Below are positions 1 through 64,000 of a stretch of DNA of 64,000 nucleotides, one piece after another. The position numbers were made by a program, and so were the translations under genes. The stretch is from positions 1,966 to 65,965 of the forward strand of contig JAQTZF010000001.1 in assembly GCA_028687915.1 (NCBI GenBank), written 5' to 3'. The DNA is from Candidatus Daviesbacteria bacterium (lineage in GTDB: Bacteria; Patescibacteriota; Microgenomatia; Daviesbacterales; UBA10151). Under the pieces are notes generated by a model. It ran no database searches. It was not told the origin of the DNA and saw nothing but the letters and a program-made list of their open reading frames with translations. Within the stretch, counting starts at the first letter, position 1. Every line of letters starts with the position of its first letter.

Positions 1-230
1 TTTCAGGGTGCGGAGGAGCTTCTACTGTTATTCATGTTAACTTTGATACTTTTCCTGCTGGAGCTCAAACTATTTACTATTATTATGGTAACCTTTCAGC
101 CTCAGATGGTTTTAATCTGGCTGATTTTGCTACTCAGGCTTCTAATTATACTGTAGGTTCTTTGGGATCAGAGGAAAAAAGTGTGGGACCAGTAGCTTAT
201 TGGGGATTTGATGAAGGGCAAGGCCAAACC
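1..230 (+). repeat. Segmental duplication: nt 1-230 are identical to 5110-5340 (tandem paralogous genes)
   Basis: Direct comparison shows no mismatches over ~230 nt. Further identical blocks at 760-860/5950-6050, 2090-2400/7320-7640, 2780-2940/8050-8200 and 3600-3830/8810-9040. Confidence 0.85.
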
Positions 231-3200
231 ACCCAAGACTCCAGCCCTAATAACCTAGATGGGACAATTTCAGGAGCCACCTGGGAAACAGAAGATCAAT
301 GTGTTACTGGAAAGTGTTTATTTTTTGATGGTTCCACTAGCGGTGTCAGTTCTTCCAACAGCAGTCTTTTATCTCCAGCCAATATTACACTTTCGGTCTG
401 GATAAAACCTACTTCCCTACCTACTCTTAACCAAGTTATGGGAATTATAGATAAAAGAGATAACGCTGGTGGTTCTGCTGGATATGTGCTTGAACTTTTT
501 AATAACGGAGGAACTCAAGAAATTTTATGGATTACCCCCGCCGCCTCCGAATTCGTTACAACCTTACCTACTAATACCTGGTCCCATATTGTAATCACCC
601 ATAATGATACTACTGCAACCTTATATCTAAACGGCCAGAATCTTGGTTCTAAACCAGTAGCTCCTATAACTGATTACAATACTTCCCTCCTTATCGGTAG
701 AAGATCTGATGGTGGTTATTTTAAAGGTTTTATTGATGATGTAAAGATTTATCCATTTGCCAAAACTGCTGCTCAAGTAAAGGCTGATTATATCTCTAAA
801 TCAGGAAGCTCTTCTGACCAAGGCTCTTCTGCAGTACTTGGAGCACAAAGCCAAAAATACCTATCTGATGGTTTAGTAGGTTACTGGAAGATGGAAGAAA
901 GTTCTGATGGATCTGGAGCTGTTACTAGAAATGATTCTTCTGGAAATGGGAATAATGTGACTGATAACAATACTGTAGGTTCTGGAGCTGGTAAATTTAG
1001 CAATGCCGCTGATTTCGCACTAAGTAATAGTAATGAAATGCTCTCTATAGCCCATGCGTCTCAAACAGGATTAAACCCCTCTAGCCAAGTTACAGTAGCA
1101 GGATGGGTCAATCCCAGAAGTGTATCCTCAACAGAATGGATTATCTCTAAAGGAACATATAACTGCTGTGGCACACCCGCTTCCTATAATTACGCCTTGC
1201 GAATGTATAATGGAGGCCAGGTACAGTTTTCAGTCAGCACTAACGGAACTTCTTATGATGCATCAGCTTATTCCTCAGTCAGTTTAACCGCAGGAACATG
1301 GTATTACTTAGTCGGTGTTTATGATGGTAAAAATCTACAAGTTTACGTTAACGGTACCCCGGGAACAAGTGCTGCTTTAACAGGGAATATTTACAACAGT
1401 GCTGGTAATTTTACCATTGGAGCAGAAGATTTTGGAAACAATGGTGACCCTATTGGTAATGAATTTGATGGCTCAATTGATGAAGTCAGAGTCTACAACC
1501 GTGCCCTATCCCCCAAAGAAGTTTCTGATTTATATAACTGGGCACCAGGTCCTGTAGGATATTGGAATTTTGAAGAAGGATCAGGCACTGCTGTTAATGA
1601 TACATCTGGTACAGGAAACGCTGGCACTTGGAATGGAGATGGAACTCATTGGACTTCTGGAAAATTTGGCAAAGCTGGAAAATTTAATGGAACTACTGAT
1701 AATGTCCAAATGGCCTCAGCTAGTATTAATACTACTAATCCTTATACCATGGAGGCTTGGATTTCCCCCTTAGATCCTATAACTGAAGGCTGGGACAGAT
1801 TAATTATGGGAAATCAGTTTGGAGATTATCTTTATATTTATGGTACTTCTGGTACTTGGCAACTAAAAATTGGCAGTGCTTATTCAACTACTAATGTTTT
1901 AACCAAAGGCACCTGGCAACATGTAGCAGTAACTTATAACGGCCCTAACACTTATAAAATTTATGTTAATGGTGTAGATGTTACTTCTTCAGGAACAGGA
2001 ACTGGAACTGATAACAGCTCTATTATCTTTGTTGGAAGCAAGTGGGATCTAAGTTCTGCATATCAAGGGAATATTGATGAAGTTAAAATATATAACTATG
2101 CCAGGACCCAAAAACAAATTGTTTCTGATATGAATGGAGGGCATCCTGCAGTTGGATCTCCGGTGGGATCTGCTGTAGGTTATTGGGATTTTGATGAAGG
2201 AGCAGATAATAAATGTTCTGGAGGCACAAATGATGTTTGTAATTCAGGTTCAGGAGGATCTGCTTTAGATGGAGCCCAGTCTGGCATGAGTGTTCCAGCC
2301 ACCACCACCTCAGGCTGGACAAACTCAGGTAAATTTGGCAAAGCTCTAATTTTTGATGGGACTGATGATTTTATTAGTGTTGCTAATAATGCAGCTTTAA
2401 ATACTACCAGTGGATCAATTTCTACCTGGGTCAAACTTTCGGATTTACCTTCCACGAACTATACTGTTGCTTCTAAATGGATCAATGATCCTTATGGGTA
2501 TAGACTACTTATTACCTCCAGCGGACAAGTTCAGATGCAGGTAGGTGATGGGAGTGGAGCCGATACAGTAACCTCAACAGCCGCATTAACTCCAGGTACT
2601 TGGGTTCACTTAGTCGGAACCTGGAAAGCAGGTGCCGGAACTACACTCTATTTTAATGGTGTTCCTACTTCTGCGCCAGTTGGAACAAGAACTATTTCAT
2701 ATTCAGGCACTCCCGGAGCTTTAAATATTGGAAAAAATATATCTGAGTGGTATTTAAAGGGTGCAATTGATGAGTTTAAAATATATCCATATGCCTTAAC
2801 TGCTGATGAGGTTAAAACAGAGTACAACAGAGGGCAATCTTTAGTCTTAGGAGCTGCTGGGAATAATTCTACTTATGCCTCTCAAGCTGCTAATCAGGAA
2901 TATTGTGTGCCTGGGGATACCACTAGTTGTGCTGGACCTATTGGAGAATGGAAATTTGAAGAAAAAAGTGGCCAATCAATTTATGATACTTCTGGGAATG
3001 GCAACACTGGCACTTTAGGTATTGCTGGCAGTGCTAATACAGATGACCCTACTTGGACTTCTGGAAAAATAGGTGGAGCACTAAGTCTGGATGGCAGTAA
3101 TGACACTATTAATTTAGGTTCAGGCAGTAATTTAGATGATTTAGCTGCCGGAGATTTTACTGCTGAGACATGGGCATATCTGATTGATAGAGCTCCGATC

Positions 3201-4391
3201 AGCGGAAATGATGCTATTACTTTAATGGAAAAGATACATGATCCAGGCGGCTGTGTCACCCCAAATGGCTGGTTTTTAACCTCAAACAATTCCAATATGA
3301 ATGTAATTTTTTCTGTCCCTCATGGAACCACTACTGCAACCTATCGATCCGCTCTAAATGTTCTTACCAAAAATTCCTGGCAACATATTGTGGCAGTCTG
3401 GAATGGCACAGCCAAAACAGCAAAAATTTACGTTAATGGAAAAGAGGTTAGCTACCAGACCCAAACTCCAGGAGTAGGAACTTTAAATACTGATGCAAGT
3501 GGAAACTTAAGAATGTCTGGTTCAGCCTGCTCTGCATTTGCTATTAAGGGCAAGGTTGATGAAACAAAAATTTTTAATTACCAACGCACTCCTGCTCAAG
3601 TGGCCTGGGATTATAACAAAGGTGGACCTGTAGGATCCTGGGATTTTGATGAATGCCAGGGTACTTCTGCCTATGATTTATCTGGAAACTCTAATACAGG
3701 CACAATTACCATTGGAACTGGTGCAGGCACAGGACAACAAGATTCTGTTGGTACTTGCACTACTTCTACTGTTACAGCTTGGTATAACGGCAGAACTGGT
3801 AAAAGAAACGCTTCACTTAATTTTGATGGAATTGATGATTATGTCCAAACAGGTACTAATTTACTTGGTGGTAAAAGTATGGCAACTATTTCTACCTGGA
3901 TTTATCCCACCAGTTTTTCTGCTGATGTTTATCTTTCCAGGTTTGTATCCAATGTTACAACTATATTAGGCTGGCAAACAGCTTATACCAGCGTAGGCAG
4001 CCCAAGAGCAGCAATAGCAATTCAAACAAATAATAATCCAGCAAATGTTATCGGATATGGAAATACAGTTCTTTCTGCAAATAATTGGTACCATTTGGTT
4101 GCTGTATATGATGGTACTGCTACCGGAGATGCTAATAGACTCAAGCTTTATCTAAATGGTAAACAAGAAACATTAACCTATGATGGTACTGTGCCTGCAA
4201 CTATATATGATTCAGGAACTAATATAGGTTTCGGAGCTGATTCAGGATTTAGCCCTAGTGCCAGTTATCCCTATGCTACAGGAAAGATTGATGAAGCAAA
4301 AGTTTTCAATTATGCTTTAACTTCTACACAGGTTAAAAACTTATATAATAATGGAGCTGTATTTTACGGACCTTCTACGGGTTCCCCGTAG
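1..4391 (+). CDS. Giant LamG-repeat surface protein, 5'-partial (frame 3 continues from upstream of the window). Tandem paralog of 4823..9616.
   Basis: Open frame runs from nt 3. nt 1-230 are identical to 5110-5340, which lie inside the neighbouring gene, so the true start is upstream of the window. At least 7 LamG/concanavalin-like modules, each ending in the motif D[DE]xx[IV][YF]N[YR]ALxxxE[IV]xxxY (e.g. DEVRVYNRALSPKEVSDLYN, DEVKIYNYARTQKQI, DEFKIYPYALTADEVKTEYN). Confidence 0.8.
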   Translation, partial: SGCGGASTVIHVNFDTFPAGAQTIYYYYGNLSASDGFNLADFATQASNYTVGSLGSEEKSVGPVAYWGFDEGQGQTTQDSSPNNLDGTISGATWETEDQCVTGKCLFFDGSTSGVSSSNSSLLSPANITLSVWIKPTSLPTLNQVMGIIDKRDNAGGSAGYVLELFNNGGTQEILWITPAASEFVTTLPTNTWSHIVITHNDTTATLYLNGQNLGSKPVAPITDYNTSLLIGRRSDGGYFKGFIDDVKIYPFAKTAAQVKADYISKSGSSSDQGSSAVLGAQSQKYLSDGLVGYWKMEESSDGSGAVTRNDSSGNGNNVTDNNTVGSGAGKFSNAADFALSNSNEMLSIAHASQTGLNPSSQVTVAGWVNPRSVSSTEWIISKGTYNCCGTPASYNYALRMYNGGQVQFSVSTNGTSYDASAYSSVSLTAGTWYYLVGVYDGKNLQVYVNGTPGTSAALTGNIYNSAGNFTIGAEDFGNNGDPIGNEFDGSIDEVRVYNRALSPKEVSDLYNWAPGPVGYWNFEEGSGTAVNDTSGTGNAGTWNGDGTHWTSGKFGKAGKFNGTTDNVQMASASINTTNPYTMEAWISPLDPITEGWDRLIMGNQFGDYLYIYGTSGTWQLKIGSAYSTTNVLTKGTWQHVAVTYNGPNTYKIYVNGVDVTSSGTGTGTDNSSIIFVGSKWDLSSAYQGNIDEVKIYNYARTQKQIVSDMNGGHPAVGSPVGSAVGYWDFDEGADNKCSGGTNDVCNSGSGGSALDGAQSGMSVPATTTSGWTNSGKFGKALIFDGTDDFISVANNAALNTTSGSISTWVKLSDLPSTNYTVASKWINDPYGYRLLITSSGQVQMQVGDGSGADTVTSTAALTPGTWVHLVGTWKAGAGTTLYFNGVPTSAPVGTRTISYSGTPGALNIGKNISEWYLKGAIDEFKIYPYALTADEVKTEYNRGQSLVLGAAGNNSTYASQAANQEYCVPGDTTSCAGPIGEWKFEEKSGQSIYDTSGNGNTGTLGIAGSANTDDPTWTSGKIGGALSLDGSNDTINLGSGSNLDDLAAGDFTAETWAYLIDRAPISGNDAITLMEKIHDPGGCVTPNGWFLTSNNSNMNVIFSVPHGTTTATYRSALNVLTKNSWQHIVAVWNGTAKTAKIYVNGKEVSYQTQTPGVGTLNTDASGNLRMSGSACSAFAIKGKVDETKIFNYQRTPAQVAWDYNKGGPVGSWDFDECQGTSAYDLSGNSNTGTITIGTGAGTGQQDSVGTCTTSTVTAWYNGRTGKRNASLNFDGIDDYVQTGTNLLGGKSMATISTWIYPTSFSADVYLSRFVSNVTTILGWQTAYTSVGSPRAAIAIQTNNNPANVIGYGNTVLSANNWYHLVAVYDGTATGDANRLKLYLNGKQETLTYDGTVPATIYDSGTNIGFGADSGFSPSASYPYATGKIDEAKVFNYALTSTQVKNLYNNGAVFYGPSTGSP

Positions 4392-4437
4392 AATAGTATC
4401 TGGTATCTAGTATTTAGTATATGGCAAATATAAAAAA

Positions 4438-4812
4438 ATGGAAAATAATAAAATAAAATCTTTTACTGATTTAATAGCTTGGCAGGAATCACATCAGTTA
4501 GTCCTGATCATTTATAAAATGCTTAAAACTTTTCCCAAAGAAGAGGTTTTTGCTTTAACTGATCAAATGAGAAGATGCTCTATTTCTATTAGTTCAAATA
4601 TTGCAGAAGGATTTTCTAGACAAGGGAAAAAAGAAAAAATGCAATTCTACTATATGGCAAAAGGATCACTAACCGAACTTCAAAACCAGCTCTTAGTTAG
4701 TAGAGACGTGGGTTATATTTCAAAAGAGAAGTTCACTGAAATAGCAGATCAAACAGTATTAGTACATAAATTATTAAATGGTCTGTTAAAATCTTGTTTC
4801 GCAAAATACTAA
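4438..4812 (+). CDS. Four-helix-bundle protein (23S rRNA intervening-sequence protein family, TIGR02436-like; Avd-like fold family)
   Basis: 124 aa. Motifs WQESHQLVLIIYKMLKTFPKEEVFALTDQMRRCSISISSNIAEGFSR ... AKGSLTELQNQLLVSRDVGYI match the family consensus W.KA..L...IY..T..FPK.E.Y.LT.Q.RRA..SI..NIAEG ... GS..EL.T.L.IA...GYI. Confidence 0.8.
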   Translation: MENNKIKSFTDLIAWQESHQLVLIIYKMLKTFPKEEVFALTDQMRRCSISISSNIAEGFSRQGKKEKMQFYYMAKGSLTELQNQLLVSRDVGYISKEKFTEIADQTVLVHKLLNGLLKSCFAKY

Positions 4813-4822
4813 ATACTAAATT

Positions 4823-7800
4823 ATGAAGCTAAATACTAAATACAAAATACTAAATACAAAAAAAATACTCACTCTTACTATTTTAGCCCTTTGTACAGGG
4901 ATTTTCTTGTGGTTCTTTACTAATCCAGCCTCTGCTGCCTGGTGGGATGATAGTTGGACTTTTAGAAAATCAATTGCTCTTACCAACAATACCACTGCTG
5001 AAACAAATGTTTATGTTTCAGTAACTATTAATACAACAGATACATCCAGATTCCAGACTGATTGTGGTGATGTAAGGTTTACCAAACAAAATGGTGAACT
5101 ACTTCCCTATTATATTGTTTCAGGGTGCGGAGGAGCTTCTACTGTTATTCATGTTAACTTTGATACTTTTCCTGCTGGAGCTCAAACTATTTACTATTAT
5201 TATGGTAACCTTTCAGCCTCAGATGGTTTTAATCTGGCTGATTTTGCTACTCAGGCTTCTAATTATACTGTAGGTTCTTTGGGATCAGAGGAAAAAAGTG
5301 TGGGACCAGTAGCTTATTGGGGATTTGATGAAGGACAAGGCCAGACTACTCAGGATTCTAGTACTAATAATTATGATGGAACTTTGGGGGCCACTACTGG
5401 CTCCTCTACAGATGATCCTACCTGGCAAACAGAAGATATGTGTATTTCTGGTAAATGTTTAAAGTTTGATGGTGGTGACTATGTCAGTGGCGGTGATGTT
5501 AACCAAGTAGACAATGTTTCAGCTATCACCGTATCAGCCTGGGTAAAAGTAAATACAGCTACTAATTGGGCAGGTGTAATGGGAAAATCAAGTTCTGGTA
5601 CCAGTCGTTGGGGTATGGAACTGGCAGAAGCAAGCTATGGAGGAACTGATGATGTATTTATCATGATGGGTAATGGTGCCAACTCGTATGGTTACACCCA
5701 GGGAAATATTATTGATACTAATAAATGGCATCTTTGGACTATGGTTTTTGATGGAACTCAATCTGGAAATGCCAACCGTCTTAAATTTTACCTGGATGGA
5801 ATCCAAAGACCCCTTAATTTTGGAGGCACTACCATCCCTGCTACTACTCCTTCAAACAGTACTCCAATCACCATAGGTGCTGAGAATGCTTCCAGTTCTT
5901 TTTTAAATGGAATGATTGATGAGCCAAAAGTCTATAACTATGCTAAAACTGCTGCCCAAATCAAAGCTGATTATATCTCCAAATCAGGTAGTTCTTCTGA
6001 CCAAGGCTCCTCTGCAGTACTTGGAGCATCTTCTCAAAAATACCTTTCTGATGGATTAGTAGGATACTGGAAAATGAATGAAGCTTCCTGGACTAATAAT
6101 TGTTCTGCTGCTTCTGTAACAGATTCTTCTGGTAATGGTAATAATGGTAAGGCATGCCCAAATGCAACAGGACCAACAGGAGGCAATATTGGTACTTTTG
6201 GTAATGGTGGATCTTTTGATGCAGTTGATGACAATATAGCAGTAACTCATGCTAGTTCACTTAGCCTAACAGATTCTATTACTATATCTACCTGGGTTAA
6301 AGTTACCTTAAATAATTCCTGGTCAGATCATGTTATTTTATATAAACAAAACGGAGCCACGTTAAATTATGCGTTTGGAATTAGAGAACAAAATGGTTTA
6401 TTCCCTGATTTTGCATATACTGATGGATCAGGATCAAATAACCATAAATGGAGATCAACTACAGCAATAAGTGCTGACACCTGGACCCATATTACTGTGA
6501 CCTATTCTTTTGGTAAAGCTAATACGATGGCTATATATATTAATGGTGTTCCAGCTAGTGGATCCTGGATTAGCGGTAATGGTAATAGTTCTGCTGATAC
6601 AACCACTACTGACTTATTAATATCTCCTGGAAACAGTACCCTAGATGACCTCCGTATTTATAATAAAACCCTGTCCCCCAAAGAAGTTTCTGATCTCTAT
6701 AACTTTGCCCCAGGGCCAGTAGGATATTGGAATATGGATGATAAAGTTTCTGGTGATTCCAAAACTGTAGTTGATTCCTCTGGTAATGGGAATAATGGGA
6801 CCACAAGTTACGGTGCAAATACCTCTGGCATGGATTGTTCTAAATCAGGTAAGTTTGGTGGTGGCTGTACCTTTGATGGTGTGGATGATTATATTGATGT
6901 AGGATCTGATACTTCTTTAGATAATCTCCCAAATGGAGATTTTACAGCTGAGGCTTGGACAAGATTTGATGCCGCACTTACAGAAACATATTGGCTGATT
7001 CTTGGAAAAACTAAATGGCAGATCGAACCGTTTTATAATGGTGCCCAATCTTCAATTTGGTTCTTTGTAGACATGGGAGCTGGGACTAGTATGGATTACC
7101 GTTGCCAATTTACCTATGACAGAGGTAATTGGCATCATATTACAGGAGTTTATACAGCCAGCACTAAAACAGCGGTAGTTTATTATGATGGCACCCCCTT
7201 AACTTGCTCAACAACTACTGCCGGTGTTGGTACTTATATTGGAGATGCTGCAAGCCCAATGAGAATTGGTATGAATCAGGGTGATGGAACCCCTAAAATG
7301 AATGGTGGACTTGATGATGTCAAAGTTTATAACTATGCTCGTACTCAGAAACAAATTATCTCTGACATGAACGCAGGGCATCCTGCTGTTGGCTCCCCTG
7401 TGGGATCAGCTTTGGGATATTGGAAATTTGATGAAGGAGCAGATAATAAATGCTCTGGAGGCACTAATGATGTTTGTAATTCAGGCTCAGCTGGCTCTGC
7501 TTTAGATGGAGCAGAATCTAATATGAGTATTCCAGCCACAACTACTTCTGGCTGGACTAATTCTGGTAAATTTGGCAAAGCTTTAATATTTGATGGAAGC
7601 AATGATTTTATTAGTGTTGCTAATAATGCAGCTTTAAATTTTGACACTGGCTCTTTTTCTATTTCAACCTGGATGAAAACAACATTTTCAGGAGCAGGAG
7701 AAAAAATACTTATAAGAAAAGATCTAGAATCTCAATCTCCCAGAAGACTTTATACTCTTTTCTATAATCTTGTAGCTAATAAAGCAACTTTTGATCTCTA

Positions 7801-9616
7801 TGACAATGCTACTGAATATAAAGCCACTTCTCTTACCTCAGTAAATGATGGTAATTGGCATCATATTGTTGGAGTAAGAGATTCAACAACCAATCAAATC
7901 AAATTATATGTTGATGGAAAATTGGAAGCTAGCACAGCTATAACTGGAATTAACATAACTAATACCGGGGTGTTAAAATTTGGTAGTTACACAGAAACTG
8001 TCGGTGCCTTTTTCTCCGGTTCCATTGATGAAAGTAAAATCTATGGCTACGCCTTAACTGCTGATGAGGTTAAGACTGAATATAACAGAGGACAATCTAT
8101 GGTATTAGGTGCTGCTGGGAATAATTCTTCTTATGCCTCTCAAGCTGCTAATCAGGAATATTGTGTCCCTGGAGATACCACCTCCTGTGTTGCTCCTGTT
8201 GCTGAATGGAAGCTTGAAGAAGGATCTGGAATTAGTGCTTATGATACTTCAGGAAACGGATCAACCGGGACTTTGACTAATACTCCTGTTTGGACCAATG
8301 GCAAGTATGGTAAAGCGCTTAATTTCTCTGGTACATCATTTATAAATGTAACTGATAGCAATAATTTAAGTCCTGCAAGCAACACATTTAGCGTTGGTGC
8401 TTGGATATACTTAAATTCTACTGGTTCCTATCAAACAATTGTTTCTAAGGATAGTGATGCTGCCAATGGAGGAAGAGAATATTTCTTATATATAGACATC
8501 TCAAACGTAGTAGTTTTTGGAGCTTCTACAAATGGTAATGATATGCCGGCGGTTGTCGGGCTCAGTACTTTATCAGCTGGCAGGTGGTACTATATTGAAG
8601 CTGTTTTAAGCGGATCAAACCAAATGATCTATGTAAATGGTAAGCTTGATAATTCTGCTAACTGGGGTGGCAGCAGTATTCCTAATACTAATACAGCACT
8701 TAATATTGGCAGAAGAAATACTGCCCCTGTAACTAAAGCCCAAATGGATGGTAAAATCGATGACGTCAGATTGTATAATTATGCCCATACCCCTGCTCAG
8801 ATTGCCTGGGATTATAATAAAGGAGCACCTATTGGGCACTGGAAATTTAATGAGTGCCAGGGAGCTACAGCTAATGATTCTTCAGGGAATTCCAATACTG
8901 GAACTATTACTATTGGCACAGGTGCTGGCACAGGACAACAGGATTCTGTAGGAACCTGCACTACTTCTGCTGTTACAGCCTGGTACAACGGCAGAACCGG
9001 AAAAAGAAATTCCAGTCTTAATTTTGATGGGATTGATGATACAGTATCTATTGCCAACCAAGCTAATTTTTCTTTTGAACGCACACAACCATTTTCTATC
9101 TCTGGGTGGATCTATCCAAATATTACCCGCTCCGGATTGCAAATGACTTATGCGATTTTTAGCAAATTAACAAATAACTCACCTTTCACCGGCTATGAAA
9201 TGAATCTGGAATGGAATAATGCCACCCTCACAAATAGAACAACGCTTCAAATTTACTTAATTAGCAGCTGGCCTTCAAACCGAATTACTGTGAACGGTTC
9301 AACAGATCTCCAAAACAGTAGATGGTATCATGCAACATTAACTTATGATGGCTCTTCAGCTGCCAGCGGTGTTAAGCTTTATATAAACGGAGCTGCGGAA
9401 AAGATTACCACTAGTGTTGATGCTTTAACCACAAGTATTGTTAACAACTTAACCCCTTATATTGCCTCCCGACAAAATTCCAATAGCTCAGAAGCCTTAT
9501 TTAATGGCCAGATTGATGATGTGAAAGTTTTTAACTATACCCTTACCTCTACACAAGTTAAAGATTTATATAATGGCGGAGCTGTAAACTTTGGTCCGGT
9601 TACAGGCAGCCCATGA
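4823..9616 (+). CDS. Giant surface protein: signal/TM anchor, DUF2341-like N-domain, then ~8 LamG (concanavalin-like lectin) modules
   Basis: 1597 aa. N-terminal hydrophobic helix. AWWDDSWTFRKSI...DVRFT...LPYYIV...YYYYGN fits DUF2341. Repeated LamG terminal motifs (DDLRIYNKTLSPKEVSDLYN, DDVKVYNYARTQKQI, DESKIYGYALTADEVKTEYN, DDVRLYNYAHTPAQIAWDYN, DDVKVFNYTLTSTQVKDLYN). Long blocks are nucleotide-identical to the gene at 1..4391. Confidence 0.85.
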   Translation: MKLNTKYKILNTKKILTLTILALCTGIFLWFFTNPASAAWWDDSWTFRKSIALTNNTTAETNVYVSVTINTTDTSRFQTDCGDVRFTKQNGELLPYYIVSGCGGASTVIHVNFDTFPAGAQTIYYYYGNLSASDGFNLADFATQASNYTVGSLGSEEKSVGPVAYWGFDEGQGQTTQDSSTNNYDGTLGATTGSSTDDPTWQTEDMCISGKCLKFDGGDYVSGGDVNQVDNVSAITVSAWVKVNTATNWAGVMGKSSSGTSRWGMELAEASYGGTDDVFIMMGNGANSYGYTQGNIIDTNKWHLWTMVFDGTQSGNANRLKFYLDGIQRPLNFGGTTIPATTPSNSTPITIGAENASSSFLNGMIDEPKVYNYAKTAAQIKADYISKSGSSSDQGSSAVLGASSQKYLSDGLVGYWKMNEASWTNNCSAASVTDSSGNGNNGKACPNATGPTGGNIGTFGNGGSFDAVDDNIAVTHASSLSLTDSITISTWVKVTLNNSWSDHVILYKQNGATLNYAFGIREQNGLFPDFAYTDGSGSNNHKWRSTTAISADTWTHITVTYSFGKANTMAIYINGVPASGSWISGNGNSSADTTTTDLLISPGNSTLDDLRIYNKTLSPKEVSDLYNFAPGPVGYWNMDDKVSGDSKTVVDSSGNGNNGTTSYGANTSGMDCSKSGKFGGGCTFDGVDDYIDVGSDTSLDNLPNGDFTAEAWTRFDAALTETYWLILGKTKWQIEPFYNGAQSSIWFFVDMGAGTSMDYRCQFTYDRGNWHHITGVYTASTKTAVVYYDGTPLTCSTTTAGVGTYIGDAASPMRIGMNQGDGTPKMNGGLDDVKVYNYARTQKQIISDMNAGHPAVGSPVGSALGYWKFDEGADNKCSGGTNDVCNSGSAGSALDGAESNMSIPATTTSGWTNSGKFGKALIFDGSNDFISVANNAALNFDTGSFSISTWMKTTFSGAGEKILIRKDLESQSPRRLYTLFYNLVANKATFDLYDNATEYKATSLTSVNDGNWHHIVGVRDSTTNQIKLYVDGKLEASTAITGINITNTGVLKFGSYTETVGAFFSGSIDESKIYGYALTADEVKTEYNRGQSMVLGAAGNNSSYASQAANQEYCVPGDTTSCVAPVAEWKLEEGSGISAYDTSGNGSTGTLTNTPVWTNGKYGKALNFSGTSFINVTDSNNLSPASNTFSVGAWIYLNSTGSYQTIVSKDSDAANGGREYFLYIDISNVVVFGASTNGNDMPAVVGLSTLSAGRWYYIEAVLSGSNQMIYVNGKLDNSANWGGSSIPNTNTALNIGRRNTAPVTKAQMDGKIDDVRLYNYAHTPAQIAWDYNKGAPIGHWKFNECQGATANDSSGNSNTGTITIGTGAGTGQQDSVGTCTTSAVTAWYNGRTGKRNSSLNFDGIDDTVSIANQANFSFERTQPFSISGWIYPNITRSGLQMTYAIFSKLTNNSPFTGYEMNLEWNNATLTNRTTLQIYLISSWPSNRITVNGSTDLQNSRWYHATLTYDGSSAASGVKLYINGAAEKITTSVDALTTSIVNNLTPYIASRQNSNSSEALFNGQIDDVKVFNYTLTSTQVKDLYNGGAVNFGPVTGSP

Positions 9617-9693
9617 TTATTCTTTTATCTAAAATCTAATGTTTGAAAATATTTAACCAAATTTACTATGATAAAGCTGCTAAAACATAAAAA

Positions 9694-11703
9694 ATGTTAA
9701 CAATAATTAAAAAGAAATCTGTATTCTGGGATCTAATAGGCTCTATTTTATTGGGGTTTTTTATTATTGGAATAATCTCCTATTTTACTACCAATACTGC
9801 TTTAGCCTGGTGGTTAAATACTGATTATGCTTACAGGCAAAGTATTACCATAACCAACGCAGCTGGCGGATCTGCCCAAACCAATTATCAAGTCCAGGTA
9901 TCTGTAGATACCTACACCTTAATTCAGGCTGGCAAATTAAAAGCAGATTGTTCTGATATCAAGTTTGGCAATAGCACTGACACTAATTTAACCTTTTGGA
10001 GGGAATCAGCTTGTAGTAATACCAGCGGTGTGAATACTCTATATTGGATCACTGTTCCAACAATAGCTATTGGATCTTCAACAGCCACCATTTATGTGTA
10101 CTACGGTTATGCTGATGGTACAGATGCCAGTTCTTACACCAGCCTTCCCACTGGAATTAGTGTTGGTACAGGAGCAGATGGAGCTTGTACTGTTAGCAGC
10201 CCCATTACCCTGGATGGAGCCTCAAATAATACCTGTATAGCAAGAGCCCAGGCAGATGGAGTCAGTTTTGCCTCTACTGCTAATAATACCTCCGGCCAAA
10301 ATCAGGTTACCACTTCCACTACTCCCACAGGGCTAGTGGTAGGTGATGAAATATTAATTATTAACTTACAGGGAACTTCTGGTGATAACTCTAATGTAGG
10401 AAAATATGAAACAGCCAGGATTACAGGTATCAGCACTAATACCCTAACTTTAAACCATAATTTAACCAATACTTATAATGGTACCGGTGGAACTCAAAAA
10501 ATAGTTATCCAAAGAGTGCCAAATTATACTAATGTAACTATAAACTCAGGTGGAACTATTACTGCAACTGCCTTTAACGGAACCAAAGGAGGCATTATTT
10601 TCTTTAGGGCATCTGGCACTTTAACTGTTAGTTCTGGAGGAACAGTAGAAGCCAGTAGCTTAGGTTTTAGGTCAACAGCAGGAGGAGCTGCAGCTACTGT
10701 TGGTACCCAGGAAACATTCACAGGAACAGTAAATAGCAGCTCAACTGCGGGAAGTCTGGGCAGCAATGGTACAAATGAAGGTGGTGCAGGAGGAGGAGGA
10801 AGTGGATCTGGTGGTGGAGGTGGTGGATATAGTGGCACTGGTGGAACTGGCACTTCTGGCTCTGCAGGAGGCAGGGGTGCTTGCGCAGGAAATGATGGTT
10901 ATGATAATTGTACAGGCGCAGGTGGCAATGGCGCCAGTGGAGGTACTGCAGCAGCAGGTAATACAAATTATGGCGCAGCTGCTTTAACTACCATCTATTT
11001 AGGATCTTCTGGCTTCAGTGGATCCGGTGGAGGGAACGGAGGGAATGGTGGTTCTGGAGGAGTAGGTGCTGGTGGTGCAGGAGGAGCAAGTGGCATCGGA
11101 GGAGGTATTGTGATAATTGGAGCAAGTACGATTACAATTGCAGGCAATGTTAAAGCTAATGGAGGCAATGGCAGTGCTGGTTCCGTAGGCACAGCTAATC
11201 AGGGTGGAATATATGGAAATTCTGCTCCTGGTGGTGGTGGCGGTGGTGGTGGAGGTGGAAGCGGGGGAAGTATTCTAATTAATAGTGCCTCCACTACTTT
11301 TGGTTCCAGTTTAATTTCAAGCACTGCAGGCACTGCTGGAGCAGGCGGAGGTGGTGGAAGTGCTACATATAGGGGTGGCGGAGGTGGAGGTAATCCTGGT
11401 GGCAATGGTGGGCCTAATTGTCCTGCCCCTACTTTATACTGCGCTTCCAGTGGTACTTCTGCAAATAATGCTGGTGGAGTTGGCACAACTGGTAGAATTG
11501 CTGCAAATTATAGTACAACTTCCGGTTCTTCTAATCCTACTGCCAATAATACTGTTTTACCTATTGCCAGTGCCCCCAATGGTGATGAAGAAGGTGCTCC
11601 AGACCCCACCCCCACTCCTACCCCAACCCCAACAAGCACTATTGTTGATGTTAGAATTAAAAGTAATATTAGGGTAAAAAGTAATGTACGTGTAGGTCAA
11701 TAA
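9694..11703 (+). CDS. DUF2341-domain protein with Gly-rich (GGxGG) repeat region and a C-terminal PT repeat
   Basis: 669 aa. N-terminal TM. ALAWWLNTDYAYRQSITI...DIKFGNS...LYWITVP...IYVYYGY is DUF2341-like. Central poly-Gly/GGNGGNGGSGG tracts. C-terminal PTPTPTPTPTST. The minus-strand Pro-rich ORFs here are artefacts of the GGN codons. Confidence 0.7.
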   Translation: MLTIIKKKSVFWDLIGSILLGFFIIGIISYFTTNTALAWWLNTDYAYRQSITITNAAGGSAQTNYQVQVSVDTYTLIQAGKLKADCSDIKFGNSTDTNLTFWRESACSNTSGVNTLYWITVPTIAIGSSTATIYVYYGYADGTDASSYTSLPTGISVGTGADGACTVSSPITLDGASNNTCIARAQADGVSFASTANNTSGQNQVTTSTTPTGLVVGDEILIINLQGTSGDNSNVGKYETARITGISTNTLTLNHNLTNTYNGTGGTQKIVIQRVPNYTNVTINSGGTITATAFNGTKGGIIFFRASGTLTVSSGGTVEASSLGFRSTAGGAAATVGTQETFTGTVNSSSTAGSLGSNGTNEGGAGGGGSGSGGGGGGYSGTGGTGTSGSAGGRGACAGNDGYDNCTGAGGNGASGGTAAAGNTNYGAAALTTIYLGSSGFSGSGGGNGGNGGSGGVGAGGAGGASGIGGGIVIIGASTITIAGNVKANGGNGSAGSVGTANQGGIYGNSAPGGGGGGGGGGSGGSILINSASTTFGSSLISSTAGTAGAGGGGGSATYRGGGGGGNPGGNGGPNCPAPTLYCASSGTSANNAGGVGTTGRIAANYSTTSGSSNPTANNTVLPIASAPNGDEEGAPDPTPTPTPTPTSTIVDVRIKSNIRVKSNVRVGQ

Positions 11704-11751
11704 CAACCTATTAAATTGCTACGTTGTAATCTATAATCAAACTCCGGAAAT

Positions 11752-13506
11752 ATGAAAAAATTTATTTATATTCTAATCTTAATAGTAACAATATTTCTTG
11801 CCGTAAGTAATTTTGATAATCTAAAAAACTTTCTAAGCATAAAATCTGAAGAGCAAAAAGTAATTGAGCTAAAAACTAAAAAAGAACCTTTAACCAAAGA
11901 AGAATTAAAGTTCCTTTTGGGGAATGCATCAATCCAAAGTATTAAAATTGGGGAAAAAGAGTACTCTTATATAAATAAAAAAGTTGTGGCTAAAAATCAG
12001 CAAAATGTATCAGAGGGTGAAGAAAGAAAAGTATTACAACTGGCTCTATTTTACCTTAGTGTTAAAGAAGACCCTTTATTTACCAGCCCAGAATTTGAGG
12101 TTAAAGATTTTAATAATTCTATTTCTATTTTAGAGCAGGAACAAACTCAACTTCTTACTGTGGCTAAAAAAAATACTTCTATTTTCCCTCTCACCTTTTT
12201 AAAAACAATTTCTGATGTTTTTGATAAAGAAAAAATGTTTTTGACTGACACTAGTTTGGAAAATGCTCAAAACTTACTAAAAACTTACACATTAACTGCT
12301 TCAGCTTATAAAACAGACATAACCTCTTTTACCAAAGGTCTGGAAGCAAAAAAAGCCTATCTTAGCGAACCAGATGTTATTCAACTCAAAGTAGCTACCA
12401 ATACAGAAATTATGCTTGCTGATTTAAAAAAAATGATGGAAAATGGCTCAATTTTAGAATCAGAGGCACAAAAGAGAACTAATTGTCTAAACTCAGGTCA
12501 AAACTGCAGCAGAGAAATCTTTTTCTTTAAAACCCCGGAAATTACAGAAATTGCAAAAGATAAATTTAGTATGCTTCCTCTTACTATACTGTTCCCAATT
12601 CATCCGGATGAGCCTGAATCATTTCGTAAGCTATATATTATCCACTCCCCTTGTTGGGGCTGGGGGCCTGATTTTTCTTCTCCTGCCAACCCTATGTATG
12701 TTGACCATTCAAACGCTAAATTAATAATAGATGCAGAAGGAAATTACCCAAAATCTTTATCTTTAAAATTGGGCAATCAAAACTTTTACAGAAAAGTGGA
12801 CAATACATCAAATAATATAAATAAAAGTTTATCTGAGCTGGGCCTGCGACGGGTTTTACAATCAGAAACAGCCGGTTACCTTTGTAGAAACCTGGAATAC
12901 CAGCCAATGTCAGCAACCATTGATGCTTTTATCAGAGAGTATAAAGATAAACCAATTCTGGGTGGTTTAGATGCAAAAATAGCTAAGTTTGAAAATAACT
13001 TTTTAAATTCTGCCACACCGGCAGATACAGACCTTATTACATTAAGTAAAATTTACAGTTCTGTTTATAAAGATTTGTCTTCCAAAAATTTAAACCCGGA
13101 ATTACAAAACGAAAGCCTAAAAAGATATTTGATGATTAACAGGCAACTATTAGGTTTTCCTAAGATATTAAATAAATCTGCCAATGAATTTTCCCGCTTA
13201 ATTCAACTCCACGAATCTCAACCTGATGTCTTTAAAGAAGAAGGTACTTTTTATGCCTATGTTTTCCCATTTAAAAGTTACTGGAACCTTTTATACTTCC
13301 CTTTTTCTCCTTCCTTCTGGAGATCAGATGCCCACCCTGAATATATAAAGAAGATTGTAATTAATAGTAGCTTTCCCATAAACCAGAAAACATTTATTAC
13401 TTATCCGGAAGCACAATCTATTGCAAACCCGGAGGAAATTAATAGATGGTCCATAGAAGGTTATAAATATACCCTGGAAAAACTGCCACCAACTAGGATT
13501 AACTAA
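11752..13506 (+). CDS. Hypothetical secreted/membrane-anchored protein
   Basis: 584-aa ORF with an N-terminal hydrophobic helix (MKKFIYILILIVTIFLAVSNF). Its stop overlaps the start of the downstream ABC ATPase gene. No recognisable motif. Confidence 0.55.
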   Translation: MKKFIYILILIVTIFLAVSNFDNLKNFLSIKSEEQKVIELKTKKEPLTKEELKFLLGNASIQSIKIGEKEYSYINKKVVAKNQQNVSEGEERKVLQLALFYLSVKEDPLFTSPEFEVKDFNNSISILEQEQTQLLTVAKKNTSIFPLTFLKTISDVFDKEKMFLTDTSLENAQNLLKTYTLTASAYKTDITSFTKGLEAKKAYLSEPDVIQLKVATNTEIMLADLKKMMENGSILESEAQKRTNCLNSGQNCSREIFFFKTPEITEIAKDKFSMLPLTILFPIHPDEPESFRKLYIIHSPCWGWGPDFSSPANPMYVDHSNAKLIIDAEGNYPKSLSLKLGNQNFYRKVDNTSNNINKSLSELGLRRVLQSETAGYLCRNLEYQPMSATIDAFIREYKDKPILGGLDAKIAKFENNFLNSATPADTDLITLSKIYSSVYKDLSSKNLNPELQNESLKRYLMINRQLLGFPKILNKSANEFSRLIQLHESQPDVFKEEGTFYAYVFPFKSYWNLLYFPFSPSFWRSDAHPEYIKKIVINSSFPINQKTFITYPEAQSIANPEEINRWSIEGYKYTLEKLPPTRIN

Positions 13507-14261
13507 TGAATACACTTATCCAGGTAAAGCACCTTTCATTTTCCTACCTTACCAGAACTGGTTCATTTACAGCTTTAAAAGACCTCTCTTTTGAAATAAA
13601 TAAGACAGAATTTGTTTGTATTATTGGCCCTTCAGGTTGTGGCAAAACCACTCTTTTAAACTGTTTAGCCGGGCTCCTTAAACCAACCCAGGGAGAATTT
13701 TATTTAAACGGTCAAACAGCTGTGGTTTTCCAAGACCCACTTCTTTTACCCTGGAGAAATGTTTTAACGAATATTACTTATGGTCTGGAAATTCAAAAAA
13801 TAGATCCTCAGGAAATTGCCAAAAGAGCTAAAAAGATACTATCCACCCTTAAGCTTGCTGATTTTGCCCATTTTTACCCCCATCAGCTCTCCGGAGGAAT
13901 GAAACAAAGAGTAAACTTAGGCCGGGCACTTATTTGTAATCCAGATATTTTACTGCTTGATGAGCCGCTCTCCCATCTTGATCCTCAGACCAGAGAACAA
14001 ATGCAGCTTGAAATCCTAAGAATCTTTGATAAAGAGAAAAAAACTTTTATCTTTGTCACCCACTTAATTGAAGAAGCAATCTTTTTGGCAGACAGATTGA
14101 TAATTTTAGGTAAAAGTCCCGGAACAATTAGAGAAGTTATTAAAATTAATTTTAAACGGCCAAGAGATTTAACCTTAAAACACAACCGTAAATTCCAGAA
14201 CATGGAAAAATTAGTGAACGATATATTAACTTCAGAAGGTGCTGATGAGGAAAATCCATGA
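13506..14261 (+). CDS. ABC transporter ATP-binding protein (NitT/TauT nitrate/sulfonate/bicarbonate-type)
   Basis: Walker A GPSGCGKTT, ABC signature LSGGMKQRVNLGRAL, Walker B LLLDEPLSHLD. 251 aa, typical for SsuB/TauB-like ATPases. Confidence 0.85.
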   Translation: MNTLIQVKHLSFSYLTRTGSFTALKDLSFEINKTEFVCIIGPSGCGKTTLLNCLAGLLKPTQGEFYLNGQTAVVFQDPLLLPWRNVLTNITYGLEIQKIDPQEIAKRAKKILSTLKLADFAHFYPHQLSGGMKQRVNLGRALICNPDILLLDEPLSHLDPQTREQMQLEILRIFDKEKKTFIFVTHLIEEAIFLADRLIILGKSPGTIREVIKINFKRPRDLTLKHNRKFQNMEKLVNDILTSEGADEENP

Positions 14262-15031
14262 ATAGAATTTTTAAAATTTATCAAAATCAGCAGCATTTTT
14301 TTCTTGGGTTCACTGGTGCCCTTATTTTCCTAACCATATGGGAGATTATTACCAGGACAAAAATAATCAATCCCATCTTTCTAAGTCCACCCACAGAAAT
14401 CTTACAAACAGAATGGATCCTTTTTACATCCGGTAAAATCTTTCCTCATCTTTTTATATCTTTACAAGAATTTTCATTAGGTTTTGCCATAGCAATAATT
14501 CTTGGAGTATCTTTGGGACTGCTCATTGGTTGGTATAAAAAGATAGAAGCTTTAACTTCATCACTTATCTACAGCCTTTACTCTACCCCCAACATTGCTT
14601 TGCTACCATTGATCATTATTTGGACCGGACTTGGAATATGGTCCAAAATTATTGTGGTTTTTCTGGGAGCATTTTTCCCAATCTTAATCAATACTATCGC
14701 GGGGGTTAAAAACCTAGATCCTAATTTAGTTTCTCTTGCCCGCTCATTCGGGGCAACAGAAAGTCAAATATTCAAAACAATTATTTTTCCTGCATCCCTA
14801 CCCTATATTTTAACCGGATTTAAACTAGCTATTCCCCGAGCAATGATTGGAATGATTATTGGGGAATTCTTTGTTTCCAATCAAGGACTGGGATATTTAA
14901 TTACTTTTTACGGTTCAACCTTCCAAACAGCAGAGATTCTGGCAGTAGTTGTAATTGTAGTAATTATTAGTGTTTCCCTGACTAAACTATTGTCATATCT
15001 GGAAAAACATTTTCAATCCTGGAAAGTTTAA
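14258..15031 (+). CDS. ABC transporter permease (SsuC/TauC-like, BPD_transp_1)
   Basis: 257 aa, ~6 TM segments, EAA-like loop region (ARSFGATESQIFKTIIFPASLPYILTGFKLAIPRAMIGMIIGEF). Translationally coupled (4-nt overlap) to the upstream ATPase gene. Confidence 0.8.
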   Translation: MNRIFKIYQNQQHFFLGFTGALIFLTIWEIITRTKIINPIFLSPPTEILQTEWILFTSGKIFPHLFISLQEFSLGFAIAIILGVSLGLLIGWYKKIEALTSSLIYSLYSTPNIALLPLIIIWTGLGIWSKIIVVFLGAFFPILINTIAGVKNLDPNLVSLARSFGATESQIFKTIIFPASLPYILTGFKLAIPRAMIGMIIGEFFVSNQGLGYLITFYGSTFQTAEILAVVVIVVIISVSLTKLLSYLEKHFQSWKV

Positions 15032-16308
15032 TCTAAATGAGAAACTATTTTTTTGTGTTTACTACTCATCGGAAAGCTATTGATAAACTCCACCTCTAAC
15101 GGTTTAAATATCTCTTCGGAAACCAAACTGGCTAAAGTGCGCCTGGCAGATAAATACAGCTCCTCACTAAATCCTTTTACTATTAATTTTATTAGCTTTT
15201 CTGACTTACCCTGATAACCTTTTTTTAAGATAAGCTGTAACTTTAACCTTGGAATTATTTTTTCTTTTTCTAAATCCTCAAAGACGTGTAACTGGAATTT
15301 AGGTGATGATAGATATTGTTGGAAAGGAAGCAGGGCTTTTTCTACTAAGTCTGCATAAATAAAAACTCCATGTATTTTTAAAGCATCATAATTAATTCTA
15401 CCCAATATTTTAAATCTTTCTTTTTGGCCACACCCACAATCATAATCCTCTACTTCTATTGCATCACCTGTTTTGTACCTAATTAATGGAAACCCATTTT
15501 TATATAAATTAGTAAGAAAAAGTTCGCTGTCTCCGCTTGAATTAATAACTTCATAATAATAATTTGAAGATTTATGGAAGTAATTAGTGCTAAGAGTATC
15601 CAGGCACCCACAACTTAAACCAATCGCCCCTCCCTGGGCTTCTGACATTCCATAATTATAAATAAACCGCGTGTTTTTAAATTTTTTCTTAAATATCAAA
15701 TCCTTTTGTTTGGAACAAAATTCCCCAATTAATGAAATTCTTTTAATATTATCTAAACTATATTCTTTTTCTAAAAACGGTATAAAAAAATATAGGGCTG
15801 TTGGTGAAGTTACAAGTAAATCTATTTTTAATTTGGCAGCAATTTTAGCTGAAAGCGGTAGATTATTAATATCACCTAATACACAAACCGCATTATCCTT
15901 TATTCTTTTTCTATCAAGTAAATGCATGGCAGCTTGATGTGGAGATAATAATTTCATTATAGATGTTACATGAAAGTCATCCCTCGACTTACCTCCTTTA
16001 TCTTTATAAATTTGCCTGGCAAGATTTTGCTGTCTAAATACCACAGATAAAGAGTTTATATTTTTGGTAGTACCACTGGAAATACTCACTGTCCCAAATT
16101 CACTCCAGGGTAAATAAAATCTGCTAAAGGGATCAGAACTAACCAATTCATCTTTAGTTAAATATGGAAGTTTTTTAAAATCTTCCATACTATTAATATC
16201 TTTAATTAAATTTATTCCAGCCTTGGTATATTTATCTTTATAAAAAGAAGAATAAGGAGAGTTCCAGACAAACTCTAATATTTTTTTAATTTTTGAATCT
16301 AATTTCAT
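15028..16308 (-). CDS. PaaK/CapK-like adenylate-forming ligase (phenylacetate-CoA ligase / coenzyme F390 synthetase family), paralog 1
   Basis: 426 aa. N-terminal FYKDKYTKAGINLIKDINSMEDFKKLPYLTKDEL matches the PaaK pattern (YR..F...GV.P.DI.SLEDL.KLPFT.K.DL). SSGTT motif (ISSGTTKN). Size typical of PaaK (~430 aa). Confidence 0.75.
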   Translation of the reverse strand: MKLDSKIKKILEFVWNSPYSSFYKDKYTKAGINLIKDINSMEDFKKLPYLTKDELVSSDPFSRFYLPWSEFGTVSISSGTTKNINSLSVVFRQQNLARQIYKDKGGKSRDDFHVTSIMKLLSPHQAAMHLLDRKRIKDNAVCVLGDINNLPLSAKIAAKLKIDLLVTSPTALYFFIPFLEKEYSLDNIKRISLIGEFCSKQKDLIFKKKFKNTRFIYNYGMSEAQGGAIGLSCGCLDTLSTNYFHKSSNYYYEVINSSGDSELFLTNLYKNGFPLIRYKTGDAIEVEDYDCGCGQKERFKILGRINYDALKIHGVFIYADLVEKALLPFQQYLSSPKFQLHVFEDLEKEKIIPRLKLQLILKKGYQGKSEKLIKLIVKGFSEELYLSARRTLASLVSEEIFKPLEVEFINSFPMSSKHKKIVSHLD

Positions 16309-16309
16309 T

Positions 16310-17599
16310 CTATTGGTGATAAATAATATTTATATTTTTAGGGGGCACATATTCTATGGATTGAACAAACTCTACCTCTATAGGCAAAAACCTTTTTTGC
16401 TTAACTAATTCTTCAAGACTTTCCATGGATTCAAAAAATAATTTTTGATTTATAGCTTTTACTATCTTTTTTTTAGCACTGCTTTTATTAATACCTTTTC
16501 CCAGCATTAACTGAAAATGTAATCTGGGTAATTTGTTCTTTTTATCTTTTTCATATATATGTAATTTCCAGTTAGAAATATCTAAAATATCTTTTTGAGA
16601 AACAATTAAATCATCAATTGGTTCCGGATAAAAATAGATTCCTCCTGCTTTAATGACATCAGTTCCAATCCTTCCAAAAACCTTTATTACCTCTTTCTCC
16701 CCACACTGACAATCTTCTATGTAGCTTTTAACCATATCCCCTGTTTTATATCTGATTAAAGGCAACTCTCGTGAATTATCCAGATGTGTTACTACTAATT
16801 CACTTTCTTCTTTTGGATTAATAAACTCATAATATAAATGTGGTCTGGGATGTAAAAGTTGTGGAGATTGTTTAACCAGGTACTTACAGCTTCTTCCCAT
16901 ACCACCAACTCCTGTAGCAGCATACTTAAGATTAAAATAAGCGTTGGGAAACTTTTCCTTAAAATAACTGAGCCTTTCACTGGAACGATATTCCCCTCCC
17001 ATACTTATATACTTAATCTTTTTTAAGTCATAAAATTTTTCAAGATGTGGAAGTAACCTGGTGAGATTAGAGGGTGATATTATCATCGAATCTACCCGAA
17101 GTTTTGACATTAACATAGCAGTTGATGGCATATTATAAAGATTAGCTAAATAACGGTTAATACTTTTATGCCTTATTTCCAGAGAATCTAAATAAATAAC
17201 CGGCACAAGAAAAATCATGCAGCTTTTAACCCCTAGCTCCACTGCCTTCTGAGACATTTTCTTAGTACGGGCGTTTAACTCATTTGCTCTTAAGATAACC
17301 ACCCGATTTTCAGACGTAGTACCGCTTGAAATACTATAAAGTTTAAATTTATCAATTGGTAAATAGAACCTGTCAAACGGATCTGAATTGATAAAATCTT
17401 CCCTGGTTAAATATGGAAGTTTTTTAAAATCTTCCATGCTATTAATATCTTTAATTAAATTTATTCCAGCCTTGGTATATTTATCTTTATAAAAAGAAGA
17501 ATAAGGAGAGTTCCAGACAAACTCTAATATTTTTTTAATTTTTTTAAAGATAACCTCTTCTCTACTCTTTTTCATAATGCTAATATAACAGATACTCAA
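16310..17599 (-). CDS. PaaK/CapK-like adenylate-forming ligase, paralog 2 (true start may be Met9 at 17575)
   Basis: 429 aa. The N-terminal block LEFVWNSPYSSFYKDKYTKAGINLIKDINSMEDFKKLP is identical to that of paralog 1. ISSGTTSENRVVIL motif. Confidence 0.75.
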   Translation of the reverse strand: MSICYISIMKKSREEVIFKKIKKILEFVWNSPYSSFYKDKYTKAGINLIKDINSMEDFKKLPYLTREDFINSDPFDRFYLPIDKFKLYSISSGTTSENRVVILRANELNARTKKMSQKAVELGVKSCMIFLVPVIYLDSLEIRHKSINRYLANLYNMPSTAMLMSKLRVDSMIISPSNLTRLLPHLEKFYDLKKIKYISMGGEYRSSERLSYFKEKFPNAYFNLKYAATGVGGMGRSCKYLVKQSPQLLHPRPHLYYEFINPKEESELVVTHLDNSRELPLIRYKTGDMVKSYIEDCQCGEKEVIKVFGRIGTDVIKAGGIYFYPEPIDDLIVSQKDILDISNWKLHIYEKDKKNKLPRLHFQLMLGKGINKSSAKKKIVKAINQKLFFESMESLEELVKQKRFLPIEVEFVQSIEYVPPKNINIIYHQ

Positions 17600-17605
17600 A
17601 CCATT

Positions 17606-18673
17606 ATGAAGAATATCTATTTTACCTTAGGGCCCTCCCAACTTTTTCCAGGGGTGGAAGGTTTTGTAAAAAAAGCTTTAAGTGAAGATATTTTATCTCT
17701 TTTTCACCGTAGTCCAAAAGGTCAGGATATTTATCAAAGTGCAACAGAAAATTTAAAGATTCTTTTAAATATTCCGAAAGATTTTCATATTTTCTTCTTA
17801 TCTTCCAGTACAGAAGCAATGGAAAAAATACTGGAAAATTGTGTAGAAAAAAACAGCTTTCATTTTATTAACGGAGCTTTTTCTGAAAGGTTTTATGAAA
17901 CCGCAACTGAATTAAAAAAGAAACCACTTTTTTTAAAAGCCCCACTTGGAGAAGGTTTTGATTTTACAAAAGTAAAGATTCCTTCTAACACTGAAGTTAT
18001 CTGCTTTACCCAAAATGAAACAAGTACCGGAGTTGCTCTAAATCCAAATGATATTTATAGATTTAAAAAGCTGCATCCTCAAAAGTTAATTGCTGTTGAT
18101 ATTGTGTCCTCAATACCCACTATTGACCTTGATTACTCGATGATTGATTTATCCTTCTTCTCAGTCCAAAAAGGCTTTGGCTTACCAGCAGGGCTGGCAG
18201 TATTAATTGTCAGCCCTCAAGCTTTTAAAAAAGCCATGGAATTAAAAAACAAAGGATTAAATATTGGCAGTTATCATAACTTTGCCAACTTACAACACTA
18301 TGCACTTAACAACCAAACAATGGAAACACCAAATGTTTTAGGGCTTTATCTTTTAAATAAAGTTGTTACAAAAATGTTAAAAATAGGGATTAAAAGTATA
18401 AAACAGCATACAGACAAAAAGGCTAAACTTCTATATGATTTTTTTGATAGTGATAAAAGGTTTGAGCCATTTGTGAAAGATAAAAATCTTCGCTCTAAAA
18501 CAGTAATTGTTATTAATGTTCAAACAGACTCTCAGCAAATCGCAGAGAAACTGGCAACCAATGGTATTATCATTGGTACAGGTTACAAGCAATTAAAATC
18601 AAGCCAGATCAGAATTGCAAACTTTCCAGCTCATAACCTAAAAGATATAAAAAAGCTAATTGCTAATCTTTAA
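17606..18673 (+). CDS. Class V aminotransferase, phosphoserine-aminotransferase (SerC)-like
   Basis: 355 aa. FSVQKGFGLPAGLAVLIV resembles the SerC PLP-lysine region (AGAQKN.GPAGL..VIV). C-terminal GYKQLKSSQIRIANFPAHNLKDIKKL resembles SerC (G.RASIYNAMP.EGV..L). Confidence 0.65.
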   Translation: MKNIYFTLGPSQLFPGVEGFVKKALSEDILSLFHRSPKGQDIYQSATENLKILLNIPKDFHIFFLSSSTEAMEKILENCVEKNSFHFINGAFSERFYETATELKKKPLFLKAPLGEGFDFTKVKIPSNTEVICFTQNETSTGVALNPNDIYRFKKLHPQKLIAVDIVSSIPTIDLDYSMIDLSFFSVQKGFGLPAGLAVLIVSPQAFKKAMELKNKGLNIGSYHNFANLQHYALNNQTMETPNVLGLYLLNKVVTKMLKIGIKSIKQHTDKKAKLLYDFFDSDKRFEPFVKDKNLRSKTVIVINVQTDSQQIAEKLATNGIIIGTGYKQLKSSQIRIANFPAHNLKDIKKLIANL

Positions 18674-18723
18674 ATTTCTTACATGATTGATTTATGGATT
18701 ACTTTATGTAAGAATCCAAATCA

Positions 18724-19767
18724 GTGAAAAAGAATATTGCGGTCGTTGTTGGTATATTATTAATTCTGTTGGTTGGGGCCTACATTTTTGGAAAAAATAA
18801 ATTGATTCCCTCTTCCTCTGTTACACAACAAGATCAGTCACTTGTAACAACCAATAACACTCCTTCAAAGATGACACTCATTACTACTAATGTTAAATCA
18901 AATCAAATTCCAATAGTTGTGGCACTCAAAAAAGGTTTTTTCCAAAAATATAATATAGAAACCAATATCGAAGAAGTGCCGAAAAATTCTCTTCAAGTAT
19001 TAGTTTCCGGAAAAGCTGATGCTATATTAATTACTCCTAATATAGCTTTGGCTGCTGCTGTAGAAGGAGCTGAAATTTCTTGGATTGGAACAGTTAACAA
19101 CAACAATAATTGGGTGGTTGTATCAAATAAAAATATTCAGGAAATTAAAAGCATGGGTGTTCTTAGCGGGCTGGATAAAGTTAATTCTCTAAGTCTCCTT
19201 CAACTTTTAAAGGTTAATACAGATAATATCCAGTTTCAGGAACTAGCTGATACACAAACAAAATTAACTGCCTTAAAAGAAAAACAAGTAGATTCTGTTG
19301 GTGTTGCCAAAACTGACTGGCTTTTATTCAAAAAGAAGTTCAATCTTTCTGATGATTATCAAATTATTTTAGACTCCTCCGTAAACCAGGATGCAGCTTT
19401 ACCAATTGCAGTAATTGCCAGAAATGGATTTTTAGAAGATAAAAAAACTTCTGAAAATTTTATCCAAGCATTAGTTGAAGCAGACTACTGGATAAAAAAC
19501 AAGGAAAATAAGGAAGAGTTAATAAAGTTGATTTCAGAATTTTATCCAAATATGCCCTCTGATGATGCTGTGGTATATGCCGATGTTTATCTCTCTACAC
19601 TTGCTGGCTTAAATCCCATTCCTGATATCAAAAAAGGAGAAAACATATTAAAACTTATCAATAACATAAACCCTAAAGCCAGGGATTATGATATTAATAA
19701 ATTTGTATCTACAAAAATAATTACATCTCTTAAAGAGTCTGGTTTTTTAAATCAATTTAACTTTTAG
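18724..19767 (+). CDS. Membrane-anchored ABC substrate-binding protein, NMT1/SsuA-like (paralog A)
   Basis: 347 aa. N-terminal TM anchor. Blocks LTALKEKQVD, EADYWIKN and NPKARDYDINKF are shared with the two downstream paralogs. Lies adjacent to the NitT/TauT-type ABC genes. Confidence 0.6.
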   Translation: MKKNIAVVVGILLILLVGAYIFGKNKLIPSSSVTQQDQSLVTTNNTPSKMTLITTNVKSNQIPIVVALKKGFFQKYNIETNIEEVPKNSLQVLVSGKADAILITPNIALAAAVEGAEISWIGTVNNNNNWVVVSNKNIQEIKSMGVLSGLDKVNSLSLLQLLKVNTDNIQFQELADTQTKLTALKEKQVDSVGVAKTDWLLFKKKFNLSDDYQIILDSSVNQDAALPIAVIARNGFLEDKKTSENFIQALVEADYWIKNKENKEELIKLISEFYPNMPSDDAVVYADVYLSTLAGLNPIPDIKKGENILKLINNINPKARDYDINKFVSTKIITSLKESGFLNQFNF

Positions 19768-19812
19768 AAAAAGATTGACACTTTCTATTTATTATGTAAA
19801 AATACCTCACCA

Positions 19813-20835
19813 ATGAAAAAAGGCTTAAAGATTATTCTTCCGCTCTTATTTGTTGTAATAATTGGATCCTTGTTTTTTATAAAAAACAGTAATACAAATA
19901 CCCTTTCTGCTCAAAAACCCCCTGAGACAGTCAAACCAAAGATTACCCTTGTCTATTCACTCCGGGTTAACCAATTACCAGTAGCCATTGCTTTTGAAAA
20001 AGGATTATTTGATAAATATAATCTTCAGGTAGAAACCACTCAAGTCATTACTAATTCAGTTTCTGTTCTAAGTTCCGGTAAAGCAGATGTTTCCCTTGGT
20101 TCACCCAATATATCCTTAACATCTGTAACCCAGGGATCAGAGTTATCATGGATAGGTAATGTTAATAACGATCAGGGAACTGTTTTAGTATCCACTAAAA
20201 CTCCTGCAAACATTAAAACTGTGGGAGTAATCAGTGGCCCGTCAAAAGTACAAACAATTGGTCTGCTTGACCTTATCAAGGTTAATACTGAAAATTTAAT
20301 TTACCAAAACTTTAGTGATGGAAAAACAAAATTAACTGCCTTAAAAGAAAAACAAGTTGACGCAATTCATATCGCCAAACCAGATTGGCTTATTTTTAAA
20401 GAAAAAGCAGGATTATCAGATGAGTATAAAGTATTGCTGGATTCTGCAAGTTATAAAGAAGCGCAAATGCCTGTTTCTATTATTGTTAGAAATGAGTTTC
20501 TAAAAAATAATCCTCAAATAGTAGAAAATTTTACCAAAGCATTAATTGAAGCAGATTACTGGATTAAAAATAACAAAGAAGAATTTATTAGTATTTTACA
20601 AAAACGTTACGCTGATGTACCACCCGAAGATATAAAAATTGAAGCTGAATTATACTTTGCCAATATTCAAAATTTAGAATTTAGCCCCACACAAGAAAAA
20701 GGCAAAGAAATGCTTAAGCTAGTAACAGCAGCTAACCCAAAAGCCAAAGATTACGATATAAATAACTTTATAAATACAGGTATTGCTGATTCGTTAAAAA
20801 GTTCAGGTTTCTTAGATCAATATAATTTAAATTAA
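19813..20835 (+). CDS. Membrane-anchored ABC substrate-binding protein, NMT1/SsuA-like (paralog B)
   Basis: 340 aa, about 40-50% identical by eye to paralog A (KTKLTALKEKQVD, ALIEADYWIKNN, NPKAKDYDINNF). Confidence 0.6.
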   Translation: MKKGLKIILPLLFVVIIGSLFFIKNSNTNTLSAQKPPETVKPKITLVYSLRVNQLPVAIAFEKGLFDKYNLQVETTQVITNSVSVLSSGKADVSLGSPNISLTSVTQGSELSWIGNVNNDQGTVLVSTKTPANIKTVGVISGPSKVQTIGLLDLIKVNTENLIYQNFSDGKTKLTALKEKQVDAIHIAKPDWLIFKEKAGLSDEYKVLLDSASYKEAQMPVSIIVRNEFLKNNPQIVENFTKALIEADYWIKNNKEEFISILQKRYADVPPEDIKIEAELYFANIQNLEFSPTQEKGKEMLKLVTAANPKAKDYDINNFINTGIADSLKSSGFLDQYNLN

Positions 20836-20841
20836 TAAATC

Positions 20842-21879
20842 ATGAATAACAAAAAAATATTATTATCTATAGTGGTATTACTTATCCTTGGCCTTAGCGC
20901 TTTCTTTTTCTTTATTAACTTTAATAAAACTCCAAGCCCTGTAAATACAAAGCCAGCTCCCTCTAGGATAAGCGTTGCCTATATTAGTTTTAATAAAATG
21001 TATGGCATCCCTTTAATAATCGCTGAAAATACTGGACTATTTAATCAATATAATCTTTTAGTGGAGACCAAAGCTACTGATAAAAGCCCGACAAAACTAC
21101 TCGTCGCAAATCAGGTAAATACAATTTTAAACACTCCTTTTGCCCCACTCACAGCAAATACTGAAGGAGCAACCCTTTCCTGGGCCGGAACAATATTTAA
21201 TGATTCGCCTATCGTCTTAGTTTCTTCCAAAGAACCTCAAAATATCAAAACTGTAAGCTACCCTGCCGGAGGAGGAGTCCTGGGTAAAACCAGAACTATT
21301 CAATTATTAAAAGCACTTAATTTGGATCCCGCTAAGATTGTTCTAAATGAAGTTAGTTCAGAACAAATAGCTATGACCACTCTGACAGAAGACAAAGTAG
21401 ATGCTGCTGCAAACATTACAAAAAGTGACTGGTTAATTTTTAAGAAAAAAAATAACTCAGAAAATAATAAATATAAACTCTTAGTCTACTCTGTTGAAAA
21501 AGAAAACCTGCAAATAAGCGGCGGCATTATCTATAGCAAGGATTTTTTAACCGATAATAAGACAACTGCTGAAAACTTTAGTAAAGCCTTAATTGAAGCT
21601 ACCGCCTGGACACGTCTGAATAAAGAGAAAGCAATTGATATATTGGCTAATAAATATTCTATTGAGAAAGACGAAGCAGAAATTTATTGGGATGAGTTTG
21701 TTGCTGTAACAAATAATGTAACTTTTGCCCCTAATTTAGACCAGGCTGAAACACTTTTACAAATCATTAAAACAACAAATCCTAAAGCAGAAACATACCA
21801 GGCAAGTTCTTTTATCTCTACTGACATAAACAACTCTTTAAAGAACAGCGGTTATTTGGAAAAATTCGGATTTAAATAG
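20842..21879 (+). CDS. Membrane-anchored ABC substrate-binding protein, NMT1/SsuA-like (paralog C, more divergent)
   Basis: 345 aa, same architecture. Shares TKSDWLIFKKK, ALIEATAW and NPKAETY blocks with A and B. Confidence 0.55.
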   Translation: MNNKKILLSIVVLLILGLSAFFFFINFNKTPSPVNTKPAPSRISVAYISFNKMYGIPLIIAENTGLFNQYNLLVETKATDKSPTKLLVANQVNTILNTPFAPLTANTEGATLSWAGTIFNDSPIVLVSSKEPQNIKTVSYPAGGGVLGKTRTIQLLKALNLDPAKIVLNEVSSEQIAMTTLTEDKVDAAANITKSDWLIFKKKNNSENNKYKLLVYSVEKENLQISGGIIYSKDFLTDNKTTAENFSKALIEATAWTRLNKEKAIDILANKYSIEKDEAEIYWDEFVAVTNNVTFAPNLDQAETLLQIIKTTNPKAETYQASSFISTDINNSLKNSGYLEKFGFK

Positions 21880-23149
21880 TTTCAACAAAAATCGATTTCT
21901 GCTTGGGAGAAATCTGAAAGCCATCTACAAATTCTATTTTTAAAGCAGAAAACATTTTCTCTTCTACCAATTGAGAAAATGTTTTACCAGACAAAAAATG
22001 AATATTATCACTAACTAGTTTTTCCAGATCTGACTTAATATTTTTATTAAAATTATCTTTAACAATAAGCTGTAACTTAAATTTAGGAAGAGATTTATCC
22101 TTAATGGAATTTGTTATAAATAATTTCCAGGCAGCAGCGCTTAAGTATTTACCAAGAGGATATATAGCTTTATCTATTTGCTCTCTGTAGATTAGATTAC
22201 CTTTTACTCTAACATTATCCATTCCAATCCTGCCATAAATCTTCATCTTCATACTCCTTCCACATTCACATTCTTCTTGATAAACTTTTGCCATATCCCC
22301 TGTTTTATATCTAATAATAGGAAACTCTGTCTTAGTATAAAGACTTGTAAGAACTAATTCACTTTCCTCTTCCGGATTATTTACTTCAAAATAGGTATAT
22401 TGTGTTAACGGATGAACTATATTCTCTGGTGGCTTATTATTATAGAAATCACAAACATAACTCGTTGCCCTGGACTCTGTTAAATTATAGGCAAATCTAA
22501 AATAAGCGTTCTTAAATGTCTTTTTAAAATAATCAAACCTTAAAGGTGAGCAAGGCTCTCCACCAACGCTAATATACCTAATTTGATCTAAAGCTTTTTG
22601 TTTTATCAGATGTGGGATTAGTTGCTCCAAAATAGAAGAGGTAGCAGCAAACCCTTCAATTCTTAATTCCTTAATAACTATGGCAGCGTTCTCTAGATTG
22701 TGAATACTTCCCAAATAACGAGTAATACTTTTATCCTTAAACGCAGGTCTGTTTATTGCCCAGGCAGCAGATGATACTACTACAATCATTGCTGTCTTGA
22801 TTTTTAAATCAAGAGCTTTTTGCACAGCCAATTTATCTGCCGGGTGAGGAAAACCTGCCTTCAGCATAATTAAAATCCCTTTACCTCCTGTAGTGCTGCT
22901 ACTAAACTGGGCACCTTTTATTTTTTCTTTAGGAAAATAAATCCTCTCATAAGGATCAGTCTTAATAATTTCTTCCCGCGTAAGGAATGGAAGTTTTTTA
23001 AAATCTTCCATACTATTAATATCTTTAATTAAATTTATTCCAGCCTTGGTATATTTATCTTTATAAAAAGAAGAATACGGAGAGTTCCAGACAAACTCCA
23101 AAACCCGACGAATCTTTTTAAAATCAGAACTTGTTTGAATATTTTTCAT
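21872..23149 (-). CDS. PaaK/CapK-like adenylate-forming ligase, paralog 3
   Basis: 425 aa. The same identical N-terminal block (LEFVWNSPYSSFYKDKYTKAGINLIKDINSMEDFKKLP). SSSTTGGKGILIM motif. Confidence 0.75.
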   Translation of the reverse strand: MKNIQTSSDFKKIRRVLEFVWNSPYSSFYKDKYTKAGINLIKDINSMEDFKKLPFLTREEIIKTDPYERIYFPKEKIKGAQFSSSTTGGKGILIMLKAGFPHPADKLAVQKALDLKIKTAMIVVVSSAAWAINRPAFKDKSITRYLGSIHNLENAAIVIKELRIEGFAATSSILEQLIPHLIKQKALDQIRYISVGGEPCSPLRFDYFKKTFKNAYFRFAYNLTESRATSYVCDFYNNKPPENIVHPLTQYTYFEVNNPEEESELVLTSLYTKTEFPIIRYKTGDMAKVYQEECECGRSMKMKIYGRIGMDNVRVKGNLIYREQIDKAIYPLGKYLSAAAWKLFITNSIKDKSLPKFKLQLIVKDNFNKNIKSDLEKLVSDNIHFLSGKTFSQLVEEKMFSALKIEFVDGFQISPKQKSIFVETI

Positions 23150-23197
23150 ACTTATGGAGGAAATATACTAAAAGATTCAACTTAACACAAGTGCTGA

Positions 23198-23473
23198 TTA
23201 AAAGAATCCACCACATCCAACAAATAAACAATCAGCTGGATTTTCAGACTTCTCAAAAACAATATTTTGGGATTTATCGCTTGATGCTTTATCTACATTT
23301 TTAGAAAAACAATTTAAGGAGTCCCCTGCACGTTGAGGTACGCTCTGTGTTGGCTGGTTAATAACAAGGTTAATTATTGGACGCCAATAATCTTCTTTAG
23401 ATATAAAAATTAATAAACTAAATATTGGTAGTATTGTAAAAAATAATATAACTTTTTTATTAATCTTTTTCAT
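23198..23473 (-). CDS. Small membrane-anchored hypothetical protein
   Basis: 91-aa ORF with an N-terminal TM helix. No similarity recognised. Confidence 0.35.
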   Translation of the reverse strand: MKKINKKVILFFTILPIFSLLIFISKEDYWRPIINLVINQPTQSVPQRAGDSLNCFSKNVDKASSDKSQNIVFEKSENPADCLFVGCGGFF

Positions 23474-23525
23474 AAAACATACTAAGCACTATATTATTTT
23501 AACTGTTAATTTTCAAGTAAGGCTT

Positions 23526-26201
23526 CTATTTAATAAATTTAATTGAAGATAAAATTGTGTCCAGCTGCTTCATGTTTTTATCACCTACAGGTGTAACTTT
23601 GAGGTGTAGGATATTTTGTTTTTGAGTTAATATAAATTCCAAAGTCTGAGATCCGTTTGCTTCCACCCAAAAAGCTGCTGTAGCATCAAATCCAGGAATT
23701 TCTGCTAAGCCTTTTTTATCTAATTTACCAGAGAACTTAAGCAAACTTTTAGCTACCCAATCCTCAGATTTGCCTGTTAGTGTTCCCCCATAAAAACTAA
23801 TTACAAATTCACTATCAGGTGTTGATAAAGTAGCTACCCCATTTTTTTCAATTATTTTCCAATCCCCCGGATACTTAAAAGAGAACTTTTGAGTTTTTTG
23901 TTCGTATGATTTCCAGTCAGCACTGATTGAACCTGCCAAAGCTTGCCCAGTTATTTTTGCCAGTTCATTTTGGGCTTCCTGTTTGATCTGTGGATTGATT
24001 TCACCCAAACCAACCAAATATTGAAGCTGTTTTTTAGCCTCTTCTGTTTGTCCCCCAGCCTCATAAGCCTTGGCTAAATTTAACCTAACTTCCAAAGCAG
24101 TAGGATCAGCATCCACAGCTTCCTTAAAATATTTTATAGCAGAAATTAAGTCACCTTTGTTTGCGGCAAAGATCGCCATCCTATTAGTAACCTCCACAGA
24201 AAAAGGAGCAATAGCATAAGCTTTTAATATATAATCTTCAGCTTTCTTTAAAGCAGCTGTCTGCTCTTCTTTAGAAGGCGCACTTTGTGAAATACCAAGC
24301 AAATAATCCTCCATCGCAATATAACTCATCCCATATTCCTGTAATAACAGATGATAGGCAGCATTGTAATTTCTTTCCAAATAAAATGGTTTATGTTCAA
24401 AGAACTTGGGATCTTTAAATTTATAATTAAAAGAATCATCAGAAGGAGTTAATAAATCATCAGCTGTTAACATTCTATAAGCTAAACCACTAATCACCGG
24501 CTTTAAAATCTTGGGATCAGGTTTATATTTACCTTCATCAGTTCCAGCAAGTACTGTTTCCCTAAATACCATCGGGGTCACATAAACAGGATGTCCGTGA
24601 TCGATTAACCATTTAATATACCAATTCATTACCTCGTTATACTCTTCCAAACGATCTTTTTTAATCATATCTTCCAGCTCTGGTGGCATTAAATCAGGAC
24701 GGTGGGTGCGTAAATTATCCCTATACCAAGGCAAGATATACCACATATTTGCAACAACCGGAAAAACATCATTTTTACCCAAAACATCATATTGATAAAA
24801 AGTTAAGGAATTAAAAAAATCACCAGAGCCTATAAGAACAGCCCCCCTGGGCAAATTTGAGTATAAGTTGTCTGCATACTCCAGAGTAGTAATATGTGAA
24901 CTTCTATCCAGTTTTGGCAGCCACCAAATAAGAGGAATAAGCACAATTAAAACAAGCGCTAAAAATATAGATTTAGGATTTAGGAATTTTTGCTTTAAAC
25001 TGATTAAAATCTTTATTAATAGACTGAGACCTGTACCTATCAAAATAGTAAAGATAACATAGCTGGCAATAAACCAACTTTCCTGATTTCCAGAAAGATA
25101 TAACCCCCCAAAAATCAGGTTGGTTATAGGAACTGAGATGAGCATTAAAAATAATCTCCAGTTTTTTCTCAATAAATAATAGCCACCCATTAAAATTAAG
25201 GGCACTAATACCGGAGTGAATTGCAAAAACAAAAGGTAAAAATATCTGCCTACTGATTTAGCAAAAATTTGTGATGAACCGGTAAACCCATTTATTGAAT
25301 TTGTTCTGGGATCATTAATGTCTAATCCTTCCCCTTTCAAATGTCCCCAGAAAAGTTCTGGTGTTTGAGGGTCTCCCCAATTTAAGAGTGGGTGCTGCAG
25401 GGCTCTGATGGGCAAATAAGAGTACACCAGAGCTGTTAACCCCAGCACAATTGCCACCACTAAAATAAATCTCTTAATTCCTACTTTTTTCCAGAAAAAA
25501 GTACCTGCGATAATAAGCGCCGGTACAGCCTGTACAATTGTGGGGTTAGTGCCGGTTGAGAGTCCCAAAATAACTGCTCCTAAGATTAAACGTTTGGTGG
25601 AGATTTTACCTGATTCAGGAATCAAAATTACTAATCCCAATAAAGATATCATCATTAAATTAGTTAAGATATAGCTTTCTGTATTTAGAGATTGAGACCA
25701 AAATTGATATGAAAAAGCTAAAATTAAGGTTGAAGCCAAACTGATGGCCTGAATCATCAGAGGTGTTAACTTGAGCATATTCTTAAAATAGCCTGTGAAT
25801 AGATTTTTATCTTCCCTGCCTTCTTTTATAAGCGAAGCTTGAAAACTTCGTTTGAAAGATGAGCTTTCAAACTTGTTTACAAAGAAAAAATTATTACTGA
25901 TTAATTTAACCAGCAAAAAATAAACCCAGGTTAAAACACCAAGAGCAGCAACAATTGATAAAAGCTGCATCCTAAAAAGTACTGAACCAAATGGGATTTT
26001 AGTAAACATGTGACCAACCATCACATAAAATGGAAACCCTGGTGGATTGGGAATGCCAGGTTCAAATGCAGCCGCAATCATTGTGCCTGCATCAATATAA
26101 AGAATAGAAGGAGCTAAGGTTTTTAAATAAATTCCCCCACAAAACAACCAGATAATTAAGATAAAGGGTAAATGAGGAAATTTACGAAGCATATTTTTCA
26201 T
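23526..26201 (-). CDS. Polytopic membrane glycosyltransferase-like protein (DUF2723/GT-C-like) with C-terminal TPR repeats
   Basis: 891 aa. N-terminal LYIDAGTMIAAAFEPGIPNPPGFPFYVMVGHMF resembles the DUF2723 signature (D.GE.IA.A...G..HPPG.PLF). More than 10 TM helices, then a soluble C-terminal region with TPR-like helices (AYHLLLQEYGMSYIA..., AKAYEAGGQTEEAKKQL). Confidence 0.6.
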   Translation of the reverse strand: MKNMLRKFPHLPFILIIWLFCGGIYLKTLAPSILYIDAGTMIAAAFEPGIPNPPGFPFYVMVGHMFTKIPFGSVLFRMQLLSIVAALGVLTWVYFLLVKLISNNFFFVNKFESSSFKRSFQASLIKEGREDKNLFTGYFKNMLKLTPLMIQAISLASTLILAFSYQFWSQSLNTESYILTNLMMISLLGLVILIPESGKISTKRLILGAVILGLSTGTNPTIVQAVPALIIAGTFFWKKVGIKRFILVVAIVLGLTALVYSYLPIRALQHPLLNWGDPQTPELFWGHLKGEGLDINDPRTNSINGFTGSSQIFAKSVGRYFYLLFLQFTPVLVPLILMGGYYLLRKNWRLFLMLISVPITNLIFGGLYLSGNQESWFIASYVIFTILIGTGLSLLIKILISLKQKFLNPKSIFLALVLIVLIPLIWWLPKLDRSSHITTLEYADNLYSNLPRGAVLIGSGDFFNSLTFYQYDVLGKNDVFPVVANMWYILPWYRDNLRTHRPDLMPPELEDMIKKDRLEEYNEVMNWYIKWLIDHGHPVYVTPMVFRETVLAGTDEGKYKPDPKILKPVISGLAYRMLTADDLLTPSDDSFNYKFKDPKFFEHKPFYLERNYNAAYHLLLQEYGMSYIAMEDYLLGISQSAPSKEEQTAALKKAEDYILKAYAIAPFSVEVTNRMAIFAANKGDLISAIKYFKEAVDADPTALEVRLNLAKAYEAGGQTEEAKKQLQYLVGLGEINPQIKQEAQNELAKITGQALAGSISADWKSYEQKTQKFSFKYPGDWKIIEKNGVATLSTPDSEFVISFYGGTLTGKSEDWVAKSLLKFSGKLDKKGLAEIPGFDATAAFWVEANGSQTLEFILTQKQNILHLKVTPVGDKNMKQLDTILSSIKFIK

Positions 26202-26324
26202 CTAAGATATCTTAGCTAAATTTGACAGAAGTAACAATATAATCAAACTATTTCAACTTATCAGCCATAGAATCATTTTGAAATAAGTAATTTCACTAAT
26301 GTGTTCTTATTATATACTTAACCA

Positions 26325-28112
26325 ATGGGAAGAAAAACAAAACTAAAAATTCTAAAACAAGAAGCCCGTAAGCAGGAACTAAAACAAATTCAAGCTCAAA
26401 AATTTGATTCTAAAAATATTTTATTAAATAAGATTTTATTTATTTTTACATTACTCTCTGTTTTACTGGCTATTTTATCTCTCGCATTGGTAGTTTTTAA
26501 ACCAGGTTTACCTTCTGGACATGACCTTATTTCCCATGCTTTCCGTTCTAAAATATTTATTGAGGCTTTAAAGACAGGACAATTCCCTGTCAGATGGGTG
26601 GATTGGAGCAACAATAATTTCAGCGGACCTTTTTTCAATTTTTATCAGGTTGGATATTATTATTTGATTTATTTTATTAATTTAATCTCTTTTTCCATTT
26701 ATGATTCAATTAAAATTTTAATTGTTGGTTCCTGGTGGCTTGGTGCCTTATTTATGTTTCTATATACACGTCGTTTTGGAACACTTCCAGCGTCTCTCTC
26801 GGCATTAATTTATGCTTTTACCCCCTATACTATTTCTGATTTTTTTGTCAGGGCATCTTATCCTGAATGCCTGGCTATTTCTTTTTGTATCGGCGTTTTG
26901 TGGGCAACTGACAGAATTCTTGTTACTGCAAAAACTTATTATGGCATTCCCCTGGCCCTTTGTGTGGCTGGTCTTATCCTGACCCACCTGCCCACCGTGG
27001 TAATAATGGTACCTGTTTTAATTGGTTACTTTTTCCTCCTTCTTTTTAATAAAGAAATAAAGCTAAAAGGGTTTTTGCCGTTTTTAGTTGCAGGATTATT
27101 GGGACTTGGTTTATCAGCCTTTTATCTACTCCCTTCTCTTTTTGAACTAAACTTAGTCAAAAGTTCATTATTAACCTCTTCTTATTATGATTTTCATCCC
27201 CACTTTGTTTATCTACAGCAATTATTTTCTACTTTTTGGGATTATGGAATATCTACTGCAGGGCCCCTGGATGGAATGTCTTTTCAGGTGGGAATTATCC
27301 AATGGATTATTATCTTTTTAGCTTTAACACTCACAATTTACTATCTTCTTTATAAGAAAAATCAAAAAAATACTTCTCATTTAATCTTTTGGTTATTAAC
27401 TTGTTTATACAGCTTCTTTTTTATTCATGAAGCCTCCTTATCTTTTTGGGAAAATATTCAAACCATTGCTTTTATTCAATATCCCTGGAGGTATTTAATG
27501 ATTATTCCAGTAGCCAGTGCTATTTTAGGCAGCTTATTGCTACAGGTATTTACAAAAACATGGCAACAATCACTCGTAATTTTTCTGGCGCTTTTTGGAG
27601 TTTTTATTTTCTATAAACCATACCTTAAACCAGCAACATTCCTCCCAACTGATTACTTTAAGTTTGAAACATCTGATTGGCAAAAAAGCGAAGCAGCAAA
27701 ATACGCAATTCTAGAAGAAGGATATGAACCAAAAACAGCAGAATTAATTCCACAGGGAAATGTTAAAAAGTGGACTATTGATACGGAACAAGCTCAAATA
27801 GAAGAAAAAGCTTTTTTAAATCACTATAAAGATTTTATTACCAAATCAAGTGAACCTGTAATATTTACATTAAATACACACTACTTTCCTGGCTGGAAAG
27901 CCTATATTGATAATATGGAAACTCCAATTGAAACAACACAATACTTTAGTTTTATGAGAATTTCTGTTCCAATAGGATTACATAGAGTAGAATTTAAATT
28001 TACTAATACACCTGTAAGATCAGCTGGAAATGCTATCTCTACCCTCTCTTTAATGTTTATGATTATTTATACAGGAGTCCTACTGTGGAAGTTAAAAAAG
28101 GAGCCAGATTAA
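26325..28112 (+). CDS. Polytopic membrane protein, GT-C-like (ArnT/PMT/YfhO-like), function unassigned
   Basis: 595 aa, ~12 predicted TM helices with a C-terminal soluble domain. Divergently arranged relative to the DUF2723 gene. Confidence 0.5.
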   Translation: MGRKTKLKILKQEARKQELKQIQAQKFDSKNILLNKILFIFTLLSVLLAILSLALVVFKPGLPSGHDLISHAFRSKIFIEALKTGQFPVRWVDWSNNNFSGPFFNFYQVGYYYLIYFINLISFSIYDSIKILIVGSWWLGALFMFLYTRRFGTLPASLSALIYAFTPYTISDFFVRASYPECLAISFCIGVLWATDRILVTAKTYYGIPLALCVAGLILTHLPTVVIMVPVLIGYFFLLLFNKEIKLKGFLPFLVAGLLGLGLSAFYLLPSLFELNLVKSSLLTSSYYDFHPHFVYLQQLFSTFWDYGISTAGPLDGMSFQVGIIQWIIIFLALTLTIYYLLYKKNQKNTSHLIFWLLTCLYSFFFIHEASLSFWENIQTIAFIQYPWRYLMIIPVASAILGSLLLQVFTKTWQQSLVIFLALFGVFIFYKPYLKPATFLPTDYFKFETSDWQKSEAAKYAILEEGYEPKTAELIPQGNVKKWTIDTEQAQIEEKAFLNHYKDFITKSSEPVIFTLNTHYFPGWKAYIDNMETPIETTQYFSFMRISVPIGLHRVEFKFTNTPVRSAGNAISTLSLMFMIIYTGVLLWKLKKEPD

Positions 28113-29205
28113 TTCTTCTATTTTTAGAATCTACTGAATCAACCAAAAAGTTTGTTTTTTGTCCCATTTGATAGGATTGTCCTTCCATCTTATCTGCTGG
28201 TAAAAAGCCAGGAACATCACCATCTAATTTAACATCCACTCCATTTTGACTAATATTACTTACAACTCCTGTAACAACATCATCAACCTGATATTTTTCT
28301 GTCATTTCGGTAAAAGGATCTTTAGTCATCTGTCTTAAGGATAAATTTAATCTGCCTAAATTATCATCTATGCCTGTAACCTTAGCAGATACTTCTCCAC
28401 CTGGCTTAAATTCTTTACTAAGATCAATTTCCACCCCTTCTGCTGGTGCTTCCCAAGTAGTTTCCTGTGGGTAAATAATACCTTCAACTCCATCTACATC
28501 TATAAATAATCCAAATGGTGTAACAGCTAAAATTTTTCCTGTTATTTCCTGTCCAGTTTGAAATGATGCTAATTCCTTTTTCTCTTCATCTTTTAAGATT
28601 GGGCGGGATGAGAAAACCAACTTATTATTATTAGGATCAACTTCTATCACAGATAATCGTAATTCTTTACCCACTAAATCACTTAAGTTAGTTTGGTTAT
28701 TTAGACTTTTAAGGCTGACCTGAGAACTTGGGATAAAACCTCTGATTCCATCAATTGAAACAATTAAACCACCTCTGTTAATTTCAGAAATCTCACCGGT
28801 ATAAGAATTTCCGGTTTCTTTTGCCTGAATAAATTTTTGCCATTTGGACATATCAACCTTTTTGCCACCCCTACCCCTGTTGGAAATTATCTCTTGTTTA
28901 AACATGCTAACAATAATTTGACCTGATTCATTTTCCGGGGAAACGACATATACATCTAATTTATCTCCATGTTTAAGATTTTGTTGTTTTTCTAATGTTA
29001 AATCTTTTTTGCTTAAAATTCCTTCTGCTTTAGCCTTTAAATCAAGGATAATTTCAGAATCAGTAATATTAATAACTTCACCAATAACTTGTTCTCCACG
29101 GTTAAATTGCAGTTTACGATTATCATAGGAGGACATTAATTGATCCATCACAGAAGAATTAGAAGTTGATTGTTGAGTGGTGATTTTTTTAGAATTTTTT
29201 GACAA
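28063..29205 (-). CDS. S1 RNA-binding-domain repeat protein (ribosomal protein S1-like)
   Basis: 380 aa with about 4 S1-like units (GEQVIGEVINITDSEIILDL, GKILAVTPFGLFIDVDGVEGIIYPQE, VTGVVSNISQNGVDVKLDGDVPGFLPADKM). Confidence 0.65.
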   Translation of the reverse strand: MSKNSKKITTQQSTSNSSVMDQLMSSYDNRKLQFNRGEQVIGEVINITDSEIILDLKAKAEGILSKKDLTLEKQQNLKHGDKLDVYVVSPENESGQIIVSMFKQEIISNRGRGGKKVDMSKWQKFIQAKETGNSYTGEISEINRGGLIVSIDGIRGFIPSSQVSLKSLNNQTNLSDLVGKELRLSVIEVDPNNNKLVFSSRPILKDEEKKELASFQTGQEITGKILAVTPFGLFIDVDGVEGIIYPQETTWEAPAEGVEIDLSKEFKPGGEVSAKVTGIDDNLGRLNLSLRQMTKDPFTEMTEKYQVDDVVTGVVSNISQNGVDVKLDGDVPGFLPADKMEGQSYQMGQKTNFLVDSVDSKNRRINLAPFLTSTVGLLYK

Positions 29206-29289
29206 ACATTTATACCTGGCTTTCTTTAAAGGTGGAAAGATTGTAGCAGTTTTCAGTTAAATTCTCAAGACTGAAATAAAAAACAAGGA

Positions 29290-30345
29290 TTAGTTTGTGT
29301 AATAAACAGTAATTCTGACTGCATCTACCCAGGCAAAAGCTAATGTTGCTTTGGCAGTTAAACGAACACCGAATGTAGAACTATTAATATCTGCTGGTGT
29401 CCAAGATATTCCCCACAAATCGCTAACTCCTCCATATGTACTATACGCAAGTCCAGATGTAGACCAATTGGCTGCTTCGGCTTTATTTACAGTTCCCATC
29501 ACCCCTCCTTTAAGGATTAATACTTTATCATCATTAATCACTATTGGAGTTGTGGTGTAATGCGATTCTTTTTTAATTTCCACTGTAATACCAGTAATAG
29601 TTGCCCCAGCAGGAATATTGAAGCCAAAATTGGTGGCATCTAAATAATTAGTGTACACAATACCATGAGAACCAATACCAGCAACAGCAGGTACACCATC
29701 TTCAGTAAAAATATTCCCAACATTTGCCCAAATAGTAATTCCATACCCAGTTGTATTCGCTGCAGAACCTGCAAATTTTGTTACGCTAGAAGGAGTGCTT
29801 GTTGGTGAAGGAGTTGGAGAGGATGTCGGCGAAGCTGTAGGTGTTCCAGTTGGAGTTGAAGTTGGACTAGAAGTAGGTGTTATTGTAGGAGATGCAGTAG
29901 GTGTTGGGGCAACAGCAATATATGTTTCTTGTAATGAAACAACACAGAAGCATGTTGATACGCTGGTATCGCAAGCAGTACCAACTGGATGATTTTCTAA
30001 AGCTGCACAAACCTGAAAACCCTTGTTAGCTTCTCCATAAGAAATAAGATAATTTCCCCCTTCAGCAGGAGCTGGTACTACACCACTAGCAAAACTCTCA
30101 CCAGAAAGTGGGGTCAAATAGTCTCCCTTAGTAGTAAACTGAGTTTCCATAGCAGTAGCAATGGCTTTAACATCACCCTTTCTTTTTGCATCTCTAGTTG
30201 AACGTTGAACATTTGTGTAAATTATTAACCCTATACCTGTTAGGATAATAATCACAGCTATAACCATCAGTAGTTCTACCAAAGTAAACCCTGCTACTTT
30301 TTTGTTCTTTATGGCTTTAAGTCTTTTCATTCTTAAATAATCCAA
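29290..30345 (-). CDS. Type IV pilin-like protein (class III signal peptide) with a PT-rich linker and a large C-terminal domain
   Basis: Prepilin motif KKVAG|FTLVELLMVIAVIIILTGI (Gly-1, Phe+1, Glu+5, hydrophobic helix). PTPTASPTITPTSSPTSTPTGTPTASPTSSPTPSPTSTPS linker. The start may be the second Met, at 30330. Confidence 0.7.
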   Translation of the reverse strand: MDYLRMKRLKAIKNKKVAGFTLVELLMVIAVIIILTGIGLIIYTNVQRSTRDAKRKGDVKAIATAMETQFTTKGDYLTPLSGESFASGVVPAPAEGGNYLISYGEANKGFQVCAALENHPVGTACDTSVSTCFCVVSLQETYIAVAPTPTASPTITPTSSPTSTPTGTPTASPTSSPTPSPTSTPSSVTKFAGSAANTTGYGITIWANVGNIFTEDGVPAVAGIGSHGIVYTNYLDATNFGFNIPAGATITGITVEIKKESHYTTTPIVINDDKVLILKGGVMGTVNKAEAANWSTSGLAYSTYGGVSDLWGISWTPADINSSTFGVRLTAKATLAFAWVDAVRITVYYTN

Positions 30346-30713
30346 TACATGTAATCTTTTAGTGTTAAAATGATTAAAATTAAGAAATTAATAAAAATAA
30401 ATGCAATTACCCAATGAGGAAATTTTAGTTTTTTACTAAATACCAAACCTAAAGATAAAAGAGCAAGATATAAATATAACAAGATGAGTCCATAATCCAC
30501 AGGGCAATTAAATCCTGCATTTCTGTGAATCATGTCTACAGGAAAAAAAGTACATGGAATAGAAATAAATAATGACTCAGGTAAATTTTTAAAAACCGTC
30601 AATATTATCCCCAAATCACGAGATAAAAAAATAACAAACAAAAGATTTACTATAAAAATAATTAAAAGATAGTAGCCTACAAACCTAGCTAAACTTTTAT
30701 AATTAATTTTCAT
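30333..30713 (-). CDS. Small polytopic membrane protein (the ORF extends to 30875 but the likely start is Met55, which avoids overlap with the upstream pilin gene)
   Basis: Hydrophobic ORF with 3-4 TM helices between two pilin genes. No motif recognised. Confidence 0.4.
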   Translation of the reverse strand: MKINYKSLARFVGYYLLIIFIVNLLFVIFLSRDLGIILTVFKNLPESLFISIPCTFFPVDMIHRNAGFNCPVDYGLILLYLYLALLSLGLVFSKKLKFPHWVIAFIFINFLILIILTLKDYMYWII

Positions 30714-30792
30714 TTCTTTAAAAATAGTAGCAATAAAACAAAAAACAAGCAACCAATTATTAAAACAAAATTTAATAATGTTAAGGGTAAAC

Positions 30793-31944
30793 TTAAAGTG
30801 CACATCCAGTACCACTATTATAAAGGGCACTAATTTCTGAAGAAGAAAGTGCTCGATTATATACTCTAAGATCATCTAAAAATCCACTCATTACATTTAC
30901 ACTTCCACCATAAGAACCAATATAAAGTGTTCCTACCACCCTATTAAAAGTAGTTTCCCAAGTACCAGCACATTGTTCGGAACCATTTAAATACGATTTA
31001 ATATTGTTATTATCCCAAACCCAAGCAATATGATTATAAGTATTCAAAGGGATTGATGATATGGGGATACTGCATGAATATATATCTGAATCCGCATTGT
31101 AGGCTTGTAACCCTCCAGATCCGTTAAAATAAAATATTGGCTTACTTCCAGTAAAGCTAACTATACCCTTAGATACTTGACTACTTGGAATTTTTATCCA
31201 TCCTGCCACAGTCCCTGTTTCCCCAACAATTCCATCACTTGCCGGGAAACTTGAAACCGCTATATAATCATCCACCCCATCAAAACTACACCCACCCCTA
31301 TTCTTCCCAGTAATTGTACAATCCATACCTGTACCGTTAGTAGCTACTCTAGCTAGTCCATCATATCTATTGCTTGATGAATCAATTAATGTTTGATCTC
31401 CTGAAACATTATCATCCATCTTCCAATAACCAGCTAACCCTGAAGTTAATACCCCATAAGGGTCACAGGAAGGGCTAGAACCACCGCCTCCCCCTCCGCC
31501 ACCTCCTCCTAAAAAAGTAGAGTTTTGAATAGAAGAAATACATTGGCAAGTAGAAGAGCTGGCATAACATGGTTGTCCTCCCTGAGAACCAAGTCCAACA
31601 CAAATAGCAAATCTGTCTATTGCCTGAGTAATACAATTACTGGATGGACCAATTAAACAAGGATAATCTCCTCCTTCAGGCATTTTAGGGATATTTCCTG
31701 ATGAAAAATCAGTGTTAGTTAAAGTTTGATAGGAACCTAAATTAGAATATTTAATTTCATAAGCTTTAGAAATATTGTTTAAGTCTGTTTTTCTTTTGGT
31801 ATCCCTGGCAGCATTAGTAACACCGCTAAAAACAGCTACTCCAATCGTTGCAAGTATAGCAAGAACAGCTATCACCACTAGAAGTTCAATCAGAGTGAAG
31901 CCTCTGCTTCGCGCTTGTGCACTAAAACCCTTTATCCCCTTCAT
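30793..31944 (-). CDS. Type IV pilin-like protein fused to a C-terminal LamG (concanavalin-like lectin) domain
   Basis: N-terminal RG|FTLIELLVVIAVLAILATIGVAVFSG is a canonical prepilin cleavage site with Glu+5. Poly-Gly linker (GGGGGGGGGSS). The C-terminal region (GLAGYWKMDDNVSGD...GFLDDLRVYNRALSSSEISALYNSG) matches the LamG modules of the giant proteins at 1..9616. Confidence 0.75.
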   Translation of the reverse strand: MKGIKGFSAQARSRGFTLIELLVVIAVLAILATIGVAVFSGVTNAARDTKRKTDLNNISKAYEIKYSNLGSYQTLTNTDFSSGNIPKMPEGGDYPCLIGPSSNCITQAIDRFAICVGLGSQGGQPCYASSSTCQCISSIQNSTFLGGGGGGGGGGSSPSCDPYGVLTSGLAGYWKMDDNVSGDQTLIDSSSNRYDGLARVATNGTGMDCTITGKNRGGCSFDGVDDYIAVSSFPASDGIVGETGTVAGWIKIPSSQVSKGIVSFTGSKPIFYFNGSGGLQAYNADSDIYSCSIPISSIPLNTYNHIAWVWDNNNIKSYLNGSEQCAGTWETTFNRVVGTLYIGSYGGSVNVMSGFLDDLRVYNRALSSSEISALYNSGTGCAL

Positions 31945-32044
31945 ATATTAAGGTTACTACAAGTTCAAAAGAGTGGTCAAATTATTATTTCCAAGATTAC
32001 ACACATTGCTACAAAAAACAAAAAATCTCCCTTTCAGGAGATCT

Positions 32045-32170
32045 TTTGATAAACCCGGCAATGACATATTGTCCCGGGGCCTTTCGACCCTAGTATCGTC
32101 GGCGCTGAAGCGTTTGACTGCTGAGTTCGGGAAGGGATCAGGTCGTTCCGCCTCGCTCAAATCACCGGAC
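32045..32170 (-). rRNA. rrf: 5S rRNA
   Basis: The reverse complement reads CCUGAUCCCUUCCCGAACUCAGCAGUCAAACGCUUCAGCGCCGACGAUACUAGGGUC, which aligns to E. coli 5S CCUGACCCCAUGCCGAACUCAGAAGUGAAACGCCGUAGCGCCGAUGGUAGUGUGGGGUC. Ends are approximate. Confidence 0.7.
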
Positions 32171-32254
32171 GTTTATAATAACAAATTTTGATCTAAGAAT
32201 CAAGAATTAACATTAACAACATGCCTAGAAAAGGCATTCTATTTCTCTTATAAT

Positions 32255-33175
32255 ATGTCTATTAAAAAAGAAGCACTCAGAACCAATCAGACTTGTCCAG
32301 AATATACCCTTCGTTTAGTTGTTGATAAAGAGTGTCCTTTTGACTGCATATATTGCTTTCAAGAAGGAACAAACTATTCTAAATCTAGTTCCCATGAAAA
32401 CCCTGACTTCCTAAGCCTAGTTGATAAGTTTGCAGCCGTAAGACCGATCTCTAAAATACGTTTAACAGGCGGAGAGCCTTTAATTTATGCCCCTCTCCTT
32501 CCTCTATTAAAAGGTTTAAAAAGAAAATTTCCATCTCTTGATCTAGGCATAACGACAAACGGAAGTACACCAAGAATTTTACAAAACGTAATAGAAGAGT
32601 TTACTGATACTCCTTTACATATGAACATTTCAATCCCAAGCCTAAATGAAGAAATGTTTAAGAAGCTAACAAATACAGCAAGGCTACCAGAAGTTTTATC
32701 CTCAGTTAATCAGTTGAGAGAAAGTAGTTTTTCTTCTCACGCAAATATTAATTTTATATTTTTAGAAGGAGTTAATGACCTTGAACTACCAGAAATGTCT
32801 GCTTTTGCTAGAGTAAATAATTTACCCTTAAAAGTTATGCAATTAACAGTTAATGAATTTAATTCTGATGCACTTAGAAGACTAAATACAGGTTCAGCAA
32901 ACCAAAGATTAATCACAGAACGAATACAGGATTTAGGATATCTTCCATCACAGCACCCAGATTCGTTTATTAAAGATGGTCATATAATTCGGGTTATTGG
33001 ACAAGTTGCACCACAAACTGATCAATATTTCAGAGATTATAAAACATTTAGGCTATATTACGACGGGAGAATTGGTATTTGTGGTGATAATGATGGAATA
33101 ATCAGACCAATTAATATGGATAATCCAAGACAAACTTTTTTAGAAGTAGTAACTGAAGCTGAAAAATTCCTCTAA
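32255..33175 (+). CDS. Radical SAM enzyme, MoaA/viperin-like, lacking the C-terminal auxiliary-cluster Cys triad
   Basis: CPFDCIYC (CxxxCxxC) at residues 26-33. RLTGGEPL, GITTNGS, NISIPSLNEEMF and FLEGVND all align to MoaA blocks. The C-terminus has RLYYDGRIGIC but no CxxC...C second-cluster motif. Confidence 0.8.
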   Translation: MSIKKEALRTNQTCPEYTLRLVVDKECPFDCIYCFQEGTNYSKSSSHENPDFLSLVDKFAAVRPISKIRLTGGEPLIYAPLLPLLKGLKRKFPSLDLGITTNGSTPRILQNVIEEFTDTPLHMNISIPSLNEEMFKKLTNTARLPEVLSSVNQLRESSFSSHANINFIFLEGVNDLELPEMSAFARVNNLPLKVMQLTVNEFNSDALRRLNTGSANQRLITERIQDLGYLPSQHPDSFIKDGHIIRVIGQVAPQTDQYFRDYKTFRLYYDGRIGICGDNDGIIRPINMDNPRQTFLEVVTEAEKFL

Positions 33176-33902
33176 CACGATTACAGTTATAAATATATTC
33201 TTTGACTTGGAATAAGCGAAGCTTGCGAGCTTTGCTCTTAAAGAACGTTAAAAATTTTCTCAGAAAATTTAGGGTACACCTTTCGCAAAGCGAAAGGCAA
33301 GCTATGCTTACTTCCCGTCAAAGTGGCTTTGGGCGTCTTTGCCACCAAAGACGCAAAATAAATAGATGAAAATAAGAGAAAAAATTTTGTACTCAAACTT
33401 ATAGGATTAGTTAGGTAGAATTGGATATTTTACACTTCAATCCTGTGGCTAACGCCCGGGACCTAGGTGCTTTGCACTCTGGAATGTGAATACGATATTA
33501 GTCAAAGGCTTTGAGCCAAAAAAACTCAACGATGACCATTAGTACTCTTAAGCTAAACACCTTACGATGCTTACACTGAGAGCCTATCAACCCGGTAGTC
33601 TTCCGGGGGTCTTAAAGATTCCTAATCTCAGGATCTGCTTCGTGCTTAGATGCTTTCAGCACTTATCAGGAAAGAACGTAGCTACCCGGCGCTGCCATTT
33701 TATGACAACCGGCACACTAGAGGTTCCCTCGTCTCGGTCCTCTCGTACTAGAGACAACTTCCCTCAAGAATCAAAACGCCCATACTGGATAGAGTCCAAC
33801 CTGTCTCGCGACGGTTTGAACCCAGCTCGCGTACCACTTTAACTGGCGAACAGCCAGACCCTTGGGACCTTCTACAGCCCCAGGATGTGATGAGCCGACA
33901 TC

Positions 33903-34213
33903 GCTGTCATTATTTGTCTACAATTACTTGTAGGATCAGACTATACCTTCACCCTGCTTTGCAGGGGCTAGCCTTTTATCCAAGTTTCAAAACCTTGAAT
34001 CCGATCTTTCGATCAAGTCGTTACGGGGTACGTTCATGTAAACTACGTTCGTGTAAACCAAACCGTAATAAACTGAATGTACTTCCCTCGGTGTTGTCCA
34101 TCATTACTGATTAGGAGTTCACCGATTTTAGCTAGTATTTTTTCAAAAAGACTTTTTATATTAAGTTCTAACAGAGCTACAGAATTACTCCTGCCGCACC
34201 CCAATGTATTAAG
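33903..34213 (-). other. Putative ORF-less group I intron in the 23S gene at the L2500-equivalent site
   Basis: A 311-nt AT-rich insert separates ...GGCACCU from CGAUGUCGGCUC. Removing it restores the E. coli PTC sequence GGCACCUCGAUGUCGG exactly. The 5' exon ends in U and the insert ends in G, as in group I introns. No ORF longer than 75 aa. Confidence 0.5.
34029..34058. repeat. Two tandem copies of the 15-nt unit TACGTTCRTGTAAAC (inside the L2500 intron)
   Basis: TACGTTCATGTAAAC followed by TACGTTCGTGTAAAC. Confidence 0.7.
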
Positions 34214-34251
34214 GTGCCGAACGATACCGTCCTTGTGGACTGTTGGGTATC

Positions 34252-34285
<34 letters not shown>

Positions 34286-34597
34286 ATAAGCCTACTCCCT
34301 CCCACGAGGAAAGTAGGGATCACTAAAGCCTGCTTTCGCACCTGCTCGACTTGTAGGTCTTGCAGTCAAGCACACTGTATACTTTTGCGCTTAAATCTCC
34401 GTTGCCATTGGAGATAAGTGTACCTTTGCACTCCTCCGTTACTTTTTTGGAGGAAACCGCCCCAGTTAAACTGCCCGCCAGACCTTGTTACGGTGCCGGA
34501 TTACGGCTACCGCTAGAGATTTAAAAATCTAAAAAAGAGGTGTTTCATTGTCGCCGAAGCTCCCTCCTACTCTACATAAATAAATTTTCAAATCAGG

Positions 34598-34635
<38 letters not shown>

Positions 34636-34842
34636 AAGTATGGGAAGGCCGCATCTTCACAGCCACTGCAATTTCGCCGAGTCTATCCTCAAGACAGTTC
34701 CTAAGTCGTTCTACCTTTCGTGCGGGTCTGAACTCCATTTTAAAACTGTCATTCTAAATAAATTTAGAAATCTTACATTTGTTTTTATGATTTAATGATT
34801 TTTAAATCCTCTACGTCGCCATAGAGATCGGACTATATCTTG

Positions 34843-34865
34843 TACGTTCATGTAAACTGAACGTA
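34843..34865. repeat. Hairpin repeat TACGTTCA-TGTAAAC-TGAACGTA (in the domain-IV intron)
   Basis: 8-bp perfect inverted repeat with a 7-nt loop. Confidence 0.7.
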
Positions 34866-34947
34866 CTCCAACGTGTAGTCTCTGAGGGTTTTTTGATATA
34901 AATATCAAAATCTTCCCTGCTGATTGACTCCACTAACAGATTGTCAC

Positions 34948-34970
34948 TACGTTTATGTAAACTAAACGTA
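34948..34970. repeat. Hairpin repeat variant TACGTTTA-TGTAAAC-TAAACGTA (in the domain-IV intron)
   Basis: A C>T change in the 5' arm is matched by G>A in the 3' arm, a compensatory pair. Confidence 0.7.
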
Positions 34971-36015
34971 GTACTGTTAGATACTGAGTTATTCCAGCAT
35001 ATAGTTGGATTTTCACTACTTAAGGTTTTTTGCATACTAATCTAGCAATTTTCAACGAATTCCCGAGTGTTGTACATTGCTGTACATTCTAGCAAGTTTG
35101 TTACCGCACCTACCAGACAAGGAATTTCGCTACCATAGAACAGTTATAGTTACTGCTGCCGTTCACCAGATCTTAGACCCCTTCCTCATCCAGTCTTACG
35201 ACTGGAGTCAAGAGAAGTTTTAAATTACTGGCACTGGGCAGGTGTCAGCCCCTATACATCAGCTTTCGCTTTAGCAGGGACCTGTGTTTTTGCTAAACAG
35301 TCGCTCAGGATCATTAACTGCGTCCCACATTGCTGCGGGAAGGACATCTTGCAAACTTACGTCCAGCTTTTGTTGCCGAGTTCCTTAAGGATAGTTCTCT
35401 CGATCGCCTGTGTATACTCAACTCGCCCACCTGTGTCGGTTTGTGGTACGGCTTGATACTGCTCCCTTTACGAAACTTTTCCTGAAAACAGAACATCACT
35501 TTCTTACGTATTCGTAACTCGAATATGCACTCCGACAAGTCTTGCGACTAATCGGAATGTTCCGACTTGCGTCGGACTGAGAGCGGATTTACCAACCCTC
35601 ACTTCCTTGTCACTTAAACCCCCATATAGAGGGCAAAGTTATTCCCATTTTGTCCTTCCGTAAAGTATTCACGAACAGCACATATACCCGAATTTTGACG
35701 GGTAATCCATCGACTACGCCATTTGGCCTCGTCTAAGGTACCGATTAACCCTATTCTGATTAACATTGAATAGGAAACCTTGGGCATTCGGCGTTAATGT
35801 TTTTCACATTAATTTCGCTACTCATACCGGCATTCTCACTTCTATACGCTCCACCCCGCCTCACGACGAAGCTTCATTGCCTATAAAACGCTCCCCTACC
35901 ACGTCACAATCATGTAACTGATTGTGACATCCGTAGCTTCGGTAGAACTTTTAGCCCCGGTTCGTTGTCGGCGCGAAATCCCGTAGTAGACCAGCGAGCT
36001 GTTACGCTTTCTTTA

Positions 36016-36052
<37 letters not shown>

Positions 36053-36617
36053 AAGGAATTTCACATCCTTTAACACTTAAAGTTCATTTAGGGACCTTAG
36101 CTGTCGGTCTGGGTTGTTTCCCTCAGGACCGCTCCGCTTAGCCGGATCGGACTGACTCCTGCTACACACGTTAGTATTCGGAGTTTGATTGGATTGACAG
36201 TCTTGCGACCATCAGATCCATCCAGTGCTCTACCCCTAACGTGATTCCACAGGGCTATACCTCAATATATTTCGGGGAGAACCAGCTATCTCCGAGTTCG
36301 ATAGGCATATCACCTCTAACCACACCTCATCCTAGACTATTGATACAGTCACAAGTTCGGGCCTTCCCCGCCTTTTACAGCAGGTTCGCCCTGGACATGG
36401 TTAGCTCACTCGGTTTCGGGTCTGCCATATTCTCCTAAATCGCCCAGTTAGGGCTCGCTTTCACTGCGCCTACAAACATTCCTGTTCTTAGACTTGGAGA
36501 ATAAGACAACTCACCGGTTCATTCTTCAAAAGGCACACGGTTGTCCTAATAAATTAAGACTTCCGCAGCTTGACAACATACGGTTTCAGGTACTATTTCA
36601 CTGAGCGTTTCGCTCTT

Positions 36618-36657
<40 letters not shown>

Positions 36658-37336
36658 TGAAAGTATATTTAGCCTTAACAAGTGGTCTTGCTAGCTTCAC
36701 CCAGGATTACACGTGTCCTAGGTTACTCAGGAATCCGACCACGGCAGTCCAGATTTCGCTTACAGGGCTATCACCCTCTTTGGCATTCCTTTCCAGGAAT
36801 TTCAGCTATCCGTTCTACTCGCTACTGTCGGTCCTACAACCCCACGGGTTTCAAGTATTGCTACCTGAAGTGATCTGTGGTTTGGGCTTTTCCCTTTTCG
36901 CTCGCCACTACTGGGGGAATAAACTATTGTTCTCTTTTCCTGCGCTTACTTAGATGTTTCAGTTCAGCGCGTACCCCTTCCAACACTATTAATTTATGTT
37001 GGAATAATTGCCGATTAAGACAATTGGATTATTCCATTCGGAAACCTCTGGATCATAGCTTCTTAGCAGCTTCCCAGAGACTATCGCGGCTTAGTGCGTC
37101 CTTCATCGGTACTTTCAACCAAGGCATCCACCGTATGCATTATTGTTGAGTATCTTTTGGCTTGTAAATTCTCCGATAAATCGGAGAAAAATTTGGCCTT
37201 CTTCCCAAATTACAAATAAATTTGTAATTGTTTAAATCGTATTCACATTTCAAAGTGCAAAATCCAGATTATCTGGAACTCAGAAAACCGGAAATTCCGA
37301 TGTTCTGAGCCTCAGATTATCCAACCATCCCCTTGG

Positions 37337-37409
37337 TGGACCCAAGGAGGATCGAACTCCTGACCTCCTCATTGCAAATGAGGCGCTCTACCAACTGAGC
37401 CATGGGCCC
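37337..37409 (-). tRNA. tRNA-Ala (anticodon TGC)
   Basis: The reverse complement GGGCCCATGGCTCAGTTGGTAGAGCGCCTCATTTGCAATGAGGAGGTCAGGAGTTCGATCCTCCTTGGGTCCA folds as a cloverleaf (7-bp acceptor, GTTCGATCC T-loop, anticodon loop UUUGCAA). About 170 nt upstream of the 23S 5' end. Confidence 0.9.
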
Positions 37410-37591
37410 TGGCTACGTTCACATATTAAGTTATAATTAGAGGGATACAACGCTAAAAAGGTCTTGCTTCCTCGCACCAAGGAAGTCTTGAAGCGAGTGT
37501 TAAATTAATGGTGCGTTGGTTCTCATGTATTAACTTTGAAAGTTTACCAAAATAGCTACGCCTTGTCAATCACAAATCACTCTCAGTTATC

Positions 37592-37864
37592 TTATTTCTC
37601 TAAACATAAATTCTTACCATTTAGTCTATTAAAGAAAACCAGTCTGTTTCCTTGATCTGATTCAGAACCAAAAAAGAACTTTAACTCTTTTTCTGAAAAT
37701 GACCAAACAGCTTCATCAGCCAACATCTTAAGAGGCATATCATCCTCTTCGTACAAAGCTCTTAATACTCTACCCTTTATCCATTTACAATCATCCTCCT
37801 GAAACATTACACGAGTGCCTGCAGCAAAATTTATATCAACTTTAACTTCCTTACTCATCGGCAA
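37592..37864 (-). CDS. Small hypothetical protein
   Basis: 90-aa ORF upstream of, and co-oriented with, tRNA-Ala and the 23S gene. No motif recognised. Confidence 0.35.
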   Translation of the reverse strand: MPMSKEVKVDINFAAGTRVMFQEDDCKWIKGRVLRALYEEDDMPLKMLADEAVWSFSEKELKFFFGSESDQGNRLVFFNRLNGKNLCLEK

Positions 37865-37913
37865 ATTATAACAATAACCAGCCTAAATTCAACACTCTTA
37901 ATATTTCAATGTT

Positions 37914-38339
37914 TCAGCTTCCCACAAGTACTGGAAACTCAAGAGCTTTAGTAAAATTAGGACATTTCTGAACTGATTCTTCATCCATTGATTTTCGGTC
38001 TATATCTAATGTACGTTCATCAGTTATCAAATTTATTCTCCACACACCTTCAATTTCAGAAGATTGAGGGTTTTGACAAATATAATCTTCTTTAGCACAC
38101 CCATAACAACGACCCTGCCAAAACAGATTTCCTGCTGCTTTCATTTGTTTTATTGCAAATTCCTTTTGTATAGCTAATAAATTAATCCGCATGACACAGC
38201 TTTCAATTTTTTCATCCTTAAAACTATAATTTTCCTTGCCTTCACCTCTAATTTCAAATCTTCCCTGAATTAAAGGGATTAAAGGTTCCTGACATCGAAT
38301 TAAACCATCTATATTGCATAAATTACATCTTTCAGGCAT
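37914..38339 (-). CDS. Cys-rich small protein (CxxC ... C ... CxxC ... C), possibly a zinc-ribbon
   Basis: 141 aa with CNLC, CQEP, CYGCAKEDYIC and KCPNF. Spacing is consistent with a Zn-binding domain. Family not identified. Confidence 0.45.
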   Translation of the reverse strand: MPERCNLCNIDGLIRCQEPLIPLIQGRFEIRGEGKENYSFKDEKIESCVMRINLLAIQKEFAIKQMKAAGNLFWQGRCYGCAKEDYICQNPQSSEIEGVWRINLITDERTLDIDRKSMDEESVQKCPNFTKALEFPVLVGS

Positions 38340-38440
38340 ATTTCTCTCCTTTCTTTAATGCAAATATGACATAACTTAATTTAAGCGTCAAATTTTTAAA
38401 CATTTTTGACAAATTTTATACAAAATGTTAAGATTTTAAC

Positions 38441-39091
38441 ATGATTACTGTTCCAGAGGTTGTGGAAGAATTAGTCAAGCAAAAACCCTTACTGGAAGAA
38501 GGGCTTGCTTCAGACATTATTAACCTATCTTCTTTGGCAAGAGAATTTCAGCCGTTTATCCAAAAAAAGTTATATAAGGATATTCAAACAGGCGCTATTG
38601 TGATGGCTTTAAAAAGGTTATCTTTAAAGCTAAAAAAGCAGCAAAATAAGATTTCTTCCCTACTTATCAATATAGGGGATATTACAGTCCGTTCAAATTT
38701 AGTTGAATTTACCTACACCAATTCACCAACTTTAGCTTTAAAGCAAAGTATTTTATTGCAGGATGTTGATCAGGAAAAGAGTGCTTTTTTAACCCTCACA
38801 CGCGGTGTTTATGAAACAACAGTTATTATTAGCTCCTCTTTGGAAAAAGAGGTGGAAAGGGTCTTTCAGGGAGAACATTTAAAGTCCAAATTTGATAATC
38901 TTTCTGCTATTACTCTAATATTGCCAGAGAGTGCTTTAAACCAATCAGGAGTGTATTACACAATACTTAAAAAGTTAGCTTGGGAAGATATTAATTTTAT
39001 TGAGGGTATTTCCAGCATGACAGAGCTAACAATTATTTTGAAAAGTTCCCTGGTGGATAAAGCCTTTTCTACCCTCAAAAACCTCTCTTAA
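38441..39091 (+). CDS. Hypothetical protein
   Basis: 216-aa ORF followed by a perfect palindromic terminator. No motif recognised. Confidence 0.5.
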   Translation: MITVPEVVEELVKQKPLLEEGLASDIINLSSLAREFQPFIQKKLYKDIQTGAIVMALKRLSLKLKKQQNKISSLLINIGDITVRSNLVEFTYTNSPTLALKQSILLQDVDQEKSAFLTLTRGVYETTVIISSSLEKEVERVFQGEHLKSKFDNLSAITLILPESALNQSGVYYTILKKLAWEDINFIEGISSMTELTIILKSSLVDKAFSTLKNLS

Positions 39092-39167
39092 GTTTCCTGT
39101 TCTGTTATTTCTTCTTTGACTGGAATAATAAATAAAATTTAGGTCAACTTCCCGTCAAAGGATTTTT

Positions 39168-39192
39168 GCCACACTTTTTTAAAAAAGTGTGA
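39168..39192. terminator. Bidirectional intrinsic terminator between convergent genes
   Basis: Perfect palindrome CACACTTTTTT|AAAAAAGTGTG, with T-runs on both strands, between 38441..39091 (+) and gap (-). Confidence 0.55.
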
Positions 39193-39203
39193 GAATAAAA
39201 AGA

Positions 39204-40223
39204 TTACTTAGTAGAAATATTTAGAACTTGTTCTACAAGTCTATTGGAATATCCAAATTCATTATCATACCAAGCAAAAACCTTTACCAAATCCCCATCA
39301 ACCACCTGTGTTAGTGATAAATCAACAATGGCTGATTCTGATCTGCCTATAATATCTGAAGAAACCAAAGGTTCATCACTCCAGGTTACAATTCCCCTCC
39401 ACCTTGAATCATCACAAGCTTCTTTAATTGCCTGATTTATTTCATCAACTGATGTTTTGGTTTTTAGAAGAAAAGTAAAGTCACAAATTGAACCTAAAAT
39501 AACTGGTACCCTAATCCCTACCCCATCAAACAAACCTTTTAATTCCGGAATAACTTCTGTAGTAGAAATAGCAGCACCAGTGGTAGTGGGAATAATATTA
39601 GAATAAGCAGCCCTTGCCCTTCTTAAATCATTACTTTTACCACCTGGTGGTGGTCCATCAACTAAATTTTGTTCAGCTGTTATAGCATGGGTGGTAGTCA
39701 TTAAAGCTTTAGCAATTCCAAATTTTCCATGAATAATAGCTGCTACCGGAGCCACACAATTAGTGGTACATGATGCATTATTAATAAGTTGCTGATCAGT
39801 ATATTGATCCTGATTAACTCCCATTAAAAATGTAGCAACATTTCCCCCTTTTGAAGGAGCTGATAAAATTACTTTTTTGGCTCCAGCTAAAATATGTTGT
39901 TGTAAATCTTCTTCTTTGGTAAAACGGCCTGTGCATTCTAAGACCACATCAATCCCTAAGCTACTCCATGGGAGGTTTGCAGGAATCTTTTCTGCAGTTA
40001 TAGGGTATTTTTTGTTATCAATTATGATATTTTGGTCATCAGCAAAAACCTCTTTACCCCATCTACCATAGGCTGAATCATGCTGTAAAAGATGTGCCAA
40101 TACTTTACCTTCTGTTAAATCATTTATGGCAATAATTTCAATTTGCTCAGAATATTTTTCCAGGATAATTTTAAAAACAGTCCTGCCTATTCTCCCAAAA
40201 CCATTAATAGCAACTTTAATCAT
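39204..40223 (-). CDS. gap: Glyceraldehyde-3-phosphate dehydrogenase, type I
   Basis: KVAINGFGRIGR NAD-binding motif, active-site ASCTTNC, C-terminal WYDNEFGYS, 339 aa. Confidence 0.95.
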   Translation of the reverse strand: MIKVAINGFGRIGRTVFKIILEKYSEQIEIIAINDLTEGKVLAHLLQHDSAYGRWGKEVFADDQNIIIDNKKYPITAEKIPANLPWSSLGIDVVLECTGRFTKEEDLQQHILAGAKKVILSAPSKGGNVATFLMGVNQDQYTDQQLINNASCTTNCVAPVAAIIHGKFGIAKALMTTTHAITAEQNLVDGPPPGGKSNDLRRARAAYSNIIPTTTGAAISTTEVIPELKGLFDGVGIRVPVILGSICDFTFLLKTKTSVDEINQAIKEACDDSRWRGIVTWSDEPLVSSDIIGRSESAIVDLSLTQVVDGDLVKVFAWYDNEFGYSNRLVEQVLNISTK

Positions 40224-40236
40224 AAATAATATTTTT

Positions 40237-41097
40237 TTATTTTGTTGTTTCCTTATAACCAGTCGGTAAGACTAAATATTGATTAATATTAGTAATTTTT
40301 TCATAAACGAAAGTTATTGTTTGCCATGTATCGGTATCATTTATTCTATAAGAAAGCGTATTAATAAGTCCACTATTTTTATCAAAAGTAATTTTAATTT
40401 TAACAGACAAACCCTTAGCATCCAAAGGTGTTTTATAAGTAGTATCTGATTGCCATTCATTATCGCCAATTAATTGCCAAGTTTTACTTGAAGTATCTTC
40501 AATTAAGCCAAGCAAGGGTAATCCTGCCTTTGCCAATGACCAGTAGAACTTACCCATTTCTCCATTTAAATCTTCCTTTATATATTCTTTTTTAGAAGAA
40601 TCAAAAATATAGACTTGATTATCCTTAAACATCAGGATCTGTTGTTTACCTATACTGTTAACCTCACCCCTAACCAAACTGCCCATCTGGGTATAAAAAA
40701 TACCTCTATCAGCATCATATCGGATTGTACTGCTTCCAACCACCTTACCTGTTGTATCTGTCTGCTGTGTTTGAAATTCAATTTTTCCACTAGTATAAAT
40801 TTTATAATCAGCTGCTTTAAAAACAGCTGCGAAAGTTGTTATTAGATCAGTGGCTTGAGGAGGACTGCTTGGTGTAGCAGTCGGAATTGCTGTGACCGTA
40901 GAGGATAATTTTTGCTGAGCAACAGGAAGAGGGCTGGGTGAAACTTGAGGAATAGGTGTTGAAAGCTTTATAGCTGGTATTAAATTTGGATATTGAGTCT
41001 TTATTAAATATGATCCACCGACAATAGCTACTGAAATTAAGGCTATAATAATTATAAATACAATAACGGTAAAACCATTATTTTCTTTAGACAGCAT
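40237..41097 (-). CDS. Membrane-anchored hypothetical protein with a Ser/Thr/Pro-rich linker
   Basis: 286 aa, N-terminal TM helix, PIPQVSPSPLPVAQQ...TATPSSPP linker. No catalytic motif. Confidence 0.5.
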   Translation of the reverse strand: MLSKENNGFTVIVFIIIIALISVAIVGGSYLIKTQYPNLIPAIKLSTPIPQVSPSPLPVAQQKLSSTVTAIPTATPSSPPQATDLITTFAAVFKAADYKIYTSGKIEFQTQQTDTTGKVVGSSTIRYDADRGIFYTQMGSLVRGEVNSIGKQQILMFKDNQVYIFDSSKKEYIKEDLNGEMGKFYWSLAKAGLPLLGLIEDTSSKTWQLIGDNEWQSDTTYKTPLDAKGLSVKIKITFDKNSGLINTLSYRINDTDTWQTITFVYEKITNINQYLVLPTGYKETTK

Positions 41098-41236
41098 ATA
41101 AAATCAGAATATCACAGAAAGATCAAGCCTAACAAGTATCGCTAAAATTCTTAAGTTGACTCTATTATTATAGAAAAACTTTCTTCGTGATAATACATCG
41201 CAGGACGTTTATCTTAAATCCTGTTTAGACTGATGA

Positions 41237-42226
41237 TCATTTTAATGCTTCAATTGTAGGTAATTTTCCTGTTTCCAAAAACTTAAGCATTGCCCCACCT
41301 CCTGTTGAAACAAAAGAAAACATAGTTAAGTCAGATAAATAATTTAGATATGCAATTGTATCTCCTCCACCAATAATACTTTTAGCACCGGATTCAATAA
41401 CTAATTGAGCTATCCTTTCTGTTTGGTTATTTTTAGGGTTCTCAACCAATCCTAAAGGTCCATTCCACAACACAGAGGCTGCAGAAGAAATAACTGTAGC
41501 CCATTCAGATACTGTTTCAGGTGTAAGATCTTCACCATCTTCTGTTAAATCAGCTAACATAATATTTTCCGGAAGAGTTGTCTTACTGGCTGCCAGTTCT
41601 TTTGCTATCTTTCCTCCCACCAACACCTTATGTGCAATCTTAGATAAAGCTAAAGCTGCTGGTAGTTTATCTTCTACTTTTTCTCCTCCGATAATCACCA
41701 CTAAAGGTTTTATCGGGTGTTCCTTAGCTTCTGTTAAGAACAGAACTTCTTTGGAAAATTGTAATCCTGCAGCACGAGGTAACAACATGGGTAAAATGGT
41801 AGTTGAAGCAGACTTATGATGAGAAGCAAAAGCCTCATTAACATAAAAATTACCTAAAGCAGCAAGCTCTTTAGCATAATAAACACTAGCTTCCTCTTCC
41901 CCTTTTTCAAACCTTAAGTTTTCCAGAAGTTGTAATTTACCACTGTCCAATTCATCCTTAAAACCATGTTCTACCAGCCAATTAAAAATAGGGGCAACTG
42001 ATAATTCTTCCACTTTCTTCCCTTCTGGCCTGCCAATATGCCCCATGATAATTACCTTAGAAGCATTCTCCAGGCAAAGCTCTAGTGTAGGCATTCCAGC
42101 AACTAATCTAAAATCATCTGTCACACTGCTATCTTCTATAGGCACATCAATATCCAAACGGAGCAAAACTTTTTTACCTTTAACTAAGGGAGCAGAAACA
42201 ACTTGCATCTTTAAATCGTAACACAA
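41237..42226 (-). CDS. pgk: Phosphoglycerate kinase (unusually short, 329 aa)
   Basis: VLLRLDIDVP, IIMGHIGRPEGK, LENLRFEKGEE, YVNEAFASHHKSAST and IIGGGDT match PGK blocks. Forms a gap-pgk operon. Confidence 0.85.
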   Translation of the reverse strand: MCYDLKMQVVSAPLVKGKKVLLRLDIDVPIEDSSVTDDFRLVAGMPTLELCLENASKVIIMGHIGRPEGKKVEELSVAPIFNWLVEHGFKDELDSGKLQLLENLRFEKGEEEASVYYAKELAALGNFYVNEAFASHHKSASTTILPMLLPRAAGLQFSKEVLFLTEAKEHPIKPLVVIIGGEKVEDKLPAALALSKIAHKVLVGGKIAKELAASKTTLPENIMLADLTEDGEDLTPETVSEWATVISSAASVLWNGPLGLVENPKNNQTERIAQLVIESGAKSIIGGGDTIAYLNYLSDLTMFSFVSTGGGAMLKFLETGKLPTIEALK

Positions 42227-42292
42227 TTATAAAAGTAAAAAAATTATATAAAGACAAAAATACTATAAAATGTTACAATTACCCTCAGTTTT

Positions 42293-42364
42293 GGGCACGT
42301 AGTTCACTGGTAGAACGCTTCACTGATAATGAAGAAGTAGATGGTTCGATTCCATCCGTGCCCA
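42293..42364 (+). tRNA. tRNA-Ile (anticodon GAT)
   Basis: GGGCACG-TA-GTTCACTGGTAGAAC-G-CTTCA-CTGATAA-TGAAG-AAGTA-GATGGTTCGATTCCATC-CGTGCCC-A gives a clean cloverleaf. The anticodon loop CUGAUAA is as in E. coli tRNA-Ile. Confidence 0.85.
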
Positions 42365-42385
42365 CTAAATCCCTTTTTCCCTTTT

Positions 42386-42458
42386 GGTGCGGTGGCGAAG
42401 TGGAAACGCTGGGGTCTGCAAAACCTCGATTGCGCGAGTTCGATTCTCGCCCGCACCT
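42386..42458 (+). tRNA. tRNA-Cys (anticodon GCA)
   Basis: GGTGCGG...GGGGT-CTGCAAA-ACCTC...GCGAG-TTCGATT-CTCGC-CCGCACC-T. Discriminator U73, as is typical for tRNA-Cys. Confidence 0.8.
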
Positions 42459-42553
42459 CCGAGTCTTCGAGGAGGAAGAGAGAGAACAACATCTCTGAGT
42501 GAAGCGAAGAGTAGTGTTATTCTCGCCCGCACCTCTGAAGTAAACCTCTGAAA

Positions 42554-42817
42554 TTAGTTTTGCGGAAGAGGTGTATTTTCTGGGCTTTTTATCTCCTCAA
42601 CTTTTTTGGCAATATCTTTTCTACGTAAGCCCTCAAAAAATTTAATTATTCCACCTAAACCAGGAATAATTTCTGAAATAGGTTTAAATTCCAACTTTTT
42701 AGGATCAGGATTTTCAACATTAAACCATTCCTTATTACCAAAGGCATTTTCTAGAGTTGGTTCATGCTTAGTAGGCTGTTTAAGGTTTTTACCCTTTTCA
42801 CTTTCAGGATTATCCAT
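42554..42817 (-). CDS. Small hypothetical protein
   Basis: 87-aa hydrophilic ORF between the tRNAs and the 16S terminator. Coding status uncertain. Confidence 0.3.
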   Translation of the reverse strand: MDNPESEKGKNLKQPTKHEPTLENAFGNKEWFNVENPDPKKLEFKPISEIIPGLGGIIKFFEGLRRKDIAKKVEEIKSPENTPLPQN

Positions 42818-42849
42818 AGTGTTATTCTACACTATTTAAAAATTTCCAC

Positions 42850-42882
42850 AAAAAAACTCCCCGGAGGGAGTTAATTTTTATT
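42850..42882. terminator. Bidirectional intrinsic terminator just 3' of the 16S gene
   Basis: AAAAAAACTCCCCGGAGGGAGTTAATTTTTATT: a GC-rich palindrome CTCCCCGG/CCGGAGGGAG flanked by A- and T-runs. Confidence 0.55.
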
Positions 42883-43043
42883 AATTCCAAAAAAGTGGTG
42901 GGGAGGGTTTTTATAGAAGCCCTCAACTTCTATCACCATTTACCCTGAATTTCTTCAGAATAGCGTGAAGGTGATCTTGGATCAAACCATGGCTAACTGT
43001 TGCTTACGCATTTTCAGGAATCCTCCAGTTTGACCTAATCTCC

Positions 43044-44515
<1,472 letters not shown>

Positions 44516-44739
44516 AAGTGAATTTGTATCCAGCTCCACTAATAAATCAATGAAGCTTTCTACAAGCTTCACTCAAAGAATTGACAAAAGATTTTCCCTA
44601 ATAAATTAGGGATTGCACTCTTGTTTTTCGATTTACCTAGACTTGGTAAATCATTTTCCCACCACTTTTCCGGAATCAACAGCCTAAAAAGGCATGAAAA
44701 AACCGAAAAAGGGTAAAAACTTTTCCGGTTGTTAATGTG

Positions 44740-44761
44740 CTACGTTCATGTAACTGAACGT
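44740..44761. repeat. Hairpin repeat TACGTTCA-TGTAAC-TGAACGTA in the 16S 5' leader
   Basis: Same arms. About 225 nt upstream of the mature 16S 5' end. Confidence 0.65.
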
Positions 44762-44881
44762 AGCTATGAAGCAAAATATTTAATATTTGTTGTCAACTTC
44801 ATAGCAAAACTGAAAATAGTATCCCAATTACTCAGGACTAGTTTCCAAGTAGAACGATTTTAATCTAAATTAAGCTCGATG

Positions 44882-46276
44882 TCAAACAGCTGACTGGCTA
44901 GCTAAAGTTCTTAATCCGGGAATAGAATTTGGCTGATGATTTACCACTCTTTTAACATCTTCTTCCTCTGCTCTTTTTCCATTTTCGGCTATAGTAACTG
45001 GAATAAACTTTCTATTAAATTCCAAACCTCTTTTTAAAATTTCCAACCTAGATTGTAATCCCAATTTTCCAATTGCAGAAACAAATAAACGGTAAGATCC
45101 ATCACCTTGATAAAATAAACTAACTACTTCAAGGATATTTTTAGTTAAGATCCCGCTTTTTACAGCCTGGTTTTCTATCTCTGTGAGCATATTAGCTGCT
45201 ACTATCCTCGCATCAATTATTTCCTCCCCTTCAGCACCTTCAATAACAGATTCTACAGCCAATTTTAAAACCTCATCTCTGTTTGCTAAAGCATCTTCAT
45301 CTAGAACAAATTTATACTGAGCTTCTTTTTGAACTCTCTCTTCAGCTTTTTCGATTGCTTCAACTTCCTCCACAACTGATACTTTTTGTTCTGATTTTAA
45401 TTGTGCTTGAACCATCATTTGAGTAACAATTTCAGGTTCATTTCCTGCTTGAATTAAAGCATTTTCAACTAATTCAACTGCCTGGGTTTCAGCTATTCCT
45501 GCTGTAATTAAGCTTTCATAAGCTATGGTTGCCTGAGCTATTTCAGGATAAGCTTGATCACTTATTTGAAGTATTTCTGATGTTTCTATTGAAGTTGTTA
45601 CTATCTCAGATAAAGCTGGAGATTGTTCTGATAATGAAACCAGTTCTTCTGCTGCTTTAAAAACTGGTTCGTCATTAATTTGATCCGTATCCAAAGAGAT
45701 TAATTCTGGAATTGGTTGATGAATAATATTTTCATCTATTAAATCAAAAATAGCTTCAGATTGAACAATTTCTTCAATCACTGGTGCTTTCAAATCCGCA
45801 AATTCTTCTGGTTGAGAGATTGGTTCTTCAATATCTGGCATAAAATTTGTTTGTTCAAAAATAGTATCTATGTTTGTTTCTATCGGGATATCAAAAACAC
45901 TTGAAGGTCTTGAAGATTCTAAAATTGATTCTAAATATGTGGGTGGTGTTAATATATCTTCTGCAAAATTATCTGTAAAAGCTTCCTGAAAAATTTGAGG
46001 TACCTCAAAACTTGGTATTGTAGGATCTAAATTTATATCAGCTAAACTCTCATTAAAAATTGACGGAATTGGAGTTATATCTATTGAAGGACTACTAAAA
46101 ATATCTACACCTGGATTTAAAGATCCCCCACTTAAGCCTGATGTTTCAAAAGAAGAAAAATTACTAAAAGAGGAAAATTCTGAACCCATACCGATTCCAG
46201 GGCTGGAAAGCGCAGATATACCGGCACCGACTGAAGAAAAGCTATCTACTGAGATTGATTCTCCTTCAATACTCAT
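44882..46276 (-). CDS. Acidic, Ser/Glu/Ile-rich hypothetical protein
   Basis: 464-aa ORF, strongly acidic and low-complexity at the N-terminus, with a more ordered C-terminal ~150 aa. Immediately upstream of the 16S leader. Confidence 0.5.
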   Translation of the reverse strand: MSIEGESISVDSFSSVGAGISALSSPGIGMGSEFSSFSNFSSFETSGLSGGSLNPGVDIFSSPSIDITPIPSIFNESLADINLDPTIPSFEVPQIFQEAFTDNFAEDILTPPTYLESILESSRPSSVFDIPIETNIDTIFEQTNFMPDIEEPISQPEEFADLKAPVIEEIVQSEAIFDLIDENIIHQPIPELISLDTDQINDEPVFKAAEELVSLSEQSPALSEIVTTSIETSEILQISDQAYPEIAQATIAYESLITAGIAETQAVELVENALIQAGNEPEIVTQMMVQAQLKSEQKVSVVEEVEAIEKAEERVQKEAQYKFVLDEDALANRDEVLKLAVESVIEGAEGEEIIDARIVAANMLTEIENQAVKSGILTKNILEVVSLFYQGDGSYRLFVSAIGKLGLQSRLEILKRGLEFNRKFIPVTIAENGKRAEEEDVKRVVNHQPNSIPGLRTLASQSAV

Positions 46277-46404
46277 CTAAAGCCTCCTTTCTAACTAACA
46301 CTAATTTATGGAATTTTACCAGAAAGAACCCGAATAGTCAAATTAAAATTGACAAGCCTGTGAACCCAGTGTTACTGTTTGATAAGCACATAAACTCTTT
46401 TTTT

Positions 46405-49400
46405 ATGCTCACAAAACTAACAGATTTCATAAAAAATTACTGGAAAATCGGGATTTTTATTTTAATTCTTCTTTCAGTCCCCCTTACAGTCTTTCTGGTC
46501 ACTCAAACACAAATTTTCAGAAGCCGTGCTTCTGCCATCCCTGTGGCTTTTGAAGGAAACGGGGTAACTTATACTAACGGCCAATATTTTACTTCAACTC
46601 TAACCGGCATTAAATTAAAATTAACGTCTCCTTTTGCAACTTCCGGTACTCAATCATTTAATGCAGGCAGCACTCAGGATTTCTATGGAAAAAGGCTTAG
46701 CTTTCTTAAGCTTTTCGGACAGACAAAAATCACAGAAGCTGTTAGAAATGCCGCCACAGGGCATAATATTTATCACGCTCCAGGTGTAGTGGTAGATAAA
46801 AGCAGTACGCCGAATAAAATTTATGAGGTAGATTCAGGAAACAGCAGAATTTTAGGGTTTAACGGGATCGGATATTGTTCTCAAAATCCAGCTCAGTCTT
46901 GCACTATTGATAGTGATTGCGGGACTGGAAATAGCTGTAATATAGACGGGAATAAAAATGCAGATATTGTTTTTGGTCAACCTGATTTTGAAAGCGGAGC
47001 CTGTAACAAAGATGCAAATCTCGGAATTAGCAAAAAACCCGATGCTTCTTCTCTTTGTTTTATGGGTTATCCTGTAGCTACTAACACAGCTGAAGCCTGG
47101 CAAAGAAACAATATTGAAGTTGACAGCGAAGGAAATCTTTATGTGGCCGATTATTGGAATAACCGAATATTAAAATATAATCAGCCTTTCAGCCAGGATA
47201 AAACAGCAGGCAAAGGTGACACTGTGGCTGATTTTGTTTGGGGTCAAAATGATTTTTCCTCCAACGGAATCAATCAGATTAATCCGTATTTCAGCACTTC
47301 AACCAGAACACCATCTAATAAATCTTTGTGGATCAGTTTTGGCTTTGGAACAGCAGATCATGTTTCATCACGCGGAGTATCAGTTGATGCACAAAACAAC
47401 CTTTGGGTGGCTGATACTTTTAATAACCGTGTCCTTCGTTTTCCCAAAGATTCCCAAACTGCTGATCTTGTGCTAGGACAGGCTGATTTTAATTCTTTCG
47501 GTTGTATTCCTAATGGTCCTTTAAATAGATTTTGTACACCAACTTTGGCAAGAATAGATCCTGAAAATGGCGATCTTTATGTTTCTGATGAATATCCGAA
47601 TAGTTTTCGTGCTAGAATTCTGGTTTTTCACCCTCCGTTTACTAATGGTATGGCAGCTTCAAAAAGCATTGTTATCAACCAAGGTCCACCCTGGTTTGAA
47701 GGCAGATATTTATTTCAATCAACAGGTTTTAACTTTAATCCATTCAAAGAAGGAGAATACGCAGCAGGGAGACTTTGGATCAATGAGCTTTCTGCCTACC
47801 GGACTACTTTAATTGACGCAAATGGCAACATTGTTAAAGTCATCGGAGCAACAACTAATACTGGCCAGGGTGGCGATACTCAATACGGTAGTGAATGCGG
47901 TGATATATATAATCCCGCTCAATTCAATTTATGGTGGCCTGGAGGATCGATTGGTTTTGACAGCGCAAACAACATTTATTTATCCGATGAATTTTTTGGC
48001 CGTGTTTCCAGATATAAACTGCCTTACCAGCTACGAACAGTTGGAACTAAAACTTGTTTACCACTTGCAAATGGAGGTTTATTCCCAATGAGTAAAAGCA
48101 TCAAACAGGATAACAGATTAGGTGAATCAATCGGATTAGTAGTGAATAATAACCAGTTGATTATTAAAGATGAAAGCTCAATCAAAGTTTGGAATGATTA
48201 TTTACAAAAATCCATCGGCAGTAATCCCGATATAATACTCACAGGCGGCATGCCGACAAGAATTTTATTCAGTGATGCTGTTGATGAAAATAACAGGTTG
48301 TGGATGTATACAGACAGAGGTGATTTACGTGTATATCAACTTCCGTTTAAAGGCAATGATGTGCCTTTGACTGATAATATAAAACTATATTGGAAAGATG
48401 ACGGGACAGCGGTCAATGCTCATTTTTGGGAAACAGGGTTGACTGTAGATAAAGTAAACAAAGCCATTTATATCTCTGACAGAGAGAAAAACAGAGTACT
48501 CAGAATAAGCAACTATAATGAATTTTTAAATCACGCTAACAACAACTTATTAGTTGATTTGGTTCTGGGACAATCAGATAAAACCGGCGCATTGTGTAAT
48601 CACGGAAGCAACACACCTTTAGCTGACGGAATATGTTCACCTTATGGATTAAAATTTGATAAAACAGGTAATCTTTTTCTGATCGAAAATAATTATGAAT
48701 GTCACGGTAATGACCGTATTTCTATTTTCACGGCGTCTGATCTGAAGAATGCTTCAGGTTTATTCCCCATGTTAAAGGCTCAAAAAGTACTTATTGCAAA
48801 TGACCTGACTTCCAAAGGACCATGTGCATATACCACAGTAGATAAACCTGGCTCCCCTGTCAGTTTAGCTTTTGATAGTCATAATCGCCTGGTTGTGGGA
48901 AATGACGGATATTATGGAGACAATCAAAAAAGACAATTAAAGCAATTGTGGTATTACTCAGATCCGTTAAATAAAACTACCCCTGACAAATCAATAGAAT
49001 TGCCCATAGGCAGCGCAGGAGAACTTGCCTTTGATAAAGATGATAATCTGTTTATCCAGGATCATACTTGGTACAGGGTTTGGGGTATTAATTATTATCA
49101 GGATGATGATTGGGGAATTATATCCACCACCACACCCACACCTACCCCTACACTTATTTCTACACCTACAGCTACAGCTATTCCGACACCAACCTCAGCT
49201 CCCGAGCCAAAAACATGTGCACAAGTAATTACTTCAGCTATGAATCCTTTAACCGGAAACTGTGAAGAATTCCCAAGCCCCTGTGAGGTACCATCAGGCT
49301 GGACATTAAATTGCACAAGTCCTGTTGTTACAGCAACTCCAACCCAATCTCCAAATCCTAACCTTATTTCTTATGGTGCTTTCAGCTACACAACTTCAGC

Positions 49401-50634
49401 CGATAATGTTCAACATGTTTCTCAATCAATTCTGGCTGATAACGGATATGCTTATGGCCGGACTTGCATCGTGGAAAATGGTCAGGTAAATTGTGACGGA
49501 ACCAGATTCCCCTGGACCAAAACTGTCGCAAGCGCTCCTGACGGATCCAACATTAAAATAATTTCTTACGGAGCATTTTCATATGATTCAAATGGACAAC
49601 AAAAAGCAGTGCAATCCTTAATCGGTGAGGACGGAACCAGCTTTTCCAGATCATGCAATGTAGGAGCCACTGATCTGAATTTATCTGCAACAGCATGCCC
49701 ATGGACTAAAGATCCGAATAAACTAGGCATACCTATGCCAAATCAACCGGCAGGAAAAATTATTGGTTATGAAGCCTTCAGCTATAAAACATCCGCCGAT
49801 GGCAAGGAACATGTGTCAATGTCTCTACTAGCAAATAACGGATATTCATACGGACGTACATGTAACATAGAAAGTGGTCAGGTAAATTGTTCTTCTGCTA
49901 CAAGTTCTTGGAGCAGGTCTGCAATTGATCCGAATGTTATTGCTTACGGGGCTTTCTCGTATTATGCAGATAGTCAACAAAAAATAGTACAAAGTTTGAT
50001 TAATAAAAATGGTTCTACATCTTACAGAACTTGCAACACCAATCCTGACGGCCTTAATTTATCAACCTCAGTATGTCCCTGGCAATACGGAACAATAGCT
50101 GTTCCTACAGTTCTGGGAGCAAGTATATCGGCCGATAATGTTAAAGGGTTGGCTTTGGCAGCAGGAAATTCTATAAATTTTAAGCTTGCCAAAAATCCTG
50201 TTGATTTATCAGGTGCCCAAACTCAATCACTTACTTCTGATCCAATGATTATTGATTTTAATTTTGATAAATCCAATCCCGATCCTGGTTATTCTGAAAC
50301 AATATTTGTCCAATTTATCAATAGCAACGGACAAATAGATAACCGCCAGGCTACTATTACTTATCAACCAGCTACAACAACTACATCCATACCCGCTACT
50401 GTTTCTAACCCCACCTCTACATCAAGCATCCAAAAAAGTTCCGTCATAAAGGGTGATTTAAATAATAATAGTTCACTTGATTTAGGCGATATGTCAGTGA
50501 TTTTATCCAAATGGAGTTCATCATTAACAGGAGTTGTTTCTAACGCTGATCTTAATGGGGACGGTAAAGTTAACAGCTTTGATTATTCTTTAATGTTAAA
50601 TCTGCTCACTAATGCTAAAGTTATTCACAACTAA
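46405..50634 (+). CDS. Large secreted protein with an NHL-repeat beta-propeller, 4 x ~70-aa internal repeats, a Thr/Pro linker and a C-terminal dockerin
   Basis: The likely start is MLTKLTDF...IFILILL (TM/signal), in frame with the ORF that opens at 46255. NHL-like blades YVADYWNNRILKYN, WVADTFNNRVLRFP, YLSDEFFGRVSRY and YISDREKNRVLRI. Repeats ISYGAFSY..., IGYEAFSY... and IAYGAFSY.... C-terminal DLNNNSSLDLGDMSVI...DLNGDGKVNSFDYSLML matches a dockerin type I duplicated Ca-binding motif. Confidence 0.75.
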   Translation: MLTKLTDFIKNYWKIGIFILILLSVPLTVFLVTQTQIFRSRASAIPVAFEGNGVTYTNGQYFTSTLTGIKLKLTSPFATSGTQSFNAGSTQDFYGKRLSFLKLFGQTKITEAVRNAATGHNIYHAPGVVVDKSSTPNKIYEVDSGNSRILGFNGIGYCSQNPAQSCTIDSDCGTGNSCNIDGNKNADIVFGQPDFESGACNKDANLGISKKPDASSLCFMGYPVATNTAEAWQRNNIEVDSEGNLYVADYWNNRILKYNQPFSQDKTAGKGDTVADFVWGQNDFSSNGINQINPYFSTSTRTPSNKSLWISFGFGTADHVSSRGVSVDAQNNLWVADTFNNRVLRFPKDSQTADLVLGQADFNSFGCIPNGPLNRFCTPTLARIDPENGDLYVSDEYPNSFRARILVFHPPFTNGMAASKSIVINQGPPWFEGRYLFQSTGFNFNPFKEGEYAAGRLWINELSAYRTTLIDANGNIVKVIGATTNTGQGGDTQYGSECGDIYNPAQFNLWWPGGSIGFDSANNIYLSDEFFGRVSRYKLPYQLRTVGTKTCLPLANGGLFPMSKSIKQDNRLGESIGLVVNNNQLIIKDESSIKVWNDYLQKSIGSNPDIILTGGMPTRILFSDAVDENNRLWMYTDRGDLRVYQLPFKGNDVPLTDNIKLYWKDDGTAVNAHFWETGLTVDKVNKAIYISDREKNRVLRISNYNEFLNHANNNLLVDLVLGQSDKTGALCNHGSNTPLADGICSPYGLKFDKTGNLFLIENNYECHGNDRISIFTASDLKNASGLFPMLKAQKVLIANDLTSKGPCAYTTVDKPGSPVSLAFDSHNRLVVGNDGYYGDNQKRQLKQLWYYSDPLNKTTPDKSIELPIGSAGELAFDKDDNLFIQDHTWYRVWGINYYQDDDWGIISTTTPTPTPTLISTPTATAIPTPTSAPEPKTCAQVITSAMNPLTGNCEEFPSPCEVPSGWTLNCTSPVVTATPTQSPNPNLISYGAFSYTTSADNVQHVSQSILADNGYAYGRTCIVENGQVNCDGTRFPWTKTVASAPDGSNIKIISYGAFSYDSNGQQKAVQSLIGEDGTSFSRSCNVGATDLNLSATACPWTKDPNKLGIPMPNQPAGKIIGYEAFSYKTSADGKEHVSMSLLANNGYSYGRTCNIESGQVNCSSATSSWSRSAIDPNVIAYGAFSYYADSQQKIVQSLINKNGSTSYRTCNTNPDGLNLSTSVCPWQYGTIAVPTVLGASISADNVKGLALAAGNSINFKLAKNPVDLSGAQTQSLTSDPMIIDFNFDKSNPDPGYSETIFVQFINSNGQIDNRQATITYQPATTTTSIPATVSNPTSTSSIQKSSVIKGDLNNNSSLDLGDMSVILSKWSSSLTGVVSNADLNGDGKVNSFDYSLMLNLLTNAKVIHN

Positions 50635-51201
50635 TTATAATCCTGTTTTCTCTACAACTTTATACAAGACAATTCCTAAAGAAACCATTACATTTAAAGA
50701 AACATTGACGCCTAACATAGGCAATTCTACTATTCCATCACATAAATCTAAAACTTCTTTAGAAACACCATCACTCTCATGCCCTACTACTAAAGCAATT
50801 GGGAGTGAATAATCATATTTATCATAAGGAACAGATTTCTCTGATTGTTCTACAGCAATTATTCTTATATCCTTATTCTTAAATCTTAAATCTTTTATAG
50901 CATCAGTGGTTTTTTCAAAATACTCCCACTCCACTATCTCCATAGTATTAATAGAAGCTTTTTTGATTCTATGATTGGGAGGTGTCTCACTACCTGCGCA
51001 AAGATAAATCTTTTTGGCGTTCACTGCATCAGCTAGTCTAAAAACACTACCTATATTATATGTATCTAATACATTATCCAAAATAATATAAATTTCATTC
51101 TTTTTGGCTTTTTTAAGAGTCTGATGGCTGATGGCTGACGGCTGATGGCTCCTCAATTGCTTTGCATTTAATTTCATCTGAGTATTATAAGCTAGAAACA
51201 A
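50635..51201 (-). CDS. SpoU/TrmH-family RNA 2'-O-methyltransferase (SPOUT)
   Basis: IILDNVLDTYNIGSVFRLADA, ALVVGHESDGVS and ELPMLGVNVSLNVMVSLGIVLY are typical SpoU motifs. The N-terminal region holds a GGCTGAT simple repeat. Confidence 0.75.
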   Translation of the reverse strand: MFLAYNTQMKLNAKQLRSHQPSAISHQTLKKAKKNEIYIILDNVLDTYNIGSVFRLADAVNAKKIYLCAGSETPPNHRIKKASINTMEIVEWEYFEKTTDAIKDLRFKNKDIRIIAVEQSEKSVPYDKYDYSLPIALVVGHESDGVSKEVLDLCDGIVELPMLGVNVSLNVMVSLGIVLYKVVEKTGL

Positions 51202-51443
51202 TCCTATTTCAAAATCACTATTTTTAAGCTTCTAAAAATTACCCCTTTATGGGATAGTTATGATATAATATTTTTTGTTCTTTGTAAGAAATTCTAAAGT
51301 ACAAGAATTTACGTAATTTTATATGAATATAAAACAAAATTTGGACGGATCCGTACCAAGCAAAACTAGAAACAGCATCCTACCACAGATACTGGCGCTA
51401 AATAACATTACAGGAAAATTACTTTTCAGTCAAGGAGGTAATT

Positions 51444-52682
51444 ATGGCTCGTACTGAAACCAAACCTTCTCATATTTCTTTAGCAGGTATTTTACATGAT
51501 GCCAGAGAAACTTCTGCACGAGGCCTCCGATATATACCAAGAATATCTTTAGTCGCAATTGTTGGTCTTGCCGGTTATTTTGCGATAACCAAACCTAATA
51601 ATCCAAACGTTCAGTTAAATGTACCCATAGGTGCATCGGATACCTTTAGCTCTTCTGATAAACATGGTACATCTTTGCTATCCTATATAGATTTAAGGAA
51701 TCCTGCTTCAACAGAACAATTATCAGCAGAACAGACCATGGGAATGCTACAAGCACTCCAGCAAAAAATTGATACAAGTACCAGCCAAAAAGCAAGCTGG
51801 ACAAATGCAGGAATTGTTTATCATGTTCAGCCAGGAGATACTCTTGACAATTTAGCCGCAAGATATGGAATCAGACAAGATCAAATTAAAGATATGTCAA
51901 ATATAACCGGGCAAAAGGCTACAGTAACAGGCAAGCTTTGGGAAGGTCAAGTGTTTCTGCTACCAACAAATAAAAAACCTGATTCCCCTTTTGATGAAAT
52001 ATATAGTAAGGCTGGATCTGATTTGGCTCAACTCAAAAGCAATCCCTCCTCTGACGTAACAAGCAGAATTGAAAGTTACTGGAATACAGCACCAAAAAGA
52101 GTTGAAAGAGCACCTGCACCACAAGTTATTGTTGATCCTGAAGCAATAGATGGAAACACTACTGCTCAAATAGTTACAGGACTAACCAGTAAATTACCAA
52201 AACTAGGTCAAGGAGTTGATAGAATTATTATTCAACCACAACGAAACCCTAACTCTGATAAAAATGATCCTGGTGCCTATATGAGTCAATCCGAAGGAAA
52301 AACAACCTTGTATTTTTCTATGGATCCAAATAAACCATTAAGCAAAGAACGCACATTATCCCTACTTGTAAATATGATAGCTTGCTCGGGAAGTATTTAT
52401 AATCCTAACTCATCTCAATTCTTTACACCAAAAGAACTTATTGCGTTAGAGTCACAAGATACTCAAATTTCTAACGAGACATATAAACTTTATCCTGGAA
52501 CAGTCAGAATTGCATCACACGAAACAGCACTTATTCAGGAAATTGTCAAAATGGCAACAGGAAAAAAAGACAGTCCTGCTAATTCCCAAGAAGCAGAAAT
52601 CAGTCGCCAAACAGATAACCTTATTAATGATTGGGCAAAGATATATCTAGGTGTAGATAACCTTGCAAATATTGCTAGATAA
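51444..52682 (+). CDS. Membrane-anchored LysM-domain protein (paralog 1, lacks HExxH)
   Basis: A TM helix, then the LysM motif YHVQPGDTLDNLAARYGIRQDQIKDMSNI. The C-terminal domain shares IVDPEA and DTQISNETY blocks with the downstream paralog. Confidence 0.6.
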   Translation: MARTETKPSHISLAGILHDARETSARGLRYIPRISLVAIVGLAGYFAITKPNNPNVQLNVPIGASDTFSSSDKHGTSLLSYIDLRNPASTEQLSAEQTMGMLQALQQKIDTSTSQKASWTNAGIVYHVQPGDTLDNLAARYGIRQDQIKDMSNITGQKATVTGKLWEGQVFLLPTNKKPDSPFDEIYSKAGSDLAQLKSNPSSDVTSRIESYWNTAPKRVERAPAPQVIVDPEAIDGNTTAQIVTGLTSKLPKLGQGVDRIIIQPQRNPNSDKNDPGAYMSQSEGKTTLYFSMDPNKPLSKERTLSLLVNMIACSGSIYNPNSSQFFTPKELIALESQDTQISNETYKLYPGTVRIASHETALIQEIVKMATGKKDSPANSQEAEISRQTDNLINDWAKIYLGVDNLANIAR

Positions 52683-52808
52683 TAAGTTCTCTATAAGCCT
52701 TGCTTATGTTAATTAAAAAAGATTTGGAATATCTATTGCCAAATCAAATAAAACTAAAGTCCAGGAGATCCTTACTAAAACACTTTTTAACTAAAGGAGG
52801 TATCCCTA

Positions 52809-54152
52809 ATGGCTCTTGAAGAACATATTGAAGAATCAGTCAATCACAGCCTTCCCTCTTCAAGAGAAGTGCTCAAAGAAATTACAGAAGCCAGCCGCGG
52901 AACACTAAAATGGGCAGCCAATCATTGGAGAGGCTTAGCCCTTGGTACTGCATTGGTAATCAGTAGTGGGATGGGTATAAGTAACGCTTCTGCCATTACA
53001 AAATATGTTTCTGAAAATACTCCTACTATTCAAACAACAGCTGAACAACCTTTAGCCAGCCCTTTATTCTCTAATAACCAATCTATTGAAAATATTTCAA
53101 ACAATCCCTTAAAAAAACAGCACGAGCGCTTAGAAACAGTTGTTTCTGTTGAACAAACATCTTTAATGTTACAAGACATAAATAATAAAGTTGAAGAGAT
53201 TTACAACATCAGAAGTAATTGGGAAAGTGGAAAATCATATACAGCAAAAAAAGGAGATACCTATGAATCTATTGCAGCAGCCAACAATACAACCATAGAT
53301 AAAATTTTACAAATAAATAAACGCCTTAGCCCAAAGTCACTTCCTGAAGGTGAAAGGTTTATTCTTCCTGTAAGCAATCTACCTGTACCATACTTAGGAA
53401 AGATTTTTGACCAAGCTAAAATTGATTTAAATGAATTAGAAAAAATAAGGAATGAAAAAGGTGCAAGCTCACAAGAAGCAAAAGATATGGCTCAACGTAT
53501 TTACCACCAATGGAACACCTCTCCAGCAGAATCAACTCCAAACACACCTCCTAAAATCATTATTGACCCAGAGGCTAAAAATAGTGAATTTATCGCTCAA
53601 CAAATTCAAAAGTCTATTGATCTGATGCCCGGCTGGGGACGCGTAGTTAATCAATATATTATCGTTCCCCGTAGCGTCATGCCTGATTTCTTTGCACCCA
53701 TGGGCACTGTTATATTTCCAGACAAAGGCGCTGATGTTTATGTTTTTGATATGCCAAGTAAGCCTGACAGAAACGGTAAATTAGAGCCTTGGACTGAAAG
53801 GTGGTTACAGGTAGATCTTTTACACGAAAATATGCATGCTGCCAGTATATATGAAGAGTTTTCTTCTCGTTTATTTTCTCCAATAAAGTTAGTAGAGCTA
53901 ACCCTTAAGGACACACAAATCTCTAACATGAGTTATCTTGTTCACCCTCAAACATCCAGGATAAGCGAACGCGATGAAGCTGCTGCTTGGGAAGGTGTAA
54001 AATTATTTACAGTCAGACCTGAAACAACTCAACTTCCACCTGATATGGCGCTTGAAAAAGATGAATTAGATTTTGCAAAAGAAAACCTAACACCAATATT
54101 AGGACCTGATTTTGATTATATTCAAGCAAGTCAAAAATTAGGTATTCAATAA
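52809..54152 (+). CDS. Membrane-anchored LysM-domain protein with an HExxH motif (putative Zn metallopeptidase; paralog 2)
   Basis: A TM helix, then LysM YTAKKGDTYESIAAANNTTIDKILQINK. The C-terminal domain has VDLLHENMHAASIYEE (HExxH). Confidence 0.55.
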   Translation: MALEEHIEESVNHSLPSSREVLKEITEASRGTLKWAANHWRGLALGTALVISSGMGISNASAITKYVSENTPTIQTTAEQPLASPLFSNNQSIENISNNPLKKQHERLETVVSVEQTSLMLQDINNKVEEIYNIRSNWESGKSYTAKKGDTYESIAAANNTTIDKILQINKRLSPKSLPEGERFILPVSNLPVPYLGKIFDQAKIDLNELEKIRNEKGASSQEAKDMAQRIYHQWNTSPAESTPNTPPKIIIDPEAKNSEFIAQQIQKSIDLMPGWGRVVNQYIIVPRSVMPDFFAPMGTVIFPDKGADVYVFDMPSKPDRNGKLEPWTERWLQVDLLHENMHAASIYEEFSSRLFSPIKLVELTLKDTQISNMSYLVHPQTSRISERDEAAAWEGVKLFTVRPETTQLPPDMALEKDELDFAKENLTPILGPDFDYIQASQKLGIQ

Positions 54153-54217
54153 ACCCCCTTTATAAGTTAGTTGCATTTTATGTTTAAATATAGGTATAGT
54201 TGAAGTAAGGCAAATGT

Positions 54218-55234
54218 ATGAGTCTTCACAAAAAAATCAAAGCTCATTTAGCAAAAAAACATAAACACCATATGGAAGAAAGCTCACAACCCCCTATTTT
54301 AGAAACCAGTATTAGAAAAAAAGGTAATTTTGATATAAATTTAATTACTCAAAAACTCAAAAATCCATTAATTTTAGTTCCTTTAGTTATACTAATCCTT
54401 TCAATTTTAATTGCTGGGTTTTTATATTTTAATAAACAAAATCTCACTCTTCCCTCTCTTAATACTATTGATTTAACAAAAGGTAAAATTACTGATCTAC
54501 AAGATAATTTAGGATTCTATATTGAACAAGCTCCAGAGGTTTGTGATCAAAATAATTTAACTAAAACTTTTAAATCTTTTGTAGTACCTGGAGAAACCGG
54601 AAAACCTACTAAAAGCGGAGCACATTCTGTTTATGGGGAAACTACCTGGAATTACATGCTACAAGGTGAAATATCTAAAATTGAAACCATGCCAACTGGA
54701 ATTAAATATACTTTAATAAGTGGAGAAGATACCTTAATCACCCAAAGCACAAATAATACCGTTGCCTGGAAACCAGAGCCTGTAAAAGTTGACGTTTCAT
54801 CATTTGCACTAAAAGATAAAGTGCGTCTCTACTATTTGGTTAAATGCGGAGAAAACAAACCTCCCCTCCTTTTTCTAGAATATATCCAAAAAACAGCCAC
54901 AACTACTGCTAAACAACCTGCCATTGCCACAAGCTCTGGTGGATTAAAAACCAGGAGTAATAATTGGCAGGGTTTTAGAGGTACAGTAAAGGAAAAGGGA
55001 GCAAATTCCTTAACTTTAGTTAGTGAAGGACAAACAATGAAAATTGAAATCGGAAGTAATGTGCATTTACGGATTATTAATGAATCTGAATTAAAGAAAA
55101 ATCCAGAACTTTATTTAAAACAACCACCTCAGGAAGCTTCAATTTCCGGAGTAAAAATTGGTGAAACAGTTGACGCTACAGGAGAGATTGATGGTACAAC
55201 ATTTAAAGCTAAATCAGTTATTATTATTAGGTAA
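54218..55234 (+). CDS. Membrane-anchored hypothetical protein
   Basis: 338 aa with a single N-terminal TM (LILVPLVILILSILIAGFLYF). No motif recognised. Confidence 0.5.
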   Translation: MSLHKKIKAHLAKKHKHHMEESSQPPILETSIRKKGNFDINLITQKLKNPLILVPLVILILSILIAGFLYFNKQNLTLPSLNTIDLTKGKITDLQDNLGFYIEQAPEVCDQNNLTKTFKSFVVPGETGKPTKSGAHSVYGETTWNYMLQGEISKIETMPTGIKYTLISGEDTLITQSTNNTVAWKPEPVKVDVSSFALKDKVRLYYLVKCGENKPPLLFLEYIQKTATTTAKQPAIATSSGGLKTRSNNWQGFRGTVKEKGANSLTLVSEGQTMKIEIGSNVHLRIINESELKKNPELYLKQPPQEASISGVKIGETVDATGEIDGTTFKAKSVIIIR

Positions 55235-55238
55235 AACT

Positions 55239-56918
55239 ATGAATATAAAAATAAAAATCATAATCATATTTATAGCTTTTTTTACTTTTCAGTTTCTTGT
55301 TTTTGCTCCTAAACCAGCTTTAGCCTGCAGTGCTGGATGCAGTGGTTGTGCTCCATCAGGATATCCAGGAGATGCTTGCGGATCAGGATCTGCGTGGTGT
55401 ACCGATGGCACAGAAAATGAATACGGTTCTTGTAATGGTTGGTCTGAATCTTGTTGTAGTTATGGCGGAGCTGCTTCAGCTGGAAATAATGTAGGAGGTT
55501 ATTTGAGAAATGCTGCTACTAATCAACTGTTGAACGGAAGAGAAATTGACTGGGTAGATAAACTAGGCAATATTCGTAAACGCTGGACAGGTCCACCAAG
55601 TTTCCCAGACGGAGGATACTGGTTTGCAGACTGGCTAAGTATTAGTGGTACTAAGCGCACTGAAGAATATGGTAGTTATCCATTAGCACCATGGGTATCC
55701 AACACCTATCAATATGAAGCCTTTAGCGGAGCTCAAAACCCCCATACCATGACTGCAGTCCGTCCTAGTGGATGGTATGGATACATGCTTCCTGTTAACT
55801 TTGATGTAGTTGCTAGTCCTCCGGATCCAGTTCTTGTAGATTTATGGTATAAACCACCTCCTACTGCTCACTTCATTACCGGTAATAATATTAGCACTCT
55901 GGTAAATACCCAGCTAAACTTTAATACCTATATACAAGATGATGGTAGTGGTATTAGAGGTGCTCAGATATTTGTTGCCAAAACAAACGGTGGTACTAAT
56001 GTAACATCCTGGGGGCCAACGACATCAACTCCTTGTTCTGGAGGCGTTGATGGAAGTGGACGATGGTGTCTATTAGCACAAAGTCCTGCATACAACCCCG
56101 CCGTAAACCCTCTAAATTTCCCTGCTTCATGGATCCCAACTGTCACCGGAACTTATGTTGTAGCAGTTAATGCATATAATCCCAATCCCAGTGGTATGTG
56201 TTCAGGGAACCCTGTTGATACAGGCTTTGCCAGATGTGATGCTTCTGGAAACGATATAGTCACTGTTACTGTTTCATATCCTGGCTATGTTGCCTGTCCT
56301 ACTGCCTGTGGTAGTGCAGCCAGCAATCAACCAGATGGTGCTGGTGGTACTCACTATTGTGCAGCAGTTACTCCTCCTGCCTATGTTGCCTGTCCTACTG
56401 CCTGTGGTAGTGCAGCCAGCAATCAACCAGATGGTGCCTGTGGTACTCATTATTGTGCAGCCCCAGCTGCTTGTCCTACTCCACCCCCTCCTACTATTGT
56501 GATTCCAACACCTACTACACCACCTACACCAACTACTACCCCTGTTCCCACATTTTGTATTACAAATTCATATCTGGGAAGTGGGTTTGGTATCTCCTGG
56601 ACTAATCCTGCAGGTTTCCCTGTTACTTTTGTTGATATCAGCTCCAACAGCAGCTTTTCATCCTATTACAATAAGGCTGTTAGCGGTACATCAACCACTG
56701 GTCCTAATGGTTTTTGTCGGGCACCATATACCGGTACTTGTGATAGCACCAAAAACCCTTTAAGTATTTTACCAAATGTTACTTATTATGTGAGACTATA
56801 TAATGGGGTTGCTTCTAATGGTGGTCATGGTCCCTCCACCTCTTTTGGACCTATCCCCAGCTGCCCAAGAGCACCATTCTTAAAAACCAGTGGTGGAGAT
56901 GTTCATTTAAATCAGTAA
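55239..56918 (+). CDS. Secreted Cys-rich protein with an internal perfect tandem repeat
   Basis: Signal peptide MNIKIKIIIIFIAFFTFQFLVFAPKPALA. The start at 55239 avoids overlap with the upstream gene. The ORF frame opens at 55158. YVACPTACGSAASNQPDG(A/C)GGTHYCAA is duplicated. PTPTTPPTPTTTP linker. Confidence 0.6.
   Translation: MNIKIKIIIIFIAFFTFQFLVFAPKPALACSAGCSGCAPSGYPGDACGSGSAWCTDGTENEYGSCNGWSESCCSYGGAASAGNNVGGYLRNAATNQLLNGREIDWVDKLGNIRKRWTGPPSFPDGGYWFADWLSISGTKRTEEYGSYPLAPWVSNTYQYEAFSGAQNPHTMTAVRPSGWYGYMLPVNFDVVASPPDPVLVDLWYKPPPTAHFITGNNISTLVNTQLNFNTYIQDDGSGIRGAQIFVAKTNGGTNVTSWGPTTSTPCSGGVDGSGRWCLLAQSPAYNPAVNPLNFPASWIPTVTGTYVVAVNAYNPNPSGMCSGNPVDTGFARCDASGNDIVTVTVSYPGYVACPTACGSAASNQPDGAGGTHYCAAVTPPAYVACPTACGSAASNQPDGACGTHYCAAPAACPTPPPPTIVIPTPTTPPTPTTTPVPTFCITNSYLGSGFGISWTNPAGFPVTFVDISSNSSFSSYYNKAVSGTSTTGPNGFCRAPYTGTCDSTKNPLSILPNVTYYVRLYNGVASNGGHGPSTSFGPIPSCPRAPFLKTSGGDVHLNQ
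56287..56472 (+). repeat. Two ~93-nt near-identical tandem units (in-frame duplication)
   Basis: TATGTTGCCTGTCCTACTGCCTGTGGTAGTGCAGCCAGCAATCAACCAGATGGTGC... occurs twice consecutively, with only ~3 differences. Confidence 0.85.
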
Positions 56919-56937
56919 GGATTAAGTTTACAAAAGA

Positions 56938-57930
56938 TTATTTCTTTTTAAGAGGTTCCCACCAAGCTTGATTATTTTTATACCATTCAACTGTTTTTTC
57001 CAGCCATTCTTTAAATTCATGCTGTGGTTTCCAGCCTAACTCATTTTTAATTTTGCTCCAATCAACAACATATTTAAAATCATGACCTTTTCTGTCTGTG
57101 ACAAATTCAATTGATTGCTCAGGGTCTTTACCCATGATACGACATATTTCCTGGGCTACCTGCAGATTTGTCCACTCTTCTGATTCCATACCACCAACAC
57201 AATAAGTTTCCCCTATCTTCCCCTTTAATAAAACTGCTTCGATTGCCCGGCAGTGATCTTCTACATAAAGCCAATCCCTTGATTGTTTACCCTGACCATA
57301 AACAGGGATTTTTTTATCAGTCATTAAATTAGTAATAGCCAAAGGAATCAATTTTTCCGGGAAATGGTAAGGGCCATAATTATTGGAACAATTTGTAATA
57401 GTAATTGGCAAATCATAAGTGACACTGTATGCCCGAACCAAATGATCTGACCCGGCCTTTGAAGCAGCATATGGACTACGGGGTGAATATGCAGTTTCCT
57501 CATTAAATTTCCGTGTTTCCATCTCCCCAATTGCCCCAAACACCTCATCTGTTGAAACATGATGAAATCTTTTAACATTATTATTTAAAGAAGCATCAAG
57601 TAATACTTGTGTCCCCATTACATTGGTTTTTATAAAAATTGCTGGTTCTAAAATTGAGCGGTCAACATGAGATTCAGCAGCAAAATGAACAACAGTATCA
57701 AATTTTTCCTCTCTAAATAGATTATCAACAAAGGGTGCATCCACAATATCACCTTTAACAAATTTAAAATTTTCTTGACCCTCTAAATCTTTTAAAGATT
57801 CTAAATTACCAGCGTAGGTGAGTTTATCTAAAACAACAATTAAATCTTCAGGATGAGATTTATTCCAGTAGTGAACAAAGTTAGATCCGATAAAACCAGC
57901 TCCACCTGTTACAAGAATTTTCATCTTCAT
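56938..57930 (-). CDS. rfbB: dTDP-glucose 4,6-dehydratase
   Basis: MKILVTGGAGFIGSNFV (Rossmann GxxGxxG), YAASKAGSDHLVRAY (YxxxK catalytic), 330 aa. Confidence 0.9.
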   Translation of the reverse strand: MKMKILVTGGAGFIGSNFVHYWNKSHPEDLIVVLDKLTYAGNLESLKDLEGQENFKFVKGDIVDAPFVDNLFREEKFDTVVHFAAESHVDRSILEPAIFIKTNVMGTQVLLDASLNNNVKRFHHVSTDEVFGAIGEMETRKFNEETAYSPRSPYAASKAGSDHLVRAYSVTYDLPITITNCSNNYGPYHFPEKLIPLAITNLMTDKKIPVYGQGKQSRDWLYVEDHCRAIEAVLLKGKIGETYCVGGMESEEWTNLQVAQEICRIMGKDPEQSIEFVTDRKGHDFKYVVDWSKIKNELGWKPQHEFKEWLEKTVEWYKNNQAWWEPLKKK

Positions 57931-58058
57931 TATTCTATACCTAAAATACTAAAATTTACAACTTTTTGATTGAATTGGCTTACCTCACTATGCTACATTT
58001 AAATGAAGTATAAGCAAAGCTTGAAAATAAGTTTTCAGCTGCGCTTTCAAACTTATTT

Positions 58059-58430
58059 ATGAAACAACGCTTATCTTTAGGAGTTAGAATTTTTGGCTTG
58101 TTATTAATATTACCCCTACTTGGTATTGCTTTCTCTCCCCCACTAAAAACCAATGCAGCTTGCGTTAGTCCAACAGATTCTCCAATCCGTGTTAATGATG
58201 GATTAGTTTCTGCTATAGATGTTGGAAACATTTCTCCTTTAACTAATGTTAATTGTGTAAGCGGAGGTTCTGCATCAATTCCTCAATTTTCTCTCCCAAC
58301 TTATGATTCTATGATGCGGGATTATTTTGATCAGGCAAAAAGCTCCTATAATAAAATTACTGTTTCTGGCCCTGCTGTTCAGGATTCAACAGACGCTAAT
58401 CCAGATCCTATAAATCTGGTTTCTTTCTAA
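58059..58430 (+). CDS. Small secreted hypothetical protein
   Basis: 123 aa with a signal peptide (LLLILPLLGIAFSPPLKTNAA). Confidence 0.4.
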   Translation: MKQRLSLGVRIFGLLLILPLLGIAFSPPLKTNAACVSPTDSPIRVNDGLVSAIDVGNISPLTNVNCVSGGSASIPQFSLPTYDSMMRDYFDQAKSSYNKITVSGPAVQDSTDANPDPINLVSF

Positions 58431-58495
58431 ATTAGTATATTTTTTTTAAATAAAATTTGTTTGACATTTACCCTAAATTATGTCTACATTAAATT

Positions 58496-60301
58496 ATGCG
58501 AAGTTTTATTTCCAAATTAACTTATAAAGCAGGTATTTTACTTATAGCTTTAGCTATTGTTGTTATTAGTTCTTCTTTCATTGAAAAACAATTTAATATC
58601 TCTCCTAAATTAAGTAAATTGATTGGTGATGTTGCAGGAGCTATTTTTGTCTCAGGAAAATTTTTAACCCCTACTATTACAAGTGCTCAGGTTACTTCTC
58701 CTTATCAACAAGTAGATGGAATTGTAACAATAACAGGCAATGTAGGTATTGGAATAACAAATCCTGGCTCTAAATTAGATGTTATCGGAGATATTACGGT
58801 TGGAGCAGCCGGCAGCAGAGACTTGTCCTCAGGACGTTTAAAATTAAACAATAGTTATGTAAATAGTTGGGGAAATTCCATCATAGACGGACGAGTTTGG
58901 TCAGCTAATTCTAATATTCACCTTTCTCCTCCTAATGGAAACAGTGTTATCATTAACAGCGACTACCGTGATGCCGGAGGTGCAGTCGGAGGAACAGCAG
59001 GACTAATTGTTTCAGGCACAGTTACAGCCCCAACTTTTTCAGGTAATGCTACTACAGCAACTTCATTAGCAGGAACCGGTAAAACAAATAAGGAATCAAG
59101 ATTATGGAGATCAGATAATGAGGATAGTTACCATTATTATATAAGACATTATTGGACTGGCAGTACAAACGGCTGGAGAATTACCGCAAATAATGATATT
59201 GGAGACGAACAAGCTAATATACACAGGGTAAGTGTTGATCAAGCAGATAATGCGGATTCCGTTGATGGAGTACATCTGAATCAATGGGTGAATACAGATT
59301 CTTCCCCTACTTTTCAAGGGATGACAGCTAACCGCCAGATAGCTTTTGAATACTCAAATAGAGGTGTTGGCAGTTATTTTGTGTTTGGAAACGGTGAATT
59401 AGCTGACGGATGGGCCAGACTTACAAACTGGGGTGATTATCATAATGGCTATCATAACCTAGCTGTTGGTCAAATTTATTACAATGGCTCTGGCCCGCGC
59501 GCTGACCTTGCTGAAGTTATCCCTGTTGATCAAACAGAAAAATTAAAGATAGGAGAATTGGTATCTACTGATCCTTTAGCCAGTGTTAGACTTCATAGAA
59601 CAAGAGGAAAAAATGATTCAACATTAGTCGGAATTGTATCAAATTTAACAACAGCTGCTATGGTCATTGGAGGAGATACACAACCACAAGATATATCTAA
59701 AATAGAGGATAAAAAACCAATTGCTCTGGTTGGAAGAGTTATAACCATTGTTAATTTAGATGGAGGAGTAATTAGCACCGGAGATACCATCACTTCCTCC
59801 TCTATCCCTGGAACTGGTATGAAACAGACTAGGGCTGGAGAATTTATTTCCAAGGCCATGGAATCTTATGATGGGTCAATGGTTAATAGCACTGGTGTGC
59901 AGCAAATTATCAACCACCTCAAAACTGAAATTGGAAAACAAGCAGAAAACGACAAAATTGATTACCAACTCGCTATCAACGACCTAACTTCTCCTTTACC
60001 TGCAGGATCAGGTAGAATTATTACCTTTGTTGATGGTGGTTTTTATGATCCTGATTTGTATTTGGCAAATAGTGAACAACTAAAGATAGTTGATAACCAT
60101 GGAAATTTCGATGTACAAAATAATGGTTCTATTATTGATAAGATTGGTGCCTTTACCCAACTTGTAGTCGGAAAAATTCAAGCTGGAATTATTGAAACCA
60201 AACAATTAATTGTTAATGGAGTAAATATATTAGATAGACTTGATTCCCAACAAAAAGAAATTGATGCTCTAAAAGCAGAAATCGAGAACCTAAAGAAGTA
60301 A
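58496..60301 (+). CDS. Membrane-anchored protein with a tail-fibre-like repeat motif and a C-terminal coiled coil
   Basis: 601 aa. N-terminal TM. GNVGIGITNPGSKLDVIGDI resembles the GNVGIG(T)T.P..KL.V motif of phage tail-fibre and endosialidase-chaperone-type proteins. C-terminal LDRLDSQQKEIDALKAEIENLKK coiled coil. Confidence 0.45.
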   Translation: MRSFISKLTYKAGILLIALAIVVISSSFIEKQFNISPKLSKLIGDVAGAIFVSGKFLTPTITSAQVTSPYQQVDGIVTITGNVGIGITNPGSKLDVIGDITVGAAGSRDLSSGRLKLNNSYVNSWGNSIIDGRVWSANSNIHLSPPNGNSVIINSDYRDAGGAVGGTAGLIVSGTVTAPTFSGNATTATSLAGTGKTNKESRLWRSDNEDSYHYYIRHYWTGSTNGWRITANNDIGDEQANIHRVSVDQADNADSVDGVHLNQWVNTDSSPTFQGMTANRQIAFEYSNRGVGSYFVFGNGELADGWARLTNWGDYHNGYHNLAVGQIYYNGSGPRADLAEVIPVDQTEKLKIGELVSTDPLASVRLHRTRGKNDSTLVGIVSNLTTAAMVIGGDTQPQDISKIEDKKPIALVGRVITIVNLDGGVISTGDTITSSSIPGTGMKQTRAGEFISKAMESYDGSMVNSTGVQQIINHLKTEIGKQAENDKIDYQLAINDLTSPLPAGSGRIITFVDGGFYDPDLYLANSEQLKIVDNHGNFDVQNNGSIIDKIGAFTQLVVGKIQAGIIETKQLIVNGVNILDRLDSQQKEIDALKAEIENLKK

Positions 60302-60316
60302 TTTACCATTTTAAAT

Positions 60317-61174
60317 ATGTCTAAGAAAATATTAATTTTACCAATTATTATGGTTTTAATCGCTGCCTTTTTGGGTGGCTATTTTTTACTTTTTAAACAA
60401 ACTCCTCTCCCTGCTATTCAAACCACTTCTCCTAATATTTTATATTTAACAAACCCTATAACTTCTTTTTCAGGAAAAATAGAAGCTGTTAGCGGAAATA
60501 TCATTACAGTAAACCGAGAAATAAATTTACCACAACCAAACCAGGGGTTATTAAACAAAGCTACATCTAAAAAAATTACTTATAAAATCCTGATTGGGAA
60601 AAATACCGTTATCAGTAAAATCACAAGCAAGGTACCTTACCTCTTTAAGTCGCCTGTTGCTACAGCATCAAATTCTGTAAATAAGCAATTAACTAATAAG
60701 GATCTGCAGATTGGTCAAACTATATACGCAATATCTAATACAGACCTTCGCACTTTAACTGGCGACCAACTTGAAGCGTCTGTAATTGACATCTCGCCAA
60801 ATGAATTCTCTATTAATGGAAAAATCAATGCTATTAAAGGGAATGAATTAATCATTAGGGGCTCTGCTTCCACCCTCCTGTCTGAAATTGGAATAGTTCC
60901 CAATGCTATGCCACAAGAAAAAAACTACACTATAACGATTGATCAAAATACAGAAATATCAAACAGTATCGCATCAAATAATCCTGCCATACCTTCAAAA
61001 CCAGAAAAATATTTATTATCAGATCTTAAAAAAGACCAATTAGTAACAATTTATGCTGAAGGTGATATGAACACAGATCAAAAATTTATTTCATTAAGAG
61101 TTATTCCTTTTTTACCAAATCTTCCAACAGCTACTCCTCAAGCAACACAATCTAGCACACAAAAACCAAAATGA
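60317..61174 (+). CDS. Membrane-anchored hypothetical protein
   Basis: 285 aa with an N-terminal TM. No motif recognised. Confidence 0.45.
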   Translation: MSKKILILPIIMVLIAAFLGGYFLLFKQTPLPAIQTTSPNILYLTNPITSFSGKIEAVSGNIITVNREINLPQPNQGLLNKATSKKITYKILIGKNTVISKITSKVPYLFKSPVATASNSVNKQLTNKDLQIGQTIYAISNTDLRTLTGDQLEASVIDISPNEFSINGKINAIKGNELIIRGSASTLLSEIGIVPNAMPQEKNYTITIDQNTEISNSIASNNPAIPSKPEKYLLSDLKKDQLVTIYAEGDMNTDQKFISLRVIPFLPNLPTATPQATQSSTQKPK

Positions 61175-62130
61175 GTCTAAACAAAGTTTTACTTGGGTTA
61201 ATTCTATCTTTAATTATTTTTCCCACAGCTGCAAATGCAGAAATAGCTACTGTTGGTGATTGGATTGGACTTTTTAAACAGAGCGAGACAGGTAACTTAA
61301 AAAGTAATACCTACCAGCATTGTACAGGTTTAACTACTCAAGCTTGCTGGGTTTACACTAGCAACTGCACTCAAACAGTCGGCTCAAGCCCACAAATCAG
61401 CAGAAATGGCATTACTCCTAATCCTACTCCGTGTGCTTTTAACCTTAGCCCCACCCCAGCTCCTGGTGATTATTATGTTTTTCGAATGTACGCTAATAAT
61501 AAAGAAAGCGCTGATGCTGTAATTGCAACTTCAACTAACCCATTTTCTTTTGGTGCTGCTGCTACACCCACTCCTATTCCCGCTTCAGGAAAACTATATC
61601 GTATAACAGGACATTTAACTATAAATAGTGACATAACTGTAAATGAAACAGGAATTATTTTTGTAGATGGAAACCTTTATATAAATACTGATATAAAATC
61701 TCTTCCTTCTACTAGCACTACTACTCCCAATGCTAAAAAAGGACTTGTATTTATAGTTAAAGGGAGTATTTATATAAAACGTACCGTTGAAACAGTTAAT
61801 GCTTATTTAATAGCCAATGGAAAAGATAATACTGGCGCTGATATCAACCCACCATTTTGTAGTGCTTGGGACGGAACTACTCCTCCTGCATCAGACGGTA
61901 CAAATTGTGTAGATTTTCAAGATGCTGATAATGACACGCTGCGAAAAAAACTTACTATAAATGGTGCGGTAATTTCCTTAAATAACTCTATCTCACCTAA
62001 TTTTACCAGAAGAAAGTATGTTGCAGCCGGAGACGAACCCGCTGAAACAATAAATTTCGAACCAAAATACCTAGTTGTTTTAAAAGATATATTTTCAAGT
62101 GATGTAAAGGTTTGGAGAGAAGTTCAATGA
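61171..62130 (+). CDS. Secreted hypothetical protein
   Basis: 319 aa, signal peptide (LILSLIIFPTAANA). The start overlaps the upstream stop by 4 nt (ATGA), consistent with operon coupling. Confidence 0.45.
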   Translation: MSLNKVLLGLILSLIIFPTAANAEIATVGDWIGLFKQSETGNLKSNTYQHCTGLTTQACWVYTSNCTQTVGSSPQISRNGITPNPTPCAFNLSPTPAPGDYYVFRMYANNKESADAVIATSTNPFSFGAAATPTPIPASGKLYRITGHLTINSDITVNETGIIFVDGNLYINTDIKSLPSTSTTTPNAKKGLVFIVKGSIYIKRTVETVNAYLIANGKDNTGADINPPFCSAWDGTTPPASDGTNCVDFQDADNDTLRKKLTINGAVISLNNSISPNFTRRKYVAAGDEPAETINFEPKYLVVLKDIFSSDVKVWREVQ

Positions 62131-62148
62131 AAGTAAAGTCTTTAGACT

Positions 62149-62871
62149 TTACTTTCCAAAATTTCTTTTCTGTTCTTGATACCAAATAACGGCTTTTTTT
62201 AATTCTTCTGGTGTAAAATCAGGCCACAAAACTTTAGTAAAATATAATTCTGAATAAGCAGTTTGCCACAATAAAAAGTTTGAAAGCCTACTATAACCCC
62301 CTGTTCTAATAACTAAATCAGGATCTGCTTGTCCTGTTGTATATAAGTGTTTAGAAATTAATTCATCGTTAATTTTATTAACATCAATTCCTTCTTTAAT
62401 TAACTCTTTAATAGCTTCAACAATTTCTTTTTTTCCTCCATAATTTAAAGCAACATTTACTCTGATAGATTCATTCTTAATGTAAACTTTTTTTAAATTT
62501 TCAATTACTTTTCTAACAGAACTTGGCAAACCCTCCAACTCACCTAAAACATCCACCCTAACACCTTTTTCTGCAAGTTTCTTAACTTTACTTTTAAAGC
62601 CCCAGGTAATCAAATGAAAAAGTCCAGACATTTCCCTCTTTGCTCTCTCTTTTATGTTCTCAGTAGATAATGCGTAAACTGTTAAAGTTTTAACACCCAT
62701 TTGAGCTGCTGACGCTATTATATTTTCTAGAGTATCTGCTCCTGCTTCGTGCCCTTTACCTTCCGGCAAACCTCTTTGTCTCGCCCATCTACGATTTCCA
62801 TCCATAATAATGGCAATATGCTGGGGAATATTTTCCGCTGTCTCTGATTTCATATCTAGCAAGATTAACAA
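62149..62871 (-). CDS. uppS: Undecaprenyl-diphosphate synthase (cis-prenyltransferase)
   Basis: IAIIMDGNRRWA, LTVYALSTEN and RTGGYSRLSNFLLWQTAYSELYF are canonical UppS blocks. Confidence 0.9.
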   Translation of the reverse strand: MLILLDMKSETAENIPQHIAIIMDGNRRWARQRGLPEGKGHEAGADTLENIIASAAQMGVKTLTVYALSTENIKERAKREMSGLFHLITWGFKSKVKKLAEKGVRVDVLGELEGLPSSVRKVIENLKKVYIKNESIRVNVALNYGGKKEIVEAIKELIKEGIDVNKINDELISKHLYTTGQADPDLVIRTGGYSRLSNFLLWQTAYSELYFTKVLWPDFTPEELKKAVIWYQEQKRNFGK

Positions 62872-62910
62872 ATATTTTCATAAATCTCAATCCGCTGGTA
62901 CAATAGCTAA

Positions 62911-64000
62911 ATGAAAATTGCAATTTTAGGTGCAGGATTTACAGGATTAACAGCTGCATTAAAGCTGGCCCAAGATGGCCATGAAGTAACTATTTTTGAA
63001 AAAGAATCTATTGTAGGAGGTTTGGCTAGTGGTTTTAAGATAAAAGGATGGAATTGGTATTTAGATAAAACATACCATCACCTTTTCACTAATGATTCAT
63101 CAGCTATTAGCTTAGCAAGTACTGTCAATCAAAAACTAATTACAAAACGGCCAGAAACTGCGGTGTTAGTGAAGAATCAAATGTCTGCGTTTGATTCGCC
63201 AATTACATTAATAAAATTTTCAATACTACCTATTATTGATCGTCTCAGGGTTGGTGTTTGTACTTTTTATTTAAAATATATTACTTCTCCAAAATATATA
63301 AACCACCATTACGCACTTATTTGGCTCACAAAATTTATGGGAAAAAATGCAACAGAAATGATTTGGAATCCTCTTTTTGAAGGTAAGTTTGGTGCACAAA
63401 AACATATTATTTCTTTAACTTGGTTCTGGGCCAGAATTAAAAAAAGAACCCCTTCTTTAATATATCCTGAGGGAGGTTTCCAAACATTTGCAGAAAAAGT
63501 ACAAAGTGAAGCAGAAAAGCACAGGGTTAAATTTAACTTTAATTCTGAAATTTCCAACATCTCATCACTTAACACTAAGTTTGATAAAATCATTGTAACT
63601 TTACCTACGCAAGTTTTTAATAAAGTTGCTAAATTACCAATTGCCTATCAAAAAAAGCTTAACTCTATTCCTCATTTAAGTGCCCTAAATTTAATTTTAG
63701 TGCTAAAAAAACCATTTTTTATAAAAGAAACTTACTGGTTAAATATTACTGATCAATCCTTTCCTTTCTTAGTATTAGCCGAACACACAAACTTTATGGA
63801 GAAAAAATATTATAACAATCAACATATTTTATATATTGGCTGTTATTTACCAGAAAATCACCCTTACCTAAAGATGTCTTCCAAAAAACTTTTAAAATTA
63901 TTTGACCCCTATTTAAAAAAGATTAATTCCTCTTATTCTTCATCAATTATCACAAGTTATCTTTTTACTCACTCAAATGCCCAACCAATTGTTGCTCCGG
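62911..64000 (+). CDS. FAD/NAD(P)-binding oxidoreductase (amine-oxidase / protoporphyrinogen-oxidase-like), 3'-partial
   Basis: The ATG at 62911 gives MKIAILGAGFTGLTAALKLAQDGHEVTIFEKESIVGG, a dinucleotide-binding GxGxxG fold. The open frame appears to run to the window end. It is absent from the ORF track, presumably because no stop falls within the window. Confidence 0.55.
   Translation, partial: MKIAILGAGFTGLTAALKLAQDGHEVTIFEKESIVGGLASGFKIKGWNWYLDKTYHHLFTNDSSAISLASTVNQKLITKRPETAVLVKNQMSAFDSPITLIKFSILPIIDRLRVGVCTFYLKYITSPKYINHHYALIWLTKFMGKNATEMIWNPLFEGKFGAQKHIISLTWFWARIKKRTPSLIYPEGGFQTFAEKVQSEAEKHRVKFNFNSEISNISSLNTKFDKIIVTLPTQVFNKVAKLPIAYQKKLNSIPHLSALNLILVLKKPFFIKETYWLNITDQSFPFLVLAEHTNFMEKKYYNNQHILYIGCYLPENHPYLKMSSKKLLKLFDPYLKKINSSYSSSIITSYLFTHSNAQPIVAP

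Follow-up and report, generated by a model that had tools for sequence, protein, structure and literature searches.

Type IV pilins are recognised by a short, positively charged leader that ends in glycine and precedes a stretch of about 20 hydrophobic residues, with a glutamate at position +5 (IPR012902/PF07963/TIGR02532). The major pilin, i.e., the most abundant subunit of the filament, is as a rule a small protein whose gene lies within or close to the pilus locus. Type IV pili are the leading candidates for the structures by which the ultrasmall, host-dependent CPR bacteria recognise and attach to their hosts. Raynaud et al. (2021, PNAS, PMC8179133) counted more than 1,200 modular pilins in InterPro, with 264 different architectures. 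The combination IPR012902-PF13385, a prepilin methylation motif with one Laminin_G_3 domain, ranks first in their Dataset S1 with 229 proteins, and the first-listed representative of their Figure 8, which presumably stands for this top-ranked architecture, comes from the CPR bacterium Candidatus Magasanikbacteria (A0A0G0IU57; PMC8179133). The class is common in CPR bacteria and has been defined by bioinformatics only (PMC8179133); an experimentally characterised pilin with a PF13385 head was not found in the literature. All modular pilins that have been characterised are minor subunits (PMC8179133, PMC9934059). PilC of S. sanguinis is such a minor pilin, which binds specific glycans and was modelled at the tip together with PilA and PilB (Shahin et al., 2023, PMC9934059). 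In Nanosynbacter lyticus TM7x (Saccharibacteria) pili contribute to host binding, exogenous sugars are inhibitory, and PilX1 and PilX2 are lectin-like minor pilins, the former with an L-type-lectin-like beta-jelly-roll (PMC11623550).

Here we describe a 383-aa pilin encoded in a 64-kb stretch of DNA, which was analysed as a whole and is referred to below as the window. It has the same architecture as the IPR012902-PF13385 class, within which it is distinguished by a tether of ten consecutive glycines (Gly10) and by its placement in a Daviesbacteria-type subfamily. With S. sanguinis PilC it shares the combination of a Glu5 pilin module and a lectin module of the ConA-like superfamily. PilC, however, has an extra Ig-like module, a short linker and a gene inside the pil locus. 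Galectin-7 was the structure on which the PilC lectin module was superposed; the head of the 383-aa pilin is instead nearest to LamG domains of the AbnA Domain4, trans-sialidase and BoNT Hc-N type. PilC was absent among the sequence and fold matches listed for the 383-aa pilin and, therefore, the parallel is one of architecture and superfamily only; by this analogy PilC would be its best functional counterpart. TM7x PilX1 and PilX2, which we compare by description, are likewise CPR pilins with C-terminal accessory domains, but their genes lie in pilus loci whereas the gene of the 383-aa pilin is an orphan, the phyla differ, and the PilX1 domain was missed by NCBI CD-Search, whereas the head studied here is a clear PF13385 domain.

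Results

The 383-aa pilin is encoded by an ORF on the minus strand at 30793..31944, coordinates that proved exact (Table 1). An identical protein is present in NCBI as MDD2822471.1, from a Candidatus Daviesbacteria MAG in which it lies on a contig of 1,096,538 bp, and is named there [quoted passage not shown]; the gene had been annotated before now, but generically. The window contains a 16S rRNA gene, a 5S rRNA gene and an unlinked 23S rRNA gene interrupted by two group I introns, and its GC content is low. Because of these rRNA genes, the low GC content and the exact match to a Candidatus Daviesbacteria protein, the genome is assigned to the CPR/Patescibacteria, and the organism is regarded as an ultrasmall bacterium of the groundwater type. 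The pilin gene is an orphan that lies away from any pilus locus and is surrounded by housekeeping genes; it adjoins rpsA, and the 5S rRNA gene (32053..32169) is located upstream. Co-transcription with this 5S rRNA gene, which would have implied high expression, is ruled out by the terminator with its 13-bp stem in between. In a six-frame motif search of the window, prepilin-type leaders were found in the 383-aa pilin and in its neighbour at 29290..30345, and in no other protein. No pilus assembly genes were detected in the 64-kb window, either with Pfam in ORFs of at least 150 aa or with PilB, PilT and PilD motifs in six frames.

Table 1. Positions of the pilin gene, its parts and related features in the window; residue numbers refer to the protein encoded.
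Feature	Position	Strand	Evidence
Modular type IV pilin with LamG head, whole gene	30793..31944	-	ORF; Pfam N_methyl and Laminin_G_3; NCBI MDD2822471.1
Class III (prepilin) leader, residues 1-15, the last being Gly15	31900..31944	-	Sequence; TIGR02532 and PF07963 above cut-off
Alpha1 helix of pilin module, residues 16-64, N-terminal half hydrophobic, Glu5	31753..31899	-	AF2; profile matches
Small globular pilin head, residues 65-141, beta-sheet, Cys-rich C-terminus (…SSTCQCISSIQ)	31522..31752	-	AF2; alignment with the L008 pilin
Flexible linker, residues 142-159, including Gly10	31468..31521	-	pLDDT <50; mixed Gly codons
LamG / concanavalin A-like beta-sandwich head, residues 160-383	30796..31467	-	PF13385; AF2; Foldseek; PDB profile match
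Second modular pilin, 351 aa from TTG	29290..30345	-	N_methyl match, Pro/Thr linker, different head
Small hydrophobic ORF between the pilin genes, 160 aa with about 4 hydrophobic segments	30333..30815	-	Called as gene on Logan contig
Intrinsic-terminator-like hairpin in the gap between 5S rRNA gene and pilin gene	32019..32048	-	13-bp stem and T-run
Giant protein, 6 Laminin_G_3 modules; ORF start falls inside a module	162..4391	+	Pfam, 6 stretches, E 1.9e-141
Giant protein with N-terminal signal/anchor, DUF2341 and 6 Laminin_G_3 modules	4823..9616	+	Pfam; N-terminus

The N-terminus of the 383-aa pilin is MKGIKGFSAQARSRG/FTLIELLVVIAVLAIL, where the slash marks the leader/mature junction, and represents a class III (prepilin) signal in which residue +5 is Glu. 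The junction reads RG/FTLIE (RSRG/FTLIELLVVIAVLAIL), and cleavage by PilD is predicted before Phe16. The prepilin leader recognised in the initial annotation was recovered by two curated models, Pfam N_methyl (PF07963; 35.0 bits, cut-off 21.2) and NCBIfam TIGR02532 (33.4 bits, cut-off 16.3). Weak partial NCBIfam matches to GspG/H/J and ComG pilins were also obtained at this end, all of them far under the family cut-offs and spanning the shared N-terminal helix only. The AlphaFold2 (AF2) model, which was based on an alignment of 51 full-length homologues and has a mean pLDDT of 82.8, contains a pilin fold with pLDDT values mostly above 90: an alpha1 helix at residues 18-64 (pLDDT >90) followed by the strands of a small pilin head at residues 96-99, 111-117 and 133-139. 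The N-terminal part of a profile of 51 homologues matched the solved structures of Geopilin, GspG, Thermus PilA and S. sanguinis PilE1, and the matches run past the helix (query residues 11-112 for GspG 5wda and 11-106 for Thermus PilA 6xxd). On the combined profile matches and predicted structure we consider the 383-aa protein to be a type IV pilin-type protein.

The pilin module is followed by a linker (residues 142-159) that is disordered in the AF2 model (pLDDT <50). The poly-Gly hinge reported in the initial annotation was found here as ten consecutive glycines at residues 146-155. The glycine codons are mixed, which rules out the tract as a site of slippage or phase variation. Close homologues possess Gly/Ser-rich linkers of varying length.

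Beyond the linker, residues 222-372 align with the complete Pfam Laminin_G_3 (PF13385) profile (positions 1-151 of 151) with an E-value of 3.5e-21 and 76.4 bits, against a cut-off of 27.6, and the AF2 model has a beta-sandwich at residues 170-376. A Foldseek search of the PDB with this head returned 428 matches at E<=0.001. The best was AbnA Domain4 (5hon_A; E 3.2e-12, TM 0.77 normalised on target), the trypanosomal trans-sialidase lectin-like domain and BoNT Hc-N came next in rank, and the 50 matches listed (of 428) were all AbnA, trans-sialidase/sialidase or clostridial neurotoxin-complex (BoNT/NTNH) proteins. In a profile search against the PDB, the C-terminal part of the profile of 51 homologues matched the S-layer protein 4qvs (E 1.8e-32), and further matches were found with AbnA arabinanase, neurexin, tetanus toxin Hc and sialidase lectin domains. 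An ordinary pilin head fold had been named beforehand as the alternative to a LamG domain; both the profile and the structure searches gave LamG instead. The C-terminal domain is thus a true jelly-roll of the LamG/ConA-like type, unlike the head of an ordinary pilin. The start of the head (SCDPYG) and the Cys-rich end of the stem are conserved in the Daviesbacteria-type subfamily.

The pilin module could be delimited by comparison with another Daviesbacteria genome, which was found in a scan of species-representative genomes and contains a complete type IV pilus locus (L008; JACPDA010000004.1). This locus has the order pilB-pilT-pilC-pilin-pilD, followed by a pilin operon and pilM/N/O-like genes, and encodes a PilB-like (570 aa), a PilT-like (350 aa) and a PilC-like (399 aa) protein, a 180-aa pilin, a PilD-like peptidase (300 aa, with a GGGDVKL motif), a run of pilin-like proteins and PilM/N/O-like proteins. 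The first of the run is a stand-alone pilin of 137 aa (locus coordinates 7962..8375), which lies next to pilD and other pilins, upstream of the pilM/N/O-like genes, and possesses neither linker nor head. Its identity to the 383-aa pilin is 48% in the first 80 aligned residues and 41% when the entire alignment is counted. The 137-aa pilin shares the Cys-rich C-terminal motif of the stem of the 383-aa pilin and ends (…SATCYCKSNQQ) exactly where the linkers of both window pilins start, i.e., …SSTCQCISSIQ-NSTFL-G10 in the 383-aa pilin and …VSTCFCVVSLQ-ETYIAVA-PT-rich in the second pilin. Because the 137-aa pilin stops at the linker, the 383-aa protein is taken to be a complete small pilin with a tether and a head, i.e., a modular pilin, and judging from this alignment the LamG head looks grafted onto a complete pilin. 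It consists of a pilin module, a linker and a LamG domain, a family that also occurs in non-pilin proteins, as in the definition of modular pilins.

A search with the PilB of L008 yielded at least 120 matches; all of those listed were at least 77% identical and many were named Daviesbacteria, in which PilB is thus pervasive. The contig carrying MDD2822471.1 was absent among the 120 listed. Homologues of pilB, pilT, pilM and pilC occur in most Patescibacteria phyla (PMC11623550). By analogy with these relatives, pilus machinery is likely to be present in the genome from which the window derives.

The neighbouring pilin at 29290..30345 had been described as having a PT linker and a different head domain, which agrees with its N_methyl match, its Pro/Thr-rich linker and its jelly-roll head. 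Its likelier start is the ATG at 30330, giving a protein of 346 aa. The stem is homologous to that of the 383-aa pilin, and the head (residues 196-351, nt 29293..29760) is a CBM/MAM-like jelly-roll. The family of this head is also present in an apparent huge-phage structural gene block, which may hint that phages and pili have traded binding modules. The 160-aa ORF between both pilin genes has no Pfam match, no GxGDxK motif and no homologue in the fetched loci, by which a prepilin peptidase is ruled out; it is at most a tentative member of the pilin group.

Homologues of the 383-aa pilin numbered 211 at E<=1e-5. The initial annotation considered a pilin with such a head unusual, but about 95 of the best 120 of these 211 homologues contain both PF07963 and PF13385, and IPR012902-PF13385 is the most frequent of all modular-pilin architectures. 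The 383-aa pilin is, therefore, an uncharacterised addition to a catalogued class. The homologues named among the best 120 derive from Daviesbacteria, Falkowbacteria, Wolfebacteria, Pacebacteria and a Clostridia MAG. Their genes were encountered in the secY-adk interval, after rplK-rplA, next to rpsA and near trigger factor, not in pilus loci, and often in small arrays with other modular pilins that have Fib_succ_major or LamG heads. Close homologues are 58-63% identical in the stem and about 35% in the head; such a better conserved stem is expected if the head is a ligand-binding module under diversification.

The LamG head had also been described as a near-copy of modules in the two giant proteins at the start of the window, and as the same binding module deployed on both. 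The homology was upheld: each giant protein possesses six modules of the same Pfam family, with the same N- and C-terminal signature strands as the pilin head, and comparison of the head with both giant ORFs gave a best E-value of 2.4e-18 and 11 further HSPs (E 4e-11 to 0.014). The identity to the 12 modules is, however, just 24-31% in local and 21-29% in global multiple alignment, which does not agree with near-copies or one and the same module. Both strings that had been quoted from the giant protein at 4823..9616 are indeed located there, at residues 608 and 634, but the quoted blocks correspond to the consensus (GLVGYWxxDEG... and IDDVRVYNRALSxxEIxALYNA) of an alignment of 51 homologues, which come from many organisms. 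Since this consensus is shared across so many organisms, the blocks form a family signature and reveal no special tie within the genome. In a neighbour-joining (NJ) tree of the LamG modules, which is star-like and has no support values, the pilin head joins the pilin heads of other organisms (29-36% identity), whereas 10 of the 12 giant-protein modules form a clade of their own, in which the two giants pair module by module; the modules of the two proteins are also collinear. Recent copying of the head from the giants of the same genome is ruled out by its lower identity to these (21-29%) than to foreign pilin heads (29-36%) and by the separate clades. At the level of sequence, one domain family is present on the pilin and on the giant proteins, with no sign of a recently shared module. 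Among the best 150 matches of a profile search of 1.84 billion representatives there are many proteins of about 1300-1400 aa that contain six LamG stretches. The giants have an N-terminus of the Sec type, in contrast to the prepilin leader of the 383-aa pilin. They had been called wall-anchored; the protein at 4823..9616 has its N-terminal signal/anchor, but no LPXTG-type C-terminal motif was found in it, and sortase-type anchoring to the wall is therefore unsupported.

Discussion

What the analysis shows for the 383-aa pilin is its domain architecture, its folds, the point at which the head is joined to the stem, and its homology both to pilins and to LamG domains that bind carbohydrate; for its role, adhesion is, by analogy, the most reasonable. 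PF13385 domains are also encountered in protein- or lipid-binding proteins. AbnA Domain4 has been described as a carbohydrate-binding module that represents a new family (PMC9110388) and, by analogy with this relative and with S. sanguinis PilC, the LamG head is a putative binding module for carbohydrate or another ligand. We consider it probable, although by no means settled, that the protein is a modular pilin composed of a complete small pilin, a Gly-rich tether and a grafted LamG domain, which serves attachment via pili. It would most likely do so as a low-abundance adhesin subunit that displays a putative glycan-binding head on type IV pili.

The following sequence of events would be in line with this. 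The prepilin would enter the membrane through the hydrophobic N-terminal half of alpha1, after which a prepilin peptidase of the PilD type would cut after Gly15 and methylate Phe1. The pilin module would then be polymerised into type IV pili by a PilB/PilC/PilM-N-O machine, probably as a low-abundance subunit positioned at the tip or sparsely on the shaft. The tethered LamG head could recognise another cell or a surface by a ligand present there, for which a glycan is the most probable candidate, and this binding may help a host-dependent CPR bacterium to attach, while the neighbouring pilin, with its homologous stem and different CBM-like head, would provide a second specificity.

Alternatively, the prepilin N-terminus could be an export or anchor signal, or build a short pseudopilus, in which case the LamG domain would capture substrate or glycan at the cell surface. 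An analogue of such a display is the “bindosome” of archaea, formed by sugar-binding proteins that have a class III signal peptide. The orphan position of the gene and its homologues, far from pilus loci, would fit, as would the resemblance of the head to CBMs of polysaccharide-degrading enzymes. Likewise, the matches listed in a genome scan with the pilin alignment were mostly generic pilin N-termini, widespread in Planctomycetota/Verrucomicrobiota-type genomes. However, the stem is a full pilin module, homologous from end to end to a pilin of a pilus locus and better conserved than the head, and therefore seems to be under selection for subunit-subunit packing. This makes mere surface display an unlikely explanation.

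The initial annotation regarded the 383-aa protein as a major pilin. Nothing indicates that it is: the gene is an orphan, and the modular pilins that have been characterised are minor. An abundant shaft subunit with a LamG head on all or most copies would result in a lectin-coated “bottle-brush” filament, and the canonical Glu5, the full pilin module and the long flexible Gly10 linker, which could place the head outside the shaft, would permit such a filament; Raynaud et al. (PMC8179133) also considered a shaft location of modular pilins possible if the linker is flexible enough. Furthermore, the pilins of the window are all modular, and homologues are repeatedly found amid highly expressed translation genes (secY-adk, rplK-rplA and rpsA), which could mean high expression. 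Yet the 5S rRNA gene and the pilin gene have a strong terminator between them, which excludes read-through from the rRNA, and the small stand-alone pilins of L008 (137 and 180 aa) are better placed as major subunits. In the one CPR bacterium studied, the pilins that are putatively major by their expression are small as well (PMC11623550), and this, together with the minor status of characterised modular pilins, speaks against a major subunit. We regard this possibility as quite improbable.

Membership of a competence (DNA-uptake) pilus or T2SS-like pseudopilus rather than an adhesive pilus seems very improbable, since the GspG/H/J and ComG matches that recall such systems are weak, partial, limited to the shared N-terminal helix and far below the cut-offs, and since a LamG lectin-like head is not known to have a role in DNA binding. 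Natural competence has been demonstrated in Saccharibacteria (PMC10187176), but deletion of T4P-2 pilins in Saccharibacteria left competence unreduced (PMC11623550).

Implications

With a low-abundance adhesin pilin as the preferred reading, a wider and distinctly tentative idea, which we would sooner doubt than defend, is that CPR bacteria such as this one combine one conserved stem, encoded alone in the pilus locus, with scattered orphan paralogues in which that stem carries interchangeable, fast-evolving jelly-roll heads (LamG in the 383-aa pilin, CBM/MAM-like in the second pilin and Fib_succ_major in Falkowbacteria) and thereby recognise hosts in a cassette-like manner. If true, this repertoire of stems and heads would resemble the diversification of phage receptor-binding proteins. 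In a stronger form of the same idea, abundant subunits may coat the whole filament with lectins.

The architecture of the 383-aa pilin has been catalogued and the protein itself had already been annotated, and it is consequently one more example, which establishes no new principle or type of system. As an example it is a clean illustration of the grafting of a head onto a pilin. The neighbouring pilins of the window, with the same stem and different heads, illustrate how binding specificities may be swapped, and a pilin with a tethered lectin-type head represents a concrete candidate adhesin for the attachment of CPR bacteria to their hosts.

Pilin genes and their genomic neighbourhoods

The pilin-LamG genes, which encode type IV pilins with a LamG head, lie next to translation genes in several genomes. 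The rpsA gene is flanked by one in the window and also in L004, a locus from another genome, while in L002 the homologue directly follows rplK-rplA and in L003 it is inserted inside the conserved ribosomal-protein superoperon. Translation-gene neighbourhoods are recurrent sites for adhesin-type pilins in CPR genomes. In the window a small, very hydrophobic ORF with approximately four membrane-spanning segments, called as a gene in a public contig, shares 23 nt with the first pilin gene, and only 2 nt separate its end from the second. It matched no Pfam family, and the comparison loci examined contained no homologue. The TMEM260-like and YfhO-like genes occur just downstream of the pilin/S1 cluster; that their products are candidate glycosylation enzymes, which could modify the second pilin at its Pro/Thr-rich linker, is pure speculation.

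The type IV pilus locus of a related Daviesbacteria genome (L008) has the gene order pilB-pilT-pilC, a 180-aa pilin, pilD, a 137-aa pilin, approximately eight more pilin-like genes (one encoding 603 aa) and pilM/N/O-like genes. Here pilD and the pilin operon are not contiguous: a transposase-like ORF, encoded on the other strand, lies between them.

Coordinates of the features discussed (window unless a locus is named)
Feature	Position	Strand	Remark
Giant LamG paralogues	162..4391; 4823..9616	+
Adjoining gene	9694..11703
TMEM260-like protein O-mannosyltransferase	23526..26201	-	TPR repeats
YfhO-like membrane protein	26325..28112	+
Second pilin	29290..30345	-	head 29293..29760
160-aa ORF	30333..30815	-	between both pilin genes
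rRNA genes	32053..37153; 43046..44516	-
Radical-SAM gene	32255..33175	opposite to rRNA genes	between 23S and 5S
Group I introns (two)	33917..34196; 34809..35064		in 23S rRNA
1459-aa protein	46255..50634	+	NHL repeats, C-terminal dockerin type I domain
Pilin-LamG homologue	L003 10001..11080		GCA_964593745.1; between secY and adk
Complete type IV pilus locus	L008 1404..16453		Candidatus Daviesbacteria JACPDA010000004.1

The rRNA genes of the window have an unusual layout: 16S and 23S are approximately 6 kb apart, with the glycolytic genes GAPDH and PGK and tRNAs in the gap, and the 5S rRNA gene, with a promoter-like site of its own, also has a strong terminator.

Other putative surface proteins and the head of the second pilin

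As collinear paralogues, the two giant LamG proteins have six modules each, which form one-to-one pairs in the tree. The ORF of the first protein opens directly inside a LamG module without a signal peptide and, therefore, its true start may lie further upstream, or the ORF may be truncated or frameshifted. The product of the adjoining gene carries the shared DUF2341 N-terminal part, together with a Pro/Thr-rich tail. Dockerin domains occur in the 1459-aa protein of the window and in a 1161-aa protein near the pilin-LamG genes of L004, and such domains in CPR genomes point to surface assemblies of the cohesin-dockerin type.

The head of the second pilin matched no Pfam family; a jelly-roll was confidently predicted for it (model, pLDDT 93.9). 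Its relatives are leaderless proteins of approximately 190 aa. One (L088) is encoded on a 515-kb contig within a block of large genes that all run in one direction and are unannotated, one of them with collagen repeats; the block looks like the structural region of a huge phage; another (L087) has T9SS/Bacteroidota-like surroundings. This head family may represent a binding module common to phages and pilins.

What the first reader, a model, noticed from the sequence alone, without database searches (positions are those of the whole stretch)
32255..33175. Stand-alone MoaA-like radical SAM lacking the second Fe-S cluster: candidate viperin-like enzyme
The 306-aa protein aligns to MoaA throughout (CxxxCxxC at 26-33, LTGGEPL, ITTNG, VSLDSL-like NISIPSL, FLEGVND). 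It ends with ...RLYYDGRIGICGDNDG and has no CxxC...C triad for the auxiliary cluster that MoaA needs to bind GTP. MoaA-like enzymes without that cluster include viperins, the ddhNTP-producing antiviral enzymes. No other Moco-pathway gene (moaC, moaD/E, moeA, mogA) is in the window. Organisms with this reduced gene set rarely make molybdopterin. A nucleoside-modifying or defensive role is therefore plausible. It sits alone on the opposite strand between the 23S and 5S genes, with its own terminator-like hairpin.
Basis: partly seen in the sequence, partly recalled or inferred. Interest (0 to 1): 0.55.

Follow-up and report, generated by a model that had tools for sequence, protein, structure and literature searches.

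The report
Cluster-less MoaA-like radical SAM enzyme
This is an intact gene for a rare radical SAM enzyme that descends from the molybdenum-cofactor enzyme MoaA but has lost MoaA's second iron-sulfur cluster; it probably modifies a nucleotide, it is not a true viperin, and its relatives elsewhere are usually paired with a membrane-anchored dCTP-deaminase-like protein, sometimes inside anti-phage defence islands.

The parts
32255..33175 (+). CDS of the 306-aa single-cluster radical SAM protein (NCBI MDD2822472.1), a member of a rare MoaA-derived family without the auxiliary cluster
   Evidence: ORF. Pfam Radical_SAM at 1.6e-18. Exact match to P0001, 'radical SAM protein [Candidatus Daviesbacteria bacterium]'. 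Family defined by exhaustive HMMER and alignment A4. dN/dS about 0.28 against the L001 homologue. GC 33.6% and GC3 19.5% resemble the rest of the window.
32333..32356 (+). Codons for C27-x3-C31-x2-C34, the ligands of the SAM-binding [4Fe-4S] cluster
   Evidence: Read from the sequence. These positions are invariant in the family and aligned to MoaA C24/C28/C31.
32462..32482 (+). Codons for L70-TGGEPL-76, the GGE SAM-binding motif. The preceding K67 and R69 align with MoaA K69 and R71
   Evidence: Alignment to 1TV7. GGEP is invariant in the family.
33023..33097 (+). Codons for residues 257-281 (QYFRDYKTFRLYYDGRIGICGDNDG), the degenerate 'twitch' segment. MoaA Cys1 and Cys2 are replaced by F259 and Y262. 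R266 is retained and equals the second Arg of MoaA's CNRxR. The GD.DG motif is family-specific
   Evidence: Alignment A3 and A4. The AF2 model keeps beta-strands here.
32170..32254 (.). 85-bp divergent intergenic region between 5S (-) and the radical SAM gene (+), with promoter-like hexamers on both strands
   Evidence: On the + strand, TAGAAA-17-TATAAT lies at 32226-32254, but its -10 box abuts the ATG, so its use is doubtful. On the - strand, TTGATT-17-TATTAT with an extended TG lies at 32203-32175, directly upstream of 5S.
32053..32169 (-). 5S rRNA gene (flank)
   Evidence: Rfam RF00001, 72.2 bits.
33176..33519 (.). Structured spacer between the radical SAM stop codon and the 3' end of 23S
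   Evidence: Folding of 33150-33420 gives z = -4.0 against shuffles. No Rfam family matches.
33520..37153 (-). 23S rRNA gene with two group I introns (flank)
   Evidence: Rfam RF02541, 2265 bits. RF00028 matches at 33917-34196 and 34809-35064.

Best explanation
The gene encodes a functional radical SAM enzyme with a single [4Fe-4S] cluster. It belongs to a small family that split off from MoaA and lost the auxiliary-cluster ligands and the Gly-Gly tail.

Proposed mechanism:
- The CX3CX2C cluster binds and reductively cleaves SAM.
- The resulting 5'-deoxyadenosyl radical abstracts a hydrogen from the ribose of a free nucleoside 5'-triphosphate.
- That substrate is held by the MoaA-type phosphate-binding residues (R20, K67, R69, N124, K193, R266).
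- Without the second cluster, which in MoaA anchors the guanine, neither the base specificity nor the product can be those of MoaA. The product is therefore a modified nucleotide, not cyclic pyranopterin precursor.

Ancestral arrangement and the window copy:
- Ancestrally the enzyme worked with a co-translated, membrane-anchored protein of the dCTP-deaminase/dUTPase fold. This points to a pyrimidine nucleotide and, from the neighbourhoods, to nucleotide-based defence or antimetabolite production.
- The Daviesbacteria copy and its closest relative have kept only the radical SAM half, under purifying selection.

What is shown and what is inferred:
- Shown: gene integrity, family membership, loss of the cluster ligands, retained phosphate-site residues, and the partner association in relatives.
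- Inferred: the substrate class, the chemistry and the physiological role.
For: Enzyme integrity:
- The radical SAM core is intact.
- All family-invariant residues are present in the window protein.

Retained MoaA-type substrate site:
- R20 aligns with MoaA R17 and R266 with MoaA R268. A solved MoaA R17/R266/R268 triple-alanine mutant exists (PDB 2FB2), and these are the residues I recall as needed for GTP binding and activity.
- K67, R69, N124 and K193 align with MoaA K69, R71, N124 and R192.

Fold and relatives:
- The AF2 model has pLDDT 87.
- The family is monophyletic and lies outside bacterial and archaeal MoaA.
- A family-bearing contig (L091) also encodes a Moco-dependent oxidoreductase (Oxidored_molyb). 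That organism therefore presumably has a true MoaA elsewhere.

Partner and neighbourhoods in relatives:
- The DCD-fold partner overlaps the stop codon in relatives from both subclades.
- The partner has C-terminal transmembrane helices.
- Defence neighbours: in L086, PADLOC dCTPase at 436 bits, PDC-S11 at 288 bits and an Mrr type IV restriction enzyme. In L082, a PycC-like cyclase and a TIR protein.

Window copy:
- The solo copies are under constraint, with dN 0.354 and dS 1.254.
- Base composition is host-like.
Against: - No biochemical data exist for any family member.
- The window copy has no DCD partner, kinase or defence gene within 64 kb. Any role drawn from relatives may therefore not transfer.
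- K163 of MoaA is N164 in the window protein, and MoaA R266 is T264. The phosphate and base site is only partly conserved.
- The AF2 alignment was dominated by MoaA sequences, which biases the model toward MoaA.
- Family monophyly has only 65% NJ bootstrap support.
- The defence-island association rests on two contigs. Another pair (L091) sits among housekeeping genes.
- The promoter-like -10 box abuts the start codon, so expression is unproven.
Confidence: 0.5

Rival explanations
1. It is a true viperin-type enzyme. It abstracts the 4'-H of CTP or UTP and dehydrates it to a 3'-deoxy-3',4'-didehydro-NTP chain terminator, giving the CPR cell stand-alone antiviral protection.
For: - It is a single-cluster radical SAM enzyme related to MoaA, as viperins are.
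- PADLOC pVip models give weak hits (44 and 35 bits), and NF038283 gives E 3.9e-10.
- Relatives occur in defence neighbourhoods.
- The L001 homologue has an AAA_33 P-loop kinase-like gene two genes upstream.
Against: - The viperin model scores 39.4 bits against a cutoff of 180, and the matches cover only the generic core, residues 23-151.
- The family profile prefers MoaA (92.7 bits) to viperins (45-50 bits).
- The positions 7 and 5 residues before the first cluster Cys are R20 and V22. R20 is MoaA-type, aligned to MoaA R17. Viperins, as I recall (not tested here), have the N-x-H motif at these positions.
- The C-terminal half aligns with MoaA's twitch region, not with viperin's C-terminal extension.
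- No nucleotide kinase is present in the window.
Confidence: 0.15
2. It is an RNA-modifying radical SAM enzyme, acting on rRNA or tRNA, that has been recruited to translation-apparatus loci.
For: Both partner-less copies lie inside translation-related loci. The window copy sits between 23S and 5S. The P0002 copy sits between nusA-infB and rpsO-pnp on the same strand.
Against: - No RNA-binding domain is present.
- The conserved residues match MoaA's free-GTP triphosphate site.
- Most family members are coupled to a dCTP-deaminase-fold protein, a fold that binds free nucleotides.
- In the window the gene is antisense to the rRNA genes and is not co-transcribed with them.
Confidence: 0.12
3. It is an inactive evolutionary relic of MoaA, a pseudo-enzyme left over after CPR genome reduction removed Moco synthesis.
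For: The auxiliary cluster and the Gly-Gly tail that MoaA needs are gone. No Moco genes are in the window. The family is extremely rare, with one sequence per 90% cluster.
Against: - The SAM-cluster cysteines, the GGE motif and about 20 other positions are invariant across a family that spans down to 23% identity.
- dN/dS is about 0.28 between the two CPR-type copies.
- The cluster-less state is shared by relatives on contigs with very different GC content (38-51%). These contigs include one with a Moco enzyme, so the loss predates and is independent of CPR reduction.
- There are no frameshifts or premature stops.
Confidence: 0.07
4. It is a bona fide GTP 3',8-cyclase (MoaA) that works without the canonical cysteines.
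For: MoaA is the best hit in every library. JGI names one family member 'MoaA'.
Against: - It scores 103.8 bits against the equivalog cutoff of 284.
- Two of the three auxiliary ligands are absent in the window protein, and all three are non-conserved in the family.
- It has no Gly-Gly tail and no Mob_synth_C domain.
- It lies outside the MoaA clade.
- No Moco genes or Moco riboswitch are nearby.
Confidence: 0.03

Closest known systems
MoaA, GTP 3',8-cyclase (TIGR02666; PDB 1TV7/1TV8/2FB3)
   Same: - The N-terminal CX3CX2C cluster, the GGE motif and the TTNG, NxS and xxN strands are shared.
- Equivalents of MoaA R17, K69, R71, N124, R192 and R268 are present.

   Different: - Auxiliary-cluster Cys1 and Cys2 are replaced by F259 and Y262, and Cys3 is not conserved in the family.
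- It has no C-terminal Gly-Gly tail and no Mob_synth_C domain.
- It scores 104 bits against a cutoff of 284.
- It forms a separate clade.
- It has no Moco gene context.

Viperin / prokaryotic viperins (pVip; NF038283, PADLOC PDLC02903-5)
   Same: It is a single-cluster radical SAM enzyme of the MoaA-like structural group. A nucleoside triphosphate substrate is likely. Some relatives lie in defence neighbourhoods.
   Different: - It is far below the model cutoffs.
- Similarity is restricted to the radical SAM core.
- It has MoaA-type R20 where I recall viperins having their N-x-H motif.
- Its C-terminal half differs from viperin's.
- The typical partner is a transmembrane-anchored DCD-fold protein, not a nucleotide kinase.

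AbmM (albomycin thiosugar radical SAM enzyme, PDB 8WM2) and BlsE (PDB 7VOB)
   Same: These are MoaA-like radical SAM scaffolds that act on cytidine nucleotide or nucleoside substrates. They appear among the best sequence and fold matches. AbmM's role is taken from PMC12691670.
   Different: AbmM keeps an auxiliary cluster, which serves as its sulfur donor (PMC12691670). The sequence match covers only about 100 N-terminal residues. No antibiotic biosynthetic genes surround the window gene.
Defensive dCTP deaminase / nucleotide-depletion systems (PADLOC 'dCTPase')
   Same: The family's usual partner has a dCTP-deaminase fold. In one contig the pair lies 1.7 kb from a PADLOC dCTPase gene.
   Different: The partner belongs to the trimeric DCD/dUTPase fold (PF22769), is below the dCTP_deam cutoff (44-65 bits against 92.8) and carries transmembrane helices. 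It matches no PADLOC model. The window has no such gene.

Membership tests
Radical SAM superfamily (PF04055) | CX3CX2C motif and a Pfam score above the gathering threshold | tested here: met
   C27/C31/C34 are present. The score is 67.9 bits against 29.5.
MoaA (GTP 3',8-cyclase) | Equivalog HMM score above the curated cutoff | tested here: not met
   TIGR02666 gives 103.8 vs 284, NF001199 gives 98.4 vs 231, and TIGR02668 gives 96.4 vs 325.
MoaA (GTP 3',8-cyclase) | C-terminal CX2CX13C ligands of the auxiliary [4Fe-4S] cluster that binds GTP | tested here: not met
   The aligned positions are F259, Y262 and C276. The third position is S, T or N in other family members.
MoaA (GTP 3',8-cyclase) | C-terminal Gly-Gly tail and Mob_synth_C domain (PF06463) | tested here: not met
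   The protein ends about 45 columns before the MoaA ...IGG tail. PF06463 is absent, whereas it is present in all MoaA hits.
MoaA (GTP 3',8-cyclase) | Co-occurrence with moaC, moaD/E, moeA, mogA and Moco-dependent enzymes | tested here: inconclusive
   None was found among the 64-kb window ORFs of 100 aa or more, and no Moco riboswitch is present. The remaining ~1.03 Mb of the genome could not be read.
Viperin / pVip | Family HMM score above the cutoff, with the match spanning the C-terminal substrate-binding extension | tested here: not met
   NF038283 gives 39.4 vs 180 and matches residues 24-148 only. PADLOC pVip gives 44 bits and matches residues 23-151 only.
Viperin / pVip | Single [4Fe-4S] cluster, with no auxiliary cluster | tested here: met
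   There is no second Cys triad anywhere in the protein.
Viperin / pVip | N-hydrophobic-H motif 7 to 5 residues before the first cluster Cys (recalled from the viperin structural literature, not from a tool) | tested here: not met
   The sequence reads R20-L21-V22 at these positions. R20 aligns to MoaA R17.
Viperin / pVip | Production of ddhNTP and antiviral activity | not testable with these tools
   This needs enzymology and phage or virus challenge.
Viperin / pVip | Frequent adjacency to a nucleotide kinase | tested here: not met
   There is no kinase in the window. Only a weak AAA_33 P-loop gene lies two genes upstream in L001.
Cluster-less MoaA-derived family (P0001, P0002, P0121-P0128, P0138; unnamed) | Full-length profile match well separated from generic MoaA, plus shared motifs (N..N after strand 6; GY; YF..F(K/R)T.R.Y.D; GD.DG) | tested here: met
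   E-values range from 1e-104 to 1e-35 with full-length matches, against 1e-27 or weaker with mostly partial matches for other proteins. Invariant columns are listed. The clade has 65% bootstrap support and the subclade holding the window protein has 93%.
Cluster-less MoaA-derived family (unnamed) | Translationally coupled downstream DCD-fold partner (with transmembrane helices where complete) | tested here: not met
   The partner is present for P0121, P0123, P0124, P0125, P0127, P0128 and P0138. For P0128 it is identified by alignment only, because that gene is cut off at the contig end. It is absent next to the window gene, and no DCD homologue is found anywhere in the window.

The most novel reading that the evidence does not exclude
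The family is the catalytic half of an undescribed two-gene anti-phage system. A MoaA-derived, single-cluster radical SAM enzyme converts a pyrimidine (d)NTP into a modified nucleotide. A co-translated, membrane-anchored protein of the dCTP-deaminase fold either senses or further processes that nucleotide, causing chain termination or membrane-mediated abortive infection. In CPR bacteria the radical SAM half has been kept alone, next to rRNA and translation genes, as a minimal stand-alone nucleotide-analogue synthase.
Probability: 0.2. Interest if true: 0.7.

Novelty: new variant of a known kind. Interest (0 to 1): 0.45.

Why it matters
MoaA, viperin and AbmM show that this radical SAM scaffold repeatedly evolves new nucleotide chemistry with large biological consequences: cofactor synthesis, antiviral chain terminators and thionucleoside antibiotics.

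This is a further, uncharacterized branch. It has discarded the second cluster yet kept the phosphate-binding site. It is usually wired to a membrane-anchored dCTP-deaminase-fold protein and is sometimes located in defence islands.

It is therefore a concrete, cloneable candidate for a new nucleotide modification or a new defence module. For CPR biology, it marks one of the few non-housekeeping enzymes retained in a ~1.1-Mb genome. It also shows that a 'MoaA-like' annotation in such genomes should not be read as evidence for molybdenum-cofactor synthesis.

Tried and rejected
- The genome-contig scan with the full family alignment chose the generic KIRLTGGEPL pattern and returned only ordinary MoaA loci of at most 33% identity.
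- A word-index search with the family-specific C-terminal alignment returned nothing.
- The full-length profile search was swamped by MoaA and recovered only P0001, P0002 and P0138.
- The metagenome scan with C-terminal motifs gave only two loci, one a duplicate.
- IMG/VR viral contigs gave no relative.
- Plasmids and phages gave only ordinary MoaA or generic radical SAM hits at 29% identity or less, and no hit for the DCD partner.
- PADLOC has no model for the DCD partner.
- Literature searches for radical SAM with dCTP deaminase and defence, and for MoaA with anti-phage, found nothing describing this pair. A search for the PDB code 8WM2 was uninformative.
- Frameshifted or truncated MoaA is rejected. 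The C-terminus is conserved with P0002.
- Recent horizontal transfer is rejected. GC and GC3 are host-like.
- A Moco or SAM riboswitch upstream is rejected.
- A diversity-generating retroelement (DGR) around the bAvd-like gene was checked. Only paralogous repeats between the two giant genes were found, with no template/variable repeat pair.
- The first tree attempt timed out.

Full report
**Observation.** The ORF listing finds a 306-aa ORF at 32255..33175 on the + strand. Rfam places the 5S rRNA gene at 32053-32169 (-) and a 23S rRNA gene at 33520-37153 (-), the latter with two group I introns. The ORF therefore lies between the two rRNA genes and antisense to them.

The exact protein is in NCBI as MDD2822472.1, 'radical SAM protein [Candidatus Daviesbacteria bacterium]', on a 1,096,538-bp contig. 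The window content fits a CPR genome. It has unlinked rRNA genes, type IV pilin-like proteins, giant Laminin_G_3 proteins, and few metabolic genes beyond gap and pgk.

The motif ...RLYYDGRIGICGDNDG is followed by 25 further residues.

**Is it MoaA?** It is a radical SAM protein (Pfam E 1.6e-18), and MoaA is its best-matching named family. However, it scores 103.8 bits against TIGR02666's cutoff of 284. It also lacks the Mob_synth_C domain that every MoaA hit carries.

An alignment with 32 MoaA sequences maps the auxiliary-cluster triad.
- The triad F-C-x2-C-N-R-x-R...C-L corresponds to Y-F259-R-D-Y262-K-T-F-R266...C276.
- Two of the three ligands are therefore gone.
- The protein also stops about 45 alignment columns before the MoaA ...IGG terminus.

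This is not a truncation or a frameshift. A 55%-identical homologue (P0002) aligns through the last residues...AEKFL.

The AF2 model (pLDDT 87) is closest to MoaA.
- Foldseek gives E 6e-13 and TM 0.71.
- The input alignment was mostly MoaA, so this ranking is somewhat biased toward MoaA.

**Is it a viperin?** No, by every membership test available.
- NF038283 scores 39.4 bits against a cutoff of 180.
- PADLOC pVip models reach 44 bits or less and cover only the generic core, residues 23-151.
- A profile of the family scores 92.7 bits on MoaA and 45-50 bits on viperin-like enzymes.
- The residue 7 positions before the first cluster Cys is R20, which aligns with MoaA R17. From memory of the viperin literature (not tested here), viperins have an N-x-H motif at that place.

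**The family.** An exhaustive HMMER search of 1.84 billion cluster representatives found nine proteins with E of 1e-30 or better.
- Those nine are P0001 and P0121-P0128, all matching at full length.
- There is then a drop to about 1e-27, below which come a 133-aa fragment (P0129) and proteins that mostly match only over the N-terminal core.
- P0138 (E 2.9e-22, full-length match) also belongs to the family.
- Every 90%-identity cluster holds a single sequence, and only the window protein is in NCBI.

Conservation within the family (alignment A4) is as follows.
- None of the three auxiliary Cys positions is conserved.
- Invariant positions are R20, C27, C31, C34, E37-G38, G72-G73-E74-P75, T101-N102, N124, K193, N203, G228-Y229, Y258 and R266.
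- R20 and R266 correspond to MoaA R17 and R268, two of the three arginines of the solved R17/R266/R268 triple-mutant structure (PDB 2FB2).
- K67, R69, N124 and K193 align with MoaA K69, R71, N124 and R192. From established knowledge of the MoaA-GTP complex, these contact the triphosphate.

An NJ tree with 100 bootstraps gives this picture.
- The family is monophyletic (65%) and lies outside both bacterial and archaeal MoaA.
- The window protein pairs with P0002 (98%).
- That pair sits in a subclade with P0121, P0122 and P0123 (93%).

**Context in relatives.** For P0121, P0123, P0124, P0125, P0127, P0128 and P0138, the next gene overlaps the radical SAM stop codon.
- The partner is 300-350 aa where complete and carries a dCTP-deaminase-like domain (PF22769, E 1e-9 to 1e-16). 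For P0128 the partner gene is cut off at the contig end; it was identified by alignment with the others, not by a Pfam hit.
- It scores 44-65 bits on TIGR02274 against a cutoff of 92.8.
- The complete partner sequences share an N-terminal LIGGE...FVSIRLH region and a PGF...LE core. The core keeps the catalytic Glu position in 5 of 7 sequences, with Gln in the other 2.
- They carry one or two C-terminal hydrophobic helices in four of the five complete sequences.
- The partner occurs in both subclades, so the pairing is probably ancestral.

Neighbourhoods of the relatives vary.
- On contig L086/L087 the pair sits in a mobile, defence-rich region. This includes a PADLOC dCTPase (436 bits) 1.7 kb upstream, and PDC-S11 (288 bits) and an Mrr-type restriction enzyme downstream. 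A transposase and ArdC are also present.
- P0122 lacks the DCD gene. It sits beside a second, cysteine-replete MoaA-like gene, a PycC-like cyclase and a TIR protein.
- Another pair (L091) lies among housekeeping genes. It has GTP cyclohydrolase I immediately upstream and a Moco-dependent oxidoreductase nearby. That organism therefore presumably has a real MoaA as well.
- No paper describing this pair was found, and PADLOC has no model for the partner.

**The window copy.** No DCD, HIT, kinase or Moco gene is detectable in the 64 kb, and there is no Moco riboswitch.
- P0002 is likewise partner-less. It lies between nusA-infB-AAA_33-(unknown) and rpsO-pnp.
- The two solo genes differ by dN 0.354 and dS 1.254, which indicates purifying selection.
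- The window gene's GC (33.6%) and GC3 (19.5%) match the genome.
- The enzyme therefore appears to be native, maintained, and able to work without an adjacent partner. An unlinked partner elsewhere in the genome cannot be excluded.

The 85-bp region shared with 5S carries promoter-like hexamers on both strands.
- The 5S-side site suggests 5S is transcribed on its own.
- The + strand -10 box abuts the ATG, so the real promoter of the radical SAM gene is uncertain.
- The spacer toward 23S is strongly structured (z -4.0) but has no canonical terminator.

**Mechanism.**
- Shown: an intact SAM-cluster site, no site for a second cluster, and a retained MoaA-type phosphate-binding constellation.
- Inferred: reductive SAM cleavage yields 5'-dA radical, which abstracts a ribose hydrogen from a bound nucleoside triphosphate. 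MoaA takes H3' and viperin takes H4' (established knowledge).
- Without the cluster that holds guanine N1/N2 in MoaA, the 3',8-cyclisation is implausible and the base specificity must differ.
- The DCD-fold partner in relatives points toward cytosine or uracil nucleotides.
- The product and the physiological role are unknown. Possible roles include a defence metabolite, an antimetabolite as in the rSAM-kinase-NTPase 4'-thiothymidine cluster (PMC12691670), or housekeeping.

**Verdict.** It is wrong on family, because the protein is not a viperin. It is a new, very rare variant within the MoaA-like radical SAM group. Interest is moderate. There are many uncharacterized radical SAM families, but this one comes with a clear evolutionary story and a testable, apparently undescribed two-gene association.

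Noticed in passing
L084:165-2028; L086:10001-11819; L090:121-1762; L091:10001-11820; L096:143-2037; L083:344-2274; L097:85-1736: A conserved two-gene operon occurs in relatives: the cluster-less MoaA-like radical SAM gene, with a stop/start-overlapping gene for a dCTP-deaminase-fold protein that has C-terminal transmembrane helices where complete. The partner matches no PADLOC model, and no literature on the pair was found. This is a candidate undescribed nucleotide-modifying or defence module.
   Followed up: partly
L086:6283-8241, 14153-14830, 15665-16549: The pair on this 54-kb metagenomic contig is embedded in a defence island. Neighbours are PADLOC dCTPase (436 bits), PDC-S11 (288 bits) and an Mrr-like type IV restriction enzyme. 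A transposase, ArdC and an SNase-domain gene are also nearby.
   Followed up: partly
L082:1761-6582: Family member P0122 lacks the DCD partner. It is flanked by a second MoaA-like radical SAM gene that keeps C-terminal cysteines, a 220-aa protein with no family match, a PycC-like nucleotide cyclase and a TIR-domain protein.
   Followed up: partly
L091:9170-9850 and L093:579-1259: GTP cyclohydrolase I (PF01227) lies about 150 bp upstream of the rSAM-DCD pair in one lineage. This may hint at a purine/pterin link or may be coincidence.
   Followed up: no
L100:413-883: A 156-aa ORF with a HIT-like DHAHIYIIP motif follows another family member on a short metagenomic contig. It matches no Pfam, NCBIfam or PHROG family.
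   Followed up: partly
window 33520-37153 (introns 33917-34196 and 34809-35064): The 23S rRNA gene is 3634 nt against a 2925-nt model and contains two group I introns (Rfam 57 and 69 bits).
   Followed up: no
window 32053-44516: The rRNA genes are dispersed. The 16S gene (43046-44516, -) is separated from 23S by about 6 kb. That stretch holds pgk, gap, three unassigned ORFs, tRNA-Ala (-) and, on the opposite strand, tRNA-Ile and tRNA-Cys. The 5S gene is separated from 23S by 1.35 kb containing the antisense radical SAM gene.
   Followed up: partly
window 32175-32203 (-): A promoter-like site, TTGATT-17-TATTAT with an extended TG, lies directly upstream of 5S. It suggests 5S is transcribed independently of 23S.
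   Followed up: no
window 33150-33420: The spacer between the radical SAM stop codon and the 23S 3' end folds far better than shuffles (-69.6 kcal/mol, z -4.0). It may be a 23S processing stem on the minus strand. No Rfam family matches.
   Followed up: partly
window 162-9616: Two paralogous giant Laminin_G_3 proteins (1409 and 1597 aa) share segments of 76-95% DNA identity. They flank a 124-aa 23S_rRNA_IVP/bAvd-like gene (4438-4812). No reverse transcriptase and no template/variable repeat pair typical of a diversity-generating retroelement was seen.
   Followed up: partly
window 29290-31944 (-): Two type IV pilin-like genes with N-terminal methylation motifs lie immediately beside the 5S gene. 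One also has a Laminin_G_3 domain and a Gly-run linker.
   Followed up: no
L001:2946-4650: In the closest homologue's contig, an AAA_33 P-loop kinase-like gene and a 348-aa protein with no family match sit between infB and the radical SAM gene. Neither has a homologue in the window.
   Followed up: partly

Follow-up and report, generated by a model that had tools for sequence, protein, structure and literature searches.

A dockerin-bearing NHL-propeller protein in a Candidatus Daviesbacteria genome

Dockerin domains are widely annotated outside cellulosome producers, CPR bacteria included, so a dockerin alone is no surprise. Indeed, non-cellulosomal dockerins have been catalogued in all three domains of life (Peer et al. 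2009, as cited in PMC6487960). Within the CPR, Ca. Shapirobacterales, a Microgenomates lineage, expresses genes with cohesin domains and genes with dockerin domains (Bell et al. 2022; PMC9123182), and the same paper cites Geesink et al. 2020 for a "cellulosome" in Ca. Roizmanbacterium. In a cultivated Saccharibacterium, a dockerin-domain envelope protein, SEML1_0315, is essential (PMC10633639). An earlier note on the DNA described here started from a lineage not known for cellulosomes; this is a weak premise in view of the cohesin and dockerin genes of sister Microgenomates, although our literature search for Daviesbacteria with a cohesin or dockerin found no report.

Attachment to other cells is the presumed way of life of CPR bacteria, but very few of their attachment proteins are understood. 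Here we analyze a gene for a dockerin-bearing protein within a window of 64 kb, which is the whole stretch of DNA considered. Both NHL and dockerin are already picked up in this exact protein by standard Pfam annotation. The mix of two modeled NHL propellers, a rare predicted four-bladed propeller and a dockerin is interesting but not unprecedented, as dockerins outside cellulose degraders, CPR included, are already on record.

The gene and its product

The DNA belongs to the MAG of a tiny, uncultivated Ca. Daviesbacteria bacterium (Patescibacteria/CPR, Microgenomates), and the product (Table 1) is identical to NCBI protein PHQ59_00190 (P0001), 1409 aa. The open reading frame reported earlier is real, but translation gives 1409 residues, not 1410. 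A longer reading from a TTG at 46255 finds no support, since the identical NCBI record has 1409 aa and homologues begin at the same N-terminal helix. The gene is monocistronic, with a divergent gene upstream and a convergent gene downstream, and has no operon partner. A promoter and terminator scan around it gave counts no higher than shuffles, save for a marginal terminator excess.

Table 1. Features of the gene and its product, in window coordinates
Feature	Residues (aa)	Position	Strand	Basis or remark
Whole gene		46405..50634	+	ATG at 46405, TAA ending 50634; 1409 codons + TAA
Putative N-terminal signal/anchor	1-44	46405..46536	+	basic n-region, 18-residue hydrophobic helix aa 15-32
Short conserved N-terminal module	45-84	46537..46656	+	IPVAFEGNGV...KLKLTSPF; kept in P0121-P0126
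Conserved core	85-905	46657..49119	+	~12 four-stranded blades
Four-cysteine insert in first propeller	158-178	46876..46938	+	CSQNPAQSCTIDSDCGTGNSC; consensus GxCx6Cx5Cx5C
Canonical NHL signature 1	249-258	47149..47178	+	DYWNNRILKY; Pfam NHL best stretch aa 239-258
Canonical NHL signature 2	337-346	47413..47442	+	DTFNNRVLRF; sequence
Thr/Pro-rich linker	906-935	49120..49209	+	sequence; pLDDT < 50
Four-cysteine segment	936-972	49210..49320	+	KTCAQVITSAMNPLTGNCEEFPSPCEVPSGWTLNC; no family match; low model confidence
Four ~60-67-aa repeats	988-1229	49366..50091	+	A-B-A-B, 2 Cys each
Beta-rich spacer	1240-1322	50122..50370	+	two strands predicted, low confidence (pLDDT < 50)
Ser/Thr-rich linker	1323-1348	50371..50448	+	sequence
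Dockerin	1349-1401	50449..50607	+	Pfam Dockerin_1
Ca-loop 1	1351-1362	50455-50490	+	DLNNNSSLDLGD, then MSVILSKW...
Ca-loop 2	1382-1393	50548-50583	+	DLNGDGKVNSFD, then YSLMLNLL...

The C-terminal 480 aa are almost without relatives, and the protein resembles a P0121-type gene with the core inserted. Both observations would fit an assembly chimera or a pseudogene, the domain mix then being an artefact of joined unrelated contigs. This explanation is hardly credible, as the 4.2-kb frame is unbroken with an even GC content (0.38-0.39), and the order from core to dockerin is the same in homologues P0002 and P0009. Moreover, the identical protein and its flanks occur both in the NCBI MAG and in a second, independent assembly, on an 11.8-kb Logan contig (SRR22315507).

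The window is rich in envelope genes: LysM proteins, LamG giants, pilin-like proteins and glycosyltransferases. A bAvd-like gene between the LamG giants raised the idea of a diversity-generating retroelement, which was set aside: the repeats there are the two giant genes, which are tandem paralogues, and no RT was seen.

At the N terminus, the hydrophobic helix is followed by TQTQIFRSRASA, which holds an A-x-A site read from the sequence. A leader of the form helix plus [TQ]Q..[RK]S[RK]A is shared with P0002, P0121-P0124, P0126 and P0128, and the short module after it is 39% identical to the N terminus of P0121, a stand-alone repeat protein. The helix could be either a cleaved signal or a retained anchor. 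Together with the A-x-A site and the 26 cysteines of the whole protein, which are arranged in pairs, it suggests an exported, multi-module protein of the cell surface.

Propellers and linkers ahead of the dockerin

The 821-aa core is read as resembling two tandem six-bladed NHL-type beta-propellers. Its model (pLDDT 93, pTM 0.92) is one compact unit of ~820 aa, and the six-bladed fold can be superposed on solved NHL domains. Pfam NHL (PF01436) scores 50 bits against a cut-off of 20, with clear stretches at aa 239-258 and ~337, and canonical signature 1 matches Pizza/PknD-type blades. The NHL propeller announced in the earlier note is thus borne out by Pfam, but its motif, said to recur at least five times, is found in strict form only twice, the remaining blades being degenerate. 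Against the teneurin NHL domain (PF25021), the core scores under the gathering threshold. The consensus of the four-cysteine insert is retained across 56 homologues, with weak matches to Dickkopf_N and Myxo_Cys_RPT; its cysteines probably form disulfides, which would fit an extracytoplasmic location.

The ~820-aa double-NHL family has >2000 members, is common to CPR bacteria and DPANN archaea, and extends to Chloroflexi and Verrucomicrobia. It is large, well conserved and horizontally exchanged, and its members are always joined to interchangeable C-terminal surface modules. In homologues, the slot after the core holds SLH, CBM_4_9, F5/8-type-C, PA14, PKD, FlgD-Ig or Big domains, which are anchoring or glycan-binding types; Dockerin_1 is present in 7 of the 120 top-ranking core homologues, one of the 7 being the identical NCBI record P0001. 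A search of genome contigs for related loci returned distant NHL proteins (23-48% identity) of other phyla. Source annotations of the family are generic (YvrE, YncE), and a literature search on NHL proteins in CPR and DPANN found nothing. We know of no ligand or activity for any member.

Beyond the core, the TTTPTPTPT linker is present as described (aa 908-916). The first residues of the four repeats are aa 988, 1053, 1120 and 1179 (periods 65, 67 and 59), and the repeats give off-register BLASTP matches up to E 4e-25. Four cysteine-containing repeats had been correctly recognized, but the NGxxYGRTC motif assigned to all of them is confined to the two A-type copies. The repeats are predicted, with moderate confidence, to form a four-bladed hemopexin-like beta-propeller, the topology seen in a model built on a 3-sequence alignment. 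A Pfam search of aa 988-1229 gave no match, Hemopexin (PF00045) included, even at E ≤ 1. The module, which we read as lectin-like, is very rare, with 18 matches among 1.84 billion representatives; two relatives of the repeat module, P0125 and P0128, also end in dockerins. To our knowledge, no function has been described for it. The spacer that follows is possibly Ig-like and has no family match and no homologue.

Is this cargo enzymatic? No GH, PL, CE or CBM domain was found in the protein with Pfam and NCBIfam, so the dockerin is not joined to a recognizable carbohydrate-active enzyme. The proposal of a non-glycoside-hydrolase module therefore stands as far as CAZy-type Pfam domains go, but the partner modules of the homologues (CBM_4_9, F5/8-C, PA14, SLH) are typical of glycan-directed proteins. 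The protein might instead be one of the enzymes of a genuine complex of cellulosome type, in which the NHL core would be an extracellular catalytic module (for example a lyase, a lactonase-like or a glycan-processing enzyme), the four-bladed propeller would serve as a carbohydrate-binding module and the dockerin would sit on a scaffoldin, as in cellulosomal enzymes; we regard this as improbable.

The dockerin and its possible partner

The C-terminal dockerin with duplicated Ca-loops proposed in the earlier note is confirmed by Pfam: Dockerin_1 (PF00404) scores 27.3 bits against a curated cut-off of 22.9 (E 4.2e-6), over profile positions 1-56 of 57. In both 12-residue loops, EF-hand positions 1, 3, 5, 9 and 12 are D or N; the loops start 31 residues apart, and helices are predicted directly after them (aa 1363-1378 and 1394-1407; low confidence), giving the two tandem ~22-residue loop-plus-helix segments of a dockerin. 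From these residues, Ca2+ binding is likely.

A generic EF-hand pair, or a chance low-complexity D/N-rich tail, might look similar. The Pfam score is only 4.4 bits above cut-off, loop 1 has drifted (NNNSS instead of NGDGK), and the AF2 model, in which a three-helix dockerin fold would show, is of low confidence over this segment (pLDDT < 50, the alignment there being a single sequence). However, when the last 74 aa were compared with PDB sequences, the best match was 2y3n_B (9.6e-5), then 4fl4, 2jnk (4.9e-4) and 1daq, so the leading matches, at E 1e-4 to 1e-3, are all dockerins. Indeed, the top 20 are dockerin-bearing chains (E 1e-4 to 0.05), whereas calbindin and calmodulin appear only from E 0.12. 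Translated in all six frames, the window has no further such Ca-loop, and in the closest homologues, P0002 and P0009, the orthologous dockerins score 36 and 35 bits and share the motif ...LS(K/R)W...DLNGDGxVNxxDYSxM.... The presence of orthologous dockerins in both argues that the module is conserved, not accidental. The generic reading is already largely refuted, and we consider it very unlikely.

We lean toward a model in which the N-terminal signal or anchor helix would carry the protein across the membrane, the propellers would bind, or perhaps process, a ligand outside the cell that is probably a glycan or a polymer of the envelope, and the dockerin, loaded with two Ca2+, would dock without a covalent bond onto a cohesin-type module of a second surface protein. 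This putative partner, which the earlier note took a dockerin to imply, would be encoded elsewhere in the genome. The model is supported by the NHL and Dockerin_1 scores above Pfam cut-offs, by the dockerins that are the nearest solved relatives of the C terminus, by the conservation of the dockerin in homologues, by the sequence signs of export, by the anchoring and glycan-binding modules that share the slot in homologues, by the envelope-rich neighborhood, and by the co-occurrence and expression of cohesin and dockerin genes in another Microgenomates lineage (PMC9123182).

Several results weigh against it. Cohesin (PF00963) had no match in the 39 ORFs of at least 120 aa in the window, none appeared at E ≤ 10 in its 10 little- or un-annotated ORFs, and an HMM of CipA cohesins had no match in all its six-frame ORFs; the cohesin query sequence was validated against 1aoh. 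Nor was a cohesin found beside the dockerin-bearing homologues. A cohesin-like module seen by eye in P0002 (aa ~935-1075) was dropped: it had no Pfam match at E ≤ 1, no PDB sequence match at E ≤ 10, and no word-index match, and neither an HMM nor hhalign built from solved CipA cohesins gave a signal. The monocistronic gene, the low-confidence dockerin model, the drifted loop 1 and the core family's want of a known ligand or activity count in the same direction. Outside cellulosome producers, a dockerin that has no cohesin to go with it is common, and many dockerin-bearing genomes are reportedly without a cohesin. Moreover, should the N-terminal helix stay uncleaved as an anchor, the protein could remain on the cell without help from its dockerin.

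An orphan dockerin is favored by the lack of a cohesin in the window and near the homologues, by the hydrophobic N-terminal helix and by the frequency of such dockerins elsewhere. Were there no cohesin in the genome, the C-terminal module could be a Ca2+-stabilized end-cap or could bind something else, for instance a polymer of the cell wall, an S-layer or some component of the host's surface, while the N-terminal helix holds the protein; the direct wall and glycan binders (SLH or CBM) found in this slot elsewhere in the family would accord with that. However, the window is 64 kb of a 1,096,538-bp contig, so the cohesin search covered ~6% of the 1.1-Mb genome, and sister Microgenomates reportedly have genes with cohesin domains. 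In addition, the orthologues keep the Ca-coordinating positions and both helices, as under selection for a specific interaction. An orphan module is the less likely case, though one to be taken seriously.

A surface protein in which a plug-in dockerin is joined to a strongly conserved propeller head, itself passed on horizontally, would offer a concrete candidate case of modular surface display among the CPR. A bolder version, which we hold to be speculative and rather unlikely, is a non-cellulolytic cohesin-dockerin "adhesosome" that mounts on the cell surface a double-NHL head exchanged between CPR and DPANN and an undescribed four-bladed lectin-like propeller, and recognizes envelope glycans of a host or prey.

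Comparison with known systems

Like the other CPR dockerin reports (PMC9123182, PMC10633639), ours concerns a putatively secreted dockerin-domain protein; one of those genomes also has cohesin-domain genes. Those reports rest on domain annotation, and none has an NHL-propeller cargo or concerns Daviesbacteria.

Among six-bladed NHL domains (M. tuberculosis PknD sensor 1rwi, NHLRC2 6g7w, SOQ1 7djl, TRIM71, PAL 3fw0, teneurin), no solved structure spans the whole core. Here the model has two propellers fused into an 820-aa unit with an added four-cysteine insert, and the signatures of the second propeller are degenerate. With four-bladed hemopexin-fold propellers (chickpea lectin 3s18, hemopexin 1hxn, MMP/vitronectin PEX), the repeat module has no sequence relationship (5-12% identity); its repeats are longer (59-67 aa), of two alternating types, each with a Cys pair.

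The cellulosomal type I dockerins of C. thermocellum CelS (1daq) and Xyn10B (1ohz) and of A. cellulolyticus (5nrm) share PF00404, the duplicated 12-residue loops and the C-terminal placement after a Ser/Thr linker. In contrast, loop 1 here is atypical (NNNSS), the cargo contains no domain of a glycoside hydrolase, lyase or esterase, and no scaffoldin was detected in the 64-kb window. A type I dual-binding mode is doubtful, since the recognition residues at positions 10-11 and 17-18 lack symmetry, being LG/LS in one segment and SF/LN in the other.

The non-cellulosomal dockerins of C. perfringens (NagH/mu-toxin, PDB 2jnk/2ozn) likewise consist of two Ca-loop/helix segments on a secreted non-cellulase, in an organism that makes no cellulosome, and 2jnk ranks high in the PDB sequence comparison above. 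There, cohesin partners are known and complexes have been solved, whereas no cohesin was found for the present protein in the window or beside its dockerin-bearing homologues; its cargo is a double NHL plus a four-bladed propeller, as modeled, and the organism is a CPR bacterium.

Gene integrity and the double-NHL core

The target, a predicted surface protein, is encoded by an uninterrupted plus-strand ORF whose TAA stop ends at 50634, as read in the window. The mechanical ORF opens at a TTG at 46255; starting from the ATG at 46405 gives a 1409-aa product, which is identical to an NCBI protein of 1409 aa over its full length and aligns at its N-terminus with the N-termini of homologues. That the gene is an assembly chimera is exceedingly improbable. 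An independent Logan assembly (SRR22315507) yielded the identical gene between the same neighbours, which rules out an artefact of assembly. The gene has uniform GC content along its length. The upstream neighbour is divergent and the downstream neighbour convergent, leaving the target without an operon partner. The other genes and features of the window are collected in the table.

Features of the target (aa) and of the window (nucleotide positions)
Feature	Position	Strand	Sequence or remark
Dockerin loop 1	aa 1351-1362		DLNNNSSLDLGD
Dockerin loop 2	aa 1382-1393		DLNGDGKVNSFD
Four-cysteine segment	49210-49320 (aa 936-972)		KTCAQVITSAMNPLTGNCEEFPSPCEVPSGWTLNC; between T/P linker and repeats
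Two giant proteins	162-9616		1409+ and 1597 aa; six Laminin_G_3 domains each
23S-rRNA-IVP / bAvd-like four-helix protein gene	4438-4812		between the giants
ABC transporter	13506-15031
Three AMP-binding-like paralogous ORFs	15028-16308, 16310-17599, 21872-23149	-	N-termini near-identical
Three NMT1-like binding-protein paralogues	18724-21879
Two pilin-like proteins	29290-31944		N-terminal methylation motifs; the one at 30793-31944 (-) carries a Laminin_G_3 domain
5S rRNA	32053-32169
23S rRNA	33520-37153	-	two group I introns, 33917-34196 and 34809-35064
16S rRNA	43046-44516	-
Acidic Ser/Glu/Ile-rich protein	44882-46276	-	464 aa; no family match
Two LysM-domain paralogues	51444-54152		N-terminal anchors; directly downstream of the target's convergent neighbour
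Secreted/anchored protein without family	55158-56918		Cys-rich N-terminus
Secreted/anchored proteins without family	58059-58430, 58496-60301, 60317-61174, 61171-62130

The Laminin_G_3 giants are paralogues in tandem (nucleotide identity 76-95%, spacing ~5.1-5.2 kb), and neither a reverse transcriptase nor a DGR-type pair of template and variable repeats was seen. The AMP-binding-like ORFs flank the ABC transporter, an aminotransferase and the NMT1-like paralogues.

The NHL domain claimed for the target is borne out by Pfam (50 bits; curated cut-off 20). The motif D.(W/F)NNR(I/V)L(K/R)(Y/F), described earlier as repeated at least five times, is present, but its strict form occurs only twice (aa 249 and 337); there are also two looser copies (aa 143 and 692) and four more that are degenerate (aa 395, 528, 768 and 886). 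The core (aa 85-905, read as two tandem six-bladed propellers) belongs to a large family with 2011 matches at E<=1e-5. The best 120 of these, with labels from Patescibacteria, Aenigmarchaeota, Chloroflexi and Verrucomicrobia, share 38-65% identity across ~58% of the query. In Aenigmarchaeota, which are DPANN archaea, the ~800-aa core is 55-59% identical (P0004, and P0015 at 10001-13156 of locus L021). One such copy, at 55% identity, lies on a 786-kb contig amid genes for the archaeal ribosomal proteins S27e and L44e, for GINS and for an archaeal primase, and the family therefore crosses the boundary between bacteria and archaea. The pattern indicates that a large surface module has been transferred across domains, between bacteria and archaea of ultra-small size.

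The region C-terminal to the core varies among homologues, which carry SLH, CBM_4_9, F5/8-type-C, PKD, FlgD-Ig or Big domains there; 7 of the 120 best of the 2011 homologues have a dockerin, counting the NCBI record identical to the target (P0001). In two proteins the extra modules precede the core (PA14 in P0050, dockerins in P0117). The target dockerin thus fills the anchoring or glycan-binding slot of the family, which is the main argument for a role in surface attachment. Large, common to CPR and DPANN organisms and, to our knowledge, without one member of known function, the double-NHL family is of more interest than the dockerin itself; a literature search for NHL proteins in these groups found no paper on it.

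The C-terminal dockerin and the search for a cohesin

The C-terminus scores 27.3 bits against Pfam Dockerin_1 (aa 1349-1401), above the curated cut-off of 22.9, in agreement with the dockerin claimed for it. Both loops have Asp/Asn at EF-hand positions 1, 3, 5, 9 and 12, with a predicted helix after each, the sequence pattern of the established dockerin "F-hand" duplication. Loop 1 has simply drifted and reads NNNSS instead of NGDGK. In a search of all PDB sequences with just the last 74 residues, the first matches were dockerins, with 2y3n_B at the top (9.6e-5), followed by 4fl4, 2jnk/2ozn and CelS 1daq; 2jnk/2ozn is the non-cellulosomal NagH dockerin of C. perfringens. Calbindin and calmodulin matched only at E > 0.1. 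This ranking argues against the generic EF-hand or low-complexity region that the earlier note had named as the alternative, and a tail that is EF-hand-like by chance is very improbable. The AF2 model of the dockerin, built on a single sequence, has pLDDT < 50. The module is conserved: orthologous dockerins (36 and 35 bits) occur in P0002 and P0009, the two closest homologues that bear one. A scan of all frames found no further dockerin-like loop elsewhere in the window.

A dockerin raises the question of its partner. Cohesin searches in the source genome span the window, ~6% of the 1.1-Mb genome. The Pfam cohesin model matched none of 39 window ORFs of at least 120 aa and, at E<=10, none of the 10 with little or no annotation; the sole further window ORF is a cytoplasmic FAD-type enzyme. 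An HMM from solved CipA cohesins, whose sequences had been validated beforehand, matched none of the six-frame window ORFs, and no cohesin was seen on the contigs of three homologues that bear a dockerin. If the window does encode a divergent cohesin-like fold, the ORFs without family at 55158-62130 are the only place left for it. Where the target has its four-repeat module, its closest homologue P0002 (locus L017) has a ~140-aa beta-rich module (aa ~935-1075); a cohesin-like module was suggested there by eye and not supported, with no Pfam, PDB-sequence, cohesin-HMM or hhalign match.

An orphan dockerin, serving some purpose other than cohesin binding while the target's own N-terminal helix holds the protein, is possible and rather unlikely. 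On balance we favour a cohesin-partnered arrangement: the target would be exported to the cell surface, where its propellers would bind a glycan-type ligand outside the cell (processing of this ligand is less likely), and the dockerin, once loaded with Ca2+, would plug into a cohesin-type module of another surface protein. Compatible with this model, and less likely again than the orphan dockerin, is a truly cellulosome-like arrangement in which the core would be a new enzyme acting outside the cell.

The four repeats and the leader

The TTTPTPTPT linker noted previously is present (aa 908-916). The four-cysteine segment that follows has no family match and a low-confidence model. The four repeats in the C-terminal part are real and begin at aa 988, 1053, 1120 and 1179, each with one Cys pair; two types follow one another in the order A-B-A-B, and the NGxxYGRTC motif ascribed to all of them occurs in type A only. 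They match no Pfam family. Relatives numbered 2 in 5.8 billion proteins by word-index search and 18 in 1.84 billion cluster representatives by exhaustive phmmer; the module is very rare.

Most of these relatives are small secreted proteins sharing the target's unusual leader, a hydrophobic helix followed by [TQ]Q..[RK]S[RK]A (also written [TQ]Q.[IFL][RK][ST][RK]A) and often by EPIxFxGxGV...TSPLGPP. The leader is common to this group of CPR secreted proteins, namely the target (46405-46656), the repeat-module relatives P0121-P0124, P0126 and P0128, and P0002; no other protein of the window has it. A lineage-specific signal for sorting or processing is a possible role. The target is 39% identical to P0121 at the N-terminus and 62% in the repeats, and it looks like a P0121-like protein with the NHL core inserted and a beta spacer and dockerin appended. 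Of the relatives, P0125 and P0128 likewise have C-terminal dockerins, and P0131 carries an M23 peptidoglycan peptidase. This very rare module, predicted to be a four-bladed propeller, is of more interest than the target's dockerin.

Lineage and known dockerin systems

NCBI names the source organism "Candidatus Daviesbacteria bacterium" (Patescibacteria group, Microgenomates group). The rRNA genes of the window agree, the 16S being unlinked from a 23S with two group I introns; unlinked rRNA genes and 23S introns are typical of CPR genomes. In this rRNA region (32053-44516), PGK, GAPDH and other genes lie between 16S and 23S, as do tRNA-Ile/Cys, which are encoded on the other strand. Peer et al. 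reportedly catalogued, in 2009, cohesin-like and dockerin-like modules of the non-cellulosomal kind from all three domains of life (as cited in PMC6487960).

Genes with cohesin and dockerin domains are expressed in Ca. Shapirobacterales, of the Microgenomates (Bell et al. 2022; PMC9123182), and Ca. Roizmanbacterium is covered by Geesink et al. 2020, as cited by Bell et al. 2022 (PMC9123182). The essential genes of a Saccharibacterium include one for a dockerin-domain envelope protein (Wang et al. 2023; PMC10633639). A literature search found no dockerin or cohesin report for Daviesbacteria specifically. Dockerins in such organisms are thus already on record and not new: the earlier note was right about the domains and overstated the surprise of finding a dockerin in a lineage not known for cellulosomes. 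The target belongs among the non-cellulosomal dockerin-bearing surface proteins, a known kind.
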